From a virus (taxonomy: Duplodnaviria; Caudoviricetes): a stretch of DNA of 51,826 nt. Numbering within the stretch: position 1 is the stretch's first letter; the number at the start of each line of letters is the position of its first letter. The DNA lies in the IMG/VR virus record IMGVR_UViG_3300031902_000012, positions 1-51,826 of that record; one strand, 5' to 3'. Shown here piece after piece: positions 1 through 51,826 of this stretch. The position numbers were made by a program, and so were the translations under genes. Below the pieces are notes generated by a model. It was given only the letters and a program-made list of their open reading frames with translations, ran no database searches and was not told the DNA's origin.

Positions 1-53
1 TTGAACGTAACGCCGAACTCTACCTTGGTTTCGCCTGTGAATTCGTACTTCAT
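1..53 (-). CDS. N-terminal fragment of a hexapeptide-repeat phage protein (runs off the window start)
   Basis: ATG at 53 with a GAGAGG RBS reads MKYEFTGETKVEFGVTF. This resembles the usual N-terminus of phage proteins carrying V[YS]G[DN]A[RWQ] repeats, like those at 51346-51826. Confidence 0.7.
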   Translation of the reverse strand, partial: MKYEFTGETKVEFGVTF

Positions 54-63
54 CTGTCATCCT

Positions 64-104
64 CTCATTCCGTACAAGTCCAATCACGAAATGTTTCAGT
101 AGAC
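64..104. repeat. 41-bp direct repeat, copy 1 (copy 2 at 51314-51354)
   Basis: ctcattccgtacaagtccaatcacgaaatgtttcagtagac, with 1 mismatch to copy 2. Confidence 0.95.
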
Positions 105-476
105 GACGCGCTTGCCGGCCTCTGGCTTGTAGCTAGCGAGGGCGACCAGCGCTTTGCCCTCATCGCCCATCTTCTCGATCTGCGCAGGTGATTCGAGCTT
201 GAAAGCCTTGATGCCCAACTGCTTGAAGGCCAGCTCGGCCGCGATCTCGGCGTCATGCCACTTGCGATGCGTGATCGCGTCCTTGACCACGACACCCGGC
301 AGCGCCTTGCCTTCGATGACGGCGCGCTTCTGGATCTCGGCGTCGAGCGCAGCGGCGTACTTGCATATGTCCTTGGTAGCATTCGCCAGCAAGGCGAGGT
401 CGCCATCCGCAATCGCGGAGGTATCGGAAGCCTGCAGGGTCTTGATGATGTCGTTGAGGATGTTGACGATGGTCAT
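96..476 (-). CDS. Stand-alone protein resembling the C-terminal domain of DUF2800 nuclease
   Basis: GKALPGVVVKDAITHRKWHD...ESPAQIEKMG...YKPEAGKRVVY aligns by eye with GAQVDGAALKPGRSYRAWND...VSPAAAEKLG...HKPEAPLKVSY of 43557-44507. GGAG RBS present. Confidence 0.75.
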   Translation of the reverse strand: MTIVNILNDIIKTLQASDTSAIADGDLALLANATKDICKYAAALDAEIQKRAVIEGKALPGVVVKDAITHRKWHDAEIAAELAFKQLGIKAFKLESPAQIEKMGDEGKALVALASYKPEAGKRVVY

Positions 477-535
477 TTGGTGCGCTCCAGCGTTTGTGTG
501 ATTTCTTTGTACGGTGGTTTTCGTACAGCGTCAAC
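471..535 (-). promoter_or_regulatory. Sigma70-like promoter with shared leader/RBS
   Basis: TTGACG-N17-TACAAA overlaps TGTACG-N8-CGTACA. The 43-bp leader (471-513) is nearly identical to 51269-51311. Confidence 0.7.
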
Positions 536-543
536 ACTTATTT

Positions 544-1065
544 TCAGGTCCAGGGCATTTTTTCTTTGGCAGCCGCGTTCAGGCGCGCAGTCGACTCGGC
601 CATCGTCAGTGGAGGTTCATAGGGCTTGATCGGCTTCGCGACCGCGGCGATTGCTGGCGCTAGTTCGTATTTTGCCAGCCGTTCTTTCAATGCTGCGTTC
701 TCGGCCCGGAGCGCGTCGAGCTGCTTGTAGACGCCGGTCAGCTCGGCCTCTAGGAACTCGGTGTCGGTCAACGCGTCAGATGCAGGTGCCTGACCCTCGA
801 CGGTCGGCCGGGAGGTGCCGCCACGCGAACCCAGTCCCCCTTTCGATTCGGCGCGGCACTTCGGGCATCGTGTCAGATGCAGCCCAGCATTCTTGGCCGT
901 GCCCATGATGGCTGCTTTGGTGACGTCGATGGTCATCTCTGCATTGCACTGTGCACAGTTCTTGCGCAGCCGGTACAGGTGCAGGTGGTTCCCTTTCCAC
1001 CATTTGGTCACTGATTCCCCGCCCGACCACCCGTGCGGAATCATGCCAGTTAGGTCCGTAGCCAT
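544..1065 (-). CDS. Hypothetical protein with two CxxC motifs and a coiled coil
   Basis: 173-aa ORF with CAQC and CPKC, and an AGGAG RBS. Confidence 0.75.
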   Translation of the reverse strand: MATDLTGMIPHGWSGGESVTKWWKGNHLHLYRLRKNCAQCNAEMTIDVTKAAIMGTAKNAGLHLTRCPKCRAESKGGLGSRGGTSRPTVEGQAPASDALTDTEFLEAELTGVYKQLDALRAENAALKERLAKYELAPAIAAVAKPIKPYEPPLTMAESTARLNAAAKEKMPWT

Positions 1066-1300
1066 CGTTTACACTCCTATGTGAAGTCCTGTAAGAAACA
1101 GGATGTTTACCACGAATTTCTCAAAACAATTTACCGTTTCTTACACATACACACTGTTTACCGTTTCTCAAAACACTTTTTGCCCCAATTCACAATGAAT
1201 TGTTGTAATTTACGCATTCACAGACATATTCAATTAGTGGCCCCATTTTAAAAATGGGGCCTACTACGTACTAGAAATTAAAGGTTATTACGGCTATAGC
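1066..1300. other. AT-rich non-coding divergence region with short repeats and a 23-bp palindrome (candidate origin or packaging site)
   Basis: Sharp GC drop. TTTACCGTTTCT occurs twice and TTTCTCAAAACA twice. GGCCCCATTTT-A-AAAATGGGGCC at 1239-1261. Confidence 0.5.
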
Positions 1301-1380
1301 TCGCTTAGGTGGGCGACTTTCGATTAGCCCACCGTCGCTCGCCCGCCGGGGAGGGACGCGAACCTTGAGAGGTAAAAACC

Positions 1381-1818
1381 ATGCTGCCGGCCGTTCGGCT
1401 ATCGCAATACGCAGTGGAGCAGGTAAGCCGGCATCGCGATCGGCTGCTGACGCATGTGCGGGTATGCAGTCCTGGATTGACCACGGCTTGCAGGCAGGCG
1501 GGTTTGCCGATCGAGTTGGCAGAGCTCTGTGGCGCCGTGCTGGCGAGCGTGGTCGACGACCTGGTCGCGGTCAGCCGGCTGCCCAAGACGGATTTCGAGC
1601 GCAGTAAGCGGATGGAACGGGTTTTGAGCGCCACTGAGGAGCCGGCCGTCTCAGCGCTGCGGTTGGCCATGGCTGCGTCGCCAACGAACGGACGGGCCTG
1701 CGCGCGGCATTGGGATGCGATCTGCGAGAAGCACGAGCTCGGCAAGCTGGCCTGGCTGATCGGGCTGCAGACGGAGACGGCTTACCGCTATTCGAAGAAA
1801 CTTGAAAAACGGGGTTGA
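1381..1818 (+). CDS. Hypothetical protein
   Basis: 145-aa ORF with a GAGAGG RBS. Confidence 0.65.
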   Translation: MLPAVRLSQYAVEQVSRHRDRLLTHVRVCSPGLTTACRQAGLPIELAELCGAVLASVVDDLVAVSRLPKTDFERSKRMERVLSATEEPAVSALRLAMAASPTNGRACARHWDAICEKHELGKLAWLIGLQTETAYRYSKKLEKRG

Positions 1819-1870
1819 CAGCCCCCTAATTCTGTCATGCACCACGATCACACAAACGCTGGAGAGCACG

Positions 1871-2056
1871 ATGTTCAAAATCGTCGAAAAGAAAAACCAT
1901 AACGCCATCCACGGGCTGTTCGATACTTACAGGCGTGCAGAACAGTACCTCGCCTTGCTGGCGAATGCTACCAAGGGCATCTGCAAGCTGCGCGCTGAAG
2001 ATTTCGAGATCGTCGAGGTGCAGCGTCCTCGCGATCGCAGTGGGCAAAGTCAGTGA
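1871..2056 (+). CDS. Small hypothetical protein carrying a 13-aa segment shared with ORF 96-476
   Basis: Shared leader ATCACACAAACGCTGGAGAGCAC precedes the ATG, with TTGACA at 1815. LALLANATKGICK versus LALLANATKDICK. Confidence 0.7.
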   Translation: MFKIVEKKNHNAIHGLFDTYRRAEQYLALLANATKGICKLRAEDFEIVEVQRPRDRSGQSQ

Positions 2057-2151
2057 GAGGTAACAATCCAGGCGATCGGTGGTTCTTCGCGCTGTTCTTC
2101 ATCGGGGGTTTCGCGCTATACCTGTGGCTGCTGGTCAAGTTCGGGGGCTGA
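2053..2151 (+). CDS. Small membrane peptide
   Basis: GTGA overlap with the upstream stop. Reads MRGNNPGDRWFFALFFIGGFALYLWLLVKFGG. Confidence 0.45.
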   Translation: MRGNNPGDRWFFALFFIGGFALYLWLLVKFGG

Positions 2152-2203
2152 TTTGCTGCCTTCCACGTGACATGCTAGGTTCCCCGCAAACGGGAACCAA
2201 ACC

Positions 2204-5200
2204 ATGGCAGACGACGGCATTTTCGGCTCGGGGTTGAGTTTCGGCTCCAACGCGCCCGACGACCAGGCGCCAGCTCCTGAGCAGCAGGCCCCGGCACCTG
2301 CGCGCGGCCAAGGAGGGCTATTCGGCTCGGCGCTGCGCTTCGGCACCGGCTATACCGCCCCGCCGCCCCAAATGACCGATCCGCTCGACCAGGCCGGCAA
2401 CCTGATCGAGCAGCAGATCGCGCGCAAGACGCAGGTCGGCACCGATCCGCTGGCGCAGTTTTTACAGCCCGACGTGGCAGCCAAGGCGCGCGGGGAAGTC
2501 CCGGCGCTTACGCAACAGCTGCAGCAGATCCGGCAGCAGAAGGCCAAGCAGGCCGAGATCGCCAAGGTGGGCGCCAACTACGGCATCGACAACATTCCGC
2601 AGGGCGCCGACCGCGAGACCGCGGTTAACACCATGGTCGACGAGCTGCAGAAGAAATACATGTCCGGCGATCCGATGGCGGCGCACGGCCTGGTGCAACT
2701 CGGCCGCGCCGATCTCGTGCAAGGCGGCCAGGAGCAGGCGCTGTCAGCCGCCACGGTCACGAATCAGCGCTACCAGGCTGCCGTCGATCAGCTGTCGAAC
2801 GCGCGATCGCCAGGCGAATACGACATCGTGCGCCGGCAGCTCGCGCAGGAAACCAAGGACGGCAAGCACCAGGATCACGAGCTTGCGTCAGTTCCGCTGA
2901 CCTATGATGATTTCCAGAAACAGAAATCGGCGATCTCGAACGGCCTGGCCATGCAGCGCATGGCGATTGACGCGCGCAAGGCGCAAATGCAGCAGCTCGG
3001 CGGCGTGACGCCAATCCAGAAAACCGTCGACAAGGAAGGCAACGCGATCGGTCTGCACGCCACCGTGCAAAGCCAGATCCGCGACAACAATGGCGTGCCA
3101 CTCGGCGGTGTCGAGCCGGTGACGGTCGGTGGCATCTACAACGGCAACCGGCTGCCCACCGGCTCGGCGGATATCAACGCCGCAGGCGACAAATGGGGCC
3201 TGCTCGACAAAGCCGAAACGAAGGACATCCGTGAGCGTGTCGAGCCGCACAAGGCCACGGTCGAGCGCGCCGCCGGCATCAACAAACTGAACGATATCGC
3301 GCAGCAGCCGGACTTTGGCAGCCAACCTTGGCTGCTCGGGCACGCGGTGGACCAGTTTGTCGAGATCAGCCGCAACGGCGTCGGCGGTAAGGGCTCGGCC
3401 ACACCCGGCACGATCCACATCATGGAAAACCTGCGCGGCACGCTGCAGACCGCGAGCGACCGAGTGCAGAAGGAATGGGGCCGATTCGCCGAGTGGGCGG
3501 ATAGCGGCAAAAAGGGCACCATGCCTTACCTGTCGCCCGAGACGATTACGGCGTTGCAGGGCGCAATCAAAACGCTGAAAGCCGGCTCCGATGCCGAGAT
3601 CGCCGGCAGCGTTGGCGGCATCGCGCGCGACGTCGGGCGCCGCGGCGGCAGACTCGAGGACATGGGTTTCCAGCCCGGCGTTACCGACGCGATCAAGTCA
3701 TATTGGCAGTCAGGCAACCAGGATCTGAAACAGGATCTTGCGAAGCGGCCCTCGATCGTCATGCACGGTCAGCGCATCGTGTTCGATCCTGGCGGCCCGG
3801 CGCCCCCGAGCGCGCAGGCTCCGGGAGGGTTTGACAAACCGCAGCAAGCTGGTACGGTTGCCCCCGCGTCAGCGACTCCCGCTAACAGCTCCCCAGCACC
3901 CAAGGCCGCTGGCGCCGCTCCAACCCCACCGCCGAACCTGCAGCCAGGCTCCGGCGGTGGGGGCCAGCCTTTCCAGATCGCCGGCGCGACGGTCAACGTC
4001 GCACTGCCGCCGGGGGCTTCGCCGAACTTCGTGCCCAACCTGCAGCGGATCGAAAGCGGCAACGAGAAAGAACCGTGGCGCGCGGGCGCCGGCGGGCTGT
4101 CGAGCGCGGGCGGTGCGTTCCAGTTCATCAAAGGCACTTGGGACGCCAACAAGCCCGAGGGTGCGCCCGACAAGGCGGCCAACGCCACGCCGCAACAGCA
4201 GGCCGAAGCGCTGGCCAACCTGACGGCCAAGAACGCCACGGATCTGAAGCGCAACGGCGTTCCGGTCAACGACACGAACCTCTACGTCGCGCACAACCTC
4301 GGCGCCGGCGGCGCAACGGCGCTGCTGCATGCTGATCCTGCTGCGGACGCGCGTTCGATCGTTGGCGAAGCTGCGGCCAAGAACAACCCGCTGTTTTTCC
4401 GCGGTAAGCCTACGGTTGCGACCGCGCTGGCCCGATACGCCGCGAACATGAACGGCAGCCTGGCGCCGGTAGGGGTGTCGACCCCACCCTCGATACCCGC
4501 GTCGACAGATCCGCGCGATGCGTTCGCCACACGCGTCAACCCGCAACCCATGACGCCCTCAAGTCCCGGCGTTCCAGGATCGGCGGCCGCGCCCGGTGCA
4601 CCGACGCCGCCAATGTCGGAGGCGACGGCCAACCCGCAGGTGCCGCCCGTCAATCCTGGCTCGCAGGCATCCGAGCAGGCGCAGGCCGAGGGACTGAAGA
4701 ACGGTATCGAGTTGGCGCCCGCGCTGATCCCAGGCGGCGGGCTCGTGGCTGGCGCTGCGCGCGTGGTGGCCTCGGGCGGTGCGAGCGCGGTCACCAAAGC
4801 GATGGAAGGCGGCACCAACTCGGAGATCACGCTCGCGGCTGCCGGCGGCGCGGCGGGCGGTGCGCTCGGTGAGGGCATCGGGCGGTTGATCGGCCGGGCG
4901 TTGCGCGGCAGCGCGGCCCGAGAGGTCGGCGCGGCAGCCGAGATCCTGGCCGACCCACACGCGACCGCGGCAACGCGGCGCCAAGCCATGCAAGTTGCGA
5001 GCCACTACGACCTGACCGAGCAACAGCTGGTCGCCATGCGCGACGCAGTGCAGGCCGGCGCATCCAAGGCTGAAGCGGCCATGCCCGGCGGCGCGGTGTC
5101 GGAAGCCACGGCATCTGCGCGGATTGCGCCAGCCATCGCGCAGGACTACCAGGCGGCCACGCACGGCTATGATGACGTGATCGAGGACGCGCTCGCCGCG

Positions 5201-6220
5201 GCGCCGAACGCGGCAGGCGTCAGGACCAGGATGACGCAGGCCGCCACTGCGGGCGGTATGGACGCAGATCCGACCGTGATGACCGCAGCGCGCCGGATGG
5301 ACAGCATTACGGCGAACGCGAGCGGCCGCAATCCGATCCAGCAGTACGAGGCGATTCGCAACGTCACGTCGGACGTCAAGGCCGCCGCGCGCCGCGCCGA
5401 CGGCATCACGGCCCGCGTACTCGGCGAGATCGCGCAGGTCGGCGACCGCGTGAAGGAGATTCACATTGTCAGCGCGCTGGGCACGCCCGAGGGGCCGCGA
5501 ATGGTCAACTATGCGCGCGGCAGCGACGCCATGTGGCGCGACCTGAAAACCGTGGTGCAGGACAGCAACATGCTGCGCGCGGTCGGGCAAGGCAACGAGC
5601 GCACCAGTCTCGGGCGTGCGCTGCTGAACGTAGTCAAGATCGGCACGGCTGGCGAGGACGCGGCGCTTCAGGCCGTCACATCGCTGCGGCGAATCACGTC
5701 CAACGCTCCCGACCAGTTGCGCGCCGCGCAGGAACTCTACATGCGCGAGGCATTCGCAGGCGCGCGAGCCAAGAGCGATATCCAGGCCGCGGGGCGCGAG
5801 ATCCTGGACGGCGAGTCGTCGAGCGTCGCGCGCGCGCTGCTATCACCTGACCAGTTGGCCGCCGTTCGCCGCACCGTCGAGAACGCGGGCCAGTACGCCA
5901 CGCGCAGCAAGGGGGAAGTGGGTTTCGAAAGCGCGCTGATGGCCGGCGAAGCTGCGCACAGCGCGGGTCATATGGTCCCAGGTGCAGGCATGGTGTCGGC
6001 GGCCGTCAACCTGGTGCAGCTGCGCGACAACGTGAAGATGTTCTTGCGGTCGCTGCCGGCGAACTACAAAAGCCTGCTGCCGGTGCAGAACTTCACGGGC
6101 ACGCCAGCGCGTATCGGTGCCGCCGCGGGAAGCCAGATAGCTGGTGCGCGCAAGGCGCCGGACGGCAACTATTACGTTCCCGATCCGCAGCGGCCGGGCA
6201 AGTATCTTAGGGTGAAGTGA
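2204..6220 (+). CDS. Large internal virion/DNA ejection protein with a lytic transglycosylase domain
   Basis: 1338 aa, Ala/Gln/Gly-rich. Lysozyme-like motifs IESG...SSAGGAFQFIKGTW...LYVAHNLGAGGA. C-terminal GARKAPDGNYYVPDP. Confidence 0.8.
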   Translation: MADDGIFGSGLSFGSNAPDDQAPAPEQQAPAPARGQGGLFGSALRFGTGYTAPPPQMTDPLDQAGNLIEQQIARKTQVGTDPLAQFLQPDVAAKARGEVPALTQQLQQIRQQKAKQAEIAKVGANYGIDNIPQGADRETAVNTMVDELQKKYMSGDPMAAHGLVQLGRADLVQGGQEQALSAATVTNQRYQAAVDQLSNARSPGEYDIVRRQLAQETKDGKHQDHELASVPLTYDDFQKQKSAISNGLAMQRMAIDARKAQMQQLGGVTPIQKTVDKEGNAIGLHATVQSQIRDNNGVPLGGVEPVTVGGIYNGNRLPTGSADINAAGDKWGLLDKAETKDIRERVEPHKATVERAAGINKLNDIAQQPDFGSQPWLLGHAVDQFVEISRNGVGGKGSATPGTIHIMENLRGTLQTASDRVQKEWGRFAEWADSGKKGTMPYLSPETITALQGAIKTLKAGSDAEIAGSVGGIARDVGRRGGRLEDMGFQPGVTDAIKSYWQSGNQDLKQDLAKRPSIVMHGQRIVFDPGGPAPPSAQAPGGFDKPQQAGTVAPASATPANSSPAPKAAGAAPTPPPNLQPGSGGGGQPFQIAGATVNVALPPGASPNFVPNLQRIESGNEKEPWRAGAGGLSSAGGAFQFIKGTWDANKPEGAPDKAANATPQQQAEALANLTAKNATDLKRNGVPVNDTNLYVAHNLGAGGATALLHADPAADARSIVGEAAAKNNPLFFRGKPTVATALARYAANMNGSLAPVGVSTPPSIPASTDPRDAFATRVNPQPMTPSSPGVPGSAAAPGAPTPPMSEATANPQVPPVNPGSQASEQAQAEGLKNGIELAPALIPGGGLVAGAARVVASGGASAVTKAMEGGTNSEITLAAAGGAAGGALGEGIGRLIGRALRGSAAREVGAAAEILADPHATAATRRQAMQVASHYDLTEQQLVAMRDAVQAGASKAEAAMPGGAVSEATASARIAPAIAQDYQAATHGYDDVIEDALAAAPNAAGVRTRMTQAATAGGMDADPTVMTAARRMDSITANASGRNPIQQYEAIRNVTSDVKAAARRADGITARVLGEIAQVGDRVKEIHIVSALGTPEGPRMVNYARGSDAMWRDLKTVVQDSNMLRAVGQGNERTSLGRALLNVVKIGTAGEDAALQAVTSLRRITSNAPDQLRAAQELYMREAFAGARAKSDIQAAGREILDGESSSVARALLSPDQLAAVRRTVENAGQYATRSKGEVGFESALMAGEAAHSAGHMVPGAGMVSAAVNLVQLRDNVKMFLRSLPANYKSLLPVQNFTGTPARIGAAAGSQIAGARKAPDGNYYVPDPQRPGKYLRVK

Positions 6221-6948
6221 TGCCCGACTTCGAACCCGTCGACCACGACCCGTTCGCCGACGTTTCGGTGAACCCGGTTACGGGCGATCCATTCATTCCT
6301 GCCTTCGCGGCGCCGGTGCAAAATATCGTGTCCAGCGTAGCGCAGGGCGCGGTTCAGCAGAAGGCGACGCCCGGCGCTGTGATGCAACCGAATCCGTACC
6401 CGGAGGGGTCGGAAGAGGCATCGTGGTACAACGACCAGCGACAGAACGCCATCAACCAGTGGGGGCCGGGCCAGGCGTTCGGCATGATCGGCCAAGGCAT
6501 GCCGCTTGCGACGCGTGGCGCTGCTGGCGTCGCGGGCGGAAAATTGGGCATCAAGGCAGGCGAGGACCTGCCAGGCATCAATTGGGACCGCGGCACCGTC
6601 TCTCGCGGCGAGCTACCGATCTATGGCGACAAGCAAGTGATTGACGTGCCCGTTGATGCGCTCGATCGCGCGTTCAAGGCGACCGACCCGCGCATGTACG
6701 TCGACAGTCCAAAGCCCGAAGTTGCCGAGTACGCTGCGTCAGGCAAGCCGATGTCGGTGCCCGAGGTCGACGCGGACAGCGGCAGGCTTGGCTTCACCAA
6801 CGGCCGCAACCGATTCGCCGCGGCGCGCGACGCTGGAGAGGCTACTATCCCGGTAGCGACGGAGACGCCTGACGAACTGCGGGCGCTGCTGGCGAAACAT
6901 GGCGGGGTTACGCTCGAACCCGTCGACCACGACCCTTTCACCGAATGA
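6217..6948 (+). CDS. Probable ejection-associated protein with a ParB-like motif and terminal PVDHDPF repeats
   Basis: Overlaps the upstream stop. EPVDHDPF at both termini. GFTNGRNRFAAARDAGEATIPV resembles the ParB/Srx motif. Confidence 0.6.
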   Translation: MMPDFEPVDHDPFADVSVNPVTGDPFIPAFAAPVQNIVSSVAQGAVQQKATPGAVMQPNPYPEGSEEASWYNDQRQNAINQWGPGQAFGMIGQGMPLATRGAAGVAGGKLGIKAGEDLPGINWDRGTVSRGELPIYGDKQVIDVPVDALDRAFKATDPRMYVDSPKPEVAEYAASGKPMSVPEVDADSGRLGFTNGRNRFAAARDAGEATIPVATETPDELRALLAKHGGVTLEPVDHDPFTE

Positions 6949-7247
6949 TGTCGCTCTGGCCGCCCAAGCAACCGAGAACGCCGCGCGACGTGATGCTGGA
7001 ACGGCTGCGCGACGGCGTGCCGCCTGAGCTCGCCACGCGCGCGGCTGGCGTCACCATGGATTCAATCAAGGACGACCCTGAATGCGACATGGCGCGCGCC
7101 GAGGGCGAAATCCGGCTGTTCGAAAGCGCGCGCGACCGCGGCGTGACCGGCGTTGTGCGCGCCGCGGCTAGGTACGAGACGGGCTCGTGGTCCCCCAAGG
7201 CGGAATCCAGTCAGGGGCCGACGCTGGAGGATCTGCTGCGGGATTGA
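6945..7247 (+). CDS. Small protein, possible terminase small subunit
   Basis: 100 aa with an HTH-like LRDGVPPELATRAAGVT. No other TerS candidate was seen. The function is inferred. Confidence 0.35.
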   Translation: MMSLWPPKQPRTPRDVMLERLRDGVPPELATRAAGVTMDSIKDDPECDMARAEGEIRLFESARDRGVTGVVRAAARYETGSWSPKAESSQGPTLEDLLRD

Positions 7248-7316
7248 CAGCAGGCGGTTTGTCCATCCACGGCGCGCGGTTGTTGGCATTTCGCTTCAGA
7301 AACTCGGGAATGTCGG

Positions 7317-7400
7317 TCATGCCTGCAACGCCCACAAGATCACGCCCCACAGGGCGAAGTTGATAACCAACGCGACAGCGAAAGGCGAGATCCACTTCAT
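7317..7400 (-). CDS. Small membrane peptide
   Basis: MKWISPFAVALVINFALWGVILWALQA, coupled to the ORF at 7397-7597. Confidence 0.5.
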   Translation of the reverse strand: MKWISPFAVALVINFALWGVILWALQA

Positions 7401-7597
7401 CGCGCCACCCTCGCTTGGTGCATCGCAGCGGCCCTTGCTGACGATTCGCTGATCCCCTGCGCCGAATGCACGACGACCAGCAGCACGACGGACGCGAACG
7501 CAGCCAGCGTTAGGCCAACGAACACGCGCGCTGCGTTCATGCCGAACGTGAAGCCTATGAGTGCGGCGATCAGCGCCGCGCCGACCAGAAAATGCAT
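7397..7597 (-). CDS. Small membrane protein (antisense cassette)
   Basis: Two hydrophobic segments, a GGAGG RBS and an upstream GTAC-box promoter. Confidence 0.65.
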   Translation of the reverse strand: MHFLVGAALIAALIGFTFGMNAARVFVGLTLAAFASVVLLVVVHSAQGISESSARAAAMHQARVAR

Positions 7598-7738
7598 TGT
7601 TCAGTCCTCCATTTGTACGCCTACAAACCGTACTGTTAGACATTTTCTGAGCCGAAATCAAACTCTATTGTGTCATACACTTTTAGTTGATAGCGTCACG
7701 CTCGAAACTGTGCACCACCGCCCATAGGAGGCTTTCCA

Positions 7739-8476
7739 GTGGTCAATATCGTCAACTACAGCACCACGAGCATTGGCGGGTTCCGGCACTATTCCGGCCT
7801 CCTGCCCGCGGTTCCGGGTGACGGCGCCTCACAGGCGCAAGCCTCCGTTCGCTATTTCCACGTTCCAGCCGCCAACGCCGTCGCGACCTACCGCGGCGAC
7901 ATCATGGTGGCCGCGCAGGCCGCGCCCAACGCGATCGGCACGCCAGGCGGCGCGGATCTGCCCTCGAACATCGCAGCGCCTGGTTCGCTCGTGATCGGCA
8001 ACGGCGGCGGCTCCGGGCTCGGCAACCAGTCGATCGCGCCGAACGCGATTCGGTTCGTGGTTGGCGACACCACCAGCATCATCCTGGGCGTCGTGGTCGG
8101 CTTCGGCTTCACGCTCTACACCGCCAAGAACGGCTTCCAATACTCGCCGGCGTCGACCGAACAGTGGGTGGCCGTCGAGACCGACCCGCAGATTGAGATG
8201 TATATCACGGTCCCGACCGTGCCGGGCACCGCGTTCAACCTCAACCTGATGGGCGGCGCCACCGTCCAGGAAAACGCCGGCCAGCAGATTTCGCGCTTCG
8301 GCGTTTCGGGCCTGTCGCTCAGCGCGACATTCGCGACCACGAGCACGCTGCCGCTTCGCGTCCTCGGCTCGGGCGAGCAGATCGGCGACGACCCGACCGC
8401 CGCCGGTTTCGTGGCGAAGGTCATGTTCAACCAGAATCGGCACTACAAAGGCGGCGGCGTCCTCGTTCTCGACTAA
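7739..8476 (+). CDS. Probable capsid decoration/minor head protein
   Basis: AGGAGG RBS. YRGD...GVVVGF...VETDP...GVSGLSL...TLPLRVLG pattern of proteins usually encoded just before this type of major capsid protein. Confidence 0.6.
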   Translation: MVNIVNYSTTSIGGFRHYSGLLPAVPGDGASQAQASVRYFHVPAANAVATYRGDIMVAAQAAPNAIGTPGGADLPSNIAAPGSLVIGNGGGSGLGNQSIAPNAIRFVVGDTTSIILGVVVGFGFTLYTAKNGFQYSPASTEQWVAVETDPQIEMYITVPTVPGTAFNLNLMGGATVQENAGQQISRFGVSGLSLSATFATTSTLPLRVLGSGEQIGDDPTAAGFVAKVMFNQNRHYKGGGVLVLD

Positions 8477-8511
8477 CCTGCCCAACCGACGAATCATCAG
8501 GAGCTACCTCT

Positions 8512-9114
8512 ATGAAGAACTCCCTCTTTCGCCTGGTTCTGGCGCTGCTGCTGATCTCGGCGGCCAGCACGGCAGACGCGCAAGTCGTCACCAAGCAGCC
8601 CTTCTTCGCCCCGACAAACACATGGGTCGATCTGGCCAACGGCCCGATCGAAGTCATGCCGATCGAGGGCAGCGCGATCGTTTACACCTCGAGCGGCGGT
8701 GCCGGCGTCACCGGAACGTCCGCCGGCACCACCGCACTGACCTTGAGCGCCACGCCCGCAGTCGCGCCCTGCGTCGGATGCGTCATCACTTGCGCACCGA
8801 CCAACACGGCAGCGTGCACCATCCCGGCCAACACGACCGTGACCGCGTTCAACGGCACCACCGGCGTGACGACATCGGCCAGCACGACCGTAACGGCCGC
8901 GTCGCTTACCTGGGGTGCTGCGTGCCCTGTCACCGGCACGTTCCCGCCCGCGCCAAGCGCCACCGGCAACACCTTGAGCGCTCCGCTCAACCTGCGCGCC
9001 GGCGTCGACCCGTTCGTCTCGGGCATTCCGCTTTACACGGCCGGGCGCGTCTGCCTTTACGGCGGCCAGCAGCAGGGCGGCACGGTCGTAACCTTCGCGA
9101 TCGGCGCGCATTGA
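8512..9114 (+). CDS. Signal-peptide-bearing, Cys/Thr-rich putative virion appendage protein
   Basis: MKNSLFRLVLALLLISAASTADA|Q, with 6 Cys. Confidence 0.75.
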   Translation: MKNSLFRLVLALLLISAASTADAQVVTKQPFFAPTNTWVDLANGPIEVMPIEGSAIVYTSSGGAGVTGTSAGTTALTLSATPAVAPCVGCVITCAPTNTAACTIPANTTVTAFNGTTGVTTSASTTVTAASLTWGAACPVTGTFPPAPSATGNTLSAPLNLRAGVDPFVSGIPLYTAGRVCLYGGQQQGGTVVTFAIGAH

Positions 9115-9115
9115 T

Positions 9116-9493
9116 ATGGCCGGCGTCGACTCAGCGAACCAGTTTCCGAACTCCGCGATGGCCCGTGCGATTCGCATGGGCCAGTCGCAGATGCGAACGG
9201 TAGATTCGCCAGGGCGCATCGTGCTGCCGGCGCAAGAAAACGTATCGATCGCGTCGGCAGTCGGGCTGACCATCCCTGCGCCGTCGCTGGCGAACAACTG
9301 GACGGTCGTAACCTATGCCGTCGTGACCGCCGTTGGCGGCCCGCTCTATGTCACCTACGACGGATCGACACCATCAATCACCAACTACGCGGTTACAGTC
9401 AGTTCCGGCCAGTCCCTGTCGATCCAAGGTTCGGCGGCTCTCGCTGCCGCGAAGTTGCAAGGCACCTCCATGTCGGTCAGCTACTGGAGCTAG
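9116..9493 (+). CDS. Small beta-rich structural/adaptor protein
   Basis: 125 aa containing YVTYDGSTPS, with no signal peptide and no Cys. Confidence 0.65.
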   Translation: MAGVDSANQFPNSAMARAIRMGQSQMRTVDSPGRIVLPAQENVSIASAVGLTIPAPSLANNWTVVTYAVVTAVGGPLYVTYDGSTPSITNYAVTVSSGQSLSIQGSAALAAAKLQGTSMSVSYWS

Positions 9494-9497
9494 TCGA

Positions 9498-10991
9498 ATG
9501 AGAAAGTTTCTGGCGGCGGCCTTCACGCTATGCTTCGCGGGGGCCGCTTTCGCGCAAAACGGGCTGCCAGGCGGCACGGTCACCTCGATCGCATCGACCT
9601 GCGGCGTCTCCGGCGGCACGATTACCACGACGGGCACGCTTAAGGGCTCCGCGACGCCTAATGCTCAGGTTGGCACGTCCTACGCATTCCAAGATGGCGA
9701 TTGTGGCAAGGTCGTCACGTTTACGAACGCGGCGGCGATTGCTGCCACGATCGCGCAAGCCGGCGGTGGCGGCAACTTCGTCTCTGGTTGGTTCGCGACG
9801 CTGATTAATGAGGGCGCGGGAACGGTCACCTTGACGCCCGCGACCTCGACAGTTGACGGCGCGGCCAGCATCACATTGACGACCAACCAGAGCGTCGACC
9901 TGTTTTCGGACGGGACGAACTACTTCACGGCGCGCGGACGTGGTAGTTCGGTAACTCCGGGCGGAAGTTCCGGCAATCTCCAGACGAATAACGGTAGCGG
10001 CGGCTTCGCTGGCATGCCGTCGATGACTGGTGACGTCACGCTCAACACTGGCACGGGCGCCTCGACACTCAAAAATACAGGACCTGGGGCGACAGGGCCG
10101 ATTGGCTCGGCAACAGTAGTTCCGATTGTTACGATTGATGCCCAAGGCCGTATTACTGCGCTGACAAGCACCACCATCACGCAGCCCGCCGGTGCCAACC
10201 CAACGGCTACGGCAGGACCGACAGCAGTCAACGGCGTCGCAACGACATACATGCGATCAGATGCAGCGCCGGCCGTGCAGCAGGGATCAAGCTCGGTAAA
10301 AGGCGTCGTCCAGGTTGATAATACTTCTGTTACAGCATCTGCCGGCGTAATCGGAACGGCTGCGCATACTGGCGACTGCACAAGTTCGGCCGGCTCCCTC
10401 GCCCTTAAATGTCAGCCTCTGTACCCGCTCTATATCGCAAGCAATTGGTACAACGGCGGTGCTGACAGATTTACGTCGCAGGCTTCGTCATCGACAACCG
10501 GCGCAAATGTCGTCCGCTGCTATCCAGGGTATTTCTACGGCACTGCGACAGTGAGCACGCTTGGGGGGCGCGTCAATGCGACCTCTGGCAACGTGCAGCT
10601 TGCTGTCTACGCCAACGCGGCAGGGCGCCCAGATGGCGTTGCGTTAATGACAACTGGCAACATATCGGCGACGGTTGCCGGACCCGTCAGCGGCACCGTA
10701 AATAGCGCCACGCCAAAGCAGATCTCCGGCGTGCAGTTGGTATGGTGGTGCTCAAACGCTGACAATGCCACGGTTACTCTGTCAGGAGTCGGAGGCGGTA
10801 ACTTCGAAATGGGGGCGCTGATGGGAAGCGCCACGCAGGGTAATATCCTTGCCGGCGGTCCCGCGACGGTCATCGGTGTGACATTCACATCAACGTTCGG
10901 AACGTGGCCGAACGCGACTGGTAAGACGTTCACTGAGGCCGCGACGACGACGATGCCAATCGTGCAGTTTTTAGTTTCGAGCATCCCATGA
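9498..10991 (+). CDS. Tail fibre-like protein with a Sec signal peptide
   Basis: The true start is probably ATG 9498: MRKFLAAAFTLCFAGAAFA|Q. Fibre motifs GTVTSIA...GGTITTTGT and VTIDAQGRITA. Confidence 0.8.
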   Translation: MRKFLAAAFTLCFAGAAFAQNGLPGGTVTSIASTCGVSGGTITTTGTLKGSATPNAQVGTSYAFQDGDCGKVVTFTNAAAIAATIAQAGGGGNFVSGWFATLINEGAGTVTLTPATSTVDGAASITLTTNQSVDLFSDGTNYFTARGRGSSVTPGGSSGNLQTNNGSGGFAGMPSMTGDVTLNTGTGASTLKNTGPGATGPIGSATVVPIVTIDAQGRITALTSTTITQPAGANPTATAGPTAVNGVATTYMRSDAAPAVQQGSSSVKGVVQVDNTSVTASAGVIGTAAHTGDCTSSAGSLALKCQPLYPLYIASNWYNGGADRFTSQASSSTTGANVVRCYPGYFYGTATVSTLGGRVNATSGNVQLAVYANAAGRPDGVALMTTGNISATVAGPVSGTVNSATPKQISGVQLVWWCSNADNATVTLSGVGGGNFEMGALMGSATQGNILAGGPATVIGVTFTSTFGTWPNATGKTFTEAATTTMPIVQFLVSSIP

Positions 10992-13900
10992 TCAGAAGTG
11001 TTATCACCGCATTCATCATCGCTCTATTTGCGGCCGGCGGTGCTGAAGCTCGGCCAAGGGGCATTGTCGCGATCAACACGGGGTCATCGTTCAACGGTGG
11101 CGCGGTGCAAGTCAACTTTAACGATACTCAAGTTGACTTCGCTTGGCCGTTTACGAACTTCGTCAAGAATATGGCGACTTGGTCGCTCGTCAACAATCTT
11201 GGGTCGCCGTCGCCTGCGGACATTGATCTTTATGGATACCCTATTCCTGGGACCCCGACCATGGCGTCTTACGGGGGCGTCTACAACATTGTCCACATGC
11301 CAGCGGAGCTTTATGTAGTCGGCAACTGCATTCCAGCGCAGGCGTCGGGGTACTGCCTGTCGATGCGGGTTAACGGGAAAGGCACCGTACTCAACCCAGG
11401 CACGATAATCACGGGATCTGCGCCGGCCGCGAACATCACGACCGGATCGACGACTGTCCTAGGGTTCGCGGGGGTGGCGCAAGATTTCCGTGCTGGGATG
11501 GAAGTGCCGATTACGGGCGCGAGTGGCGTCGTCCAGGGCGCTAACGGCCCGCATCCTGGGAGCGGGTTATCTGCGGACGTGTTTACGGTTTGCACCGCCA
11601 ACCTGACTACGACACAGATACAACTGTGCTTGAATGATCAGGTAACACCGCTGCAAAGCACGGGGACCGCCAGCACGGCGGCTACCGTCTCGTATGGCCG
11701 TGCAGCGGTAGGGGTTGCTACAAAGGGTCGGTTCGTAACGGTCGTCAATGGGAGCCCGGAACAGTTCAGCGTAGGCATTACTGCAACGGACGCGACTTCG
11801 CCCATCACTTATGCCAACGACATCGACGCCGGGCTAGTGATGGTGTTGCAAGGTTCGGAGGAAACCAGATATCAAAGCGGTTGCACCGATTGCATATTTG
11901 GCTCGCAATTCTTGAGCCGGCTCAAGGGCTCGAATGTCGGGATCTTACGCGCTCTAAATTCCGTTGGCAGCAGTAACGCAACCAACTTCAGCCGCGAAGC
12001 TGTGTGGGCTGATCACAAGCCCGTCTCTTACGTAAATTGGGCATCTGACTACGTCACGGCGCAGACGGCAGTAAATTCAGGGACGAAGATATTTGCCGGA
12101 ACGACAACCAGCGTAGGGAACGATTATTCTGTTACGTTTGGTTCAGGTGCTCCCCCCGATAAGACGAGGTTGGTTGTCCAGTGGGATGCGCAAGCGGCTA
12201 GCACTAACAACTCAGGGAGTGGGGTCGCTGCTCAGGTTACGGCTACGTCTCATGGGCTAAGCGCAGGGGACCCGTTTAATTTTTTCTACACTTTTACCGG
12301 GGCCACAATCCCGACGTTCACCTCGACGTTTACCGGAACCGTGTCTGGCAACACTCTGACAGTTTCCGGTTCCAATGCCGCAATTCCATTTCCAGGTCGA
12401 GCCCAGTTTGGGTTTTCTGCTGGCGTCCAGGCAGGCACGACGACGGTAAGCGGTGCGTGCATCACGTCAGCTACGATAACCGCACAGCCGAGCGGGACAC
12501 CAAACGGCGATGGTAACTATACGATCAGCGGCGGTGCGCAGACTGCCGGTCCTTGCACCATGACGGCGACGGGTGCGATCCCGACGAGCGGTCAGAACCA
12601 ACCTGTCTATTTCGTCTCCAGTGTCATTGATGCTGATCATTTTACTTTCTCCCCAGCAAGCGGCGGCCCGACAGTTGCTACGACCAACAGCGGCGCAAAT
12701 CTGTTGGTGCACAAGGTTGTCGTCAATTCGTCGGTCACGTTCGCAGGCGGCAACACCGCAACTATCAATTGGGCGAACCACGGTCTTAATATAGGCGATT
12801 GGGTCGGCTTCTACGCAAATTCCGGTGGCCTTCCAACGGTACAGGCTACTGGGGCATTTATCCTAAACAACCTGCTCTATTGCGTCGTTTCCACCCCGAC
12901 GTCAGGAACAATCACTGTAGCATCAGCGTGCGGAGGAACCGCGCTGACGTTCTCGACCACAGGCGGCACGATCATCGCGTCTCGCGCTCCAACGCTCAAC
13001 TATAATGGCACGGGCGCTGTTCCCATCATGTCGGCACTGTCGCAGCCGATCGCAACTGGGCAGGCATCAGCGCCCTATGCTCGACTGTTTGGCAAAGCTC
13101 AGCAGTTCTCAGTTCTTGTTTATGACAAGCTGGTCAATGCTTGGCTCAAGGTCGGTTCGGACGGAAGCACGGGAACATCAGCCTATATGACTGGAGGGTG
13201 GCCTCCTGAAATATTTGTCAGGCTTTGCTATGTAATCGGGGCGCAGCCGTGGTTCGTATCACCACCATACACGCTTGACGGTTATACCGATCCGACAACG
13301 CACGTTGGCGGTATCACAGACTACATGCCAAGCTTGATGACCTACATCAGGGACAATTATCAAAACACGATCGCCCCGTGGATGGTCCCGTATATCGAAG
13401 TGCACAATGAGCTATGGAACAATCCGTTCCCTGGGACGCAGGTTTCTTACGCCCACTCTGGGGCGTACAGCGAATCGGGACGGCCTGTCTATGCCGGTTG
13501 GAACCCAACCGGCAGCAGCGTGAACGCATACGCAGGCAAGGTTGCATCTGTTCTTGGGCAGGCCGCACAGAACGTATACGGCGGAACGCTCGGGCAGAAG
13601 TATCATATGATACTTGGGTTTCAAACGGCCAGCATGGCAAATACGTCGGGTTCGGCGTCCCCGAACGGACCTGCGGCTAATGCTGAGCGTATGACTTCAT
13701 CCAACTATGTCGGCCAGACGGTTGCCGCGCAGTCTGGCTACGCTCTCGACCCCGCGAGTAAGTGGGTCTCCGATGTGGCGGGTACCGGATACGTTAACCC
13801 TGGGCAGTATACGACAGCAGACGAGACGGCAGAAGCCGCAACGTGGGCGGGCGGCGTTGTGGCCGGCTCTATCACGGCGGGGAATCCAGGAACCTTAAAT

Positions 13901-14788
13901 ATCACGACGTTCCGCATTGGAACAGTTGGCGTAGGCACGCAGATCAGCAGCGCAGGCGTTATTCCAGGCACCACGATCGCGGCTTGTCCTGGCGGCAATT
14001 GCTCAATAGCTGGAGCGTATACGCTTGACCGCGCCTACACGTCTCCGGTCGGGTCCAACGACTTCAGTACGTTTGCATCATCACCATCAGGCGCTCAAAA
14101 TATTGCATTGCAGACCTATATTGATTCCATGAACTACACTGCGCAGTTTACGGGCTCTGTGTCAGGCACCACTACTCTGACGGTATCAAGCGTCACGTCT
14201 GGGAAAATCTATCCGTCAACAGCGGGAGCCGGTGCCGTTATTCGGTCAAACGGTTTTCCAGATTTGTTGCTATGGGGTGCGGCGGCTCCTTCCTTGGTTG
14301 CGATTAAGCAGCAATTGACTGGGACGCCGAACGGCGTCGGTACGTATCTCCTTAGCTCGGCAGTGACGGCCTCCGGAACCATGTATTCAACTCACCAATT
14401 TGGGATCATGGGGCTTGACCAAGTATATGCTAACATTTCGATCTATGCGAATACGTATACGAACCGGGATAGTAAGCACCCTGGGATACTACAGTACGAG
14501 GGCAGCTACACTCCGGACTACGCCGTTCAAGGCGTGAACGGCGGGCGAAGCCAAGTGGATCAATTCAGGTGGGCAGGGAAAAATGTGGCCAGCACGCCTT
14601 TGATGGCAAACGGCATCCTCGGTTATATCCAGCTCAACAACACGACGTTTAAAAACCGTGGCGGCCTCTACCCGTCTTTGTTCCAGTTCTCTGGAAGAAA
14701 CCCAACCAATAACGACTGGTCGGCTCTCGAAGATATATACCAGCAGACGCAATCACCCATTTGGAACGGGTTTAATACATGGCATTGA
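10988..14788 (+). CDS. Large spike/depolymerase-like protein with a signal peptide and split glycoside-hydrolase-like motifs
   Basis: MIRSVITAFIIALFAAGGAEA|R. YIEVHNELWN and LQYEG motifs. Inserted repeats (HGLSAGD/HGLNIGD; FTGxVSG-TLTVS). Lower GC than the flanks. Confidence 0.7.
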   Translation: MIRSVITAFIIALFAAGGAEARPRGIVAINTGSSFNGGAVQVNFNDTQVDFAWPFTNFVKNMATWSLVNNLGSPSPADIDLYGYPIPGTPTMASYGGVYNIVHMPAELYVVGNCIPAQASGYCLSMRVNGKGTVLNPGTIITGSAPAANITTGSTTVLGFAGVAQDFRAGMEVPITGASGVVQGANGPHPGSGLSADVFTVCTANLTTTQIQLCLNDQVTPLQSTGTASTAATVSYGRAAVGVATKGRFVTVVNGSPEQFSVGITATDATSPITYANDIDAGLVMVLQGSEETRYQSGCTDCIFGSQFLSRLKGSNVGILRALNSVGSSNATNFSREAVWADHKPVSYVNWASDYVTAQTAVNSGTKIFAGTTTSVGNDYSVTFGSGAPPDKTRLVVQWDAQAASTNNSGSGVAAQVTATSHGLSAGDPFNFFYTFTGATIPTFTSTFTGTVSGNTLTVSGSNAAIPFPGRAQFGFSAGVQAGTTTVSGACITSATITAQPSGTPNGDGNYTISGGAQTAGPCTMTATGAIPTSGQNQPVYFVSSVIDADHFTFSPASGGPTVATTNSGANLLVHKVVVNSSVTFAGGNTATINWANHGLNIGDWVGFYANSGGLPTVQATGAFILNNLLYCVVSTPTSGTITVASACGGTALTFSTTGGTIIASRAPTLNYNGTGAVPIMSALSQPIATGQASAPYARLFGKAQQFSVLVYDKLVNAWLKVGSDGSTGTSAYMTGGWPPEIFVRLCYVIGAQPWFVSPPYTLDGYTDPTTHVGGITDYMPSLMTYIRDNYQNTIAPWMVPYIEVHNELWNNPFPGTQVSYAHSGAYSESGRPVYAGWNPTGSSVNAYAGKVASVLGQAAQNVYGGTLGQKYHMILGFQTASMANTSGSASPNGPAANAERMTSSNYVGQTVAAQSGYALDPASKWVSDVAGTGYVNPGQYTTADETAEAATWAGGVVAGSITAGNPGTLNITTFRIGTVGVGTQISSAGVIPGTTIAACPGGNCSIAGAYTLDRAYTSPVGSNDFSTFASSPSGAQNIALQTYIDSMNYTAQFTGSVSGTTTLTVSSVTSGKIYPSTAGAGAVIRSNGFPDLLLWGAAAPSLVAIKQQLTGTPNGVGTYLLSSAVTASGTMYSTHQFGIMGLDQVYANISIYANTYTNRDSKHPGILQYEGSYTPDYAVQGVNGGRSQVDQFRWAGKNVASTPLMANGILGYIQLNNTTFKNRGGLYPSLFQFSGRNPTNNDWSALEDIYQQTQSPIWNGFNTWH

Positions 14789-15099
14789 TCTCTGACCCGA
14801 AGACCAAATGCCCGGCGACCGGTTTCAAAAGCAAGTGCTCGACACTGGCCGCGTGCTGCCCGAAGTTCGTGACGATTCGGGGTCGAGATCCGCAAACCGG
14901 GGTTGAGACTGACCGATCGGGCTGTGTCGACAGCTTCCTGCCCATGCTGCTGATCGAGAATGCTCAGGTGTCGCGCCAGACAGGCGCGGCGGTCGAAACG
15001 CTTCGGAACGAAGTTGCAAAAGACCGCGTTGCATCCGAAGATGCTAGGCAACAGGCGTTGCATGCCTTAGGTGGTACGCAGCGCCGAATTTCAGGGTAA
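14779..15099 (+). CDS. Cys-rich tail-fibre-associated protein
   Basis: CP...C...CPKF..IRG.DPQTG...GC...LPMLLIEN..QTGAAVE, a family commonly seen beside phage fibre genes. Confidence 0.65.
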   Translation: MALISDPKTKCPATGFKSKCSTLAACCPKFVTIRGRDPQTGVETDRSGCVDSFLPMLLIENAQVSRQTGAAVETLRNEVAKDRVASEDARQQALHALGGTQRRISG

Positions 15100-15115
15100 C
15101 CTCGGATGGTTTACG

Positions 15116-15325
15116 ATGACGCTAGAAACGCTCTACGGCTTCGTGAATGGACACGGGGTCGAAGGGGTCCTGCTCGTCTGGCTGTGGCTGGAGCGGGACG
15201 AGAGAGTTTCCTCACAGAGGGAACTGTCGAAAATATCGCAAGACACCGTGATGGCCCTGAACGGAATGCGGGGGCTGCTGGACCAAGCAGTGAGCCTTCT
15301 GCATGGTCATGGAAAACGACAATGA
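15116..15325 (+). CDS. Small membrane protein, holin-like
   Basis: One hydrophobic segment followed by a charged helix. Confidence 0.5.
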   Translation: MTLETLYGFVNGHGVEGVLLVWLWLERDERVSSQRELSKISQDTVMALNGMRGLLDQAVSLLHGHGKRQ

Positions 15326-15501
15326 GCCCTTGGGTGCGGCTGCTCGAAAAGTTGGCCCGCGTCCCGCACCGCTGCGCGGACTCTGATCGCGTCCACGAAG
15401 CTGCAATCGAAATGGGGCACGCTGCAACCCGGCTCCGCGCCTGCCTGGAGCTTCAAGACCCGGTCGCGGCAACCGCGGTGTTCTTTCTCTCCGAAAAATA
15501 G
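15322..15501 (+). CDS. Hypothetical protein
   Basis: ATGA-coupled ORF beginning MSPWVRLLEK. Confidence 0.5.
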   Translation: MSPWVRLLEKLARVPHRCADSDRVHEAAIEMGHAATRLRACLELQDPVAATAVFFLSEK

Positions 15502-15509
15502 GTGGCTTC

Positions 15510-15977
15510 GTGCAGAAAGTGCTCAACTATATCGCGGAGATCGCCAACGCAGATTCCGCGATCGTGGCGAACGTGTTCTGGTTGGTGCTGTTCGCCCACG
15601 TCGGCAGCGTCTACCGGCGCCTGCAGCAGTCGGACCCGGCCAACCCGGAGACGGTCAGCGTTGCTTACGCTGACGTGCTCCGCACCATGTTGCTCAACGG
15701 AATTGCGATGTGGGTTGAATGGTTCGGCGTGGTCATCACTCGCGACACAGTTTTTTACTGGCGGCGCTTCGGCGGGGTGTCCGGTGGTGCCGGCCCGATG
15801 ACGCCGGCGCAAACCGGTGCGATGGTCGTCGGCGCGACCCTGATGATTATTGGGACAGTGTTCATGACCTATGTCTTGAGCCGTCGCACCCTCGGGCATT
15901 CGCCATGGGTGGCCTCGGTCGTGGCGGTCACCGTCACAACGTTCGTCTATCTGGCCTTCTTCCCTTGGACCGGGTGA
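15510..15977 (+). CDS. Multi-pass membrane protein
   Basis: About four hydrophobic segments. Confidence 0.65.
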   Translation: MQKVLNYIAEIANADSAIVANVFWLVLFAHVGSVYRRLQQSDPANPETVSVAYADVLRTMLLNGIAMWVEWFGVVITRDTVFYWRRFGGVSGGAGPMTPAQTGAMVVGATLMIIGTVFMTYVLSRRTLGHSPWVASVVAVTVTTFVYLAFFPWTG

Positions 15978-16028
15978 TGTGTTAGACCTGGAACTGCATC
16001 ACGTCCGGGGCAGCTGGGAGACACGCAC

Positions 16029-16316
16029 ATGACCGTCAAGTCCGACCTGCAGGGCATTGTCGACAGCCTTGAGGCCCTTATGGTCAGGGCCGACGCGCTA
16101 GAGAACAAGCACCTGCGCGATATGCTGGATCTCGGCCGGGGCCGTCTGATCGACGCCGCCAAGCATCCCGACATCGAGCTGATCGAGAAGGACGCGCCGC
16201 CCGAGCCGGGCAAGAATCCCGGCTTCGCGCACCCTGACGACGTTAGCCTCAATCCGGACGGCACGCTGCAGCAGGCGCCAAACGTCGTTGGCCGCGCGGA
16301 CGTGCGTAAGGAGTAG
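16029..16316 (+). CDS. Hypothetical protein
   Basis: 95-aa ORF with a GGGAG RBS. Confidence 0.65.
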   Translation: MTVKSDLQGIVDSLEALMVRADALENKHLRDMLDLGRGRLIDAAKHPDIELIEKDAPPEPGKNPGFAHPDDVSLNPDGTLQQAPNVVGRADVRKE

Positions 16317-16322
16317 CCCTGC

Positions 16323-16505
16323 GTGAGCAAAGGCCTGCCCAGCAAAGCGAAGGTTGGCGTACCGGGCCGGTACGTCAATATCAGCCCTGACACCTATTTC
16401 ATCGCCAAGCGGATGGAAATGGTGGGCAGGCTTCGCCCTGGGCAGGCCTTGATGCTTGCGGCCACGTTGCCGAACAAGGCGCCGAAGAAAGGTAAGAAGG
16501 CATGA
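16323..16505 (+). CDS. Small basic protein
   Basis: AAGGAG RBS; Lys-rich. Confidence 0.55.
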   Translation: MSKGLPSKAKVGVPGRYVNISPDTYFIAKRMEMVGRLRPGQALMLAATLPNKAPKKGKKA

Positions 16506-16708
16506 CCAGTTTCAAGGGCCGTACCGCGTTCATGAAGGACGGCAAGGGTAAGGACACCAAGTACGGCGGTCGGTCCGCGTTGGGCAAGAAGATGGGCAAC
16601 GTCGACAAGGCGGCCGACATCGACGACAGCAACCGCCGCGTCGCCAAGTCCCGCGTAGGCGATGGCGGGGGTTGCTCGACTGTGTTCCACTCGCGGTTTG
16701 GAAAGTAG
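16502..16708 (+). CDS. Small Lys/Gly-rich basic protein
   Basis: ATGA-coupled, 68 aa. Confidence 0.6.
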   Translation: MTSFKGRTAFMKDGKGKDTKYGGRSALGKKMGNVDKAADIDDSNRRVAKSRVGDGGGCSTVFHSRFGK

Positions 16709-17125
16709 ATGTTCTACCGGCCGGGCGGCAGCGCAGGGCGGATCAACGCGCAGTACGATCAGGTCTACACGGACCAGATCGGCGGTGCGACCGCGTGGCT
16801 GCCGATCAACGAGGGCTTCAAGATCGCGGTCAATATTGCTCGCGCCTCGATCGTGTTCGGCAACTCGGCGGCCAGCGCCGTGACGCCATCGCCGATCGCG
16901 CCCGAGGTCCAGGTGTTGATGGAGCGCAAGATGTTCGGCGGCGACCCGGATGCCGCTGCGATCGCGGTCAACCAGTGGCAGAACGAGGTCATCGCGACGA
17001 CAGTCAAGGCGCAGGCCATGGGCTGGGTGCGGCTCCGCGTTGTGAACATCAACAACAGCGACGGGACCGGCGTGCTGCTGGCGCTGCAGATCAGCAAGAA
17101 CGGCGACGCCAATGTCGGGGTTTGA
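16709..17125 (+). CDS. Putative virion structural protein
   Basis: Beta-rich 138-aa ORF with WVRLRV near the C-terminus. Confidence 0.65.
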   Translation: MFYRPGGSAGRINAQYDQVYTDQIGGATAWLPINEGFKIAVNIARASIVFGNSAASAVTPSPIAPEVQVLMERKMFGGDPDAAAIAVNQWQNEVIATTVKAQAMGWVRLRVVNINNSDGTGVLLALQISKNGDANVGV

Positions 17126-18059
17126 GACCGGGGCGCGCGTCAAGCAGTTCGGCTCAATCTTGCGCGGCTTCGGGCCGCCGGTGCCGCAGGCCGGCGTTGT
17201 CGGGGACCTCTACGTCGACACGCAGACCTGGCAGCTTTTCAATAAGCGATTCGCCGAAGCGGGCGTCGACCCGTGGGGGCACTACCTGTTCATCGTCCCG
17301 CCGACCTACCGCACGACCCTGAAATGGTTCAGCGCCTACCCGCCCGGTGACGACATTGGCGTGAACGGCGATTATTGCCTGGCGTGGGCAGGCTGGGCCA
17401 ATTACGGCCTGCAGCCCTCAATTTACGGCCCGAAGGCGCTCGGCACCTGGCCCGAAAACGGCAACGGCCCCAACACCACGATCGCGGCGCTCGGTGCCGG
17501 CACGGTGTTGCCGGTCGGCCTGCTGGACGAAGGCAGCGCCATTACCTACTCGACGTCGTCGCAGTTGATCGTCGTTGGCCTGCTCGACGAATATATTCTG
17601 GCTGTCCCGGCGACCGCGAACGCTGGCGACCCGGTGTCGCAGCTCGGCTTGCAGTCGGGGCCGGCGCTCGTGCCCGTCACCCTCAACCCGCTTTACACCG
17701 CAACGGACGAGATAATCCTCAGCGGCAGCGCCGGTACAGCTCGGCTTCCAGCCGCCGCCGCGACGGTCGTCATCGCGGTGTCGGATCTTGAGGTCGGCAT
17801 CGATTCGGCGTCGGCGCCAACCTCGGTCACGCTGCCGAGCGTCGCTGCGTGGGCCGCGGCCAACCCGAGCAGCCTGGAATTGACCGTGTTCGATTACACC
17901 GGCCACGCGCTCGCGAACAACATCACGCCGACGCTGAACGGGACCGACGTGTTCACGCAGGGCGTCGTGCCCGTGATCTTGAACAACTACGGCGAGTTCA
18001 AGCTGCGTCCGATCATCACCGGCGGCGTCAACCAGTGGTTTGTGAGGGCCGTCGGATGA
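17112..18059 (+). CDS. Tail/fibre adaptor-like protein, paralogue A1
   Basis: N-terminal ~120 aa paralogous to 18820-19230. GVVGDLY and GVNGDY motifs. C-terminal TLP...D...N.IT domain. Confidence 0.75.
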   Translation: MSGFETGARVKQFGSILRGFGPPVPQAGVVGDLYVDTQTWQLFNKRFAEAGVDPWGHYLFIVPPTYRTTLKWFSAYPPGDDIGVNGDYCLAWAGWANYGLQPSIYGPKALGTWPENGNGPNTTIAALGAGTVLPVGLLDEGSAITYSTSSQLIVVGLLDEYILAVPATANAGDPVSQLGLQSGPALVPVTLNPLYTATDEIILSGSAGTARLPAAAATVVIAVSDLEVGIDSASAPTSVTLPSVAAWAAANPSSLELTVFDYTGHALANNITPTLNGTDVFTQGVVPVILNNYGEFKLRPIITGGVNQWFVRAVG

Positions 18060-18823
18060 GACTGATTGCGGCAGTACTGCTGACCTTTTTCTCGAACGTG
18101 GCGTTCGCGCAGTCGGGCCTCATTCCGCAGAACTCGGTCGTGGCGGGGCCGACGGCCGGCGGCCAGGGCTTTCCGCGCGCCAGGTCGCTCACGGCCGCGG
18201 ATCTGCCGTTTCTCGGCACTGGTGTGGGGGCCGCACTCGGCACAGCCGTAGGCTCGGCGGGGTCGGTCGTCCTCAATGGCGGCGCGCTCGGTACGCCTTC
18301 GTCAGGCGTCGGAACGAACCTCACCGCGCTAAATGCATCCAACCTCGCGAGCGGCACCGTGCCAACTGCGCAGCTGCCCGCCGGCCAGTACCCGGGTACG
18401 GCGACGAACGACAACGCCTGCACGACATGTGCCGGGGCATTCCTTTCGTCGAACGTCATCGTCGCTTCGGCGGTGTCGCTCACGACCGCGACGCCCAAGG
18501 ACATCACCACGCTGACCTTGACCGCGGGCGATTGGGACGTGTCGGGCATGTGCGAGACGCAGCCGACCGGCGGCGCCGTCGTGACCGGGTTCATATGCGC
18601 GATCGGGCCGACGCTGAACACGCTCAACACGACGGTGTCGGACAGCAGCGCTTTCAGCCTGGACAGCTCGACGCAGGCCGCGAGTGCGAACCTGTCGCTC
18701 ACGACGGACACGGCCCGCATTTCCTTGGCCGGATCTGCGACGTACCACCTCGTGGCGCAGGCGACGTTTGCGAGCGGCACGGTGGGCGGGTTTGGCAAGA
18801 TCAGAGCGCGGCGGATGCGATGA
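18056..18823 (+). CDS. Fibre-like protein with a Sec signal peptide
   Basis: ATG 18056 overlaps the upstream stop. MRLIAAVLLTFFSNVAFA|Q. Motifs LTALNASNLASGTV and LTLTAGDWDV, ending ARRMR. Confidence 0.8.
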   Translation: MRLIAAVLLTFFSNVAFAQSGLIPQNSVVAGPTAGGQGFPRARSLTAADLPFLGTGVGAALGTAVGSAGSVVLNGGALGTPSSGVGTNLTALNASNLASGTVPTAQLPAGQYPGTATNDNACTTCAGAFLSSNVIVASAVSLTTATPKDITTLTLTAGDWDVSGMCETQPTGGAVVTGFICAIGPTLNTLNTTVSDSSAFSLDSSTQAASANLSLTTDTARISLAGSATYHLVAQATFASGTVGGFGKIRARRMR

Positions 18824-19230
18824 GCGGCTTCGGTTCCATCGCGCGCGTCAAGCAGTTCGGCGCAATCCTGCGCGGGCTTGGCCCCCCTGTGCCGCAAGCT
18901 GGCGTGGTCGGGGATCTGTATATTGATGGGCAGACGTTCCAGCTTTTCAACAAGCGATTCGGAGCCGCCGGGCCGGACCCCTGGGGCCGCTATCTGTTCG
19001 TGGTGCCGCCCACCTACCAGATAGCTTTGAAGTGGTTCACGGCATCCGCACCGGCGAAGGATCTCGGCGTGAACGGCGATTACTGCCTGCTGTGGGGCGG
19101 CTACCCAAACTACGGCCTGCAGCCCTCAATCTTCGGGCCTAAAGCCGCCGGCGCGTGGCCGGGGTCTGCAACGCCGGTCGCCGTGACGCTGAATCCTCTC
19201 TACACCGGAGAGGACGTGCATGGCATATAG
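18820..19230 (+). CDS. Tail/fibre adaptor-like protein, paralogue A2
   Basis: MSGFGSIARVKQFGAILRGLGPPVPQAGVVGDLY, closely matching the start of 17112. Confidence 0.8.
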   Translation: MSGFGSIARVKQFGAILRGLGPPVPQAGVVGDLYIDGQTFQLFNKRFGAAGPDPWGRYLFVVPPTYQIALKWFTASAPAKDLGVNGDYCLLWGGYPNYGLQPSIFGPKAAGAWPGSATPVAVTLNPLYTGEDVHGI

Positions 19231-20380
19231 CCCGACTACAGACTTCGTCGGACTTTGGCGCGCGAGCGGCGGTAACGTTTCGAAGCTCGAAATGCCGGGC
19301 CTGGATTTCGTCGTCGCGGCTCTCGGCCGCGCGGGGCTGATCACGGTCACCGCATCGGCGACCGCGCCAGTCGCCAACCAGGCGACCACAGCGTGGCTGC
19401 ACACGGCGTCGCCGAGTTCGAGCGCCGAAGGTGCGCTGAACCTCTGGAACGCGTCCGCGAGCGCCTACGCGCCCGCCACACCCCCACTGTTCCTGGCCTT
19501 CCTGGACGCGTGCACGGGCGCCAACGGGGTGTCGTGGTGGACGTCCACCGGCGGTCCGCCGTTGAACACCGTGGGCCTGAATGGAGACTTCGCCGTCCGG
19601 CTCGACCAACCAGGCGGCATCTACGGGCCGAAGGTCGCGGGCGCGTGGCCCGCAACGCCGCTGCCCGGCACAACGACGGCCTTCATCAGTGCGGATCTCG
19701 ACGCAGCATTCGGCGCGGCTACCGGCGAAATGCTGTTCCGCGGCATCTCGCTATGGCAGGGGCTCCCGATCGGCGCTGCGGACACGATCCTGTCGCCGGT
19801 GTCTGGCGTTCCCGCCTGGCGAACGCTGAACGTGCTGCTTGACGAGATCTTTGGGACGACACGCGGCTCTATTCTGTCGCGTGGTGCGTCCGCGTGGGCC
19901 GGCATCCCGCCAGGGGCAGCGGGCACCGTGATCAAGTCCAACGGCCCTGGCGCCGACCCATCCTATGCGGTGCCTGAGTTTGCCAGCGGCACTTCGATGC
20001 TGTTCTATCAGGCGACAGCCCCGACCGGATGGACCAAGCGAACGGACACCAACGACATCGGCCTGCGCCTGACAGGCGGCGGAACCGGCGGCACGATCAG
20101 CGGCAGTGTGGCCTTTTCGACGGTGTTCGGGCAGACAGCTACGGGCGGCACCGCGATTAGCGTTGCGCAGATGCCGGCGCATCACCACACGACAACAGCG
20201 GATGGGCTGCCGGTCGAATACGCCGGCGCCGGCAGTTCAGGCGTCACTTCCGCGGGCGTAGCGCAGCCGACGCAAACATCGGTTTTCAGCATGGCCGACA
20301 ACGGCGGCGGATTGCCGCACACGCACTCCATCAACATGCAGCTCACGTATGCGGACGTGATTGTTTGCGTGAAGAACTGA
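19220..20380 (+). CDS. Tail fibre protein, paralogue B1, with a collar-like C-terminus
   Basis: MAYSPTTDF...MPGLDFVVAALGRAGL. C-terminal FASGT.MLFYQATAPTGWTK...YADVIVCVKN. Confidence 0.75.
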   Translation: MAYSPTTDFVGLWRASGGNVSKLEMPGLDFVVAALGRAGLITVTASATAPVANQATTAWLHTASPSSSAEGALNLWNASASAYAPATPPLFLAFLDACTGANGVSWWTSTGGPPLNTVGLNGDFAVRLDQPGGIYGPKVAGAWPATPLPGTTTAFISADLDAAFGAATGEMLFRGISLWQGLPIGAADTILSPVSGVPAWRTLNVLLDEIFGTTRGSILSRGASAWAGIPPGAAGTVIKSNGPGADPSYAVPEFASGTSMLFYQATAPTGWTKRTDTNDIGLRLTGGGTGGTISGSVAFSTVFGQTATGGTAISVAQMPAHHHTTTADGLPVEYAGAGSSGVTSAGVAQPTQTSVFSMADNGGGLPHTHSINMQLTYADVIVCVKN

Positions 20381-20387
20381 GGATGCA

Positions 20388-21005
20388 ATGAGCTACGCAC
20401 CCACGACCGATTTTATTGCGCTGTTGCGACTCACGGCCAACGGCGTCCGGAACGAACGCATGCCGGGGCTCGACTACGTCGTCTCTGCGCTCGCGCGGGC
20501 CGGGCTGCTCAACATTTCGGTCAGCCAGACTGCGCCCGTTACGAACCAAGCGGCGACCGCATGGTTTCGTCCTGCGGTACCAACGTGGACCGCGGAGGGT
20601 ATACTCTACCTCTGGAACGCCACGACGTCAGCTTACGAGGTTGCCACGCCCGCGTTGTGGACCGCATTTCTGGTGGGCGCGTCGTCGGGCTATCTGTTTC
20701 AATCGGTGGCGTCTGGCTCTGCCACGATTAACCCCGGCGTATCGTTGCTGGCTATCCAACGCGTCAGCCCGACTGCAACGGCGTTGCTGCTGCCCAACCT
20801 CGGCGCGCAGTGGAATTCGGGCCGCGAGCTCCGGATCGTCGATTTCTCGACGGCCCTCACCGTGCACACCACCACGCTGACGACTCCTGATGGTTCCACC
20901 ATCATGCAAAAAACATCATGGAGTCTGCGATCAACTCCCGACAGCCTTGCAGGCGTCATGTTGACGCCGTCCCCAAATCTCAACTCGTGGGTCATCACGC
21001 CATGA
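20388..21005 (+). CDS. Tail/fibre adaptor-like protein, paralogue B2
   Basis: MSYAPTTDF...MPGLDYVVSALARAGL, paralogous to 19220. Confidence 0.75.
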   Translation: MSYAPTTDFIALLRLTANGVRNERMPGLDYVVSALARAGLLNISVSQTAPVTNQAATAWFRPAVPTWTAEGILYLWNATTSAYEVATPALWTAFLVGASSGYLFQSVASGSATINPGVSLLAIQRVSPTATALLLPNLGAQWNSGRELRIVDFSTALTVHTTTLTTPDGSTIMQKTSWSLRSTPDSLAGVMLTPSPNLNSWVITP

Positions 21006-22411
21006 AGAAGCTGCTTGTTGCTTTTGCCGCGCTGCTGCTCGCGGCGCCCGCTGCTGCTCAGTGGCAGACGCCGAATCACTCTATCCCGATCGGCCAAGGC
21101 GGCGGCGTTACGGGTTTCAACAGCGTAGGCCCCGCGGCGGCAGACCTGCCGCTTGTCGGCAACGGCGCGAGCGCAGACCCGTCGTTTCGTGTGCTACCCA
21201 ACGCAGGGCTCGCAAACCCGACTGTTTCGGTGAACGGCGTAACGTGCGTGTTGGGTTCGTCGTGCATCCCTGGTTTCATGAATTCGTTCACCGTCAGCCA
21301 CGCAATCGCGCCTGCGGATTGCGGCGGCATCGTCCAGATGGGGTCGGGCGCGCAAACGGGATTGACACTGACGCTGCCGGCCAGCCCCCTGAGCAACGGC
21401 TTTACGGGTCCGTGCCCGGTGACGATAATTGGGCAGGCGTCCCGCGCAATCATACTCTCTGGCTTCTCCGGGTTGGCGCTTACATCCCCGAACATGCTGT
21501 GGCCAACGAAGTCGTTTTCAGTGGCGATCAACAGTGCGGGCGCATGGGCACTGACCGCTCCGGACGGCCGCTACCGCCCACTCGGGACGTTGACGCTTAC
21601 GGTCGACACCAGCGGCAGTGACGCCGCGGGAGACGGTCTCGGGGTTGGCGGCGCAACGTCGTTCCGCAATATCCAGACCTGCATGAACGCGATTTCGAAT
21701 TTTTTCGATTTCACGGCCACCGGCAGTCAGCCGACGTGCGGGCCGACAGTGGGGCAGACGTTTACGGAAGCGTTGACGTGGGCGTGGCCCCCGGTAGGGA
21801 CCAACACGCTGAACCTCGCGGGGCAAGGCGGCGCATTCATCCTGCGATCGCCGAGCGCGGCGCCGGCGCTGTTCGCCGGTAACGGCGCCAACATTCAGCT
21901 TACCAACATCACGATCACAGGAACGGGGGCTGGTTGCGGCACTGGGTGTATTCACGTCAGCATGCACAACGCCAGCGTCGTAGAGCCACTGGCGGGCGTG
22001 ACTTGCGACAACACAGGCGCCGGCGGTGCTTGTTTCAAGACCGACATCAACACCGCGGGCGGCGCCCGCCTGAACATCGACAACGGGCTCACCGTGTCGG
22101 GCACTGTCGGTACCATCGTGGATCTCAACGGCGGATCCTCGATGATATGGAATTCGACGCTTGTCGCTTCGGGCCTGACGCTGGCCCAAGTGTTCGCCGG
22201 TCGAGGCGCGGGTACGAATCTGGTGCTCCAGGGCAACTTCGGCGTCTCCGGTAGCTTCGGCACCGCGAGGCAGTGGGCGATCCTGAATAACGCCACGCTG
22301 TGCAACGTCAGCGGCGTGGCCGTCCCCGGCAGCACCGCAGGAATCGCTTCCGGTGCCGGCTTTGCGGCGGGTGTGATCGTCAACAGCGGGACGTCCGCCA
22401 GCGCCTGCTGA
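21002..22411 (+). CDS. Fibre/spike protein with a Sec signal peptide and a probable beta-helix head
   Basis: ATG 21002 overlaps the upstream stop. MKKLLVAFAALLLAAPAAA|Q. TVDTSGSDAAGDGL...FRNIQ is a typical beta-helix cap. 12 Cys. Confidence 0.8.
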   Translation: MKKLLVAFAALLLAAPAAAQWQTPNHSIPIGQGGGVTGFNSVGPAAADLPLVGNGASADPSFRVLPNAGLANPTVSVNGVTCVLGSSCIPGFMNSFTVSHAIAPADCGGIVQMGSGAQTGLTLTLPASPLSNGFTGPCPVTIIGQASRAIILSGFSGLALTSPNMLWPTKSFSVAINSAGAWALTAPDGRYRPLGTLTLTVDTSGSDAAGDGLGVGGATSFRNIQTCMNAISNFFDFTATGSQPTCGPTVGQTFTEALTWAWPPVGTNTLNLAGQGGAFILRSPSAAPALFAGNGANIQLTNITITGTGAGCGTGCIHVSMHNASVVEPLAGVTCDNTGAGGACFKTDINTAGGARLNIDNGLTVSGTVGTIVDLNGGSSMIWNSTLVASGLTLAQVFAGRGAGTNLVLQGNFGVSGSFGTARQWAILNNATLCNVSGVAVPGSTAGIASGAGFAAGVIVNSGTSASAC

Positions 22412-22466
22412 AGGCTTGCCCTCGGCCCCCGTGTCAGGTATGACAGTCTGACACGGAGGCTGCCTC

Positions 22467-23237
22467 ATGGAACCGGCATCGATTCGCTTCAAGAACCCCG
22501 GCGCGATGTGGGGCAACGCGCTGGCCCGGAAATGGGGCGCGGAAGCGAAGGCCGTTGTTCTGCATGACGGACTCGGACAGGGCAACAATATTGCCGTGTT
22601 CCCGACCTACGTCGCCGGGATCTGCGCGCAGCTAGATCTCTGGCGCACCTCCAAGAACTATCACAACAAGCGGTTTGAAGACGCGATTCGGATCTGGTCG
22701 GGCGGCAACTATGCCAGCTCCTATGTCCAGTTCGTCACCTCGCGCGTGCCCGGCATGACCGCAGATACGGTCATGAATGACGCGTTTCTCGGCGGCCCGT
22801 CCAGTATCGAGTTCCTGAAAGCGCAGGCGTGGCGCGAAGCCGGCAAGAAGTACCCCGCACCCGATTCGGACTTCCAGGAGGCGCATCGCCGCGTGTTCGA
22901 CCGCGCCGCCGTCGCGCAGCCGATGCCCGTTCCAGAGCCCGCCCTGCCCGCGCGCGACACCGCGTGGCTGCAGCGCAGCTTGAACACGTTGGGTGCCGCA
23001 CCGCCGCTCGTGGTTGACGGGATCGTGGGGCCGAAGCTCCGCGGCGCAATTCAAGGCTATCAACAGCAGCACGGCCTTGACGTCGACGGTCTCATCGGCC
23101 CGGCGACGCTGCGACAGATCGACATCGATCTGGCCGCGCTCAAGCCAACGCCCGCGCCACCGATCGCCAAGGTTGCGGCGCCCGGCCCCGACTTCTTCGA
23201 ATATCTCAAAGGTTTCTTCTTCAAGACGAAAGGGTAA
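22467..23237 (+). CDS. Endolysin (lysozyme-like N-terminus plus peptidoglycan-binding domain)
   Basis: RFKNPGAM...AVFPT..AG N-terminus. WLQRSLN...LVVDGIVGP...QQQHGLDVDGLIGPAT matches PG_binding_1. Confidence 0.8.
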   Translation: MEPASIRFKNPGAMWGNALARKWGAEAKAVVLHDGLGQGNNIAVFPTYVAGICAQLDLWRTSKNYHNKRFEDAIRIWSGGNYASSYVQFVTSRVPGMTADTVMNDAFLGGPSSIEFLKAQAWREAGKKYPAPDSDFQEAHRRVFDRAAVAQPMPVPEPALPARDTAWLQRSLNTLGAAPPLVVDGIVGPKLRGAIQGYQQQHGLDVDGLIGPATLRQIDIDLAALKPTPAPPIAKVAAPGPDFFEYLKGFFFKTKG

Positions 23238-23243
23238 GCACCC

Positions 23244-23408
23244 ATGACCAATCTGACCGTTCTTGGTGACATCTGCCTCGGGCTCGGCTCCTACGCTCTC
23301 GGTGCGTGGACGTGGCCCTACATCCACAAGGCGGCTCTTGGCGCCGAGGCTTACGCCGCCAAGCTGCGCGCGAAGGCCGCCGCGATCACGACGGCGGCGA
23401 GGAGCTGA
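23244..23408 (+). CDS. Small membrane protein in the lysis cluster
   Basis: MTNLTVLGDICLGLGSYALGAWTWP..., 54 aa, filling the gap between endolysin and holin. Confidence 0.55.
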   Translation: MTNLTVLGDICLGLGSYALGAWTWPYIHKAALGAEAYAAKLRAKAAAITTAARS

Positions 23409-23409
23409 C

Positions 23410-23985
23410 ATGGACTGGTCGGCGGTAGGCAAGCTTGTCGGGCCGATGGCCCCCACGATCGGCGGATTGCTGGGCGGTCTTATCCCGTTCCCCGGCGGCG
23501 CCGTGCTGGGTAAGGTCGCGGGCAGCGTGATTGCCGAGGCGCTGGGCGTCGCGCCGACGCCGGAAGCGGTCAGCAACGCCGTCACGACCGGCGACCCGAC
23601 CGCGGTCCAGGCCAAGCTAACCGAGGCTGAAGCCAGGATGCAGGCCGAGGTCGAGAACTTCAAGACGCAACTCGCTGACGTCCAAGATGCGCGCGCAACG
23701 ACCGTCAAATACGTTCAGGCCGGTTCGAACCTGTCGCTTGGCGCGGTCGTCGTCTCGATTGCGGTCTTGGTGGGGTTCATAGGGCTGTCGTTTTTGGCGA
23801 TGAAGCCCGACACGGCCGGCGTCGACAAAAGCGTGACGCTGTACCTGCTCGGCGCATGGCAGAGTCTGGCCACGGCAGCCATCACTTTCTGGATCGGTAG
23901 TTCGTCGGGTTCGGCGGCGAAGTCGGACCAGATCGCTGCGCTTACGCAGGCAGCTGCGATGCCGGCGCGGCCGGTGAAAAAATGA
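23410..23985 (+). CDS. Holin-like membrane protein
   Basis: MDW...APTIGGLLGG...DVQDAR, two TM segments, then FWIGSSSGSAAK. GAGGAG RBS. Confidence 0.7.
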   Translation: MDWSAVGKLVGPMAPTIGGLLGGLIPFPGGAVLGKVAGSVIAEALGVAPTPEAVSNAVTTGDPTAVQAKLTEAEARMQAEVENFKTQLADVQDARATTVKYVQAGSNLSLGAVVVSIAVLVGFIGLSFLAMKPDTAGVDKSVTLYLLGAWQSLATAAITFWIGSSSGSAAKSDQIAALTQAAAMPARPVKK

Positions 23986-24101
23986 AGGTGCTCGCGATAT
24001 GCGGCGCAATTTTGGTCTTACCCCTCTGCGCACTGTTCGGCCTGTGGGTGTGGGTGGGGCACCTGCTCGACAAACGAGGCCAAAGGGCTACCAGACGATG
24101 A
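23982..24101 (+). CDS. Small membrane peptide
   Basis: ATGA-coupled. MKVLAICGAILVLPLCALFGLWVWVGH. Confidence 0.5.
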   Translation: MKVLAICGAILVLPLCALFGLWVWVGHLLDKRGQRATRR

Positions 24102-24265
24102 AAACGCTGCTCATTGTTATGACCACGGTCGCCGTTGTGTGGTCGTTGCTGGTTCTCGCCTTCAACGCTTTGCGTGCCGGCACCACTGATTTCGTAGGCG
24201 GCTGGACCATCGGGCTCGTGTGGGCGGTCGTCGGCGCCGTGGACGTGGCGTTGTATTTTGGATGA
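24098..24265 (+). CDS. Small two-TM protein
   Basis: ATGA-coupled on both sides. Confidence 0.55.
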   Translation: MKTLLIVMTTVAVVWSLLVLAFNALRAGTTDFVGGWTIGLVWAVVGAVDVALYFG

Positions 24266-25806
24266 CAATGCCGTGGGACGCCCCCGCGAAGCCTTCGCGG
24301 GATGAACTGCGCAACATGCTGCGGGACTTCGATACCTACCGCAGCAAGTTCCTGCGCATCCGGCCGCGCGCCGGCGGCGAGCGCATTCCGTTCGTGCTCA
24401 ACCACGCACAGCAGCGGCTCCACGCGTCGCTGGAGGAGGAGCGCAAGACCTTCGGCCGGGTTCGCGCGCTGATCCCCAAGGCCCGCCGGATGGGCGTCAG
24501 CACCTACGTAGGCGGCCGGTTCTTCCACCGTGTCGGAACCGAGTTCGGGCGCCGCGCGCAGGTCGTGGCGCACCGCGGCGACTCGGCGGCCAACCTGCAC
24601 CGGGAGATCAAGGAATTCGCCACGTCGCTGCCGCAGGCTGTGCGGCCGTCGATCGGTGCCACGAACAGTTATGAGCTGATCTTCGATAAGCTGAAGTCGC
24701 TTTATAAGGTCGCGTCGGCCGAGGGCGGCGACATCGGCCGATCGGACGACTTCCACCTTCTGCACCTCTCCGAAGCGGCGTTTTTCGACAACACCGAGGA
24801 TCTATCGTCCGGCCTGCTGCAGACTGTTCAGGACGAGCCGGGCACCGAAATCATTGAGGAGAGCACCGGCAACGGCCAGTCGGGTATGTTCTTCAGCCAG
24901 TGCGAGCAGGCCTACCGCGAGCACAACAAGGGGCCGTGGCGGCTGCACTTTCTGCCCTGGACCTTCATGCCCGAGTACCGGAGCGAATGCCCGGCAGGGT
25001 GGAAAGCCCCGCAGGAGTTCGAGGAATACGGCCGCCTGCACAGTCTCGACCGCGAGCAGCTGCGTTTTTTCTGGACCAAAAATTACACTATCGCGGTCAT
25101 GAACGGCGGGCAGCCCGAGAAGATTCACCATCTCGCGCGCCAGGAATACCCGGCCATGTATAGCGAATGCTTCATGGCCGATTCGACGCTCGACTTCTTC
25201 CTGCCGTCTTTGGTCACAGCCGCGATGACCAAGCAGCCGGCGCCGTCAGCCGGCGCGCTGAAGCTGCTTTGCGTCGATCCGGCCGGCGACGGCCAGGACA
25301 AGCCGTTCGTTTGCGACCGGCAGGGCTCGGCGATCGGCGCCCGGGTGTGGGGCGAGCTGGCGTCTCGAGACGCGAACGTGGCGTCCGACTGGCTGGTCGC
25401 CACGTTCCGGCGCTTCGATATGGACGCGATCCTGATGGACAACACCGGCGGTTTCGGGCGCGACCTGGTCGCGGGCTGCCGGCTGCGCATGCGATCGTTG
25501 GGACCTGAGAAGGTCGTTCCGGTCGTCTTCAGCTCCGGAGCGCGCAACCAGATCCAGTACGGCAACCGGCGCGCGGAGCTCCACGACAAGCTGCAGCAGT
25601 GGCTCCAGGGCGACGTCAGCATCCCGAACGACAAGATGCTGCAAGAGGAGATGGCGGCCTACAAGTGGGGTGCAGGCGGCTGCCACCGCGACGAAAAAGG
25701 CCGCCTATTCATGACGCCCAAGGAGAAGATCCGCGCCACATTCAGCCCTGCTCGGTCTCCGGACCGGCTGGACGTGGCGGCGATATCGATGGCTGTTGAG
25801 GCGTAG
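24262..25806 (+). CDS. terL: Terminase large subunit
   Basis: LNHAQ; Walker A PKARRMGVST; Walker B LHLSEAAF; ESTGNG; nuclease VDPAGDGQD...SPDRLD. Confidence 0.92.
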   Translation: MTMPWDAPAKPSRDELRNMLRDFDTYRSKFLRIRPRAGGERIPFVLNHAQQRLHASLEEERKTFGRVRALIPKARRMGVSTYVGGRFFHRVGTEFGRRAQVVAHRGDSAANLHREIKEFATSLPQAVRPSIGATNSYELIFDKLKSLYKVASAEGGDIGRSDDFHLLHLSEAAFFDNTEDLSSGLLQTVQDEPGTEIIEESTGNGQSGMFFSQCEQAYREHNKGPWRLHFLPWTFMPEYRSECPAGWKAPQEFEEYGRLHSLDREQLRFFWTKNYTIAVMNGGQPEKIHHLARQEYPAMYSECFMADSTLDFFLPSLVTAAMTKQPAPSAGALKLLCVDPAGDGQDKPFVCDRQGSAIGARVWGELASRDANVASDWLVATFRRFDMDAILMDNTGGFGRDLVAGCRLRMRSLGPEKVVPVVFSSGARNQIQYGNRRAELHDKLQQWLQGDVSIPNDKMLQEEMAAYKWGAGGCHRDEKGRLFMTPKEKIRATFSPARSPDRLDVAAISMAVEA

Positions 25807-25996
25807 AGACGCGGATTATGTTGTCGTCGTCTATCTTGCACCAGCACCCGCTACGCAGGAGGTCCATCGCGGCCCAGCGATCGCCGTCCTCTATCGGGTC
25901 TTCTGAGGTAAGGTAAACCTCGCCGATCCTGACCGAGTATCTCATCTTTCAGCCCTCCAGTTGACATGTACGGCCTCGATCAGTACAGTACGGCGC

Positions 25997-26311
25997 ATGA
26001 CAACGCAAGAGGACGGCATGACCGAACTGCGCACAGAACGAATCGACGTGCGGGGCCTCACCCCGAGCGAAAAGATGAAGCTGCTGAAGGAGGCGAAGAA
26101 GTCGGGCGCGTCGGTGTCAGCTATCGTGCTTGCGCTGGTCGCGAAGACGAAGTTCCCCAACCCGCATCCGAAGCCGCGCGCCGAGGGGCCGCGCACGGAG
26201 CGCGTCGACATCCGGCTGACGAAAGCCGAGAAAGATCGACTGACGAAGACCGCCAGAGAGCTGCGGCGGTCCGCGTCCAGCCTGGCGCAGGAGGCGATCG
26301 AGAGCCTTTAG
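25997..26311 (+). CDS. Tandem ribbon-helix-helix DNA-binding protein
   Basis: Internal duplication RTERIDVRGLTPSEK / RTERVDIRLTKAEK. Upstream TTGACA promoter with a GTAC box. Start may be 25997 or 26018. Confidence 0.7.
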   Translation: MTTQEDGMTELRTERIDVRGLTPSEKMKLLKEAKKSGASVSAIVLALVAKTKFPNPHPKPRAEGPRTERVDIRLTKAEKDRLTKTARELRRSASSLAQEAIESL

Positions 26312-26850
26312 ACCCGAATGCGGAAGCCGGCGCCGCTGAAGTCCCCCTTGGTGCCGTCCTTCGCGTCGACGTTCGACGTGTAGCGGCCCTGGAGTTCCTT
26401 ATTCGCCGGGTCCATACCCGCGTAGGTGCTTTGCAGTTGCTTGCGGTACTCCTTCGCGATGTGGGCCGTGACGGCCTTCGGGCGGGACATCAGGATCGGC
26501 CGGTACGCCTTGCCGACCTTGTCGGTCCCGGCCACGAGGTCATTGAATAGCATAGTCAGGTTCGCGTCCGTGACTTCGCGCCACCCCTTGTTGTGGGCGT
26601 CGGCCATCTCCTGCGGGATCGAATTGATAATCCGGAAATCCCATTCCGGATAGTCCTCGCGCTTCGGTACGAACAGCTTCAGCGGTCGATCGAGCGTCAG
26701 CCCTGCGATGATGCTGTAGATGTCCTGCGCTTCCGAGAACGGCGACCCCGACGCCTTCATGGCGTCGCCAGGGCCGGGCGCTTCGGGAATCTCGCCGGGC
26801 GGGTTCGGAATCAGGTTCGGCGTCAGGCCGGGGAAAAGATTCGACATCAC
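26308..26850 (-). CDS. Head-module hypothetical protein
   Basis: FRIIN...KGWREV...ILMSRP motif of proteins that usually follow the scaffold gene. Confidence 0.7.
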   Translation of the reverse strand: MMSNLFPGLTPNLIPNPPGEIPEAPGPGDAMKASGSPFSEAQDIYSIIAGLTLDRPLKLFVPKREDYPEWDFRIINSIPQEMADAHNKGWREVTDANLTMLFNDLVAGTDKVGKAYRPILMSRPKAVTAHIAKEYRKQLQSTYAGMDPANKELQGRYTSNVDAKDGTKGDFSGAGFRIRV

Positions 26851-27047
26851 TCGGGTTCCTTGAATAGCACCGCGCGAACAGCGGCGTCTTTCGCTTCAAG
26901 AAGCTTGCGCAACGCGACAGTGCGCTCGGGGTTACGCGGTAGCGTGTCGACGATGGTCTGCGCCATAACGCCGAAAGGCTGGCTTACCTGCTGCAAGAAC
27001 GGCGGCAGGTGGCTGTAGGCGAAAAATTGAAGAATAGGTTCCATCAC
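26847..27047 (-). CDS. Small helical-hairpin phage protein, possibly Acb2/Tad1-like
   Basis: FFAYSHLP..L..VS.PF...LPRNPERTVALRKLLEAKDAAVRA. Confidence 0.55.
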   Translation of the reverse strand: MMEPILQFFAYSHLPPFLQQVSQPFGVMAQTIVDTLPRNPERTVALRKLLEAKDAAVRAVLFKEPE

Positions 27048-27670
27048 TTCTTTCCTTTCGCGCGCAGGTGCGCCGCATAGTGGCTTTCAAGGGCGCGCTT
27101 CTCAAAGTCGGCGCGGCCCTTCTCGGTCTTTGGCGCGAACTTGTCGGCCGAACGCTTGATCTCCGCGCGCACGTCGTTTGGCGCATCGGAAAGCTTCGTC
27201 CAGGGGCCCGAGCGCGCGGCGCGCGGCGGCCCGAGGTCATCAGCCGGCGCGTCGGTCTTGCGCGGCTTTTTCACCGGCGGCGGTGCATCATCGTCCTCGT
27301 TTTCTTCCTCACCCTCCGGATCGGGGTCTTTCGGCGGGGGGAACTCGGCGTCTACGGCCTTGATGATGGCTTCGGCGAACGCCTCCGCAGTGGCAAACTT
27401 CTTCGGGTTCATGGTCTTGCCGAAGTCGACGACCGCCTTCGATTTCTTCGGATCGACGCCGTACCAGTCGGCTTTAGCCTCGACTGCCGCGGTGATGTCG
27501 TCGTTGGTGAACGCGGGCGCCTTGGGTGCCGTCTGCACGGCGAATTGTGCAATCTTGCCGGTTACTTCGCGCACGGCCGCGATATCGCCGGCTGTCGTCG
27601 CGGCGTCGAGCTGGGCATTCAGTCCGGCCAGCGCCTGTTCGCGGATCATGACGTTCAAATCAGCGGCCAT
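27044..27670 (-). CDS. Probable scaffolding protein
   Basis: Helical and charged, with a WYG motif and an acidic/Pro linker. Follows GroES. Confidence 0.6.
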   Translation of the reverse strand: MAADLNVMIREQALAGLNAQLDAATTAGDIAAVREVTGKIAQFAVQTAPKAPAFTNDDITAAVEAKADWYGVDPKKSKAVVDFGKTMNPKKFATAEAFAEAIIKAVDAEFPPPKDPDPEGEEENEDDDAPPPVKKPRKTDAPADDLGPPRAARSGPWTKLSDAPNDVRAEIKRSADKFAPKTEKGRADFEKRALESHYAAHLRAKGKK

Positions 27671-27673
27671 GGC

Positions 27674-28144
27674 TCAGACTACTTTCCTGTTGGTGAAGTT
27701 GAAATCGACCTTGGGCCTCGCCGGTTCGGGCGTTGTGCCGTCGTCGGCCTCCCACAGCAGCGTCGCCGGGTCCGGCATCTTGTCGGACGGCAGTACGGCG
27801 ATGATGTCCTGGAAGCTGGACATATAGCGCCAACCGCTCGTCACCGCGATCTGACCGGCCTGCACCATCGTGCCGGCGTAGGGGCGGAACTCCACCCAAT
27901 CGCCGATTTTGACGTCCTGCTTCTGCAAGCCGTCTGCATCTTTGTAAGTAAATGCGAGCGGCCCCATGGCAACGACGCGCCCGGCCATAACGTTGTGCAC
28001 CATCAAGTCGCGCGTCATGTCCGGCGTCAGGATGCCGCCGGCGCTCTGTTTCGGCGGGAACGGAATGCGGATCAACACCATGTCTCGCGTGGGCTGCGCG
28101 AACTCGTGCGGGATATCGAAGCCGTAAAGACCGACGCTGCTCAA
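27674..28144 (-). CDS. groES: GroES-like co-chaperonin
   Basis: PTRDMVLI...SAGGILTP...GRVVAMGP...VKIGDWVEF.PYAG...DIIAV. Confidence 0.85.
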   Translation of the reverse strand: MSSVGLYGFDIPHEFAQPTRDMVLIRIPFPPKQSAGGILTPDMTRDLMVHNVMAGRVVAMGPLAFTYKDADGLQKQDVKIGDWVEFRPYAGTMVQAGQIAVTSGWRYMSSFQDIIAVLPSDKMPDPATLLWEADDGTTPEPARPKVDFNFTNRKVV

Positions 28145-28374
28145 GGTTTGCTCTCCTTCAAGACGTTTTCCAAAACTTCGCGAAGCTTGTCGACCGGCCC
28201 TGTCAGCAGCGCGTCGAGCTCATGAAATGCCGCCGCCTTGGCCTGCGTCAGGGAGTCCACCGGGTGCCCCGCCAGGAAGGCCCGGACTGCCGCCGCCCGG
28301 CGGTTGCGAAGGTGGCCCACCAAGAGCCGGGTTTCCGGACTGTTGACCCATTCCGTCAGCGCCGCTTCCTGCAT
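28141..28374 (-). CDS. Small protein downstream of the portal
   Basis: 77 aa with EWVNSPET, coupled to groES. Confidence 0.65.
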   Translation of the reverse strand: MQEAALTEWVNSPETRLLVGHLRNRRAAAVRAFLAGHPVDSLTQAKAAAFHELDALLTGPVDKLREVLENVLKESKP

Positions 28375-30163
28375 TTCCTGATTCCTGCATCAACTGCTGA
28401 ACGGTCTGCTCCAACTGCGCCATGGTCAGCAGCGCCATTTGATTGTTCTGCATGCCGCCGGCCGCCTCGACCATATTCTTAAGCGCCTGCGTAAGCTGCA
28501 CGGCGACGGCGCCCGTGACCTTAATTTTCTCGTTCTGCTGTTTCTGCAGCCCAATGTAACCCTGCATCTTCTCCCACGGAGTCGCCTGTGGCGGCTGCGG
28601 CGGGGCGACCAGCTTTTCGGGGTTCGGCAGCCGCAGCGTTTGGCACAGCCGCAGCCGAACTTCCTGGGGGTTCATACCCGGATCCTTGGCCAGCTCCATA
28701 TAGACGCCGGCGAGCGCTGATCGGTGCATTTCGGTCGCGAGCTGCGGATCTGCCGTGACCGCGACGCCTTCGGCGTCGTTCGCTGACAGCCCTTGCGGCA
28801 GCATGCCATAGGCGTCGGCCATCATCGCGAACATGCGGAATTCCTGCGTCATCGACGCGACGAGCCGGCGGTGAACGGCGCTTTGCACCTGCGTGCCGTT
28901 GTCGATCAGGCCTTTGGCCAGCGTGGCTGTCATCGACGCCGGCGCGTTCTCCAGCAGGTTCAGCGACCCGCTTAGCCGATCGGCCAGCGTGATAAGCTTG
29001 TCGAGAACTGACACAGATCCGGCCGACACTGTTTTGGCCGGGAACATCGACAGCTGATCTGTGATCTTGCCGCCATCCATCGGGATGACAGTGATTCGGT
29101 TCTCCTGAAGTTCGATCTTGTCCGGCATCCCGACGCCGCCACCGCCGTAGACGCCGCCGTTTGCGGCCTCGTTTTTGGCCGTGTTGATGATGGCCGCAAG
29201 CATCTGGTCGGCCGAGTTTTCAGCACGCGATAGCAGCCTACCGAAACCCATTGGAAAGAAGCCGCCCTTCGGGTCCGGCAAAAATCGGTATGGGTAGAAG
29301 CGGCGAATCGGATTGAAAAATAACGCCTCGGCCGTATCGGTGATTGTCTTTTTGGACCACCGCGGCACGATCTTGACGATGTCCATCTGATCGTCGCGCG
29401 AGATGACCAGCGTCCAGGGTTCTTCGGCTTCGTCGCCGTCGAGGTCCAGCCACATGTCGACTTCGAAGAAGCGTTTTGGTGCCTGCGTATCCGGTCCGTC
29501 GAATCTCGGGTCGTAGTCTATCCAATGGCCGCGCTTGATCGAGCGCATGATCTCATAGGGGTAGCGTTCAAACTCGTGCGTGACGCGCGGCGCGCGCTCG
29601 ATTGAGCTGATGTTGTCGTTGACGATGACGCGGTTGCGGCCGACCGACGGCACGAAGTGCGTGTGAAACAGCTTGTCCACGTCGTCAAAGGTGCGCTTGC
29701 GCCAGCCCAGGCCGGTGACGGACATGTGAACGATGAGCGGGTCGGTGTCGAGCGTCCAGTTTGGATCTTTGGTGCGCAGCTGCGCGGAAATCCATTCCGC
29801 CAGTGCTTCGCCGCCCGGTTCACTTGCCCGCGCCAGGTCGGGCTCGCCCAGCAGCGCATCGGTCGCACGGGCTGAGAACTGCACCACGGCGGATAGCGTT
29901 AGCTCAGTTGACGGTGGCGCATCTTCGCCGGACCCGGCGGCTTCGCTGCTGCCGACGTGCTGCGCGGCGCGCTCGGCCTCCAGCGCGTCGAGGTAGCCCT
30001 GAGCTTTTCCAGCCCACGGCTTCATGCTGATGTCGTCAATCTGGACCAGCTCGCAAATGTCGCTGGCCAGCCCGCGGCGCACGTCTTCGTCGAGCTTTTT
30101 GGCGAGGTTGCCAAATTTCTCGGGGTTCTTGAGATCGAGTTTCAGCTCGGGAAGGTCGCGCAT
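28220..30163 (-). CDS. Portal protein
   Basis: About 647 aa. AVVQFSARA, FLPDPKGGFFPMGFG, SAVHRRL, and a Gln/Gly/Pro-rich tail. Start at 30163 has an AGAGG RBS. Confidence 0.85.
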   Translation of the reverse strand: MRDLPELKLDLKNPEKFGNLAKKLDEDVRRGLASDICELVQIDDISMKPWAGKAQGYLDALEAERAAQHVGSSEAAGSGEDAPPSTELTLSAVVQFSARATDALLGEPDLARASEPGGEALAEWISAQLRTKDPNWTLDTDPLIVHMSVTGLGWRKRTFDDVDKLFHTHFVPSVGRNRVIVNDNISSIERAPRVTHEFERYPYEIMRSIKRGHWIDYDPRFDGPDTQAPKRFFEVDMWLDLDGDEAEEPWTLVISRDDQMDIVKIVPRWSKKTITDTAEALFFNPIRRFYPYRFLPDPKGGFFPMGFGRLLSRAENSADQMLAAIINTAKNEAANGGVYGGGGVGMPDKIELQENRITVIPMDGGKITDQLSMFPAKTVSAGSVSVLDKLITLADRLSGSLNLLENAPASMTATLAKGLIDNGTQVQSAVHRRLVASMTQEFRMFAMMADAYGMLPQGLSANDAEGVAVTADPQLATEMHRSALAGVYMELAKDPGMNPQEVRLRLCQTLRLPNPEKLVAPPQPPQATPWEKMQGYIGLQKQQNEKIKVTGAVAVQLTQALKNMVEAAGGMQNNQMALLTMAQLEQTVQQLMQESGNAGSGADGMGQQSGNPALGGPPSQPPGGGSPGLPGGAPGGLPDAGQGGGIS

Positions 30164-30290
30164 GCAGCCTCTGTATGACAAGAATGTAAGACAGTCAAGA
30201 GCTTAAGACTACCACAATTTGACGGGAACCGCACGTTTGTGCTAATCCGTAAGACAGCCTGACGCAAACCCCGGCCATAGGAGACTTAGA

Positions 30291-31220
30291 TTGCAGGTCA
30301 TCGATAGATCGCTCCAGAGTTCCCAATACTGGCCTGGATTGTTTGCCCTTTTCGGCATGGACTATGAACGCCTTCCGAAAGTCTACACGCAGTTTTTCGA
30401 CACGAAATCGTCGGAAAAGGCTTTCGAAGAGTTCATGACCGAGCGCGCGGGCCTTGGCCTTTCCGTCATGCAGCCCGAGTTGACGCCGGTGCAATTCGAC
30501 GCCCCGAACGAGGGCTATCGCACGCAGGTGACGCATGCATCCTACGGCCTCGCCGTGGCGATCTCGCGCGAAGCCAAGGACGACAATCTCTACGAGGACG
30601 TCGCCTCGCGGATGATGAAGGAAATGGCGTTCAGCGCCAACCAAACGCAGGAATATATCGCTCACGCGCCGCTGAACGTCGCCGGCGATGCAGTCAACGG
30701 GTTGCGCGCCGATGGCGTGCCGCTGATCTCTCCGTCACACGCCACCGCGTCAGGGTTGCAGTCCAACCAGCTCGTGTCGGCCAACGTTTCGGAACTCGCG
30801 TTCGAGAACGCCGTGATTCAGATCAGCTACGCGCGCAACGGCCGCGGTTTCATCATTAACCTGCAGCCCAAGCGTGTCATTCTCTCCCCGGAGAGCGGCC
30901 CCGAGACCCGACGAATCCTCGGTTCGCCGTTGCAGTGGAACGCGTCCACCAACAACATCAACGTACTGCGCTCCACCGGCGCGATTCCGGAAGTGATCGA
31001 GACGCCGTACCTGGTCGACAAGGACAACTATTTCATCCAGACGTCCGAGCAGGACAAGGACAACGGCCAGGGCATGACGTTTTGGGAGCGCTCGCCGCTT
31101 GAAGTGCGCGAAGATTCGAACTGGTCGAATCAGGCGTCGCTGGTCGCGCAGTGGTTCCGGTGCGCCGCTTCCATCATTGACTTCCGTACGGTTTACGGTA
31201 GTTTGGGCGCGTCCGGCTAG
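30291..31220 (+). CDS. Major capsid protein
   Basis: TTG start with an AGGAG RBS. WPGLFALFGMDY, SEKAFEE, ISREAKDDNLY, DGVPL.S.SH, NNINVL. Confidence 0.9.
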   Translation: MQVIDRSLQSSQYWPGLFALFGMDYERLPKVYTQFFDTKSSEKAFEEFMTERAGLGLSVMQPELTPVQFDAPNEGYRTQVTHASYGLAVAISREAKDDNLYEDVASRMMKEMAFSANQTQEYIAHAPLNVAGDAVNGLRADGVPLISPSHATASGLQSNQLVSANVSELAFENAVIQISYARNGRGFIINLQPKRVILSPESGPETRRILGSPLQWNASTNNINVLRSTGAIPEVIETPYLVDKDNYFIQTSEQDKDNGQGMTFWERSPLEVREDSNWSNQASLVAQWFRCAASIIDFRTVYGSLGASG

Positions 31221-31250
31221 TCCGGAGCGTTTTCCTCCCTTTGACTCTCC

Positions 31251-31286
31251 GCCCGAGGCGCCGCAAATGGGCCTCGGGTTTTCTTT
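31251..31286 (+). terminator. Rho-independent terminator after the major capsid gene
   Basis: CCCGAGGC...GCCTCGGG stem followed by TTTTCTTT. Confidence 0.75.
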
Positions 31287-31298
31287 AGGTGGCAGACC

Positions 31299-31904
31299 AT
31301 GGTCGCGCCGAAGCCCAAATTCGGTCCCGCCGCTTTGTGGGGTGCCTGCTCGCGGTGCAACGCTCGCGTGCTGGCGTCGACGCTGCGGCGCGAGCGCTTG
31401 ACCGGCCTACTCGTCTGCACGAAGGCGTCCGGCCGCGGCACCACGGCATGCTGGGACCCCTGGCCCGAAGTGCTCGACTTCCAGGTCAAGCCCGACAAGT
31501 CGATCGAGCCGCCGTCCGAGCCGCTGCCGCTCCGTTACAATCTCGATGCGATATGGGGCAGCGGTCCCGAAAGCGGCACCACGAAGATCTTCGCCAACGC
31601 GCCGGCGGCCGCGCCCGACGACGCCACGCGGCTGCAAAGCCTGCTCTCGACGGTGCCCTACTACGCCAATATCGGCAAGTCGGCGGCGTTCATGGGGCCG
31701 ATGGCGCGGCTCGGGGACGAAGTGTTCAACCTGACCACGATCGTACCGGCCGACTGGGACGGCACGTTCTTGCCCTCGTCGTCGATTCGTACCGTCACGC
31801 CGCCGGACGAAGCGGCCGAGCTTGCGGCCGTCACGCGAACTGATAAGGATGTCCCGGCGGACCCGATATGGACGCCGCCCTGGGCTCAGGTAAAGCAGGT
31901 CTGA
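31299..31904 (+). CDS. Head-completion-region protein with a Zn-binding motif
   Basis: CSRC...L.RE..TGLLVC...CWDP.P. Confidence 0.7.
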   Translation: MVAPKPKFGPAALWGACSRCNARVLASTLRRERLTGLLVCTKASGRGTTACWDPWPEVLDFQVKPDKSIEPPSEPLPLRYNLDAIWGSGPESGTTKIFANAPAAAPDDATRLQSLLSTVPYYANIGKSAAFMGPMARLGDEVFNLTTIVPADWDGTFLPSSSIRTVTPPDEAAELAAVTRTDKDVPADPIWTPPWAQVKQV

Positions 31905-32587
31905 TGGACACCGCCGCAACGATCATCGACAAGGCCATGAGGCTCTACGGGATCGTTGACGAGACCGAAGGCGCAACGCCGACTGACATCGCGAACAACG
32001 TCGCCGTGCTGAACGACCTGCTGCGCCAAGAGATGGCGGACGGCGCAGTGCAGTTCCTGATGAAAACCGAAAGCGTGATGCTGCCCGCCGGCGTAAGCGG
32101 CCAGATCTATAGGTTTTCGATCGGTACTGCGGACCCGGGCTATCTGTTCCAGCGTGACGCAGTGGCCGTCAAAGCCATATGGCTGAACGACATCGGCCTG
32201 ACCATCAATCGCGAGACCCGCATGGCGCCGAAAGCCGACGTCGTCCGGACGACCTTTCCCGGCATCATCACCAAATGGCACCAAGAGCGCCAGTCTGACG
32301 GCTCGGTCCTGGTGACGGCCTGGCAGCCGCCGCGCGCCGCTGTGACGGCCCTGATCGAATACGGCGGGCGCCTGGCCCCGATCACGGAGGCCGATGGCAG
32401 CGACGTCGTAGGGCTGCCGCCGGAGGGCGTTCACGACGCAGCGCTGCTGCTCGGCCGGCGCATCTGCACCGCCTACGGAAAAAACCCGGCCAATGTCGCT
32501 CTCGTGGCGCAGGACGCCGAGCGCGTGAACGCGCGCTGGCGTGAGTGGGCGCGCGGCCAACAGTGGATTCGAATGGTCAGGAGTTGA
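31904..32587 (+). CDS. Head-tail adaptor (P22 gp4-like)
   Basis: TAATIIDKAMRLYGIV..TE..TP......LNDLL and LPPE...A..LLLG...Y. Confidence 0.7.
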   Translation: MDTAATIIDKAMRLYGIVDETEGATPTDIANNVAVLNDLLRQEMADGAVQFLMKTESVMLPAGVSGQIYRFSIGTADPGYLFQRDAVAVKAIWLNDIGLTINRETRMAPKADVVRTTFPGIITKWHQERQSDGSVLVTAWQPPRAAVTALIEYGGRLAPITEADGSDVVGLPPEGVHDAALLLGRRICTAYGKNPANVALVAQDAERVNARWREWARGQQWIRMVRS

Positions 32588-32591
32588 GAAG

Positions 32592-32906
32592 ATGGCAGGC
32601 GCCAACGTACAGTTTTACACGCTCGACCACGAACCCGCGAGCCCCGGGGAGGAGCAGTTGTTTTCATTTCGGTGCCCTACACGCGGCACCGAATGTTTTG
32701 GGCTCCATATCGCTAACCGCACAGGCATAAAACGCGACCCGCAGGGGCAAAATGGCGGTGTTGCGCATTGGGAGTGGAACGGCAGTCGGGACTCGCCTAC
32801 GTTTTCGCCATCGGTAAACTGTCAGCGTTGCTGGCATGGCTACATTCGTGGGGGGCGCACGGTCAGCTGTGCGGGTACCGACGAACCGGAGCCAGACAAA
32901 GCATGA
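32592..32906 (+). CDS. DUF6527-like Cys/His protein
   Basis: F.CP...WEWNG..DSPTFSPSV.C..CWHGYIRGG. Confidence 0.65.
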   Translation: MAGANVQFYTLDHEPASPGEEQLFSFRCPTRGTECFGLHIANRTGIKRDPQGQNGGVAHWEWNGSRDSPTFSPSVNCQRCWHGYIRGGRTVSCAGTDEPEPDKA

Positions 32907-34366
32907 GCCAGCGTCCGCCGCTCGACATTCTTGGCACGTTTCAGGACCCGCTCGGGCTCGACCAGGGCGCCAGCAAGCTGACCAACGTCCGCGTCGTGCC
33001 GCGCGAGGCTGCCGAGGTGGCGAGCTCGCCGGGCGCGCCGGCGGGCAAGGCGGCGCGCGTGCGCTTCGTTGGCGCCCCAGGCCTGACGCCCCGCTGCCAC
33101 CCGACGACGTCACCCTGCCTCGTGCTGGCCGCCGCACTCGGCACCCTGTGGTCCGGTCACGCCGACGGCACGATCTGGTACGGCGTCGAAACCGCCACGC
33201 CCGTGTTATCGGGCACCGTGGCAGTCGACCCGACGCAACCCATTATCCGATTCGCTGAAGACCGCACCGCGCTGGCGATCGCCACGAACCGCAATGTGCT
33301 CGGAGGGACGCGCGCCGGTACCGGCTACGTCGCCACGCAGGGCGGCGGCGTTGTCAACTGTGGATTCGATACTTCGATCAATTTCGATCCGTCTGCTGTC
33401 GCCGAACTCGACAACATGACGCTCTGGAGCGGCGCGTCGAATTTTTACGCCAGCCAAGACGCCAAGGTCTACCGATCGCAGCCGCTGGCACCCGCAAACG
33501 TGCTGCCGAACAGCTGGGGCACCAAGGAAGCGCGGCCCGACAGGGTCGTGGACCTCGCGGTGTCTGGCCGGGTGCTGTGGCCGCTCGGCGCCCGCTCGCT
33601 CGAACAGTGGTACGATAGCGGCGCCAACACTGATATGCCGTTCGTCCCCTACCCGAACAGCTTGGTCTCGGTCGGCATCGCGGCGCGGCTGTCACGCGCA
33701 GTGCTGCGGGACCTGATTGTTTTCGTGGCGACTGACCTACGCGTGTGGGTCTGTACCGGCCAGTCCGGCAAACCAGTGTCGCCGCCCTGGGTCGATCTGC
33801 TGTTGCAGGAACTTACGCTGGCGCAGCTGCAACAGCTGACCGCCTACGCCTACGGCCAAGGCGGTTCTGACTTTTACGTCTTGACGCTGCCGGGCCAGTG
33901 GACGATCGAGATGTCGGCGGCGGGGCTATGGTCTTACCGGCAGTCGCCGGGCCGTCTCGATCACGCCGGCCGTTGCGCCAAGGAGTACGACGGCGGCACG
34001 ACCTTTGTAGGCCTCGATACTGGCGAGATCTGCGCGCTCGATCTCAACAGCGCTTCGGAGCCGGCTGGCGTGATAGAGCGCGAAATCATCACGCCCTGGG
34101 TGACGGCTGACGACCAATTCTCAACGGTCAATTCGCTCAGCATCACGTCATCAATGGGGCCTTCAGCCGGGCAGTTCCAGCTCGATTGGGCCGACAACCG
34201 CGCGGTGACGTGGCGCGGCTTGCGCAATATCACGTTCCCGCTGCCCGGCACCCGCCGCGCGATCGCCCGCAATTTCGGGTCGTCGCGGCGGCAGCAGTTC
34301 CGATTTCGCTACTCGGGCACGCAGGCGCCGTTCACGATTGACGAATGGTTTGCGGATATCGACTAG
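32903..34366 (+). CDS. Tail hub/packaged-DNA stabilisation protein (P22 gp10-like)
   Basis: GAPGL, EARPD.VV, LGARSLEQWYDSG, YAYGQGG.DFYVL, FGSSR. Confidence 0.8.
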   Translation: MSQRPPLDILGTFQDPLGLDQGASKLTNVRVVPREAAEVASSPGAPAGKAARVRFVGAPGLTPRCHPTTSPCLVLAAALGTLWSGHADGTIWYGVETATPVLSGTVAVDPTQPIIRFAEDRTALAIATNRNVLGGTRAGTGYVATQGGGVVNCGFDTSINFDPSAVAELDNMTLWSGASNFYASQDAKVYRSQPLAPANVLPNSWGTKEARPDRVVDLAVSGRVLWPLGARSLEQWYDSGANTDMPFVPYPNSLVSVGIAARLSRAVLRDLIVFVATDLRVWVCTGQSGKPVSPPWVDLLLQELTLAQLQQLTAYAYGQGGSDFYVLTLPGQWTIEMSAAGLWSYRQSPGRLDHAGRCAKEYDGGTTFVGLDTGEICALDLNSASEPAGVIEREIITPWVTADDQFSTVNSLSITSSMGPSAGQFQLDWADNRAVTWRGLRNITFPLPGTRRAIARNFGSSRRQQFRFRYSGTQAPFTIDEWFADID

Positions 34367-34578
34367 GTCGTCGCGAACGCGCGAGCCGACGCCGTCATGG
34401 TCCCCGGCCACTTGGCCAGCTCGGCGCGGATCGACTTCGTAACCGGGCTGGCGTTTTCGTAGACGGCCAAAATAGGGTGTTCGAAAGTCGACAGATACCA
34501 GACCATTTTGGTGCGGTTGGCGTCGACTTCTTGCATCTGGCTCTGGCCTGCGACATCTTGGTATTGTAACGTATACAT
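34363..34578 (-). CDS. Small antisense hypothetical protein
   Basis: AGAGG RBS, with its own promoter TTGACT-N17-TAGGGT near 34606-34634. Confidence 0.65.
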   Translation of the reverse strand: MYTLQYQDVAGQSQMQEVDANRTKMVWYLSTFEHPILAVYENASPVTKSIRAELAKWPGTMTASARAFATT

Positions 34579-34633
34579 CTTCGTTTCCTCTTTCCTGACC
34601 CGCGCACCCTAACCGCAAAGAACCGTACAGTCA

Positions 34634-35074
34634 ATGGCCAAAGTGCCCCCACCGCCCCCGATTGCGGCCCAGGACCCTACGTTCAATCGGTACCTGATTG
34701 AACTCACGGCGTTTTTGACTGCAAGCGGCGAGATTGACCCGACCAGTGTTGCTGGGCTCGTCGCGCTGTCGAATCAGGTGGCGACCGACACGGCCAACGT
34801 CGCGTCGCTGCAGACCACCGTCAGCAGCCAGAGCGCCAGCATCTCGACATTGCAGGGCCAGGTCACGACATTGCAGGGTCAGGTCACGACATTGCAGGGT
34901 CAGGTTTCGGCGCTCCAGGCACGCAGCCAAGTGTTCAGCGGTAATGTCGGAGCTGTCGGGCCGCCATCCGCGGGCCTCGGCAGCGTCGGCGATTGGTTCC
35001 TGAACACGGGAGGCACGGCCGGCAACAAACTATGGTTGAAGACAGCCGTAGCCACCTGGACGAACTATCTTTAA
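34634..35074 (+). CDS. Tail needle-like protein with heptad repeats
   Basis: STLQGQV-TTLQGQV-TTLQGQV coiled coil (21-bp repeats), positioned after the gp10-like gene. Confidence 0.65.
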   Translation: MAKVPPPPPIAAQDPTFNRYLIELTAFLTASGEIDPTSVAGLVALSNQVATDTANVASLQTTVSSQSASISTLQGQVTTLQGQVTTLQGQVSALQARSQVFSGNVGAVGPPSAGLGSVGDWFLNTGGTAGNKLWLKTAVATWTNYL

Positions 35075-35136
35075 CCCTGCCGCGCCCACGAGGGGCCGAA
35101 ACCGCGTCGGAGACGCCGCCGTCCAGGCGGCATACT

Positions 35137-35535
35137 TCATCCGAAAAATATCCTCCGCAGGTCTGCCAACGCCTCGGATGCCATCTCGCCGAGCGCGCTG
35201 TCGAACGATGCCGGCCGCGCGAACCGCGCCCGGTAGCCCTTCTCGTGGTCCCATATCGTGCCCCACATCTCGACCGTGCCGAATACGACACCATCGCAGC
35301 CGGTTACTTGACTGCGGATGACGAGATGTTCGGGCCTGTTCTTGTAGGACTCCGTCATGTCTTCGAGCGTCTTGAAACCGTGGATGCCCTGCTCGCCGAT
35401 GTCGGGGTTGGTACCCTCGGTAATGAGCTCCCGGTACCACCGCCTGTCGGAAGTCCACGACAGCAGCCGCGAGTTGCCCGGCACGTAGACATAGCGCCAG
35501 AATCGATAGGCAGTTTGAGTGCCGATCTCAATCAT
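35137..35535 (-). CDS. Hypothetical protein
   Basis: AYRFWR...GIHGFK...GTVEMWG...HEKGYRA. Confidence 0.7.
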   Translation of the reverse strand: MIEIGTQTAYRFWRYVYVPGNSRLLSWTSDRRWYRELITEGTNPDIGEQGIHGFKTLEDMTESYKNRPEHLVIRSQVTGCDGVVFGTVEMWGTIWDHEKGYRARFARPASFDSALGEMASEALADLRRIFFG

Positions 35536-35636
35536 GGCGTCGGCTCCTTCTGCGGCACCTTGACCGGCTCCTGCGGAGCTGGCGCTTCTTGCGGCACCAG
35601 CACGCGGCGGCGTTCGGGCTGTCCAATCTCTGCCAT
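35532..35636 (-). CDS. 34-aa Pro/Glu-rich peptide
   Basis: GGGAGG RBS. MAEIGQPERRRVLVPQEAPAPQEPVKVPQKEPTP, ATGA-coupled to the next gene. Confidence 0.6.
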   Translation of the reverse strand: MAEIGQPERRRVLVPQEAPAPQEPVKVPQKEPTP

Positions 35637-35637
35637 G

Positions 35638-36018
35638 TCACGTTCCTCCCGCGATCGCGTTGATGTGTAACTGAAATTCTTCAACCGTGCGGACGACGAG
35701 GTAAACGCCACCGGCTGCCGCCCACTGGCGTTCAAATTTCTCCTGGCCGAGCTTCTGATCGCCCTTATCGTCTTTGAGCTCGATCGCCGTTGGCCGCAGT
35801 CCGATCGGGAAGGCCAGATAGTCGGCCACGCCTTTGCGAACGCCCATGCGTTTGAAATGCATATGCGTGCCGATGCCGCCACGCCGCTCGTTCGCGACAT
35901 GGAAAATTAGCAACCGATCCCAAATGCCGGATTTGACGAGCCACTGCTGACAATGCATCTGCAGGCATGTTTCGTCGTTCGCGGCGGTCTTAACGACCTT
36001 TTTTCGGGAGGATGCCAA
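35638..36018 (-). CDS. VRR-NUC-type endonuclease
   Basis: FHVANE...MGVRKGVADY...IELK...Q..F. Confidence 0.85.
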   Translation of the reverse strand: MASSRKKVVKTAANDETCLQMHCQQWLVKSGIWDRLLIFHVANERRGGIGTHMHFKRMGVRKGVADYLAFPIGLRPTAIELKDDKGDQKLGQEKFERQWAAAGGVYLVVRTVEEFQLHINAIAGGT

Positions 36019-36190
36019 GTTCCACTAGCCTCTGTTCTTGGGTCGGAAGCCACGCTTCGATCGCCGCCTGCACGGCGAGTGATCGGTTCGACACGTCGCT
36101 GTCGATGTTGCGCACGACGAAGTCCACCCGCGCCACCAGGACGTCGGTAAGACGGGCCGAGACCATCGTGGTTTTGCGTTCGTCTGCCAT
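35990..36190 (-). CDS. Ribbon-helix-helix transcriptional regulator
   Basis: TTMVSARL...ARVD...NRSLAVQAAIEAWL. Confidence 0.7.
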   Translation of the reverse strand: MADERKTTMVSARLTDVLVARVDFVVRNIDSDVSNRSLAVQAAIEAWLPTQEQRLVELGILPKKGR

Positions 36191-36240
36191 CGGTGGTAAG
36201 GTCTAGCTCAAATCTGTATGACAATCAAGAGGCTGTTTTC

Positions 36241-36861
36241 ATGAGCTTCGGCGACGGGCTTGGTGCCATCATCGGTGCGCAGGAAGGTAAGCAGGATCTG
36301 CAGGCCGGGCAGGACGCCGTCAACGGCGTCTCCAGCAGCTTCGGGTCGTCCGTGGCGCCCTACAACTCGTTCGGACAGTCTTTCATGCCGGCGGCCTCGA
36401 CAGCGGCCGACAAGGTCACCGGGGCCGCCGGAAACGTGCAGTCCTACGACGACTTCATGAAAAACTACCAGGCTTCGCCGGGTGCGCAGTACGATATCCA
36501 GCAGGGTCAGGAGGCGCAGGACAACAGCGCGGCGGCGCGCGGGCAGCTGCTCTCCGGAACGAACCAGCGGGCGCAATCTGACATCACGCAATCGATCTCC
36601 AACAAATACGCGAATCAGGCCTACGGCTCGTACCTGCAGGGCAACCAGCAATCATTCGGTCAGCTGACCAGCGCGCTTGGTTCGCTGTTCCAGGGCATCG
36701 GTGTAGGCACCACCGCGACCGGCCAGCAAGCGGGTGTCGATTCCGCGCAGATAGGCGCCACGTCCAGCCTGGCGCAGGCGCAGGCCAAGAATGATCAGTC
36801 CAAGGGCTCGGGTTTCGGCTCGCTGTTCTCGTCACTGCCGATACCGGGATTCGGGTCGTGA
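36241..36861 (+). CDS. DNA transfer/ejection protein (P22 gp7-like)
   Basis: APYNSFG...SPGAQY..QQG...NSAAARG.L.SG; Gly/Ser/Gln-rich. Confidence 0.75.
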   Translation: MSFGDGLGAIIGAQEGKQDLQAGQDAVNGVSSSFGSSVAPYNSFGQSFMPAASTAADKVTGAAGNVQSYDDFMKNYQASPGAQYDIQQGQEAQDNSAAARGQLLSGTNQRAQSDITQSISNKYANQAYGSYLQGNQQSFGQLTSALGSLFQGIGVGTTATGQQAGVDSAQIGATSSLAQAQAKNDQSKGSGFGSLFSSLPIPGFGS

Positions 36862-37118
36862 CCGATACACCTTGGATCACGGCCTTAATCCAGCTGGTCA
36901 CGATTGCGGGCACTGTGATCAACTCAGGACTTGCGGTCCTGGCCTACGTGCAGGCCCGCAGAAACATGACCAAGATTCACGAGGTGCGGGTGTCGATCGA
37001 CGGCCGCATGGATCAGCTCCTTGCAGCCCGCAGCACTGAAGCGCACGACGCCGGGGTGCGCGAGGGTAAGGCGTCCGGCAACGGCGACAGCTACATCACC
37101 GGGCTGTTGAAGAAATAG
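36858..37118 (+). CDS. Small membrane protein
   Basis: N-terminal hydrophobic segment; IHEVRVSIDGRMDQLL. Confidence 0.65.
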   Translation: MTDTPWITALIQLVTIAGTVINSGLAVLAYVQARRNMTKIHEVRVSIDGRMDQLLAARSTEAHDAGVREGKASGNGDSYITGLLKK

Positions 37119-37385
37119 CTATTGTTTACGTCTCACGCGGTAGCCCCACCCCGACGCGCCTTCGATGCTAATGCCAGTTCCGTCGAAGGCGCGGTTGATT
37201 TGTTGAATGTGCACGCGAATATTGTGATCGCTGCGGCCGAGCGCGCCACCTAACTCTTTGGCACTAAGGCCCGGATCTCTACTAACCAAGTCGAAAATTT
37301 GCGCTCTGTTCACTGTCAACGCCACGCCGTGACGTGTCGAGTGCGGCATCGGGCGGTGGCAGCACGGGCAAAATTCAGTAGCCAT
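37119..37385 (-). CDS. Winged-helix DNA-binding protein with an N-terminal CPCC
   Basis: CPCCHRP...IFDLV...LSAKEL...IRVHIQQIN...GWGYRV. Start uncertain. Confidence 0.7.
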   Translation of the reverse strand: MATEFCPCCHRPMPHSTRHGVALTVNRAQIFDLVSRDPGLSAKELGGALGRSDHNIRVHIQQINRAFDGTGISIEGASGWGYRVRRKQ

Positions 37386-37475
37386 CAGTAGCAGCCCCCT
37401 CGCCGCGTTCTTTCCCACCAGATATAGCGACATACGACGTTGCACCCCCGGAAAATTGCACCGAAGTGTGATACT

Positions 37476-37988
37476 TCATTTCAGATCGTCCCTTGTGATG
37501 CTGTAGACAAATACGTCCTGCGGCTCGTCGCTGATGTTTGGGAACATCTCGAATCGCCGCAGCCGGCCCTCTTTCGTCGCGCCAAGGCGTTCGGTCGTGC
37601 GCTGCCCCATGATGTTGTCAACGTGCACGTAGGACCACACTCGCCAGATTTGCGGGTGCGAAAAGATCCAGGCGACGAACGGCGCCGAGAATTCGCGGCC
37701 GAAGCCCCGCCGCTTGCCGTTCGACACCAGCGTGACCGTAGCAGAATGGCTGTGGATCTCCAGCCCGACGAGCCCAAGAAACGCGGGGCTCTCCTCGATC
37801 GCTAGCCATTTGGTGGGGCCGCCCGCCTGGTAGCGCTTAATCAGCGCTGCGGCATCGTCAAGGCTCACGAGCGGTCGCAGCCCGAGATACCGCACCGTCT
37901 CGGGATTGCCGAGCATCGTGAGCAAGCCCCAAGCGTCGCCGTTGCCGACATCGCAGATGGTGAAGCGGCCGAGCTGCGCGGGGTTCAT
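37476..37988 (-). CDS. GNAT family (RimJ/RimL-like) acetyltransferase
   Basis: RRGFGRE...VHVDN...RTTERLG..KEGRLR. Confidence 0.8.
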   Translation of the reverse strand: MNPAQLGRFTICDVGNGDAWGLLTMLGNPETVRYLGLRPLVSLDDAAALIKRYQAGGPTKWLAIEESPAFLGLVGLEIHSHSATVTLVSNGKRRGFGREFSAPFVAWIFSHPQIWRVWSYVHVDNIMGQRTTERLGATKEGRLRRFEMFPNISDEPQDVFVYSITRDDLK

Positions 37989-38992
37989 TCTGCGGCCCTC
38001 GGCAAGTCCCAAGGCATGGCGTGAGGCGTGGGCGCGACTTGAGCACGTTTGCAATTCTCGACAGCTTGACGCCAGTACGATGGTTTGAGTTCAGCGCCGA
38101 CCGCGCGTCGGCCCATCTGCAACGACACATAAAGTTCAGATCCGATGCCGGCAAACGGCGATAGCACCGTGTCTCCTGGGTTGCTCCACAAATCCACACA
38201 TCGACGGATTGGAGTCAGCTGCAGCGGCGATATGTGCGCTTCGTCCGCCTCTTCGCGAGCTTCTTTGCGCGACAACACGTCACCTTGCGCAATGTCAGAC
38301 CATACGGGCTCAGCGTACCGCTGCCAGACTGCAATGCTGTACTGCCGCGAGCCTGACGTTGCAATGCACGGCACCATTTTTTCACTTTCTTCATCCCACT
38401 CGCGACTCGGTAACGTACCGTCTGGCGTGGTTTCGGACCCATAATACGCATCAAACTGCCCCGCCACTGGTTCGGGGTTAACGCCGGGCTTGCGCATCGT
38501 CACTATGTAGTCGGGTATCGCCATACGCGAAAGACTGGAATCCTTGCAAATTTGTTTGTGCAGCAATCCGATGGCCTTCGTGCGCTGCATCGCCGAAACT
38601 GGATCTTTCCTGATCACAACTTCGGAGTGATAGTAAAACCCAGCGTCTTGATGAGCTTTAATGATGTCGCCACGAAAATCCCGCAACCCAATAAACCCAT
38701 CACGCATCTTAGATGTTGGCAAATTCATGCAATGGATCGACACCAGCCGCCCAGGCTTCGTCACTCGGAACACTTGGTCGATAAGAAAACGGTAATGCGT
38801 CCAAAAATCCGAGTCTGCACGGCAGTTGCTCATGTCACGCGGATCGTCGCTAAACGTATATAGCGATATGAACGGCGGACTGTATATCGTATAGTGCACG
38901 GACTCATCCGGCAAAGCACGAACCACGTCAACGCAATCGCCGTTCCACAGATGCCAGTCTGTTCCGCTCGCCTGATCGATTACCGCAGCCAT
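37985..38992 (-). CDS. DNA methyltransferase (N4-C/N6-A, beta class)
   Basis: GDCV, motif IV SPPF, HISPLQL, motif I VLSPFAGIGS. Confidence 0.9.
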   Translation of the reverse strand: MAAVIDQASGTDWHLWNGDCVDVVRALPDESVHYTIYSPPFISLYTFSDDPRDMSNCRADSDFWTHYRFLIDQVFRVTKPGRLVSIHCMNLPTSKMRDGFIGLRDFRGDIIKAHQDAGFYYHSEVVIRKDPVSAMQRTKAIGLLHKQICKDSSLSRMAIPDYIVTMRKPGVNPEPVAGQFDAYYGSETTPDGTLPSREWDEESEKMVPCIATSGSRQYSIAVWQRYAEPVWSDIAQGDVLSRKEAREEADEAHISPLQLTPIRRCVDLWSNPGDTVLSPFAGIGSELYVSLQMGRRAVGAELKPSYWRQAVENCKRAQVAPTPHAMPWDLPRAAE

Positions 38993-40380
38993 GTCGGGAT
39001 CTCCATTTTGTTTTTGTGGCGCTCTACTTCGCGAATGCCGTGTAGCGTCCTGGTCATCAGCGTTCGCGTGTGTTTCGACATTTCTTCGGCCATGCGGTCT
39101 GCCGCCGCTTCTTTTGCCGCGAGATTGTCTACAACTGCGCCTTCGGCAGTGGATGCGATAAAGTACGCACGCACCGGCTGCATCTGGCCAAAACGCCAAC
39201 ACCTGCGGATTGCCTGAAACAACTGCTCAAACGAGTCGTTTAACCCAACAAAGACCATGTCGGCACAGCGTTGAAAATTCATGCCCCATCCGGCAATGCT
39301 CGGTTTTGACACGAGCACGCGAATGGAGCCGTTTGCGAACCCCATCAGTCGCTCGGATTTTAAATCTGCGTGGTGGCTTCCGCGCACCTCGACGGCACCA
39401 AAAATCGCGGCCGTGAGCATTTCCGACTCGGTATTGGAGTTGCACCACACTAACCAAGGGCGATCCGGGTTTGCATTGACCAGTTCGGCAGCCGCGCGCA
39501 CTCGATCCGAGGTGCTGTCCCGCCGCGCTCGGAGCCGTTCAGATAGCGTGTGCGCAACCGGGAGATCGGATGGAACAGTAATAAATTCTTTGTGCAGCGG
39601 CGGTAAATCGTAACCCGGCTCATCATATCCGAGTTCGCGCGGGTGGCGCAACATGACGGACCAAGATGATAACCACGCCCAAAATTCTTGCTCGGCATGC
39701 CCTTTCAGACGCCACTCCGCGGATGGTTTTGATTTGCCGGCTTGGCGATCTTTGGCGCCGATTGCCTTCATGCCACCTTCATGGACAAACCACGTAGCAA
39801 GCATCTCTTTGGCGCTGCACACACCCAAAAATTCAGCGTGATTGCCCAGTTCGACATAGTCGTTTGGTGCTGGCGTCGCGGTGCACGGCAACCGAAACGG
39901 AATATCTTTGGTAAACTCTACCAGCTTCGCGCGTGTTTTGCTGTCGTGCGCCTTGATAATACTAGACTCATCCAAAACGATGCCAGCAAAAGCAGCAGGA
40001 TCGAAATTATCAATACGATCGTAGTTCGTGACGACAATCCTGGAACGCATGTCATCACGATGCGCGGCGTACTCTACCGAATCAATGTTGAACTTTTTCG
40101 CTTCCTGAACGGTCTGCTGAGCTACAGCCAGCGGCGCCAAGACCAACACCCTACGCCACATTGCGTCTTGCTGTACTGCTTGTGCCCAACTTAGCTGCTG
40201 AAATGTCTTTCCCAAGCCAGTGCCTGCGAACACCGCCGCGCGCCCGCGTTGCAACCCCCACGTTACGATGTCACGTTGAAACGGCCGCAATGCATCCGGC
40301 AGTTTACGAACCTCTAAACCTGCATGCACAGGAACGGCAGATTTTCGAGCTATGAAATCTTCGTACGGATTGGACATCAT
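38980..40380 (-). CDS. SNF2/DEAD-like helicase coupled to the methyltransferase
   Basis: GTGLGKT, LDESS, TATPAPND, QAIRRCWRFGQ. Confidence 0.9.
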   Translation of the reverse strand: MMSNPYEDFIARKSAVPVHAGLEVRKLPDALRPFQRDIVTWGLQRGRAAVFAGTGLGKTFQQLSWAQAVQQDAMWRRVLVLAPLAVAQQTVQEAKKFNIDSVEYAAHRDDMRSRIVVTNYDRIDNFDPAAFAGIVLDESSIIKAHDSKTRAKLVEFTKDIPFRLPCTATPAPNDYVELGNHAEFLGVCSAKEMLATWFVHEGGMKAIGAKDRQAGKSKPSAEWRLKGHAEQEFWAWLSSWSVMLRHPRELGYDEPGYDLPPLHKEFITVPSDLPVAHTLSERLRARRDSTSDRVRAAAELVNANPDRPWLVWCNSNTESEMLTAAIFGAVEVRGSHHADLKSERLMGFANGSIRVLVSKPSIAGWGMNFQRCADMVFVGLNDSFEQLFQAIRRCWRFGQMQPVRAYFIASTAEGAVVDNLAAKEAAADRMAEEMSKHTRTLMTRTLHGIREVERHKNKMEIPTWLR

Positions 40381-40431
40381 TTAAATAACCTCTAGGGATC
40401 AGAGTACGTTTTTAAGCGTACATGTCAATAG

Positions 40432-42339
40432 CTACTTCGCCATCCTTTTTGCTTCGTGGCCCTCGCAATCGAGCGGCAAACCTGCTGTCCAGTGCCGCGG
40501 CCGTTTCATTATCTCGCGCATTGCGGCCGATCGCTCTTTCGCAACGGCTTCAGGTGCCAACGCCAAAATAGAATCGTAAACGTCGAGCAGCAAGTGCACG
40601 TCCGGCAGCTCGCGCTCGATGTCGGCTTCAGCAGCTGTGATAATGGACCGTGTCATGCTCTGCGCCGCAATTTCGAGCAGCGAACCGCCGAACGCTTTTT
40701 GTCGCAGCATCGCGCCGAACTTGCCGCGAAAAAACAGCGTTTCGCCCTCGTGACTGATATGCGCGGAGTAGTGCGGCACGCGACGCCCGCAGGGTAGCAG
40801 CATCCACACTGTCGCGTGCGCATCCTTCTCGAATGCGACTTTGCCGGCCGGGAACACGCGGCCCGGCTGCTCGTAAATCGCGGCCTTGAAGGCGTCGGAT
40901 AGCGCGTACCAGAGCTTTACCAGCAGCGGGTTCGCTTTCCGATAGCCGTCGATGTCAGATCGCGCCTTGATCTCGTCCATGTTGTTGCCGGCGCGGCGCT
41001 GGTACGCCATGTATGTTCGGTGCCCGAGCTGGTAGTTGCCGCCGAGGGTCACGGATTTGTAGCTCTGTCGCTCATGCGGGTGTGTCTTCTTCGTCGATCC
41101 CGGCGGGACGCGGCCCATCGCAATGGCGTTGTAGATGTAGGGATCACCGCCGCTCGCCAGCAGTTCAAGACGCTCAGTGTCGCCGGCCATCCACAGCGCA
41201 ATTCGGTACTCCGCGTTCGACAGGTCGTTGTCGGCAATCATCCATCCGTCGGGTGCGACAATGCAGCCGCGTAGACAGTCGGAAAGCGCCGTGTTGCCGT
41301 AGCGGTGGCCTTCCTTGAGGCCCGCGATCACCTGGTCAACATCGTACCTCCCCGATGGGCGAGCAATGTTGAACATGTTCGCGCCTTCGGAGGTTCCGCG
41401 CCCCGATCGCGCGCCAAAGTAGCGCGTCGCGTCTTTGTACCAACCGCCAACGTGACGATCGAGCAGGGCTTGAGCTTTAAGCGGCGCGCTTCCCCCTTCT
41501 GCCTGAAGAAGTTCAAGCACTTCGCGAACGTCCGGGTGGAGATCGTCATCGGCCAGTTTCTCCGCTACAATGTGTTTCTGTGTGCTTTCCAGTCCTGCAG
41601 CATGGCTGTTGCACCACGCGACGATTCGCTGGCGCTGCGACAGCTTCGTCACGGCGTTCTGCGTCAGCGCCACGAGCCGCTGCGTGCTCTCCTGTTCGAT
41701 CTCCTGCCGGCGCAGCGCAATCGCCGTTGCAAGATGCAGATCAATCGGGAGCCCCAATTCGTTTTTGCGCCAGGTGCGCTCGAATACCAGCCTCTCGTCG
41801 GGCGAGAGCGGCGGCAGTCTAGCGTCGACGTCGAGCAGGCAGCGCAGATCCTGGTCGGCGTATTTGCAAAGCGTGGCGTAGAGGCTGACGCTCTCGTCGA
41901 AGGTGCCATCACGCCGCGGCCTGCAAGTCGCCATGACCGCGGCGTGGCCCTGCTTGTCCTTGCCGGCGACGCCCAGCGTTGTGCATACCTGGTCCAGCCC
42001 GCCCGGCAGCGCCATAGCCTGCGCGCGGCCCATCGTGCAATCAACTTTTGTTACGGGCAACTCAAAGAACGGGTTTTGTCCCTTGAGAACGTTGACGTCG
42101 AAGTTGGCGTGGTGCGCCACGAACCGGCGGCATTGCGCAGCGTCGGCGTAGAGCTCCGCGAGACTGTGCGTGCCGAGGTGCGGGTGCACGGTGCAGGCGC
42201 GCTTGCTGGCGCCCCGGAAGCGCCAGACCGCGACCGTGATCTGCGTCGAGCGATCGGCGGCGTAGCGGCGCGCGCCCGCGGCTTTCAGATCGATCCTGGA
42301 GCGCGTCTCCAGGTCGCACCAGAGGTCGTCGGGGTGCAT
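40432..42339 (-). CDS. DNA polymerase, family A
   Basis: Exo DLET and HHANFD; motif A DLSNAEYR; motif B RQSYKSVTLGGNY; motif C LDVYDS. Confidence 0.9.
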   Translation of the reverse strand: MHPDDLWCDLETRSRIDLKAAGARRYAADRSTQITVAVWRFRGASKRACTVHPHLGTHSLAELYADAAQCRRFVAHHANFDVNVLKGQNPFFELPVTKVDCTMGRAQAMALPGGLDQVCTTLGVAGKDKQGHAAVMATCRPRRDGTFDESVSLYATLCKYADQDLRCLLDVDARLPPLSPDERLVFERTWRKNELGLPIDLHLATAIALRRQEIEQESTQRLVALTQNAVTKLSQRQRIVAWCNSHAAGLESTQKHIVAEKLADDDLHPDVREVLELLQAEGGSAPLKAQALLDRHVGGWYKDATRYFGARSGRGTSEGANMFNIARPSGRYDVDQVIAGLKEGHRYGNTALSDCLRGCIVAPDGWMIADNDLSNAEYRIALWMAGDTERLELLASGGDPYIYNAIAMGRVPPGSTKKTHPHERQSYKSVTLGGNYQLGHRTYMAYQRRAGNNMDEIKARSDIDGYRKANPLLVKLWYALSDAFKAAIYEQPGRVFPAGKVAFEKDAHATVWMLLPCGRRVPHYSAHISHEGETLFFRGKFGAMLRQKAFGGSLLEIAAQSMTRSIITAAEADIERELPDVHLLLDVYDSILALAPEAVAKERSAAMREIMKRPRHWTAGLPLDCEGHEAKRMAK

Positions 42340-42434
42340 TGTTCAGCCTTGTCGGAAAGAGGGGCCGAGAGCCCATTTGCGGCGCTCCCGGCAGTTTAGC
42401 GGCTAGGGGGCAAAGCCCGCCGCAGGTTCTCGCG

Positions 42435-43106
42435 TCAGCGCGGCGCGAAGGGATTCGCGGGCGGCCCTGCGCTAAAAGGGCTTGCCGTCGTCGGGGCAGA
42501 TCCGGTCTGAGGGGCAGGCTGAAAACCCGCAACCTGGAGCCCCTGCGCCTGCGCGGCGGCCATCAACTCGGCACCTGAGACGCTATTCGCGAATACGATC
42601 TCCTCGCCGGGCGCGGTGAACACGACGGCATTGAGGAACAGCTTGACGCCGCGCGGATCGTTCTGCTTGACGGCCGCGGTGACGCCAGCCATGACGTAGT
42701 CGCCGGACTTCACGCCAGCCTTGCCGGGCAGTTTGACGAGCGCGCCGCCGGCCTGCACCAGCTCGACGTTCGGGGCGCCGTTGGTGTTGCCCGAGAACAT
42801 CCAATGACCCTTGGCGTAATCGGTTAGCTTGCCGGTCTTGACGTTCGGCAGGTCGCCGTCGAGTACGGGCCATGCGATGATGTGCGGGTTAGCCGCGAAC
42901 AACTTGCCACAGGCTGCTGCGATCCCGGCCAACGCCGGTTCCTGGTGCCATGCCGCCTGCGTCTTTGGCACGATGAACGAGGCGAAATAGCTGGGCTTGT
43001 CCTGCGGCTTGCCCTCAAACTCCCGGCTCGGCTCCCAAAGATGCCGCATATCGACGATGCGCGCGTTGAACACGGTTGCGGATTCGTATTGCTTTTGTGC
43101 TGCCAT
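42435..43106 (-). CDS. Single-stranded DNA-binding protein (DUF2815-like)
   Basis: LWEP...Y.ASFIVPK...DGD...GVKLFLNAV; lies between DUF2800 and PolA. Confidence 0.75.
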   Translation of the reverse strand: MAAQKQYESATVFNARIVDMRHLWEPSREFEGKPQDKPSYFASFIVPKTQAAWHQEPALAGIAAACGKLFAANPHIIAWPVLDGDLPNVKTGKLTDYAKGHWMFSGNTNGAPNVELVQAGGALVKLPGKAGVKSGDYVMAGVTAAVKQNDPRGVKLFLNAVVFTAPGEEIVFANSVSGAELMAAAQAQGLQVAGFQPAPQTGSAPTTASPFSAGPPANPFAPR

Positions 43107-43168
43107 TTTTCGATTTCCTTTTGCTAAGTTCCTAACGCTTGCACTGTACGGACATCAACGGATGTTTG

Positions 43169-43555
43169 TCAAGTATCTTCGAGGTCGGCCGCCACCAGCC
43201 ACAAAAGCGCGTGGTCAATCGTGTCGACGCGCACCACGGTTGGTAGGTTGTGAAAGATATTTTCGGCATCTGGACCGACCACGATCAGGATCTTGTTGCG
43301 CGCGACGGCGTAGCCAAACTCGACGTGACGTCCGCCGCTCGTGAACATCGCACCGGCGGGCAGAATCTTGGAAATCACGGCGTCGACCGCGTCGATGTCG
43401 TCCAAATCCCTCTGTGCCGCAGCAGCAAGCGTCATACCCTCCTCGTTGCCGTCGATCCATCTTGCGGTGCAGGTGTGGCCGGCGATTTCAAGTTTGCGGC
43501 GCCATTCCTGCATCTGGTTCATGCTGCTGTAGGGTGCGGCGAGGTAGATTTTCAT
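43169..43555 (-). CDS. Nucleoside 2-deoxyribosyltransferase-like protein
   Basis: KIYLAAPY...RDLDDIDAVDAVI...GRHVEFGYA. Confidence 0.75.
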   Translation of the reverse strand: MKIYLAAPYSSMNQMQEWRRKLEIAGHTCTARWIDGNEEGMTLAAAAQRDLDDIDAVDAVISKILPAGAMFTSGGRHVEFGYAVARNKILIVVGPDAENIFHNLPTVVRVDTIDHALLWLVAADLEDT

Positions 43556-43556
43556 G

Positions 43557-44507
43557 CTAATAGCTCACTTTCAACGGTGCTTCGGGCTTATGCGCGCCGA
43601 TGACAGCATATTGCTTACCGGCGGGGCCGAGCTTTTCGGCTGCGGCTGGCGAGACGGGTTTGACGCCTTTCGGGCCGAAGCTCTGCATCAGGAACGCCGC
43701 GGCCTGCTGCTCGTCGTTCCAGGCCCTATAGCTTCTGCCCGGCTTCAACGCGGCTCCGTCGACCTGCGCACCGAGCTTCAGCTTCGTTTCCAGTGCCTCT
43801 TCGTAGACCGCCTTGACGTCGCCAAGGGCGCGAATCATGCGGAGCATACGCACGATATCCTTCGGCTCCAGATCCTCGATCCGGCGACTCATGGCGCCCA
43901 TGAGGAACCCGGCGTCCGTCGCCATGGCGGGGCACGCCTGGAACGCGCGGCACCAACGACAGTGCGGCCCCGGCTTCGGCGCGCTGCGATCGGCGATCGC
44001 GGCCAGCACGCGCGCCTTGTGCGCCTCCACCTCGGCGCGGCTCGCTACCCACTGTTTCCACGGGTCGTCATCAAGCCCGTTCGGCTGGTAAATCACGAGA
44101 CGCCACCATGGCGAATCCATATGCGGCAGCAGCGCGGCGGCGTAGGTCAGGAGCTGCTTATTGTGGAAAGCGGGAACGTCCCACTTGCCAAATTTGGCGT
44201 CCAAGACGGTGCTGACCTGCCTTGACGGGTTAAAAATATCGACCGTCCCGCCGCACTCGTCTGTGATCTTTACGCGCAGCTCACGCTCCACGATCGGATA
44301 CCCGTCGTCGTACTCAAGCTGCGCCAGAAACGCCTCGACGTCGGGCAGCAGGCCAGCTTCCATGTCGGCGTGTGCTGCGGTGCCAGCGGCCGCTGCCGCG
44401 GTCGTAGTGGCGGGCTTCAACGGCTCTGGCACGGCGTATCGCGCCGACCATGAGCAGTTGAGCCACGTCTTGGCATCGGATGGCGGGTAGATCGCGTGAC
44501 TGGTCAT
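43557..44507 (-). CDS. DUF2800 family Cas4-like exonuclease
   Basis: HA..PS.A..W.NC, GTAAH, GTVD, LDAKFG, QL..YA, CRWC...CP. Confidence 0.85.
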   Translation of the reverse strand: MTSHAIYPPSDAKTWLNCSWSARYAVPEPLKPATTTAAAAAGTAAHADMEAGLLPDVEAFLAQLEYDDGYPIVERELRVKITDECGGTVDIFNPSRQVSTVLDAKFGKWDVPAFHNKQLLTYAAALLPHMDSPWWRLVIYQPNGLDDDPWKQWVASRAEVEAHKARVLAAIADRSAPKPGPHCRWCRAFQACPAMATDAGFLMGAMSRRIEDLEPKDIVRMLRMIRALGDVKAVYEEALETKLKLGAQVDGAALKPGRSYRAWNDEQQAAAFLMQSFGPKGVKPVSPAAAEKLGPAGKQYAVIGAHKPEAPLKVSY

Positions 44508-44587
44508 GGTTTCCTCTCAAAAAGTGCGGGGTGGCCATTTGCTGTAGCTCGTTTAAGCGCCGCAACCACGCGACGGCCCCCTGCTTT

Positions 44588-45082
44588 TTACGCCGTGATG
44601 CCCATCCACTTCGCGAGCTGCGCGAGCCGGTCGGGCGGCATCTTCGGCAGGAACACTTGGTCGATTTGCGCCATGGTGGCCTGCGCAGCCTCGGGACCAC
44701 ACTGCTCGCGGAACCAGCCCAACGCACCGTCGGCCGAGCTGGCGCCGCTTGAAAATGCAAAATCACGCTTGGCCGTGATTTTGCCGACCAGCGCGGCCAC
44801 CGCCGGGTCGACCGCGGGGGCGGCAGCGGCTGCAGGGAACGCCGACGCCAGAGCGGCAAAGGGCGCCGGGGGCGCAAGACCCGGTGGATTGAAAGCGGGG
44901 GCCTCGGCTGGCGGCTGCAAAGGGGCGGGCACGTTCAGCGCACCCGTAGCGACCTGGTTGAACGCGGGCGTCACGACCGGGGCCTCGTCGGCTGCTTCCT
45001 CCTTCTTCGTGCGCTTCGCCCTGCCCGAGACACGGAAGGCCTCGAAATCGTCCATCGAGTCAAATTCAACGGTAATTTTCAT
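44588..45082 (-). CDS. Ala/Pro-rich hypothetical protein upstream of DUF2800
   Basis: AGGAG RBS, TTGACA promoter upstream, typical position in this replication module. Confidence 0.7.
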   Translation of the reverse strand: MKITVEFDSMDDFEAFRVSGRAKRTKKEEAADEAPVVTPAFNQVATGALNVPAPLQPPAEAPAFNPPGLAPPAPFAALASAFPAAAAAPAVDPAVAALVGKITAKRDFAFSSGASSADGALGWFREQCGPEAAQATMAQIDQVFLPKMPPDRLAQLAKWMGITA

Positions 45083-45139
45083 CGTGTTCTGCTCCTGGTT
45101 TACGTTCGTGTGAATGTATGACAGTACGGAATTGTGCTG

Positions 45140-45430
45140 TCAAGTGGTGGGCGTTAAGTTTTGTAGCCGGTCCATGCGCTCAATCTCAGCGACGATCAGC
45201 GCGCCAGCCTTCACCAGTTCACGGCGTCGATCGCCTTCTTTCCACCAAACCGGGTCAAAAGGCCAGAGCCACTCCAGCAGCTGCGGACTTCGGCTGCGCG
45301 CAGGCGTAGCGTAGCAGGCCGCAGCTGCTGCAAGTTCCCCGCAGGTGTGTCGGTCGTCGTGACTTGGGGTCCAAGTCTCGACTTCGACTTGCCGACGACG
45401 TTCGGCTACTACATCTTCGATCGCTGTCAT
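45140..45430 (-). CDS. Conserved phage hypothetical protein
   Basis: AERRRQ...HDD.H..GELAAAAACY...WP...WWK...RRELVKAGALIVAEIER. Confidence 0.75.
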   Translation of the reverse strand: MTAIEDVVAERRRQVEVETWTPSHDDRHTCGELAAAAACYATPARSRSPQLLEWLWPFDPVWWKEGDRRRELVKAGALIVAEIERMDRLQNLTPTT

Positions 45431-47046
45431 CTCTGCAACGCCTGTCCTGTGTTGACGTCGCGCACCGCAGCCGCGACGTATCGTCCGTTGGGCGATCTCT
45501 TCAAAAAGACGTAATCGATTTCGGGAAGCGATTCATAGGGCCACACCGCGGTCGTGAACTTTGTCGTGAGCAGCCAGCCGCCGTGGTCCTGCTTGACCGG
45601 CGGGCTCACGATCGTTTGCCACGGCTCGGCCTCTAGGATCTTGCGAATGCTGACAGCCTCGGCGGCGCCCCCACGCGTTTTCAGATCCTTGCCGTGCTCG
45701 ACCAGGGTCGTGTTGTCGTAGCCGCAAAATGGACAGATCGGGTGCAGGAACGCGGCGTAGGTCTCCTCGCACGCGGCGCATTTCTTGATGTCGGCCTGCT
45801 GCGCGCCGCAATGCGGGCAGCGCATGCCATGAAAGTGCGGGTCGAATCGCTCGTCACACGCCTTGCAGCGTGGCGCCGAGCGGTGCAGCGCGTGGCAGGC
45901 CGGGCACGTCTTGCCGTGCTCCCACGTCTCCCACTCCTCCAGGCATGCCAGGTCGTCGCAGGTCAGCATCTTGCCGGGCGAGGCCATGACAGCGTCGAGC
46001 GCGCCGTGGCGCTGAATGTTGCCGCCAAAATCCGACACGAGGCAGTTGGTTACGCGCGGGTGCGCTCGGGCGCCGCGGCCGAGACCCTGCAAATAGAACC
46101 CTGCGGACTTCGTTGCGCGCCAAAACGCGATGTAGTCGATGTCCTGGACGTCGAAACCCGTGTTGAACATGTTGCACGACACCAGGATGCCGCCGGCTGG
46201 GTCGCTGCGGAACGCGTCCACTGACTTGTCGCGCTTACCTTCAACAGATCGTGAATGCACGCCGTAGACGTGCGTGTTCGTCAGTTTCTTGAGCTCGGCT
46301 TCCGCTTTGTCGACATGCGCGACGTTGCAGCAAAACACCAGCACACGCTTGCGGTCAAATTTGCGCATGACGTCGACGACGGTCTTGGCGTGGCTCGGCA
46401 CCAGCTTGATTGCGCGCGGCGCCATCTCGTCCAGGTCGTAGTCGCCGGCAACCGTTGCCAGGCCCTCGGTGTCGATCGTCTCGTCTTCGCCTGCGTCGAC
46501 AGGCACCAGCGGCTTGACATAGCCATCGCGCAGTGCGTCCAGGAAGGTGTAGCGGTACACGATCGGGCCAAACGTCTTTGTCAGGTCGCCGGTGCCGTCG
46601 TCGCGGAACGGCTGCCCCGTCAGACCGTGCACCTTCGCGTGCGGAATCTTCCCGAAAAGCTTGCGGTATTGCGATGACTTAGCGGGCGGGACGCGGTGCA
46701 CCTCGTCGACCAGGATCGCGACGACGTCGCGGAACATGCGGACCCGATTGATGATGGTGCCGATTGTGCCTACCGTCACCCGCGCAAAGGCGTTCGTTGC
46801 GATCGAAGATGAGCATATGCCAGGTGACAACCCGATGGTCTTGCACGCCGCGGCGTTGTGTTTCACCAGTTCCTTGTTGTGCGCCACGACTATGACGCGT
46901 CCAAACTGACTATAGTGGTGCGCCAGCATGGCGAGCATGAGACTTTTCCCGCCGGCAACCGACACCTCAGCGACCGAAAACCGGTCGTCGTAAGCGACGA
47001 GCGCCGAGGTGCCTTTGATTTGGTGGTCGCGGGGCTGGAATGTCAT
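45427..47046 (-). CDS. SF2 DEAD/H helicase with C-terminal Zn ribbons (RadD/YejH-like)
   Basis: GGKS, DEVH, TGFD, Q.LGRGAR, DFGGN..RHG, multiple CxxC. Confidence 0.88.
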   Translation of the reverse strand: MTFQPRDHQIKGTSALVAYDDRFSVAEVSVAGGKSLMLAMLAHHYSQFGRVIVVAHNKELVKHNAAACKTIGLSPGICSSSIATNAFARVTVGTIGTIINRVRMFRDVVAILVDEVHRVPPAKSSQYRKLFGKIPHAKVHGLTGQPFRDDGTGDLTKTFGPIVYRYTFLDALRDGYVKPLVPVDAGEDETIDTEGLATVAGDYDLDEMAPRAIKLVPSHAKTVVDVMRKFDRKRVLVFCCNVAHVDKAEAELKKLTNTHVYGVHSRSVEGKRDKSVDAFRSDPAGGILVSCNMFNTGFDVQDIDYIAFWRATKSAGFYLQGLGRGARAHPRVTNCLVSDFGGNIQRHGALDAVMASPGKMLTCDDLACLEEWETWEHGKTCPACHALHRSAPRCKACDERFDPHFHGMRCPHCGAQQADIKKCAACEETYAAFLHPICPFCGYDNTTLVEHGKDLKTRGGAAEAVSIRKILEAEPWQTIVSPPVKQDHGGWLLTTKFTTAVWPYESLPEIDYVFLKRSPNGRYVAAAVRDVNTGQALQR

Positions 47047-47297
47047 AGGTCGTCCAGAACCTTCTGGGCAGCGTCCGCCGCTTTGACGACGTTTTCCGGC
47101 ACGTCGTCTGCGCTGATTTCTTCAAGCAAATCTTCCAACGCGGTCATAAGCATGTCGCGTTCTTCGGCGACCTCGTCGTTTTCTGCTGCCGAATCTTCCA
47201 AGTCTAGCAGTTTGTCGATCGCGTCGATGAATTGCGGCGGTGCGCCGAACTCGATCGCGTGCGCGCGCAGCCAGTCGACCAGCTCTCGCGTCGTCAT
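47043..47297 (-). CDS. Hypothetical acidic protein
   Basis: ORF beginning MTTRELVDWLR; start uncertain. Confidence 0.55.
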   Translation of the reverse strand: MTTRELVDWLRAHAIEFGAPPQFIDAIDKLLDLEDSAAENDEVAEERDMLMTALEDLLEEISADDVPENVVKAADAAQKVLDDL

Positions 47298-47338
47298 GCT
47301 GCTGCGCGCCGGCAGTGCCGCCCAGGGAAGCCACGCCA

Positions 47339-47611
47339 TCACAGCCCCGCGAGGTGTTGTAGATCGCGGTCAAACGCTTCGCGCAGCTTTGCAACCGTAG
47401 CGTTGAACACGTCGTCGCGGCTGCCGTGGCCGCCAACGACAGCCAACGCCATCACGCCAGCCAAGCCGTCGACGTAGCTCGCGACAACGGCTTGGCTCAC
47501 GCGCTGGTGCTTGCGGATCACGAACGAGAAGTTATGCAGGTGTTGCGTGAACATGTCGCGCGCCAGGACGGCGGCAGCGGGTTCGATCTTCAGTCCGTCG
47601 TTCATGTTCAT
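47339..47611 (-). CDS. Hypothetical protein
   Basis: ORF beginning MNMNDGLKIEP. Confidence 0.6.
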   Translation of the reverse strand: MNMNDGLKIEPAAAVLARDMFTQHLHNFSFVIRKHQRVSQAVVASYVDGLAGVMALAVVGGHGSRDDVFNATVAKLREAFDRDLQHLAGL

Positions 47612-47937
47612 TTCTTCTGCCCCAAAATTCCGTTGATACCTGTATATAGCATCCCGACTGCGAAGACGCCTGCGGCCCACGGTTCGTGCATGCACAACGT
47701 AACTTGTGCAAAGAAACCAAGTATCGCCACTAAAATTTTTGTCATGGCAAAGCGCTCCATACTGCGATCCAGAGGGCGACGAGGCTCAAGAGCCCCGCCA
47801 GTTCGATGACCACGTCTGCGCGAGTCACTTGTTCTGCTCCTTCAAGAAAGCCTCGACTCGGCGCTTCCACTCCAGGCGCTGCATCGGGGTCATGTTCTTG
47901 AGACCTTCGCGCAAAAGCTGTTCCATGATGTCCTCCC

Positions 47938-48138
47938 TTACTCGGCGCAATTGAAGTGCATGGCGTTCTGAAACCGGGTTTCAACAGCCGGCCGCGCCAG
48001 GATCGCGATGCCGCGCAGGCAGTCCGCGAAAATGGCGCGGTAGGAGCGATGCGAAGACGGGTGCTTAATAGCGATCTGCTCGGCGACGACTTTGCGGGCT
48101 GCAGCGTGGGCGGCTTTGAAGGTTTCGGACTTGGTCAT
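47938..48138 (-). CDS. Small hypothetical protein
   Basis: Shared leader CGCTGGAGAGCACC and promoter TTGCTA-N17-TACATA. Contains FKAAHAAAR. Confidence 0.7.
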   Translation of the reverse strand: MTKSETFKAAHAAARKVVAEQIAIKHPSSHRSYRAIFADCLRGIAILARPAVETRFQNAMHFNCAE

Positions 48139-48203
48139 GGTGCTCTCCAGCGGTTGATGACCTTATGTACGCGCGCTCGCGTACTGTAGCAAGTCACGAA
48201 ATG

Positions 48204-48521
48204 TTACAGCGACAGCCCCAAATTTGCAGCGACGTCCCAAGTACGCGCCACAAGCTCGCCAACCGTCATCACCTCGGCGCCCGGCTGCGGCATGCCCAGG
48301 TCCTGGTACTCGATTTCGGTGCCGTCGGCGAACCTGCAGACGCCTGCCGGGATGATCTGGCCCCGCGGCGTGTTGACCACGACGCGCAGCTCCGGCCGAT
48401 CGCAGCGCACGAGCACGGCGGTGTGCGAGACCATGAATCGAACATCTGCCTGGATCAGCGCGACCGTCTCGGCGACGGGTACTGGGTCCCACGGCATACG
48501 CGGTATGAGGTCGTCAGCCAT
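48204..48521 (-). CDS. Hypothetical protein
   Basis: ORF beginning MADDLIPRMPWD. Confidence 0.55.
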   Translation of the reverse strand: MADDLIPRMPWDPVPVAETVALIQADVRFMVSHTAVLVRCDRPELRVVVNTPRGQIIPAGVCRFADGTEIEYQDLGMPQPGAEVMTVGELVARTWDVAANLGLSL

Positions 48522-48708
48522 GTTCGACGGTCGCTCGGAGCCCGTAATAGCCCGACACCGGGTCCGTCCACGTTTCGATCCGAGAGGTTTCCGGGTCAAA
48601 ACTTTCGAGCATGCCGCGGTCTATCATTACGCGACCGCCTACAGATTGCAGCACAGCCCAAAGCGTGCGCCGCCACTGTTCTTCCGTCATCGGCATGAGC
48701 GGGTTCAT
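48514..48708 (-). CDS. Hypothetical protein
   Basis: 64-aa ORF in the early operon. Confidence 0.55.
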   Translation of the reverse strand: MNPLMPMTEEQWRRTLWAVLQSVGGRVMIDRGMLESFDPETSRIETWTDPVSGYYGLRATVEHG

Positions 48709-48978
48709 CGCAGCGCCACCACGACAAAATTGACGAACGCAGCGGCCGACAGCGCTATCATGACGCCAATTGCGATCCAGTCTCGGGTGTCTTCGTATCC
48801 CACGGCATTTGTTCCTTTTTCGGTTGTTCCCAGGGCATCGCTTGCGGCTGGTGCGTCGCGCCTAGGCGGCAGCGGCCGAGCCCGTCATCTTCAGGTCGGC
48901 CGCAGTCGCAGGTCATAGTTCGCGGACCTGATCAAAGATGGCAGCCGGATGTAGATCCATGTACGCGTCGTGCTCTCG

Positions 48979-51027
48979 TCATTGCCATGGCATCTTCCCC
49001 TCGTTCATGTTCCAAGGTGCTGTCACGACCAGCGCGATTGCGCCAGTCGGCGCGTATACTGCCAAAAACGGGCACGACGCCATTGTACGGAAGTGCCCGC
49101 TATTTAGCAAGGTCTGAACCTGATCTTTGGTGAACATTTTTGCAGCACCGGCGCGACTGACGACAAATGCGGGCGCCTCGCCGCGGATCTGGTGGCCGAG
49201 CTCGCTGGCGACCGTCTCGAATTTGACCATGTAGCCTGCGCGAATCGCATCCATGCCTTCCGCGACGGCGCCCGGCAGCAGTGCGGCCAGCTTCATTGCG
49301 GCGCTTTGCTCCTCTTCGGCTTCGCTGACAAATGCCTCGCGCTTGAACACGTTGACGGTCGTGATGCGGCCCTTGCTATCCTGGCCGTAGTTTTCGCTGA
49401 CAACCTTGCCAACAACGCTCTTGGCTTTCGGGGCGCCGCGCGCTTTGCCACAGTCTATCGAGACCTGGTCTCGGGCGCCAGCGGTGACGCGGTACATGAA
49501 TCCTGCGTTGCCGGACTTCGCGCCGTTGCCTTTCTGCCAGGCGTCCTCGTTGCCGAGCGGCAGATGATCTGTGACGATCAACGCAGCTGCGGTGCGGCGT
49601 GCGACATTTTTGAGGATGAACATGGCCTTGAGCACAGCCTCGGTGTCATTGTCGGCGAAGCACAGCCCTGAAGCGCCCCATGTGTCGAGCACGATGATAT
49701 CGACGCGCTTGCCCATCGCGGCCATGGCCTGGACTTGGCCGCAGCATTGCAGATCGAACGCAGCGGGGTCCATCACGCCGCGGATCAGGTGGAACCGGTT
49801 GGCGAGATCCTGGCCGTTTGGCTCCTGTCGAAGCAGGTGCCTTACGCGTCGTTCTGTGCCGTAATCATCCTCGGCGGCCACCCATAGGACATGACCGTCG
49901 GGACGTTCAATATCGGCATCAAGCCAGTTTCGCCCAGTGAGGAAACTGATTGCTGCGTCCGTCGCAACAGTTGATTTACCTGCGCCACTGTGTCCTGTGA
50001 GGAAGTGCACCTCGCTCGCAAGAAATCGCTGATGAATGATCCATGGTAGCTCGGCATTGTCATCCTCCAATGAGATTTCAAAACCGGAACGCTGCACCTT
50101 GACGGGCAGATTGCGCGCGTCCTCTATGCCTTGCAGCATCTGGCGCCGACTGACGATCGCTTGCATGATCAGGTTGCCGCGCAAGACTGGCAAGTGATTG
50201 TGGCGTTCGATCTCCTCGCGCAGCGTGCGGCCGCCCAGGCCCTCGTCGAGATGGTGGCCCGCGTCCTCGATCGCTTTCTCGATCTCCCCGCGCGTCACGA
50301 TGCCGTTGAGCTCGGCGAACTTCAGGACGCCTACCAGGCTGAAGATGGTCGAGCCGCGGCCCTCGGTCTTGCCGCGCAGCTCGTTGGTCAGCGTGCCCAG
50401 GTATTTTAGCGACGCGTCTCGTCCGGCTTGCCATTCGTCCTGGGTTCTTGGAGCCGCTTCTTCAAGCTCTCCCACGCTTGCTGTTTCGTGGTCGGCGGAG
50501 AAACGAAGACTGGTCCCCGCCCGTGCAGGTACCTCCGCCAAAACAGATTGAAGTTGAGCGGTCGTAAGACGTGGCCACTCTGCATCCCAGTTCTCCCATT
50601 CGTACGGCTGGTTGGTGTCCTTATGCGGACCGAAGGCGACGAACTGGCCGCCCATCAATTGGAGTTTGTCGCCGTTCGGGAACGAGTAGGTGCGGCCTTT
50701 TACCGGCTCGTCGACGAGGAAGAACGGAACCAAGAAACGAGGTTTCCGCCCCCATCGTACGGGGATACGATCGCCCATGACCGATTTAAACGCAGCGAGT
50801 AGACGCCCGGCCGTATCAGGGTCTCCAACGTCACAGTCAAATCCACTGAGACCTCCATCCCCGCAGCGAAGCCCGATGGCATTGCTGTTCGGGTAGCGTA
50901 TGGGGCTTGTCCAAGCATTCCAGCCACTCCCTATGGGGCTCTTGGAGCCCCGAGAAATCGACAGCGGAAACATCCCGCGCGCCAGGACTTGCGACCAGAA
51001 CTCGTCAGTGCTATTTGGGAAGGGCAT
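48979..51027 (-). CDS. Primase-helicase (Prim-Pol N-terminus plus AAA_25/RepA-like helicase)
   Basis: IGLRCG...FDCDV; Walker A GHSGAGKS; WVAAED; IVLDT; DH. Confidence 0.85.
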   Translation of the reverse strand: MPFPNSTDEFWSQVLARGMFPLSISRGSKSPIGSGWNAWTSPIRYPNSNAIGLRCGDGGLSGFDCDVGDPDTAGRLLAAFKSVMGDRIPVRWGRKPRFLVPFFLVDEPVKGRTYSFPNGDKLQLMGGQFVAFGPHKDTNQPYEWENWDAEWPRLTTAQLQSVLAEVPARAGTSLRFSADHETASVGELEEAAPRTQDEWQAGRDASLKYLGTLTNELRGKTEGRGSTIFSLVGVLKFAELNGIVTRGEIEKAIEDAGHHLDEGLGGRTLREEIERHNHLPVLRGNLIMQAIVSRRQMLQGIEDARNLPVKVQRSGFEISLEDDNAELPWIIHQRFLASEVHFLTGHSGAGKSTVATDAAISFLTGRNWLDADIERPDGHVLWVAAEDDYGTERRVRHLLRQEPNGQDLANRFHLIRGVMDPAAFDLQCCGQVQAMAAMGKRVDIIVLDTWGASGLCFADNDTEAVLKAMFILKNVARRTAAALIVTDHLPLGNEDAWQKGNGAKSGNAGFMYRVTAGARDQVSIDCGKARGAPKAKSVVGKVVSENYGQDSKGRITTVNVFKREAFVSEAEEEQSAAMKLAALLPGAVAEGMDAIRAGYMVKFETVASELGHQIRGEAPAFVVSRAGAAKMFTKDQVQTLLNSGHFRTMASCPFLAVYAPTGAIALVVTAPWNMNEGKMPWQ

Positions 51028-51065
51028 TCACGACCTGACCGTGTGTGCGAGTGTGACCGGCGCGG

Positions 51066-51106
51066 ACCCCGATGCAGTTTCAGCCCTGCATCGGGGTTTC
51101 GTTTTT
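51066..51106 (+). terminator. Strong hairpin with a plus-strand T tract
   Basis: ACCCCGATGCAG-N8-CTGCATCGGGGT followed by TTCGTTTTT. Confidence 0.6.
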
Positions 51107-51166
51107 AGCGCCTCGACGCGTCAGCGTGCAATAGCTAGGGCTTGTGTTGCGGATCGGTACAAAATA

Positions 51167-51274
51167 CTAAAGTGCCTTGCGGAAGTACCGCAGCAGCTGT
51201 GTGCGCACCGGCACGACGTAGAACTGCTCGGCGTAGGGGTTGAGACGGGCGAGGATCCTGCTTGCTTCGGTCAT
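51167..51274 (-). CDS. 35-aa peptide
   Basis: Preceded by the shared leader/RBS. MTEASRILARLNPYAEQFYVVPVRTQLLRYFRKAL. Confidence 0.55.
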   Translation of the reverse strand: MTEASRILARLNPYAEQFYVVPVRTQLLRYFRKAL

Positions 51275-51313
51275 TTGGTGCTCTCCAGCGTTTGTGTGAT
51301 TTCCTTGTACGTA

Positions 51314-51354
51314 CTCATTCCGTACAAATCCAATCACGAAATGTTTCAGTAGAC
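51314..51354. repeat. 41-bp direct repeat, copy 2
   Basis: 40/41 identical to 64-104. Confidence 0.95.
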
Positions 51355-51826
51355 CCACGTATTGCCGTACACCCACGCATCGCCGGACACCCACGCATTG
51401 CCGGACACCCGCGCATTGTCGGACACCCACGCACTGCCGGACACCTGCGCATTGCCGGACACCCGCGCATCGCCGTACACCCACGCATCGCCGTACACCC
51501 GCGCATTGTCGGACACCCACGCACTGCCGGACACCTGCGCATTGCCGGACACCCGCGCATCGCCGTACACCCACGCATCGCCGTACACCCGCGCATTGTC
51601 GGACACCCACGCACTGCCGGACACCTGCGCATTGCCGGACACCCGCGCATCGCCGTACACCCACGCATCGCCGTACACCTGCGCATCGCCGTACATCTGC
51701 GCATTGCCGGACACCTGCGCATTGTCGGACACCCACGCATTGTCGGACACCTGCGCACTGTCGGACACCCACGCATTGCCGTACACCCACGCATCGCCGT
51801 ACACCCGCGCATTGTCGGACACCCGC
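51346..51826 (-). CDS. C-terminal part of a hexapeptide-repeat (left-handed beta-helix-like) protein; 18-bp tandem array
   Basis: V[YS][GD][DNS]A[RWQ] units, with a 90-bp higher-order repeat. Open to the window end. Confidence 0.85.
   Translation of the reverse strand, partial: RVSDNARVYGDAWVYGNAWVSDSAQVSDNAWVSDNAQVSGNAQMYGDAQVYGDAWVYGDARVSGNAQVSGSAWVSDNARVYGDAWVYGDARVSGNAQVSGSAWVSDNARVYGDAWVYGDARVSGNAQVSGSAWVSDNARVSGNAWVSGDAWVYGNTWVY

What the first reader, a model, noticed from the sequence alone, without database searches (positions are those of the whole stretch)
8512..22411. Five fibre/spike proteins with Sec signal peptides and paired cysteines: candidate periplasm-folded virion appendages
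Seen: ORFs starting at 8512, 9498, 10988, 18056 and 21002 each begin with a basic N-region, a hydrophobic core and an AxA cleavage site (ADA|Q, AFA|Q, AEA|R, AFA|Q, AAA|Q). Their mature parts contain 6, 6, 13, 4 and 12 Cys by my count, mostly in close pairs. Signal-less neighbours (2204, 7739, 9116, 16709, 17112, 18820, 19220, 20388) have only 0-2 Cys. Established: tailed phages normally assemble entirely in the cytoplasm, and their fibres lack signal peptides. Inference: these receptor-binding/depolymerase proteins are exported, disulfide-bonded in the periplasm, and join the particle only at or after inner-membrane lysis. Alternatively, they act on the infected cell surface.
Basis: partly seen in the sequence, partly recalled or inferred. 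Interest (0 to 1): 0.92.

Follow-up and report, generated by a model that had tools for sequence, protein, structure and literature searches.

The report
Phage tail spikes with export signals
An uncultured soil phage encodes tail-fibre-like proteins that carry bacterial export signals and paired cysteines, which suggests that parts of its host-recognition apparatus fold outside the cytoplasm, something not described for tailed phages.

Summary
All five ORFs start with a basic, hydrophobic, AxA-type signal peptide, and they are the only 5 of 58 candidate genes to do so. The window is a 99%-complete podovirus-like IMG/VR genome.

The signals are conserved by property rather than by sequence. Examples: 22/22 viral relatives of 21002, 23/24 database homologues, and 76/119 homologues of 9498. 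Signal-bearing homologues have even cysteine counts (23/23; 72/74), and cysteine columns appear and vanish in pairs.

21002 models as a beta-helix. Relatives of the signal proteins carry the tail-fibre hallmark Peptidase_S74.

The signal-less upstream gene 20388 has a fold seen in tail fibres and spikes. It is followed by a signal-bearing "QWQ" protein in 42/42 loci. Proteins sharing only its N-domain are followed by one in 0/14 loci. A complex model docks the post-cleavage N-terminus of 21002 on the 20388 C-terminus (score 0.83, best control 0.00).

Export and disulfide folding are well supported. Joining the virion at lysis is plausible but unproven. 10988 looks like a host-derived exported glycan enzyme, and the role of 8512 is unknown. 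Eight literature searches found no report of this.

The parts
21002..22411 (+). Signal-peptide spike (469 aa). Residues 1-19 are the signal, 20-~65 a conserved 'QWQTPNHS' anchor, ~91-445 a beta-helix. 12 Cys.
20388..21005 (+). Signal-less adaptor (205 aa, 0 Cys), translationally coupled to 21002 by an ATGA overlap. Its C-terminal residues 172-205 are the predicted docking site.
18056..18823 (+). Signal-peptide fibre protein (255 aa, 4 Cys). It has a conserved 'QSGLxPxN...GGQGF' N-terminus and a very common C-terminal tip domain.
9498..10991 (+). Signal-peptide fibre-like protein (497 aa, 6 mature Cys). It lies in a lower-GC stretch.
10988..14788 (+). Signal-peptide protein of 1266 aa (13 Cys) from a family with cellular Bradyrhizobium/Xanthobacteraceae members. 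Probably an exported glycan-active enzyme.
8512..9114 (+). Small signal-peptide core protein (200 aa, 6 Cys), present with a signal in all five complete relatives. Role unknown.
19220..20380 (+). Signal-less fibre-like protein (386 aa, 2 Cys). It shares its first 95 residues with 20388.
17112..18059 (+). Signal-less protein (315 aa) directly upstream of 18056. The first 200 residues are conserved in relatives and the C-terminal ~115 are specific to this window.
18820..19230 (+). Short paralogue (136 aa) of the N-terminus of 17112.
7739..8476 (+). Conserved signal-less protein (245 aa, 0 Cys) directly upstream of 8512.
9116..9493 (+). Conserved signal-less protein (125 aa, 0 Cys) directly upstream of 9498.
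22467..23237 (+). Endolysin-like protein (PG_binding_1) without a signal. It is followed by membrane-helix ORFs 23263-23985 and 23999-24265, which are possible holins.
2204..6220 (+). 1338-aa internal-virion-type protein with a transglycosylase match and 0 Cys. It marks the start of the tail and ejection module.

Best explanation
The five ORFs encode pre-proteins with Sec / signal-peptidase-I type signals. They are exported across the inner membrane of a diderm host, probably a Bradyrhizobium-like alphaproteobacterium, and fold in the periplasm with disulfide bonds.

At least three of them (21002, 18056, 9498) are tail-fibre or tail-spike proteins. In them a signal peptide takes the place of the usual N-terminal virion-attachment domain.

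For 21002 the proposed mechanism is this. Signal peptidase creates a new N-terminus that starts with an invariant Gln-Trp-Gln-Thr-Pro-Asn. This new end, together with residues 32-41, docks as a trimer on the C-terminal domain of the signal-less adaptor 20388. The adaptor's N-terminal domain is of the kind found at the base of tail fibres and is presumed to sit on the cytoplasm-built particle.

Spike and particle can meet only after the holin and endolysin breach the inner membrane at lysis. The virion would then be completed in two compartments.

10988 is more likely a free exported glycan-degrading enzyme captured from the host. The role of 8512 is open.

Shown: the signal features, their conservation, the cysteine pairing statistics, the fibre/spike domain content, and the adaptor-spike gene pairing.
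Modelled: the docking.
Inferred: export, cleavage, disulfides, presence in the virion, and timing.
For: (1) The signals are real.
- 5 of 58 genes carry one.
- 22/22 viral relatives keep a variable hydrophobic signal before an invariant A|QWQTPNHS.
- 23/24 database homologues of 21002 carry a signal. So do 76/119 homologues of 9498, 65/149 of 18056, and 5/7 of 10988 by the heuristic. A sixth 10988 homologue (P0303) has a signal-like start on inspection of its printed N-terminus that the heuristic's charge rule rejects, and the seventh (P0302) starts without one.

(2) The cysteines behave like disulfide partners.
- Mature Cys counts are even in 23/23 signal-bearing homologues of 21002, in 72/74 of 9498 and in 88% of 65 for 18056.
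- Signal-less homologues have a median of 3 and 1 Cys (Mann-Whitney p=2e-10).
- Cys columns co-occur: 107/138 share one pattern in 17/20 rows. A 'GPC...DPxC' pair is present together in 5 rows and absent together in 14 of 19, never one alone.
- The only signal-less homologue of 21002 (P0020) lacks most of the conserved Cys.

(3) The proteins are fibre or spike in nature.
- The AlphaFold2 model of 21002 is a beta-helix over residues ~91-445 (pLDDT 77.5).
- Weak Foldseek matches are to phage spikes, depolymerases and pectin/alginate enzymes (best E 1.4e-3).
- Signal-bearing proteins of relatives carry Peptidase_S74 (E 4e-10 and 1.3e-11).
- The N-terminal motif of 18056 recurs as an internal repeat of a classical signal-less fibre.

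(4) The adaptor link.
- A 20388-like gene (0 Cys in 20/21) lies upstream in 21/22 loci.
- Among 61 further loci, 42/42 full-length 20388-like genes that have a downstream ORF are followed by a signal + Q[WQYF]Q anchor protein (36/36 after dropping identical copies).
- This compares with 0/14 for proteins that share only the N-terminal 95 residues.

(5) The complex model, 3 copies each.
- Score 0.83 (runs 0.86/0.83/0.72), best of 3 controls 0.00.
- The mark was reached by 58 of 80 solved complexes and 2 of 110 mismatched pairs.
- The runs agree in at least 86% of contacts, and partner pLDDT is at least 81.
- The interface is 20388 residues 172-205 with 21002 residues 20-25 and 32-41.

(6) The fold of 20388.
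- The top 5 PDB matches are all phage spike, baseplate or chaperone-substrate entries, including the CBA120 TSP4 N-terminal docking part (E 3e-4 to 5e-2).
- There are 132 BFVD matches at E<=1e-3. The named ones are tail fibre, T7 tail fibre, pectate-lyase, collagen and S74 proteins.

(7) In relatives G001-G004 the signal-less proteins of the module are small and conserved. The large variable ones carry signals.
Against: - No tool here shows export, cleavage, disulfides or presence in the virion.
- No cultured relative exists in the GenBank phage set: terminase identity is at most 31%, and there are no hits for 21002, 18056 or 7739.
- Joining after lysis faces a dilution problem and has no precedent that I could find.
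- The complex job (3+3 chains, own unpaired alignments) differs from the tool's calibration. The two proteins could be halves of an ancestral single fibre, which tend to pass.
- Foldseek TM-scores for 20388 are low (0.33-0.43).
- 10988 has signal-bearing cellular homologues in a non-prophage polysaccharide locus. Cys counts in its family are often odd.
- Exceptions exist: a 659-aa signal-less 19220-like protein with 16 Cys (L090), and some signal-less homologues with 4-11 Cys.
- Signal calls rest on my heuristic, which gives false positives in non-coding frames.
- The gene table is crude.
Confidence: 0.5

Rival explanations
1. The proteins are exported but never join the virion. They act in the periplasm or on the surface of the infected cell. 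They might cut or mask envelope polysaccharide receptors, which would block superinfection, stop progeny sticking to debris, or ease release through capsule or EPS. The fibre-like build would reflect reuse of receptor-binding modules.
For: - The signal and disulfide evidence is as above.
- 10988 has a cellular homologue beside glycosyltransferase, flippase-type and methyltransferase genes.
- Three relatives carry a Wzy_C O-antigen-ligase-like membrane protein inside the same module. Envelope-modifying genes therefore do sit among these genes.
- Beta-helix matches include secreted pectin and alginate enzymes.
- Known phage periplasmic proteins with signals are non-virion. One example is lambda Lom, which lies between tail genes (passage in PMC12309495).
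Against: - This rival does not explain why a ~45-residue mature N-terminus is invariant while the C-terminus is swapped.
- It does not explain why that N-terminus always follows a signal-less, Cys-free, fibre-type adaptor (42/42 against 0/14), nor why it is modelled to dock on it.
- No signal-less paralogue with the same C-terminal domain exists in the window to serve as the 'real' virion copy.
- In four relatives the only large variable fibre-like proteins carry signals.
Confidence: 0.3
2. The proteins are exported and anchored on the surface of the infected cell as adhesive fibres, in the way Bdellovibrio displays its MAT fibres. The purpose might be to tether infected cells to fresh hosts.
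For: The architecture matches MAT fibres: a signal, then a conserved N-domain, then variable tips, with S74 and non-S74 members and disulphides in the tips (passages of PMC10769870). S74 occurs in signal-bearing relatives.
Against: - No route across the outer membrane is evident.
- The anchor is modelled on a phage-encoded signal-less protein, not a cell-surface element.
- The genes lie in a lytic phage's tail module next to the endolysin.
- Homology to the MAT N-domain was not tested.
Confidence: 0.07
3. The hydrophobic N-termini are not cleaved export signals. They would be membrane tethers or buried helices, and the fibres would assemble in the cytoplasm as usual.
For: No SignalP run or experiment was available. 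The AlphaFold2 model shows residues 2-12 as a helix.
Against: - Position -1 Ala is invariant and position -3 is Ala or Val in 19/19 rows, in front of an invariant Gln.
- The core is variable in sequence but always hydrophobic.
- Even Cys counts track the presence of the signal.
- The modelled interface uses the first six post-cleavage residues.
Confidence: 0.05

Closest known systems
Bdellovibrio bacteriovorus MAT fibres (PMC10769870; passages read)
   Same: Phage-tail-fibre-like trimers have a signal peptide, then a conserved N-terminal domain, then swappable C-terminal tips. There are S74 and non-S74 members, and disulphides occur in the tips.
   Different: MAT fibres are encoded by a bacterium and anchored on its own surface. 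Here the genes sit in the tail module of a lytic podovirus-like genome, the conserved N-terminus is much shorter (~45 residues), and it is paired with a phage-encoded signal-less adaptor. Sequence or fold homology to the MAT N-domain was not tested.
Branched tailspike systems with docking adaptors (CBA120 TSP4 N-terminal part, PDB 7rfo; match)
   Same: A signal-less N-terminal module carries a docking site for a second, separately encoded spike. The 20388 model matches 7rfo_A at E 2e-3.
   Different: As I recall, in the known systems all partners are cytoplasmic and lack signals. Here the docked partner is made as a Sec pre-protein with paired cysteines. TM-score is only 0.36, so membership is not established.
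Filamentous phage coat proteins g3p/g8p (recalled; gIII signal appears in the listing of PMC9402515)
   Same: Virion proteins are made with Sec signals, cleaved, and (for g3p) disulfide-bonded in the periplasm before entering the particle.
   Different: Those phages assemble by extrusion through the envelope and have no cytoplasmic capsid. This genome has an HK97-type capsid match, a terminase and an endolysin.
Signal-bearing non-virion genes of tailed phages: lambda Lom (passage in PMC12309495) and T4 antiholin RI (title and abstract start in the listing, PMC8385771)
   Same: Tailed-phage genes, some placed among tail genes, whose products are exported by a signal peptide.
   Different: They are small envelope or regulatory proteins. 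They are not fibre/spike-type modular proteins with a conserved anchor and swapped receptor-type domains.

Membership tests
Sec / signal peptidase I signal peptide | Basic n-region, uncharged hydrophobic core of about 8-18 residues, small residues at -3 and -1 | tested here: met
   My own heuristic passes all five ORFs and no other of the 58 genes. The cleavage motifs were read directly.
Sec / signal peptidase I signal peptide | Conserved by physico-chemical property, not by sequence, across homologues | tested here: met
   22/22 relatives keep the signal. Majority fraction is 0.48 in the core against 0.71 in the mature part. Position -1 is Ala in 19/19.
Sec / signal peptidase I signal peptide | Call by a trained predictor (SignalP) and experimental cleavage | not testable with these tools
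   No such tool was on hand.
Disulfide-bonded periplasmic or extracellular protein | Even number of cysteines, gained and lost in pairs | tested here: met
   Even counts in 23/23, 72/74 and 88% of 65. Columns are paired. 10988 itself has 13 Cys.
Disulfide-bonded periplasmic or extracellular protein | Cysteine pairs within bonding distance in the structure | not testable with these tools
   Model coordinates are not returned.
Phage tailspike / tail fibre (receptor-binding protein) | Beta-helix or fibre-repeat body | tested here: met
   21002 models as a beta-helix. Foldseek matches are weak (best E 1.4e-3). The fibre repeat motif of 18056 occurs in a classical fibre. This was not tested by fold for 8512, 9498, 10988 or 18056.
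Phage tailspike / tail fibre (receptor-binding protein) | Conserved N-terminal anchor with a swapped C-terminal domain | tested here: met
   Only the first ~60-90 residues of 21002 are shared by 20 of 22 loci.
Phage tailspike / tail fibre (receptor-binding protein) | Peptidase_S74 intramolecular chaperone (in a subset of the family) | tested here: not met
   None of the window's five has it. Two signal-bearing proteins of relatives do.
Phage tailspike / tail fibre (receptor-binding protein) | Presence in the virion and receptor binding | not testable with these tools
   There is no cultured relative.
Branched-spike docking adaptor (CBA120 TSP4-like) | Fold of the N-terminal docking domains | tested here: inconclusive
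   PDB matches have E 3e-4 to 5e-3 but TM 0.35-0.39. There are 132 BFVD matches at E<=1e-3. The profile of the 20388 alignment (A3) finds no PDB sequence at E<=1.
Branched-spike docking adaptor (CBA120 TSP4-like) | Binds the N-terminus of a second spike | tested here: inconclusive
   This is a model only: score 0.83 against best control 0.00. Gene pairing is 42/42.
Bdellovibrio MAT fibres | Conserved ~130-aa beta-rich domain directly after the signal | not tested
   No MAT sequence was fetched. Here the conserved part is only ~45 residues.

The most novel reading that the evidence does not exclude
A widespread group of soil tailed phages builds virions in two compartments. Capsid, tail and Cys-free adaptors assemble in the cytoplasm. 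The receptor-binding spikes and fibres are exported by Sec, oxidised by the host Dsb system and trimmed by signal peptidase. The trimming exposes the docking end. The spikes snap onto the particles only when the holin breaches the inner membrane.

The same module families exist in two forms, a cytoplasmic Cys-poor form and an exported Cys-paired form. This implies repeated switching between the two assembly routes.
Probability: 0.45. Interest if true: 0.92.

Novelty: new variant of a known kind. Interest (0 to 1): 0.8.

Why it matters
Textbook tailed-phage assembly is entirely cytoplasmic. If exported, disulfide-bonded receptor-binding proteins complete the particle at lysis, several things follow:
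- Virion assembly would depend on the host Sec, signal peptidase and Dsb systems.
- Lysis timing would become an assembly step.
- Disulfide-stabilised spikes could explain the persistence of phages in soil.

Even under the rival reading the finding has value. It would define a large, unannotated class of phage-encoded exported fibre-like proteins: thousands of metagenomic relatives of the 18056 tip domain, about 44% of the best 149 with signals.

For annotation, it shows that a signal peptide should not be used to exclude a gene from receptor-binding-protein prediction.

Tried and rejected
- **Family libraries.** Pfam, PHROGs and NCBIfam gave nothing for the five proteins or their neighbours.
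- **PDB sequence searches.** None for 10988 or for the 20388 profile.
- **ESM Atlas.** It gave only sub-threshold leads: scores 0.78-0.87, TM at most 0.35 by query.
- **GenBank phages.**
  - No DNA match for 8000-23000.
  - No protein match for 21002, 7739 or 18056.
  - 9498 matches only a signal-less 219-aa protein of three Rhizobium phages.
- **Reference genomes.** No relative of 21002 was found, so a prophage origin is not supported.
- **'Decoy copy' idea.** This proposed a signal-bearing duplicate of a signal-less virion spike. It was rejected because no such pair shares a C-terminal domain in the window.
- **Frameshift fusion of 20388 with 21002.** I considered this because the 21002 frame stays open far upstream in some relatives. 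I rejected it as unnecessary. Long alternative-frame ORFs are common in this GC-rich genome, and the ATGA overlap is kept.
- **Outer-membrane-protein reading of the 'ADMPVK...' proteins of relatives.** This rests on recall only. Pfam and NCBIfam found nothing.
- **Crude gene table.** It lost several real genes to alternative frames. I use it only together.
- **Literature.** Eight searches found no report of Sec-exported tail fibres or spikes in tailed phages. Supplementary files were not asked for, so virion proteome tables that I could not see might bear on this.

Full report
**What the window is.**
- The 51,826-base window is a whole IMG/VR virus record, linear, with a CheckV completeness of 99%. 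GC is about 0.62.
- It encodes the following:
  - a capsid (PF25209), a family-A DNA polymerase, a helicase, a primase/AAA_25 protein and a PG_binding_1 endolysin-like protein
  - a large terminase and a P22-type 'head closure / packaged DNA stabilization' protein
  - a 1338-aa Cys-free protein with a transglycosylase match
- This fits a lytic podovirus-like phage.
- No close cultured relative exists in 50,697 GenBank phage records. There is no DNA match and terminase identity is at most 31%.
- Five complete relatives of 50.8-53.5 kb (G001-G005) were found and fetched.

**The observation.**
- Translation confirms all five N-termini, the five cleavage motifs and the cysteine counts. Only 9498 needs a correction: it has a seventh Cys inside the signal.
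- A simple heuristic of my own flags exactly these 5 of 58 candidate genes. All five are in the tail module (5/22 against 0/36, p=0.006).
- The heuristic is permissive. It also flags six non-gene or internal starts in a six-frame scan. Conservation therefore carries the argument.

**Conservation of the signals.**
- For 21002, all 22 related viral loci have a K/R-hydrophobic-AxA segment of differing sequence, followed by an invariant QWQTPNHS.
- In the 19-row alignment, position -1 is Ala in 19/19 and position -3 is Ala in 17 and Val in 2. The core is less conserved than the mature 45 residues (0.48 against 0.71).
- Of 24 non-self database homologues, 23 have a signal, often in front of quite different mature N-termini.
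- 8512 has signal-bearing homologues in all five relatives.
- 9498, 10988 and 18056 have no homologue in G001-G005, but they do in the large libraries:
  - 9498: 76 of the 119 listed homologues carry a signal, 12 more have another hydrophobic N-terminus, and 31 have none.
  - 18056: 8,048 representatives at E<=1e-3. Of the best 149, 65 carry a signal and 84 do not.
  - 10988: 5 of 7 by the heuristic. A sixth, P0303, has a signal-like start on inspection of its printed N-terminus that the heuristic's charge rule rejects. The seventh, P0302, starts without one.

**Cysteines.**
- Signal-bearing homologues have even mature Cys counts: 23/23, 72/74 and 88% of 65.
- Signal-less homologues of the same domains have few Cys (medians 3 and 1; p=2e-10).
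- Cys columns are gained and lost together.
- The one signal-less homologue of 21002 lacks most of the conserved Cys.
- This is the pattern expected of disulfides formed outside the cytoplasm.
- Exceptions exist (L090; some rows). 10988 has 13 Cys.

**What the proteins are.**
- No Pfam, PHROG or NCBIfam family matches any of the five.
- The AlphaFold2 model of 21002 (pLDDT 77.5) has three parts: a signal helix, a low-confidence stretch (residues 14-90) and a beta-helix (residues ~91-445). PDB matches are weak and are to phage spikes, depolymerases and pectin/alginate enzymes.
- In relatives, two signal-bearing proteins end in the tail-fibre hallmark Peptidase_S74. One of them is the 1275-aa QWQ protein of G005.
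- Signal-less homologues of 9498 start with an 'M-A-D-x-K-I-S-A-L-P' type N-terminus, which I recall as typical of tail fibres. Many signal-bearing ones show a similar motif right after the signal.
- The mature N-terminal motif of 18056 is conserved in a second anchor family. It recurs as an internal repeat in a signal-less fibre.
- I therefore read 21002, 18056 and 9498 as fibre/spike-type proteins in which a signal replaces the usual attachment domain.
- 10988 is different. It aligns over residues 41-880 with a signal-like-bearing chromosomal Bradyrhizobium protein. Relatives of that protein in a Bradyrhizobium chromosome and a Xanthobacteraceae MAG sit beside glycosyltransferase, polysaccharide-export-type and methyltransferase genes, not prophage genes.
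- 9498 and 10988 also lie in a lower-GC stretch.
- This points to a host-derived exported glycan enzyme and to a Bradyrhizobium-like diderm host.

**The link to a signal-less partner.**
- 20388 (205 aa, no Cys) overlaps the start of 21002 by ATGA.
- A full-length homologue lies upstream of the QWQ gene in 21 of 22 loci.
- In an independent set of 61 loci found through 20388:
  - 43 have a full-length homologue and 42 of these have a downstream ORF.
  - All 42 downstream ORFs begin with a signal and a Q[WQYF]Q...HS anchor (36/36 after removing identical copies).
  - Of 17 loci that share only the N-terminal ~95 residues (19220-like), 14 have a downstream ORF and none has a signal.
  - No fused form was seen.
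- The model of 20388 (pLDDT 79.4) matches phage spike and baseplate entries in the PDB, among them the N-terminal docking part of CBA120 TSP4.
- It also matches 132 BFVD models at E<=1e-3. The named ones are tail fibre, T7 tail fibre, pectate-lyase, collagen, S74 and depolymerase proteins.
- TM-scores are modest (0.33-0.43).

**The complex model.**
- Three copies of 20388 with three copies of 21002 residues 20-104 gave a score of 0.83 (runs 0.86, 0.83, 0.72).
- The best of 3 controls scored 0.00.
- The mark was reached by 58 of 80 solved complexes and 2 of 110 mismatched pairs.
- Runs agree in at least 86% of contacts, and partner pLDDT is at least 81.
- The interface joins residues 172-205 of 20388 with residues 20-25 and 32-41 of 21002. 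Residues 20-25 are the very first residues after the predicted cleavage site.
- The tool warns that this job is unlike its calibration and used my own alignments. The pair could also pass as halves of one ancestral fibre. It supports binding but does not show it.

**Reading.**
- Export and oxidative folding are, in my view, about 90% likely.
- The reading that exported spikes complete a cytoplasm-built particle at lysis is the most economical account of three things: the invariant post-cleavage anchor, its strict pairing with a Cys-free fibre-type adaptor, and the lack of other large variable fibre proteins in four relatives.
- That reading remains inference (about 0.5). The main rival is an exported, non-virion role on the envelope (about 0.3). 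That rival fits 10988 and the Wzy_C-like gene in relatives, but it does not explain the adaptor pairing.

**Novelty.**
- The closest known system is the Bdellovibrio MAT fibre family: a signal, a conserved N-domain and variable tips, with S74 and non-S74 members and disulphides (passages of PMC10769870). That system is cellular.
- Filamentous phages export coat proteins (recalled), but they assemble by extrusion.
- Eight full-text searches found no report of Sec-exported fibres or spikes in tailed phages. I did not see supplements.
- I rate this a new variant of a known kind, with high interest.

Noticed in passing
window 51353-51826: There is an array of 26 copies of an 18-base unit (85% matches; also readable as 5 copies of 90 bases) running to the right end of the record. 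It produces a spurious 165-aa ORF with 26 Cys on the minus strand. It may be a terminal or origin repeat.
   Followed up: partly
window 10001-16000: This is a lower-GC stretch (0.56-0.58 against 0.63-0.67 on either side). It holds 9498, 10988 and several small ORFs without homologues in most relatives. GC3 of 9498 and 10988 is 0.66 and 0.61, against 0.77-0.85 for the other signal genes. It looks recently acquired.
   Followed up: partly
L032:2890-3873 (-) (G003); homologues at G004 26013-27014 and G005 11124-12092: A multi-pass membrane protein with a Wzy_C O-antigen-ligase match (E 3.5e-9) sits between the 8512-like and 9116-like genes in three relatives. It is absent from the window.
   Followed up: partly
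G002 34013-33285, G003 27753-26959, G004 36984-36250, G005 26892-26194 (all -): Signal-bearing ~230-265-aa proteins with a mature start 'ADMPVK/ADLATK' lie near the terminase gene in four relatives. They remind me of alphaproteobacterial outer-membrane beta-barrels, but Pfam and NCBIfam found nothing for the G002 copy, the only one scanned.
   Followed up: partly
proteins P0064, P0071, P0087, P0099, P0119, P0122, P0128 (homologues of 9498): This is a third N-terminal class. A conserved ~50-residue leader ('...ELNH.WHGI...') with a membrane helix is followed by a second signal-like segment ending AYA/AAA. It may be a membrane-anchored form or a fused upstream gene.
   Followed up: no
L090:3001-4980: A 659-aa protein has the 19220/20388-type N-terminus, 16 Cys and no signal. 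It is followed by another signal-less 19220-like gene. It is an exception to the rule that many Cys go with a signal.
   Followed up: no
window 17112-18059 / 18820-19230 and 19220-20380 / 20388-21005: There are two pairs of paralogous N-terminal domains: 75% identity over 114 residues and 57% over 95 residues. In each pair one member is a short 'adaptor-only' form. G005 carries three copies of the second domain in a row.
   Followed up: partly
window 14779-15099: A small 106-aa ORF with 5 Cys and no signal overlaps the stop of 10988. It is conserved at 51% identity in G005 only.
   Followed up: no
L031:10031-12418 (-) (G003): A 795-aa signal-bearing protein has repeated 'S/T-x-N/D-G-G-x-S/T-W' motifs and a sub-threshold Sortilin-Vps10 match (29.5 bits against a cut-off of 33). 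This suggests a beta-propeller glycosidase-like protein. It is one of five signal-bearing genes in a row in G003.
   Followed up: partly

What the first reader, a model, noticed from the sequence alone, without database searches (positions are those of the whole stretch)
17112..22411. Duplicated cytoplasmic adaptor genes translationally coupled to the secreted fibres
Seen: there are two paralogue pairs, 17112/18820 (RVKQFG.ILRG.GPPVPQAGVVGDLY) and 19220/20388 (Y.PTTDF...MPGLD.VV.AL.RAGL). One member of each pair (17112 and 20388) ends in a similar beta domain (TLP/LLP...EL.V/I.D...IT/TT...G/D). Each of those is followed, with an ATGA overlap, by a signal-peptide gene (18056 and 21002). The small gene at 9116 likewise precedes 9498. 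Inference: a branched fibre system in which cytoplasmic sockets are built on the virion and each captures a dedicated exported fibre.
Basis: partly seen in the sequence, partly recalled or inferred. Interest (0 to 1): 0.75.

Follow-up and report, generated by a model that had tools for sequence, protein, structure and literature searches.

The report
Phage fibre sockets paired with signal-peptide fibres
An uncultivated phage carries a branched tail-fibre system of a known general design, but every side fibre that plugs into a socket starts with a classic bacterial export signal, which would mean that part of the virus particle is made outside the cytoplasm.

Summary
The observation largely holds. 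17112/18820 share an N-terminal domain (75% identity), and so do 19220/20388 (57%). The C-terminal domains of 17112 and 20388 are barely alike in sequence. Both are modelled confidently, and both hit the same T4 gp10-like "XD" branching domains, such as CBA120 TSP4-N. ATGA overlaps at 18056 and 21002 are real.

In 53 non-duplicate loci, all 44 socket genes are followed by a signal-peptide gene. Only 6 of 138 non-socket A/B genes are. The downstream proteins have a variable signal peptide and an A-x-A|Q site (Q at +1 in 36 of 36). A conserved ~46-residue mature peptide follows, then swapped receptor-binding domains: Collar, Peptidase_S74, End_tail_spike, Beta_helix. A 3+3 complex model docks the first mature residues into the 20388 socket (score 0.89, best control 0.02).

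The 9116/9498 pair is not analogous.

Verdict: this is a branched receptor-binding system of a known kind whose branches are apparently Sec-exported. Export and post-lysis docking are inferred, not shown. I found no description in print.

The parts
16709..17125 (+). Conserved 138-aa gene that lies just upstream of the first A-type gene in the relatives; function unknown; context only
   Evidence: tblastn hits at 53-73% identity lying upstream of the first A_N hit in nearly all loci that reach that far; no Pfam or PHROG hit
17112..18059 (+). A1 (315 aa): A_N anchor module (aa 1-130), linker containing the LNPLYTA motif, and a C-terminal T4 gp10-like socket (aa ~204-315, nt ~17721-18056)
   Evidence: 75% identity to 18820 over 114 aa. 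AF2 C-terminal blocks (residues 211-315) have mean pLDDT 80-94. Foldseek hit to CBA120 TSP4-N at E 1.9e-6, plus T4 gp9/gp10 and KP1 baseplate chains. 14 full-length homologues (13 relatives plus the window's own protein) among 444 family hits; the rest of the 120 listed are mostly ~200-215 aa (three are 238-300 aa) and align only over the first ~61-71% of A1
18056..18823 (+). S1 (255 aa): signal peptide aa 1-18 (AFA|QS), mature N-terminus QSGLIPQNS..., fibre-like C-terminus with 4 Cys
   Evidence: ATGA overlap with A1. Translation. The same arrangement occurs in L003. Atlas structure neighbours are viral clusters with TM 0.58-0.61, which is a lead only
18820..19230 (+). A2 (136 aa): A_N module only, ending in VAVTLNPLYTGEDVHGI; no socket
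   Evidence: Two tandem A genes are the usual pattern across the relatives
19220..20380 (+). B1 (386 aa): B_N module (aa 1-95) fused directly to its own fibre/tip domain; no signal peptide
   Evidence: 57% identity to 20388 over 95 aa. Weak match of aa 301-377 to a solved 'Tail fibers protein', 9nxk_A, E 0.0048. B1_C-type hits occur in many relatives
20388..21005 (+). B2 (205 aa): B_N module (aa 1-95) plus a T4 gp10-like socket (aa ~99-205, nt ~20682-21002); 0 Cys
   Evidence: 370 homologues at E<=1e-3; the 120 listed are 200-210 aa. AF2 pLDDT 84-92 over aa 101-205. Foldseek hits to Solidus gp83, CBA120 TSP4-N, KP1 baseplate chains and T4 5iv5_AC, and 136 BFVD hits at E<=1e-3 including named tail fibre proteins
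21002..22411 (+). S2 (469 aa): signal peptide aa 1-19 (AAA|QW), conserved docking peptide aa 20-65 (nt 21059-21196), variable beta-helix-like C-terminus with 12 Cys
   Evidence: ATGA overlap. Alignment A3. Signal-peptide statistics. Complex model with B2. Atlas feature neighbours are Pect-lyase_RHGA_epim clusters at 0.88, a lead only

Best explanation
The region is the receptor-binding module of an uncultivated tailed phage, built as a branched system.

Two N-terminal anchor modules are each used by several genes. A_N is in 17112 and 18820. B_N is in 19220 and 20388. Two of these proteins, A1 (17112) and B2 (20388), end in a T4 gp10-like 'XD' branching domain that acts as a trimeric socket.

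The gene translationally coupled to each socket gene (S1 at 18056, S2 at 21002) encodes a receptor-binding fibre or spike. Its first ~46 mature residues form the cognate docking peptide. Its C-terminal part is freely swapped among relatives.

Unlike every branched system I know of, these docking fibres are made with a cleavable Sec signal peptide. The peptide that docks begins exactly at the predicted cleavage site.

The most likely course is as follows. S1 and S2 are exported and their signal peptides removed. They fold and trimerise in the periplasm, with disulfide bonds. They plug into sockets on cytoplasmically assembled particles only when holin and endolysin action mixes the two compartments, or after release.

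Shown here: the paralogy, the shared fold of the sockets, the signal-peptide anatomy, the strict adjacency, and the co-variation of socket and peptide classes. Supported by a model only: the socket-peptide contact. Inferred: export, cleavage, disulfides, the time and place of docking, and the assumption that A_N and B_N attach to the tail.
For: Phage context. The window is a virus record estimated 99% complete. It has a large terminase, an endolysin and a 1338-aa protein with a transglycosylase match flanking the module, and a weak, partial match to a major head and protease family (E 6e-7) plus DNA polymerase and helicase elsewhere.

Socket fold. Both models hit CBA120 TSP4-N (A1 E 1.9e-6; B2 E 2e-3), KP1 baseplate chains (110 and 106 columns at rmsd 3.7 and 3.2) and T4 gp10; the A1 model also hits T4 gp9.

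Adjacency. 55 of 55 full-length B2-like matches are followed by a gene starting with a hydrophobic N-terminus and a Q(W)QTPNHS-like motif, or other Q-initial mature motifs after the four extra sockets in L041-L044. The heuristic called 52 of these and I read 3 by eye. Four loci are duplicates. The start lies at -4 in 45 rows, at -1 in 8, and at -19 in 2 where the start was mis-chosen. After removing duplicates, 44 of 44 socket genes are followed by a signal-peptide gene, against 6 of 138 non-socket A/B genes.

Cognate pairing. B2c socket pairs with the QWQTP type in 40 cases. A1c on A pairs with the QSGL type in 2. A1c-like on B pairs with the QxxGTVT type in 3. A third 199-aa class pairs with the QxNPGTSP type in 3.

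Signal peptide, n=36. Length 18-28. K/R in the first 8 residues in 36 of 36. Position -1 is A in 34, -3 is A in 32, and +1 is Q in 36 of 36. Mean pairwise identity is 33% in the signal region, 58% in mature residues 1-46, and 19% beyond.

Family size. 547 cluster representatives at E<=1e-3 and 202 at E<=1e-10. Of 159 sequences inspected, 154 have a signal peptide directly before the Q-motif (147 by regex, 7 by eye). The other 5 are proteins with internal repeats. None starts directly with the docking peptide.

Receptor-binding identity. 4 of 9 signal-peptide proteins from relatives carry Collar, Peptidase_S74, End_tail_spike or Beta_helix above Pfam's cut-offs. PF12708 and PF07484 also appear. 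3 of 34 B_N-fused fibres share C-terminal modules with signal-peptide proteins.

Docking. B2 96-205 x3 with S2 20-75 x3 scored 0.89 (three runs: 0.89, 0.91, 0.89). The best of 3 controls scored 0.02. In the tool's calibration the mark was reached by 58 of 80 solved complexes and 2 of 110 mismatched pairs. These counts hold only roughly, because I used my own alignments and a 3+3 job. Runs agree in at least 93% of contacts and partner pLDDT is at least 90. The interface is S2 20-24 and 32-41 against B2 172-190, 203 and 205.

Oxidising compartment. Mature Cys content is 1.8% in signal-peptide proteins, against 0.01% in B+socket proteins. The mature Cys count is even in 34 of 37 complete signal-peptide proteins.
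Against: There is no experimental datum of any kind. There is no cultured relative: terminase identity is at most 31%, and A1 and B2 have no hit among deposited phages or in representative genomes.

Tailed-phage particles assemble in the cytoplasm (established knowledge), so exported fibres face a topological barrier. The proposed post-lysis docking has no precedent that I know of.

Oxidative folding cannot be the universal reason for export. 2 of 37 signal-peptide proteins have no mature Cys. One relative fuses B_N directly to a 16-Cys domain without a signal peptide (L056). Some receptor-binding modules occur in both the exported and the fused forms.

The sequences are related, so the adjacency and parity counts are not independent events.

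The complex model used my own alignments and a 3+3 stoichiometry unlike the tool's calibration. gp10-like complexes have been solved, so part of the pass may reflect likeness to them.

The A1-S1 pair was not modelled and rests on 2 loci (window and L003). 13 further full-length A1 homologues exist, but I could not see their context.

No signal-peptide predictor was available; the call rests on my own heuristic and on inspection.

The host and its envelope type are unknown. No spanin was recognised.
Confidence: 0.5

Rival explanations
1. The branched docking system is the same, but assembly is entirely cytoplasmic. In infected cells the N-terminal hydrophobic segment is not used for productive export. 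This could be because late infection shuts down or saturates Sec, or because translational coupling lets the socket capture the nascent chain. The segment would then be removed otherwise, tolerated, or serve another role such as folding or membrane contact during infection.
For: Cytoplasmic assembly is the rule for tailed phages (established knowledge). Tight ATGA coupling of socket and fibre genes would favour co-translational capture. Some receptor-binding modules work when fused to B_N without any signal peptide. 2 of 37 signal-peptide proteins have no Cys.
Against: The segment has every feature of a cleaved Sec signal, and only its character is conserved, not its sequence (33% identity against 58% for the docking peptide). 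Q at +1 is invariant (36 of 36). 154 of 154 family members with an N-terminal docking peptide keep the signal peptide. The modelled interface uses mature residues 20-24, directly at the cleavage site, so an uncleaved 19-residue extension on each of three chains would sit in the contact. Even Cys counts in 34 of 37 point to disulfides.
Confidence: 0.2
2. S1 and S2 are not virion parts. They would be secreted accessory proteins, such as periplasmic or released depolymerases that strip the receptor, superinfection-exclusion factors or decoys. The preceding socket proteins would do something else.
For: Signal peptides. Other phages place exported exclusion proteins next to receptor-binding genes, for example T5 Llp (PMC9586334, seen in a search listing) and Cor (recalled). 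The same phage carries further signal-peptide genes of unknown role at 8512, 9498 and 10988. Relatives carry a Wzy_C-like membrane protein nearby, at 25.5 bits, below the 31.7 cut-off.
Against: This reading does not explain several things: why a ~46-residue N-terminal peptide is conserved while the rest is swapped; why peptide class co-varies with socket class; why these genes occur only after socket genes (44 of 44 against 6 of 138); or why the peptide is modelled confidently inside the socket. The C-terminal domains are classic virion fibre and spike domains, including the Peptidase_S74 intramolecular chaperone and Collar. There is no lipobox, since +1 is Q and not C, unlike Llp and Cor.
Confidence: 0.15
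3. Both are true. The exported fibres first act in the periplasm of the infected cell, for example by degrading or masking nascent surface polysaccharide receptor so that progeny are not lost on debris. They then dock on virions at lysis.
For: All the evidence for the best explanation applies. In addition, beta-helix, pectate-lyase-like and endosialidase-like domains occur in S-type proteins, and these are typically polysaccharide depolymerases (established knowledge).
Against: There is no direct evidence for any periplasmic activity. Several S-type proteins carry non-enzymatic tips (Collar), and the Atlas feature neighbours of S1 include C1q-like clusters, a lead only.
Confidence: 0.1

Closest known systems
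CBA120 (Ackermannviridae) TSP1-4 complex: TSP4 N-terminal anchor plus the XD1-XD3 gp10-like domains that bind the other tailspikes (PMC8825819, abstract read; PMC11414711, search listing only)
   Same: The A1 and B2 C-terminal domains hit TSP4-N chains 7rfv, 7rej and 7rfo with probability 1.00. An N-terminal anchor is followed by a trimeric beta-sheet domain that holds another receptor-binding protein.
   Different: Here there is one XD-like domain per protein, and each socket protein is otherwise 'empty', carrying no receptor-binding domain of its own. The phage is unrelated, with a 52-kb genome. The docked partners carry Sec signal peptides. To my knowledge (recalled) the CBA120 TSPs have none.
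Klebsiella podophage KP32/K11/KP34 dual-RBP system: the branching domain of RBP1 binds the conserved N-terminal docking peptide of RBP2 (PMC13352976, abstract read)
   Same: A conserved short N-terminal docking peptide sits on a secondary RBP whose C-terminal domain is freely exchangeable. The gene lies directly downstream of the branching-domain gene. The partners are cognate.
   Different: In KP32 the branching domain sits inside a full RBP1 with its own depolymerase. Here B2 is only anchor plus socket. Here the docking peptide is exposed only after removal of an 18-28-residue signal peptide. There are up to three socket/fibre pairs per genome and at least four socket/peptide classes across the family.
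T4 baseplate gp10 (and gp9), the prototype XD domains that attach fibres gp11/gp12 and the long tail fibres
   Same: Fold-level match: 5iv5_AC, 2fl8_A and 1qex_A for A1, and 5iv5_AC for B2, over about 109-115 columns at rmsd 3.8-5.3.
   Different: No sequence similarity. This is not a baseplate context. The partners here have signal peptides.
Exported phage proteins encoded beside receptor-binding genes, e.g. the T5 Llp lipoprotein (PMC9586334, listing only) and Cor (recalled)
   Same: A signal-peptide gene lies next to RBP genes.
   Different: Those are small lipoproteins that block the receptor and are not virion parts. Here there is no lipobox (+1 is Q in 36 of 36). The proteins are 255-1270 aa and carry fibre and spike domains.

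Membership tests
Branched RBP systems with a T4 gp10-like branching domain (CBA120 TSP4 / KP32 RBP1-RBP2 type) | The branching domain adopts the gp10 XD fold | tested here: met
   AF2 models have C-terminal domains with 10-residue-block mean pLDDT of about 80-94. Foldseek hits TSP4-N, T4 gp10 and KP1 baseplate chains for both models, and T4 gp9 for A1 only, with probability 0.98-1.00. TM-scores over the whole models are low (0.2-0.4) because only one domain matches.
Branched RBP systems with a T4 gp10-like branching domain (CBA120 TSP4 / KP32 RBP1-RBP2 type) | The secondary RBP has a conserved N-terminal docking peptide and an exchangeable C-terminal receptor-binding domain | tested here: met
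   Alignment A3: mature residues 1-46 have 58% mean identity, later residues 19%. C-termini carry different Pfam domains.
Branched RBP systems with a T4 gp10-like branching domain (CBA120 TSP4 / KP32 RBP1-RBP2 type) | The branching domain and the docking peptide bind each other | tested here: met
   Model level only. Score 0.89 against a best control of 0.02. The mark was reached by 58 of 80 solved complexes and 2 of 110 mismatched pairs in calibration, which holds only roughly here. Contacts agree in at least 93% of cases and partner pLDDT is at least 90. Socket and peptide classes also co-vary. No physical measurement was made.
Branched RBP systems with a T4 gp10-like branching domain (CBA120 TSP4 / KP32 RBP1-RBP2 type) | The N-terminal anchor domain attaches the complex to the tail | not testable with these tools
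   A_N and B_N are conserved. They have no Pfam or PHROG match and are modelled with low to moderate confidence. The tail proteins of this phage are not identified.
Sec (SPase I) signal peptides | Positive n-region, hydrophobic h-region, small residues at -3 and -1 | tested here: met
   n=36. K/R in the first 8 residues in 36 of 36. Maximum 10-residue hydropathy at least 2.26. Position -1 is A/G/S in 36 of 36 and -3 is A/V/S in 36 of 36. Length 18-28. This is my own heuristic; no SignalP run was possible.
Sec (SPase I) signal peptides | Actual translocation and cleavage | not testable with these tools
   Indirect only: even mature Cys counts in 34 of 37, and the docking interface starts at the predicted +1 residue.
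Phage exclusion lipoproteins next to RBP genes (Llp/Cor type) | Lipobox with Cys at +1; small size | tested here: not met
   +1 is Q in 36 of 36. Lengths are 255-1270 aa.

The most novel reading that the evidence does not exclude
A large, uncultivated phage family completes its virions outside the cytoplasm. Its side receptor-binding fibres are Sec-exported, lose a signal peptide, and fold oxidatively in the periplasm. They snap onto gp10-like sockets of cytoplasmically built particles only when lysis merges the compartments. They possibly act first as periplasmic receptor-destroying enzymes.
Probability: 0.4. Interest if true: 0.85.

Novelty: new variant of a known kind. Interest (0 to 1): 0.7.

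Why it matters
Branched receptor-binding systems are the main route by which phages widen host range, and they are a current engineering platform. In every case described so far, to my knowledge, all parts are cytoplasmic.

A family in which every plug-in fibre carries an export signal would mean one of two things. Either virion assembly can span two cell compartments, or signal peptides have an unrecognised role in fibre assembly. The family has at least 547 clusters at 50% identity for one docking-peptide class alone.

It would also give a simple genomic rule for finding plug-in receptor-binding proteins in metagenomes: a ~200-aa anchor-plus-socket gene overlapping a signal-peptide gene. And it would provide a set of at least four orthogonal socket/peptide pairs.

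Tried and rejected
Family and database searches
- Pfam on the six genes and on 8512, 9116 and 9498 gave only one sub-threshold hit, to TraW_N.
- PHROGs gave only phrog_8093, of unknown function, on A1 280-312.
- DNA and protein searches of deposited phages with the region, with A1 and with B2 found nothing.
- A scan of representative prokaryote genomes with the B2 alignment found no relative, so no host could be named.
- Sequence search of the PDB found nothing for S2 or for 10988, and only a weak fibre hit for B1.

Errors and unavailable tools
- Searches failed on a wrong coordinate and were repeated correctly.
- A GC3 filter for gene calling failed on lower-GC relatives, so I replaced it with a walk from gene to gene.
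- The earlier-findings tool was not open.

Ideas rejected
- 9116 (or 7739) as a third socket: rejected.
- The hydrophobic N-terminus as itself the docking element: rejected, because its sequence is not conserved and the modelled contact lies in the mature part.
- A programmed frameshift fusing B2 to S2: considered from the junction sequence. I saw no slippery site and did not pursue it.

Lysis genes
- A search for a lipobox (o-spanin) in the lysis region found only an implausible ORF.

Literature
- Six searches for signal peptides on tail fibres or tailspikes were run. I opened passages from four of the papers they listed.
- None of these described Sec-exported virion fibres.
- Subscription journals and supplementary files were not searchable.

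Full report
CONTEXT

The window is a complete or near-complete virus record: 51,826 bp, with completeness estimated at 99%.

The finding lies in a long run of genes on the + strand. A 1338-aa protein with a transglycosylase match lies at 2204-6220. After it come about 15 kb of unannotatable genes, then an endolysin with PG_binding_1 at 22467-23237, a membrane protein (phrog_1544), and the large terminase at 24220-25806. A 309-aa protein with a weak, partial match to a major head and protease family (phrog_4523, E 6e-7) lies further along the + strand, and DNA polymerase, helicase and primase lie on the - strand.

There is no cultured relative:
- The terminase is at most 31% identical to any deposited phage.
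- The region, A1 and B2 have no match in the deposited phage collection.
- The B2 alignment has no match in representative prokaryote genomes.

So the host is unknown.

THE OBSERVATION

The six genes are A1 17112-18059, S1 18056-18823, A2 18820-19230, B1 19220-20380, B2 20388-21005 and S2 21002-22411.

Paralogy:
- A1 and A2 share 85 of 114 N-terminal residues (E 1e-63).
- B1 and B2 share 54 of 95 (E 1e-32).

Gene junctions:
- ATGA overlaps join A1/S1, S1/A2 and B2/S2.
- A2/B1 overlap by 11 nt, and B1/B2 are 7 nt apart.

The claimed likeness of the A1 and B2 C-termini is not detectable by BLASTP. It is weak by profiles: hhalign E 8e-4, probability 24%, 39 columns, and reciprocal HMM hits of E 3.7e-4 and 3.3e-3 in a search of seven sequences.

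Structure settles the question:
- With alignments of 39 and 44 homologues, AlphaFold2 models both C-terminal domains confidently. Ten-residue-block means are 80-94 over A1 211-315 and 84-92 over B2 101-205. The secondary-structure orders are similar (several strands, a helix, further strands), though A1 has a second short helix.
- Both models retrieve the same solved structures: the N-terminal part of CBA120 tailspike 4, baseplate chains of Klebsiella phage KP1, Solidus gp83 and T4 gp10. T4 gp9 was retrieved by A1 only.
- B2 also has 136 matches at E<=1e-3 among predicted viral structures, many of them the N-terminal parts of annotated tail fibres and pectate-lyase-type spikes.

The shared domain is therefore the gp10-like 'XD' branching domain.

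The 9116/9498 pair does not fit:
- The junction is a 4-nt gap.
- 9116 has no likeness to either socket.
- In five of five relatives examined, its homologue is followed by a small protein that the heuristic did not flag as having a signal peptide.

ANATOMY ACROSS RELATIVES

Protein searches gave three families:
- 370 B2-like proteins; the 120 listed are 200-210 aa.
- 444 A-like proteins, of which only 14 (13 relatives plus the window's own protein) are full-length with the socket. Most of the other listed ones are about 200-215 aa; three are 238-300 aa.
- 19 proteins sharing the first 75 residues of S2.

Scans of viral contigs gave 59 loci, L003-L061.

Domain-level tblastn and a gene walk show a common plan. 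A conserved 138-aa gene comes first, followed by two tandem A genes. Then come one to four B genes. Each B gene is one of two kinds: B_N fused directly to a long fibre domain, or B_N plus a ~100-aa socket followed by a signal-peptide gene.

Counts after dropping four loci that duplicate the same contig region:
- All 44 socket genes (42 on B_N, 2 on A_N) are followed by a signal-peptide gene.
- 6 of 138 non-socket A/B genes are followed by one.
- Those six are B-type genes called at about 160-200 aa. Two have starts my walk mis-called. Four have a divergent C-terminal domain that my HMMs missed. One of these, L041_3, still aligns weakly with the B2 socket (E 5.5e-4).

In the simpler first pass, 55 of 55 full-length B2-like matches had such a downstream gene. 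The heuristic flagged 52, and I read 3 by eye because they have an acidic residue in the hydrophobic stretch. The start lies at -4 in 45 rows, at -1 in 8, and at -19 in 2 where a GTG was mis-chosen.

Socket class and the first mature residues of the partner co-vary without exception:

| Socket class | Mature N-terminus of partner | Cases |
|---|---|---|
| B2-type | Q(W)QTPNHS | 40 |
| A1-type on A_N | QSGL | 2 |
| A1-like on B_N | QxxGTVT(N/S)HAFAIGKG | 3 |
| Third 199-aa class | Q(T/V)NPGTSPLSIAKGG | 3 |

One further row in that call is an A gene with a mis-called start, and I discount it.

ARE THE PARTNERS REALLY SIGNAL-PEPTIDE PROTEINS, AND REALLY FIBRES?

Signal peptide. In 36 distinct S2-type N-termini:
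- The pre-sequence is 18-28 residues long.
- K/R occurs in the first eight residues in 36 of 36.
- The hydrophobic core scores at least 2.26.
- A sits at -1 in 34 and at -3 in 32.
- Q is invariant at +1.
- Mean pairwise identity is 33% before the site, 58% in mature residues 1-46, and 19% afterwards.

That is the signature of a cleaved signal followed by a conserved functional peptide. It is not the signature of a conserved hydrophobic docking element.

An exhaustive HMMER search with S2 1-75 found 547 cluster representatives at E<=1e-3 and 202 at E<=1e-10. Of the 159 sequences I inspected:
- 147 matched a strict pattern.
- 7 more show the same layout by eye.
- 5 are different proteins in which residues ~25-70 match an internal repeat.
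- None begins directly with the docking peptide.

Fibre identity. I scanned nine S-type proteins of relatives:
- Four carry Collar (57.9 bits), Peptidase_S74 (40.3), End_tail_spike (27.9) or Beta_helix (26.8), all above Pfam's cut-offs.
- One has Pect-lyase below its cut-off.
- Four have no match.
PF12708 and PF07484 also appear among the hits.

The Atlas neighbours of S2 and S1 are viral beta-helix and fibre-tip clusters, but their scores are below 0.9, so these are leads only. Three of 34 B_N-fused fibres share C-terminal segments with signal-peptide proteins. So the same receptor-binding modules move between the fused and the plug-in formats.

DOCKING

One complex job was available. I sent the B2 socket (residues 96-205, 44-row alignment, three copies) with mature S2 (residues 20-75, 36-row alignment, three copies). 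Results:
- Score 0.89 (runs 0.89, 0.91, 0.89).
- Best of three controls 0.02.
- The mark was reached by 58 of 80 solved complexes and 2 of 110 mismatched pairs in the tool's calibration. This holds only roughly here, because the alignments were my own and the job was not a pair of single chains.
- The runs agree in at least 93% of contacts, and partner pLDDT is at least 90.
- The contact uses S2 residues 20-24 and 32-41 and B2 residues 172-190, 203 and 205.

The model supports binding but does not show it. Because gp10-type assemblies have been solved, part of the pass may reflect that likeness. The point that matters is that the first residue after the predicted cleavage site sits in the interface.

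WHERE DOES DOCKING HAPPEN?

This is inference.

Evidence for export:
- The signal-peptide anatomy above.
- Mature S-type proteins average 1.8% Cys, against 0.01% for socket proteins, 0.23% for other B proteins and 0.54% for A proteins.
- The number of mature cysteines is even in 34 of 37 complete S-type proteins, as expected for disulfide pairs. The sequences are related, so this is not 37 independent trials.

Evidence against a simple 'needs oxidative folding' story:
- Two of the 37 have no cysteine.
- One relative fuses B_N to a 16-Cys domain with no signal peptide (L056).
- Modules are shared between the two formats.

If the proteins are exported, they can meet the sockets only after the inner membrane is breached. 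In canonical lysis of diderm hosts, holin lesions and endolysin action mix cytoplasm and periplasm before the outer membrane fails (established knowledge). That would allow docking at high local concentration. Nothing here tests this. No spanin was recognised, and the envelope type of the host is unknown.

COMPARISON WITH WHAT IS KNOWN

The architecture is an anchor, a gp10-like branching domain, and a conserved N-terminal docking peptide on a swappable secondary receptor-binding protein. This matches the CBA120 TSP complex (PMC8825819, abstract) and the KP32/K11/KP34 RBP1-RBP2 system (PMC13352976, abstract).

Differences:
- The socket proteins are bare adaptors.
- There are several orthogonal socket/peptide classes.
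- Every plug-in partner has a signal peptide.

I found no paper describing Sec signal peptides on virion fibres. I ran six searches and opened passages from four papers. Subscription journals and supplements were out of reach.

VERDICT

- The 'socket captures a dedicated fibre' reading is well supported and belongs to a known kind of system.
- The exported nature of the fibres is strongly suggested by sequence and would be new.
- The mechanism by which exported fibres reach the particle is unproven.

Noticed in passing
window 9498-14788 (+): Two large signal-peptide proteins lie here: 9498-10991 (497 aa) and 10988-14788 (1266 aa). They sit largely within a stretch of lower G+C (0.56-0.58, against about 0.65 on either side). 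They have no Pfam, PHROG or PDB sequence match. The relatives fetched have at most partial matches to 9498 and none to 10988. This looks like recently acquired cargo of unknown role.
   Followed up: partly
window 7739-9114 (+): The 245-aa gene at 7739 is followed by a 200-aa signal-peptide protein at 8512 with 6 mature Cys. The pair is conserved in many relatives (58-66% and 33-48% identity). Neither gene has a family match, and 7739 is not socket-like.
   Followed up: partly
L005:4632-5720 (also L007 and L026): Some relatives carry a 362-aa polytopic membrane protein between the 8512 and 9116 homologues. It has a sub-threshold Wzy_C (O-antigen ligase/polymerase) match of 25.5 bits, against a cut-off of 31.7. 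It may be a surface-polysaccharide-modifying moron. The window lacks it.
   Followed up: partly
window 17670-17708 and 19176-19227; ends of A genes in relatives: A-type proteins end in a conserved motif, (V/I)TLNxLYTxEDxHx(I/V), immediately before the first B gene. In A1 the same motif is internal (aa 187-199), and the socket is appended after it. This may be the A-to-B contact, but I did not test it.
   Followed up: no
proteins P0309, P0316, P0348, P0356, P0377: Residues ~25-70 of S2, the docking peptide, match up to 13 tandem internal stretches in unrelated long fibre-like proteins. The docking peptide may therefore derive from a common fibre-shaft repeat.
   Followed up: no
L056:6001-7980: One relative has no socket/signal-peptide pair. 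Instead it fuses B_N directly to a 560-aa domain with 16 cysteines and no signal peptide. This is a natural counter-example to the idea that Cys-rich fibres must be exported.
   Followed up: partly
window 23244-24265 (+): The lysis region has an endolysin, a 54-aa protein with an N-terminal hydrophobic stretch, a phrog_1544 membrane protein and an 88-aa membrane protein. There is no recognisable lipoprotein o-spanin.
   Followed up: partly
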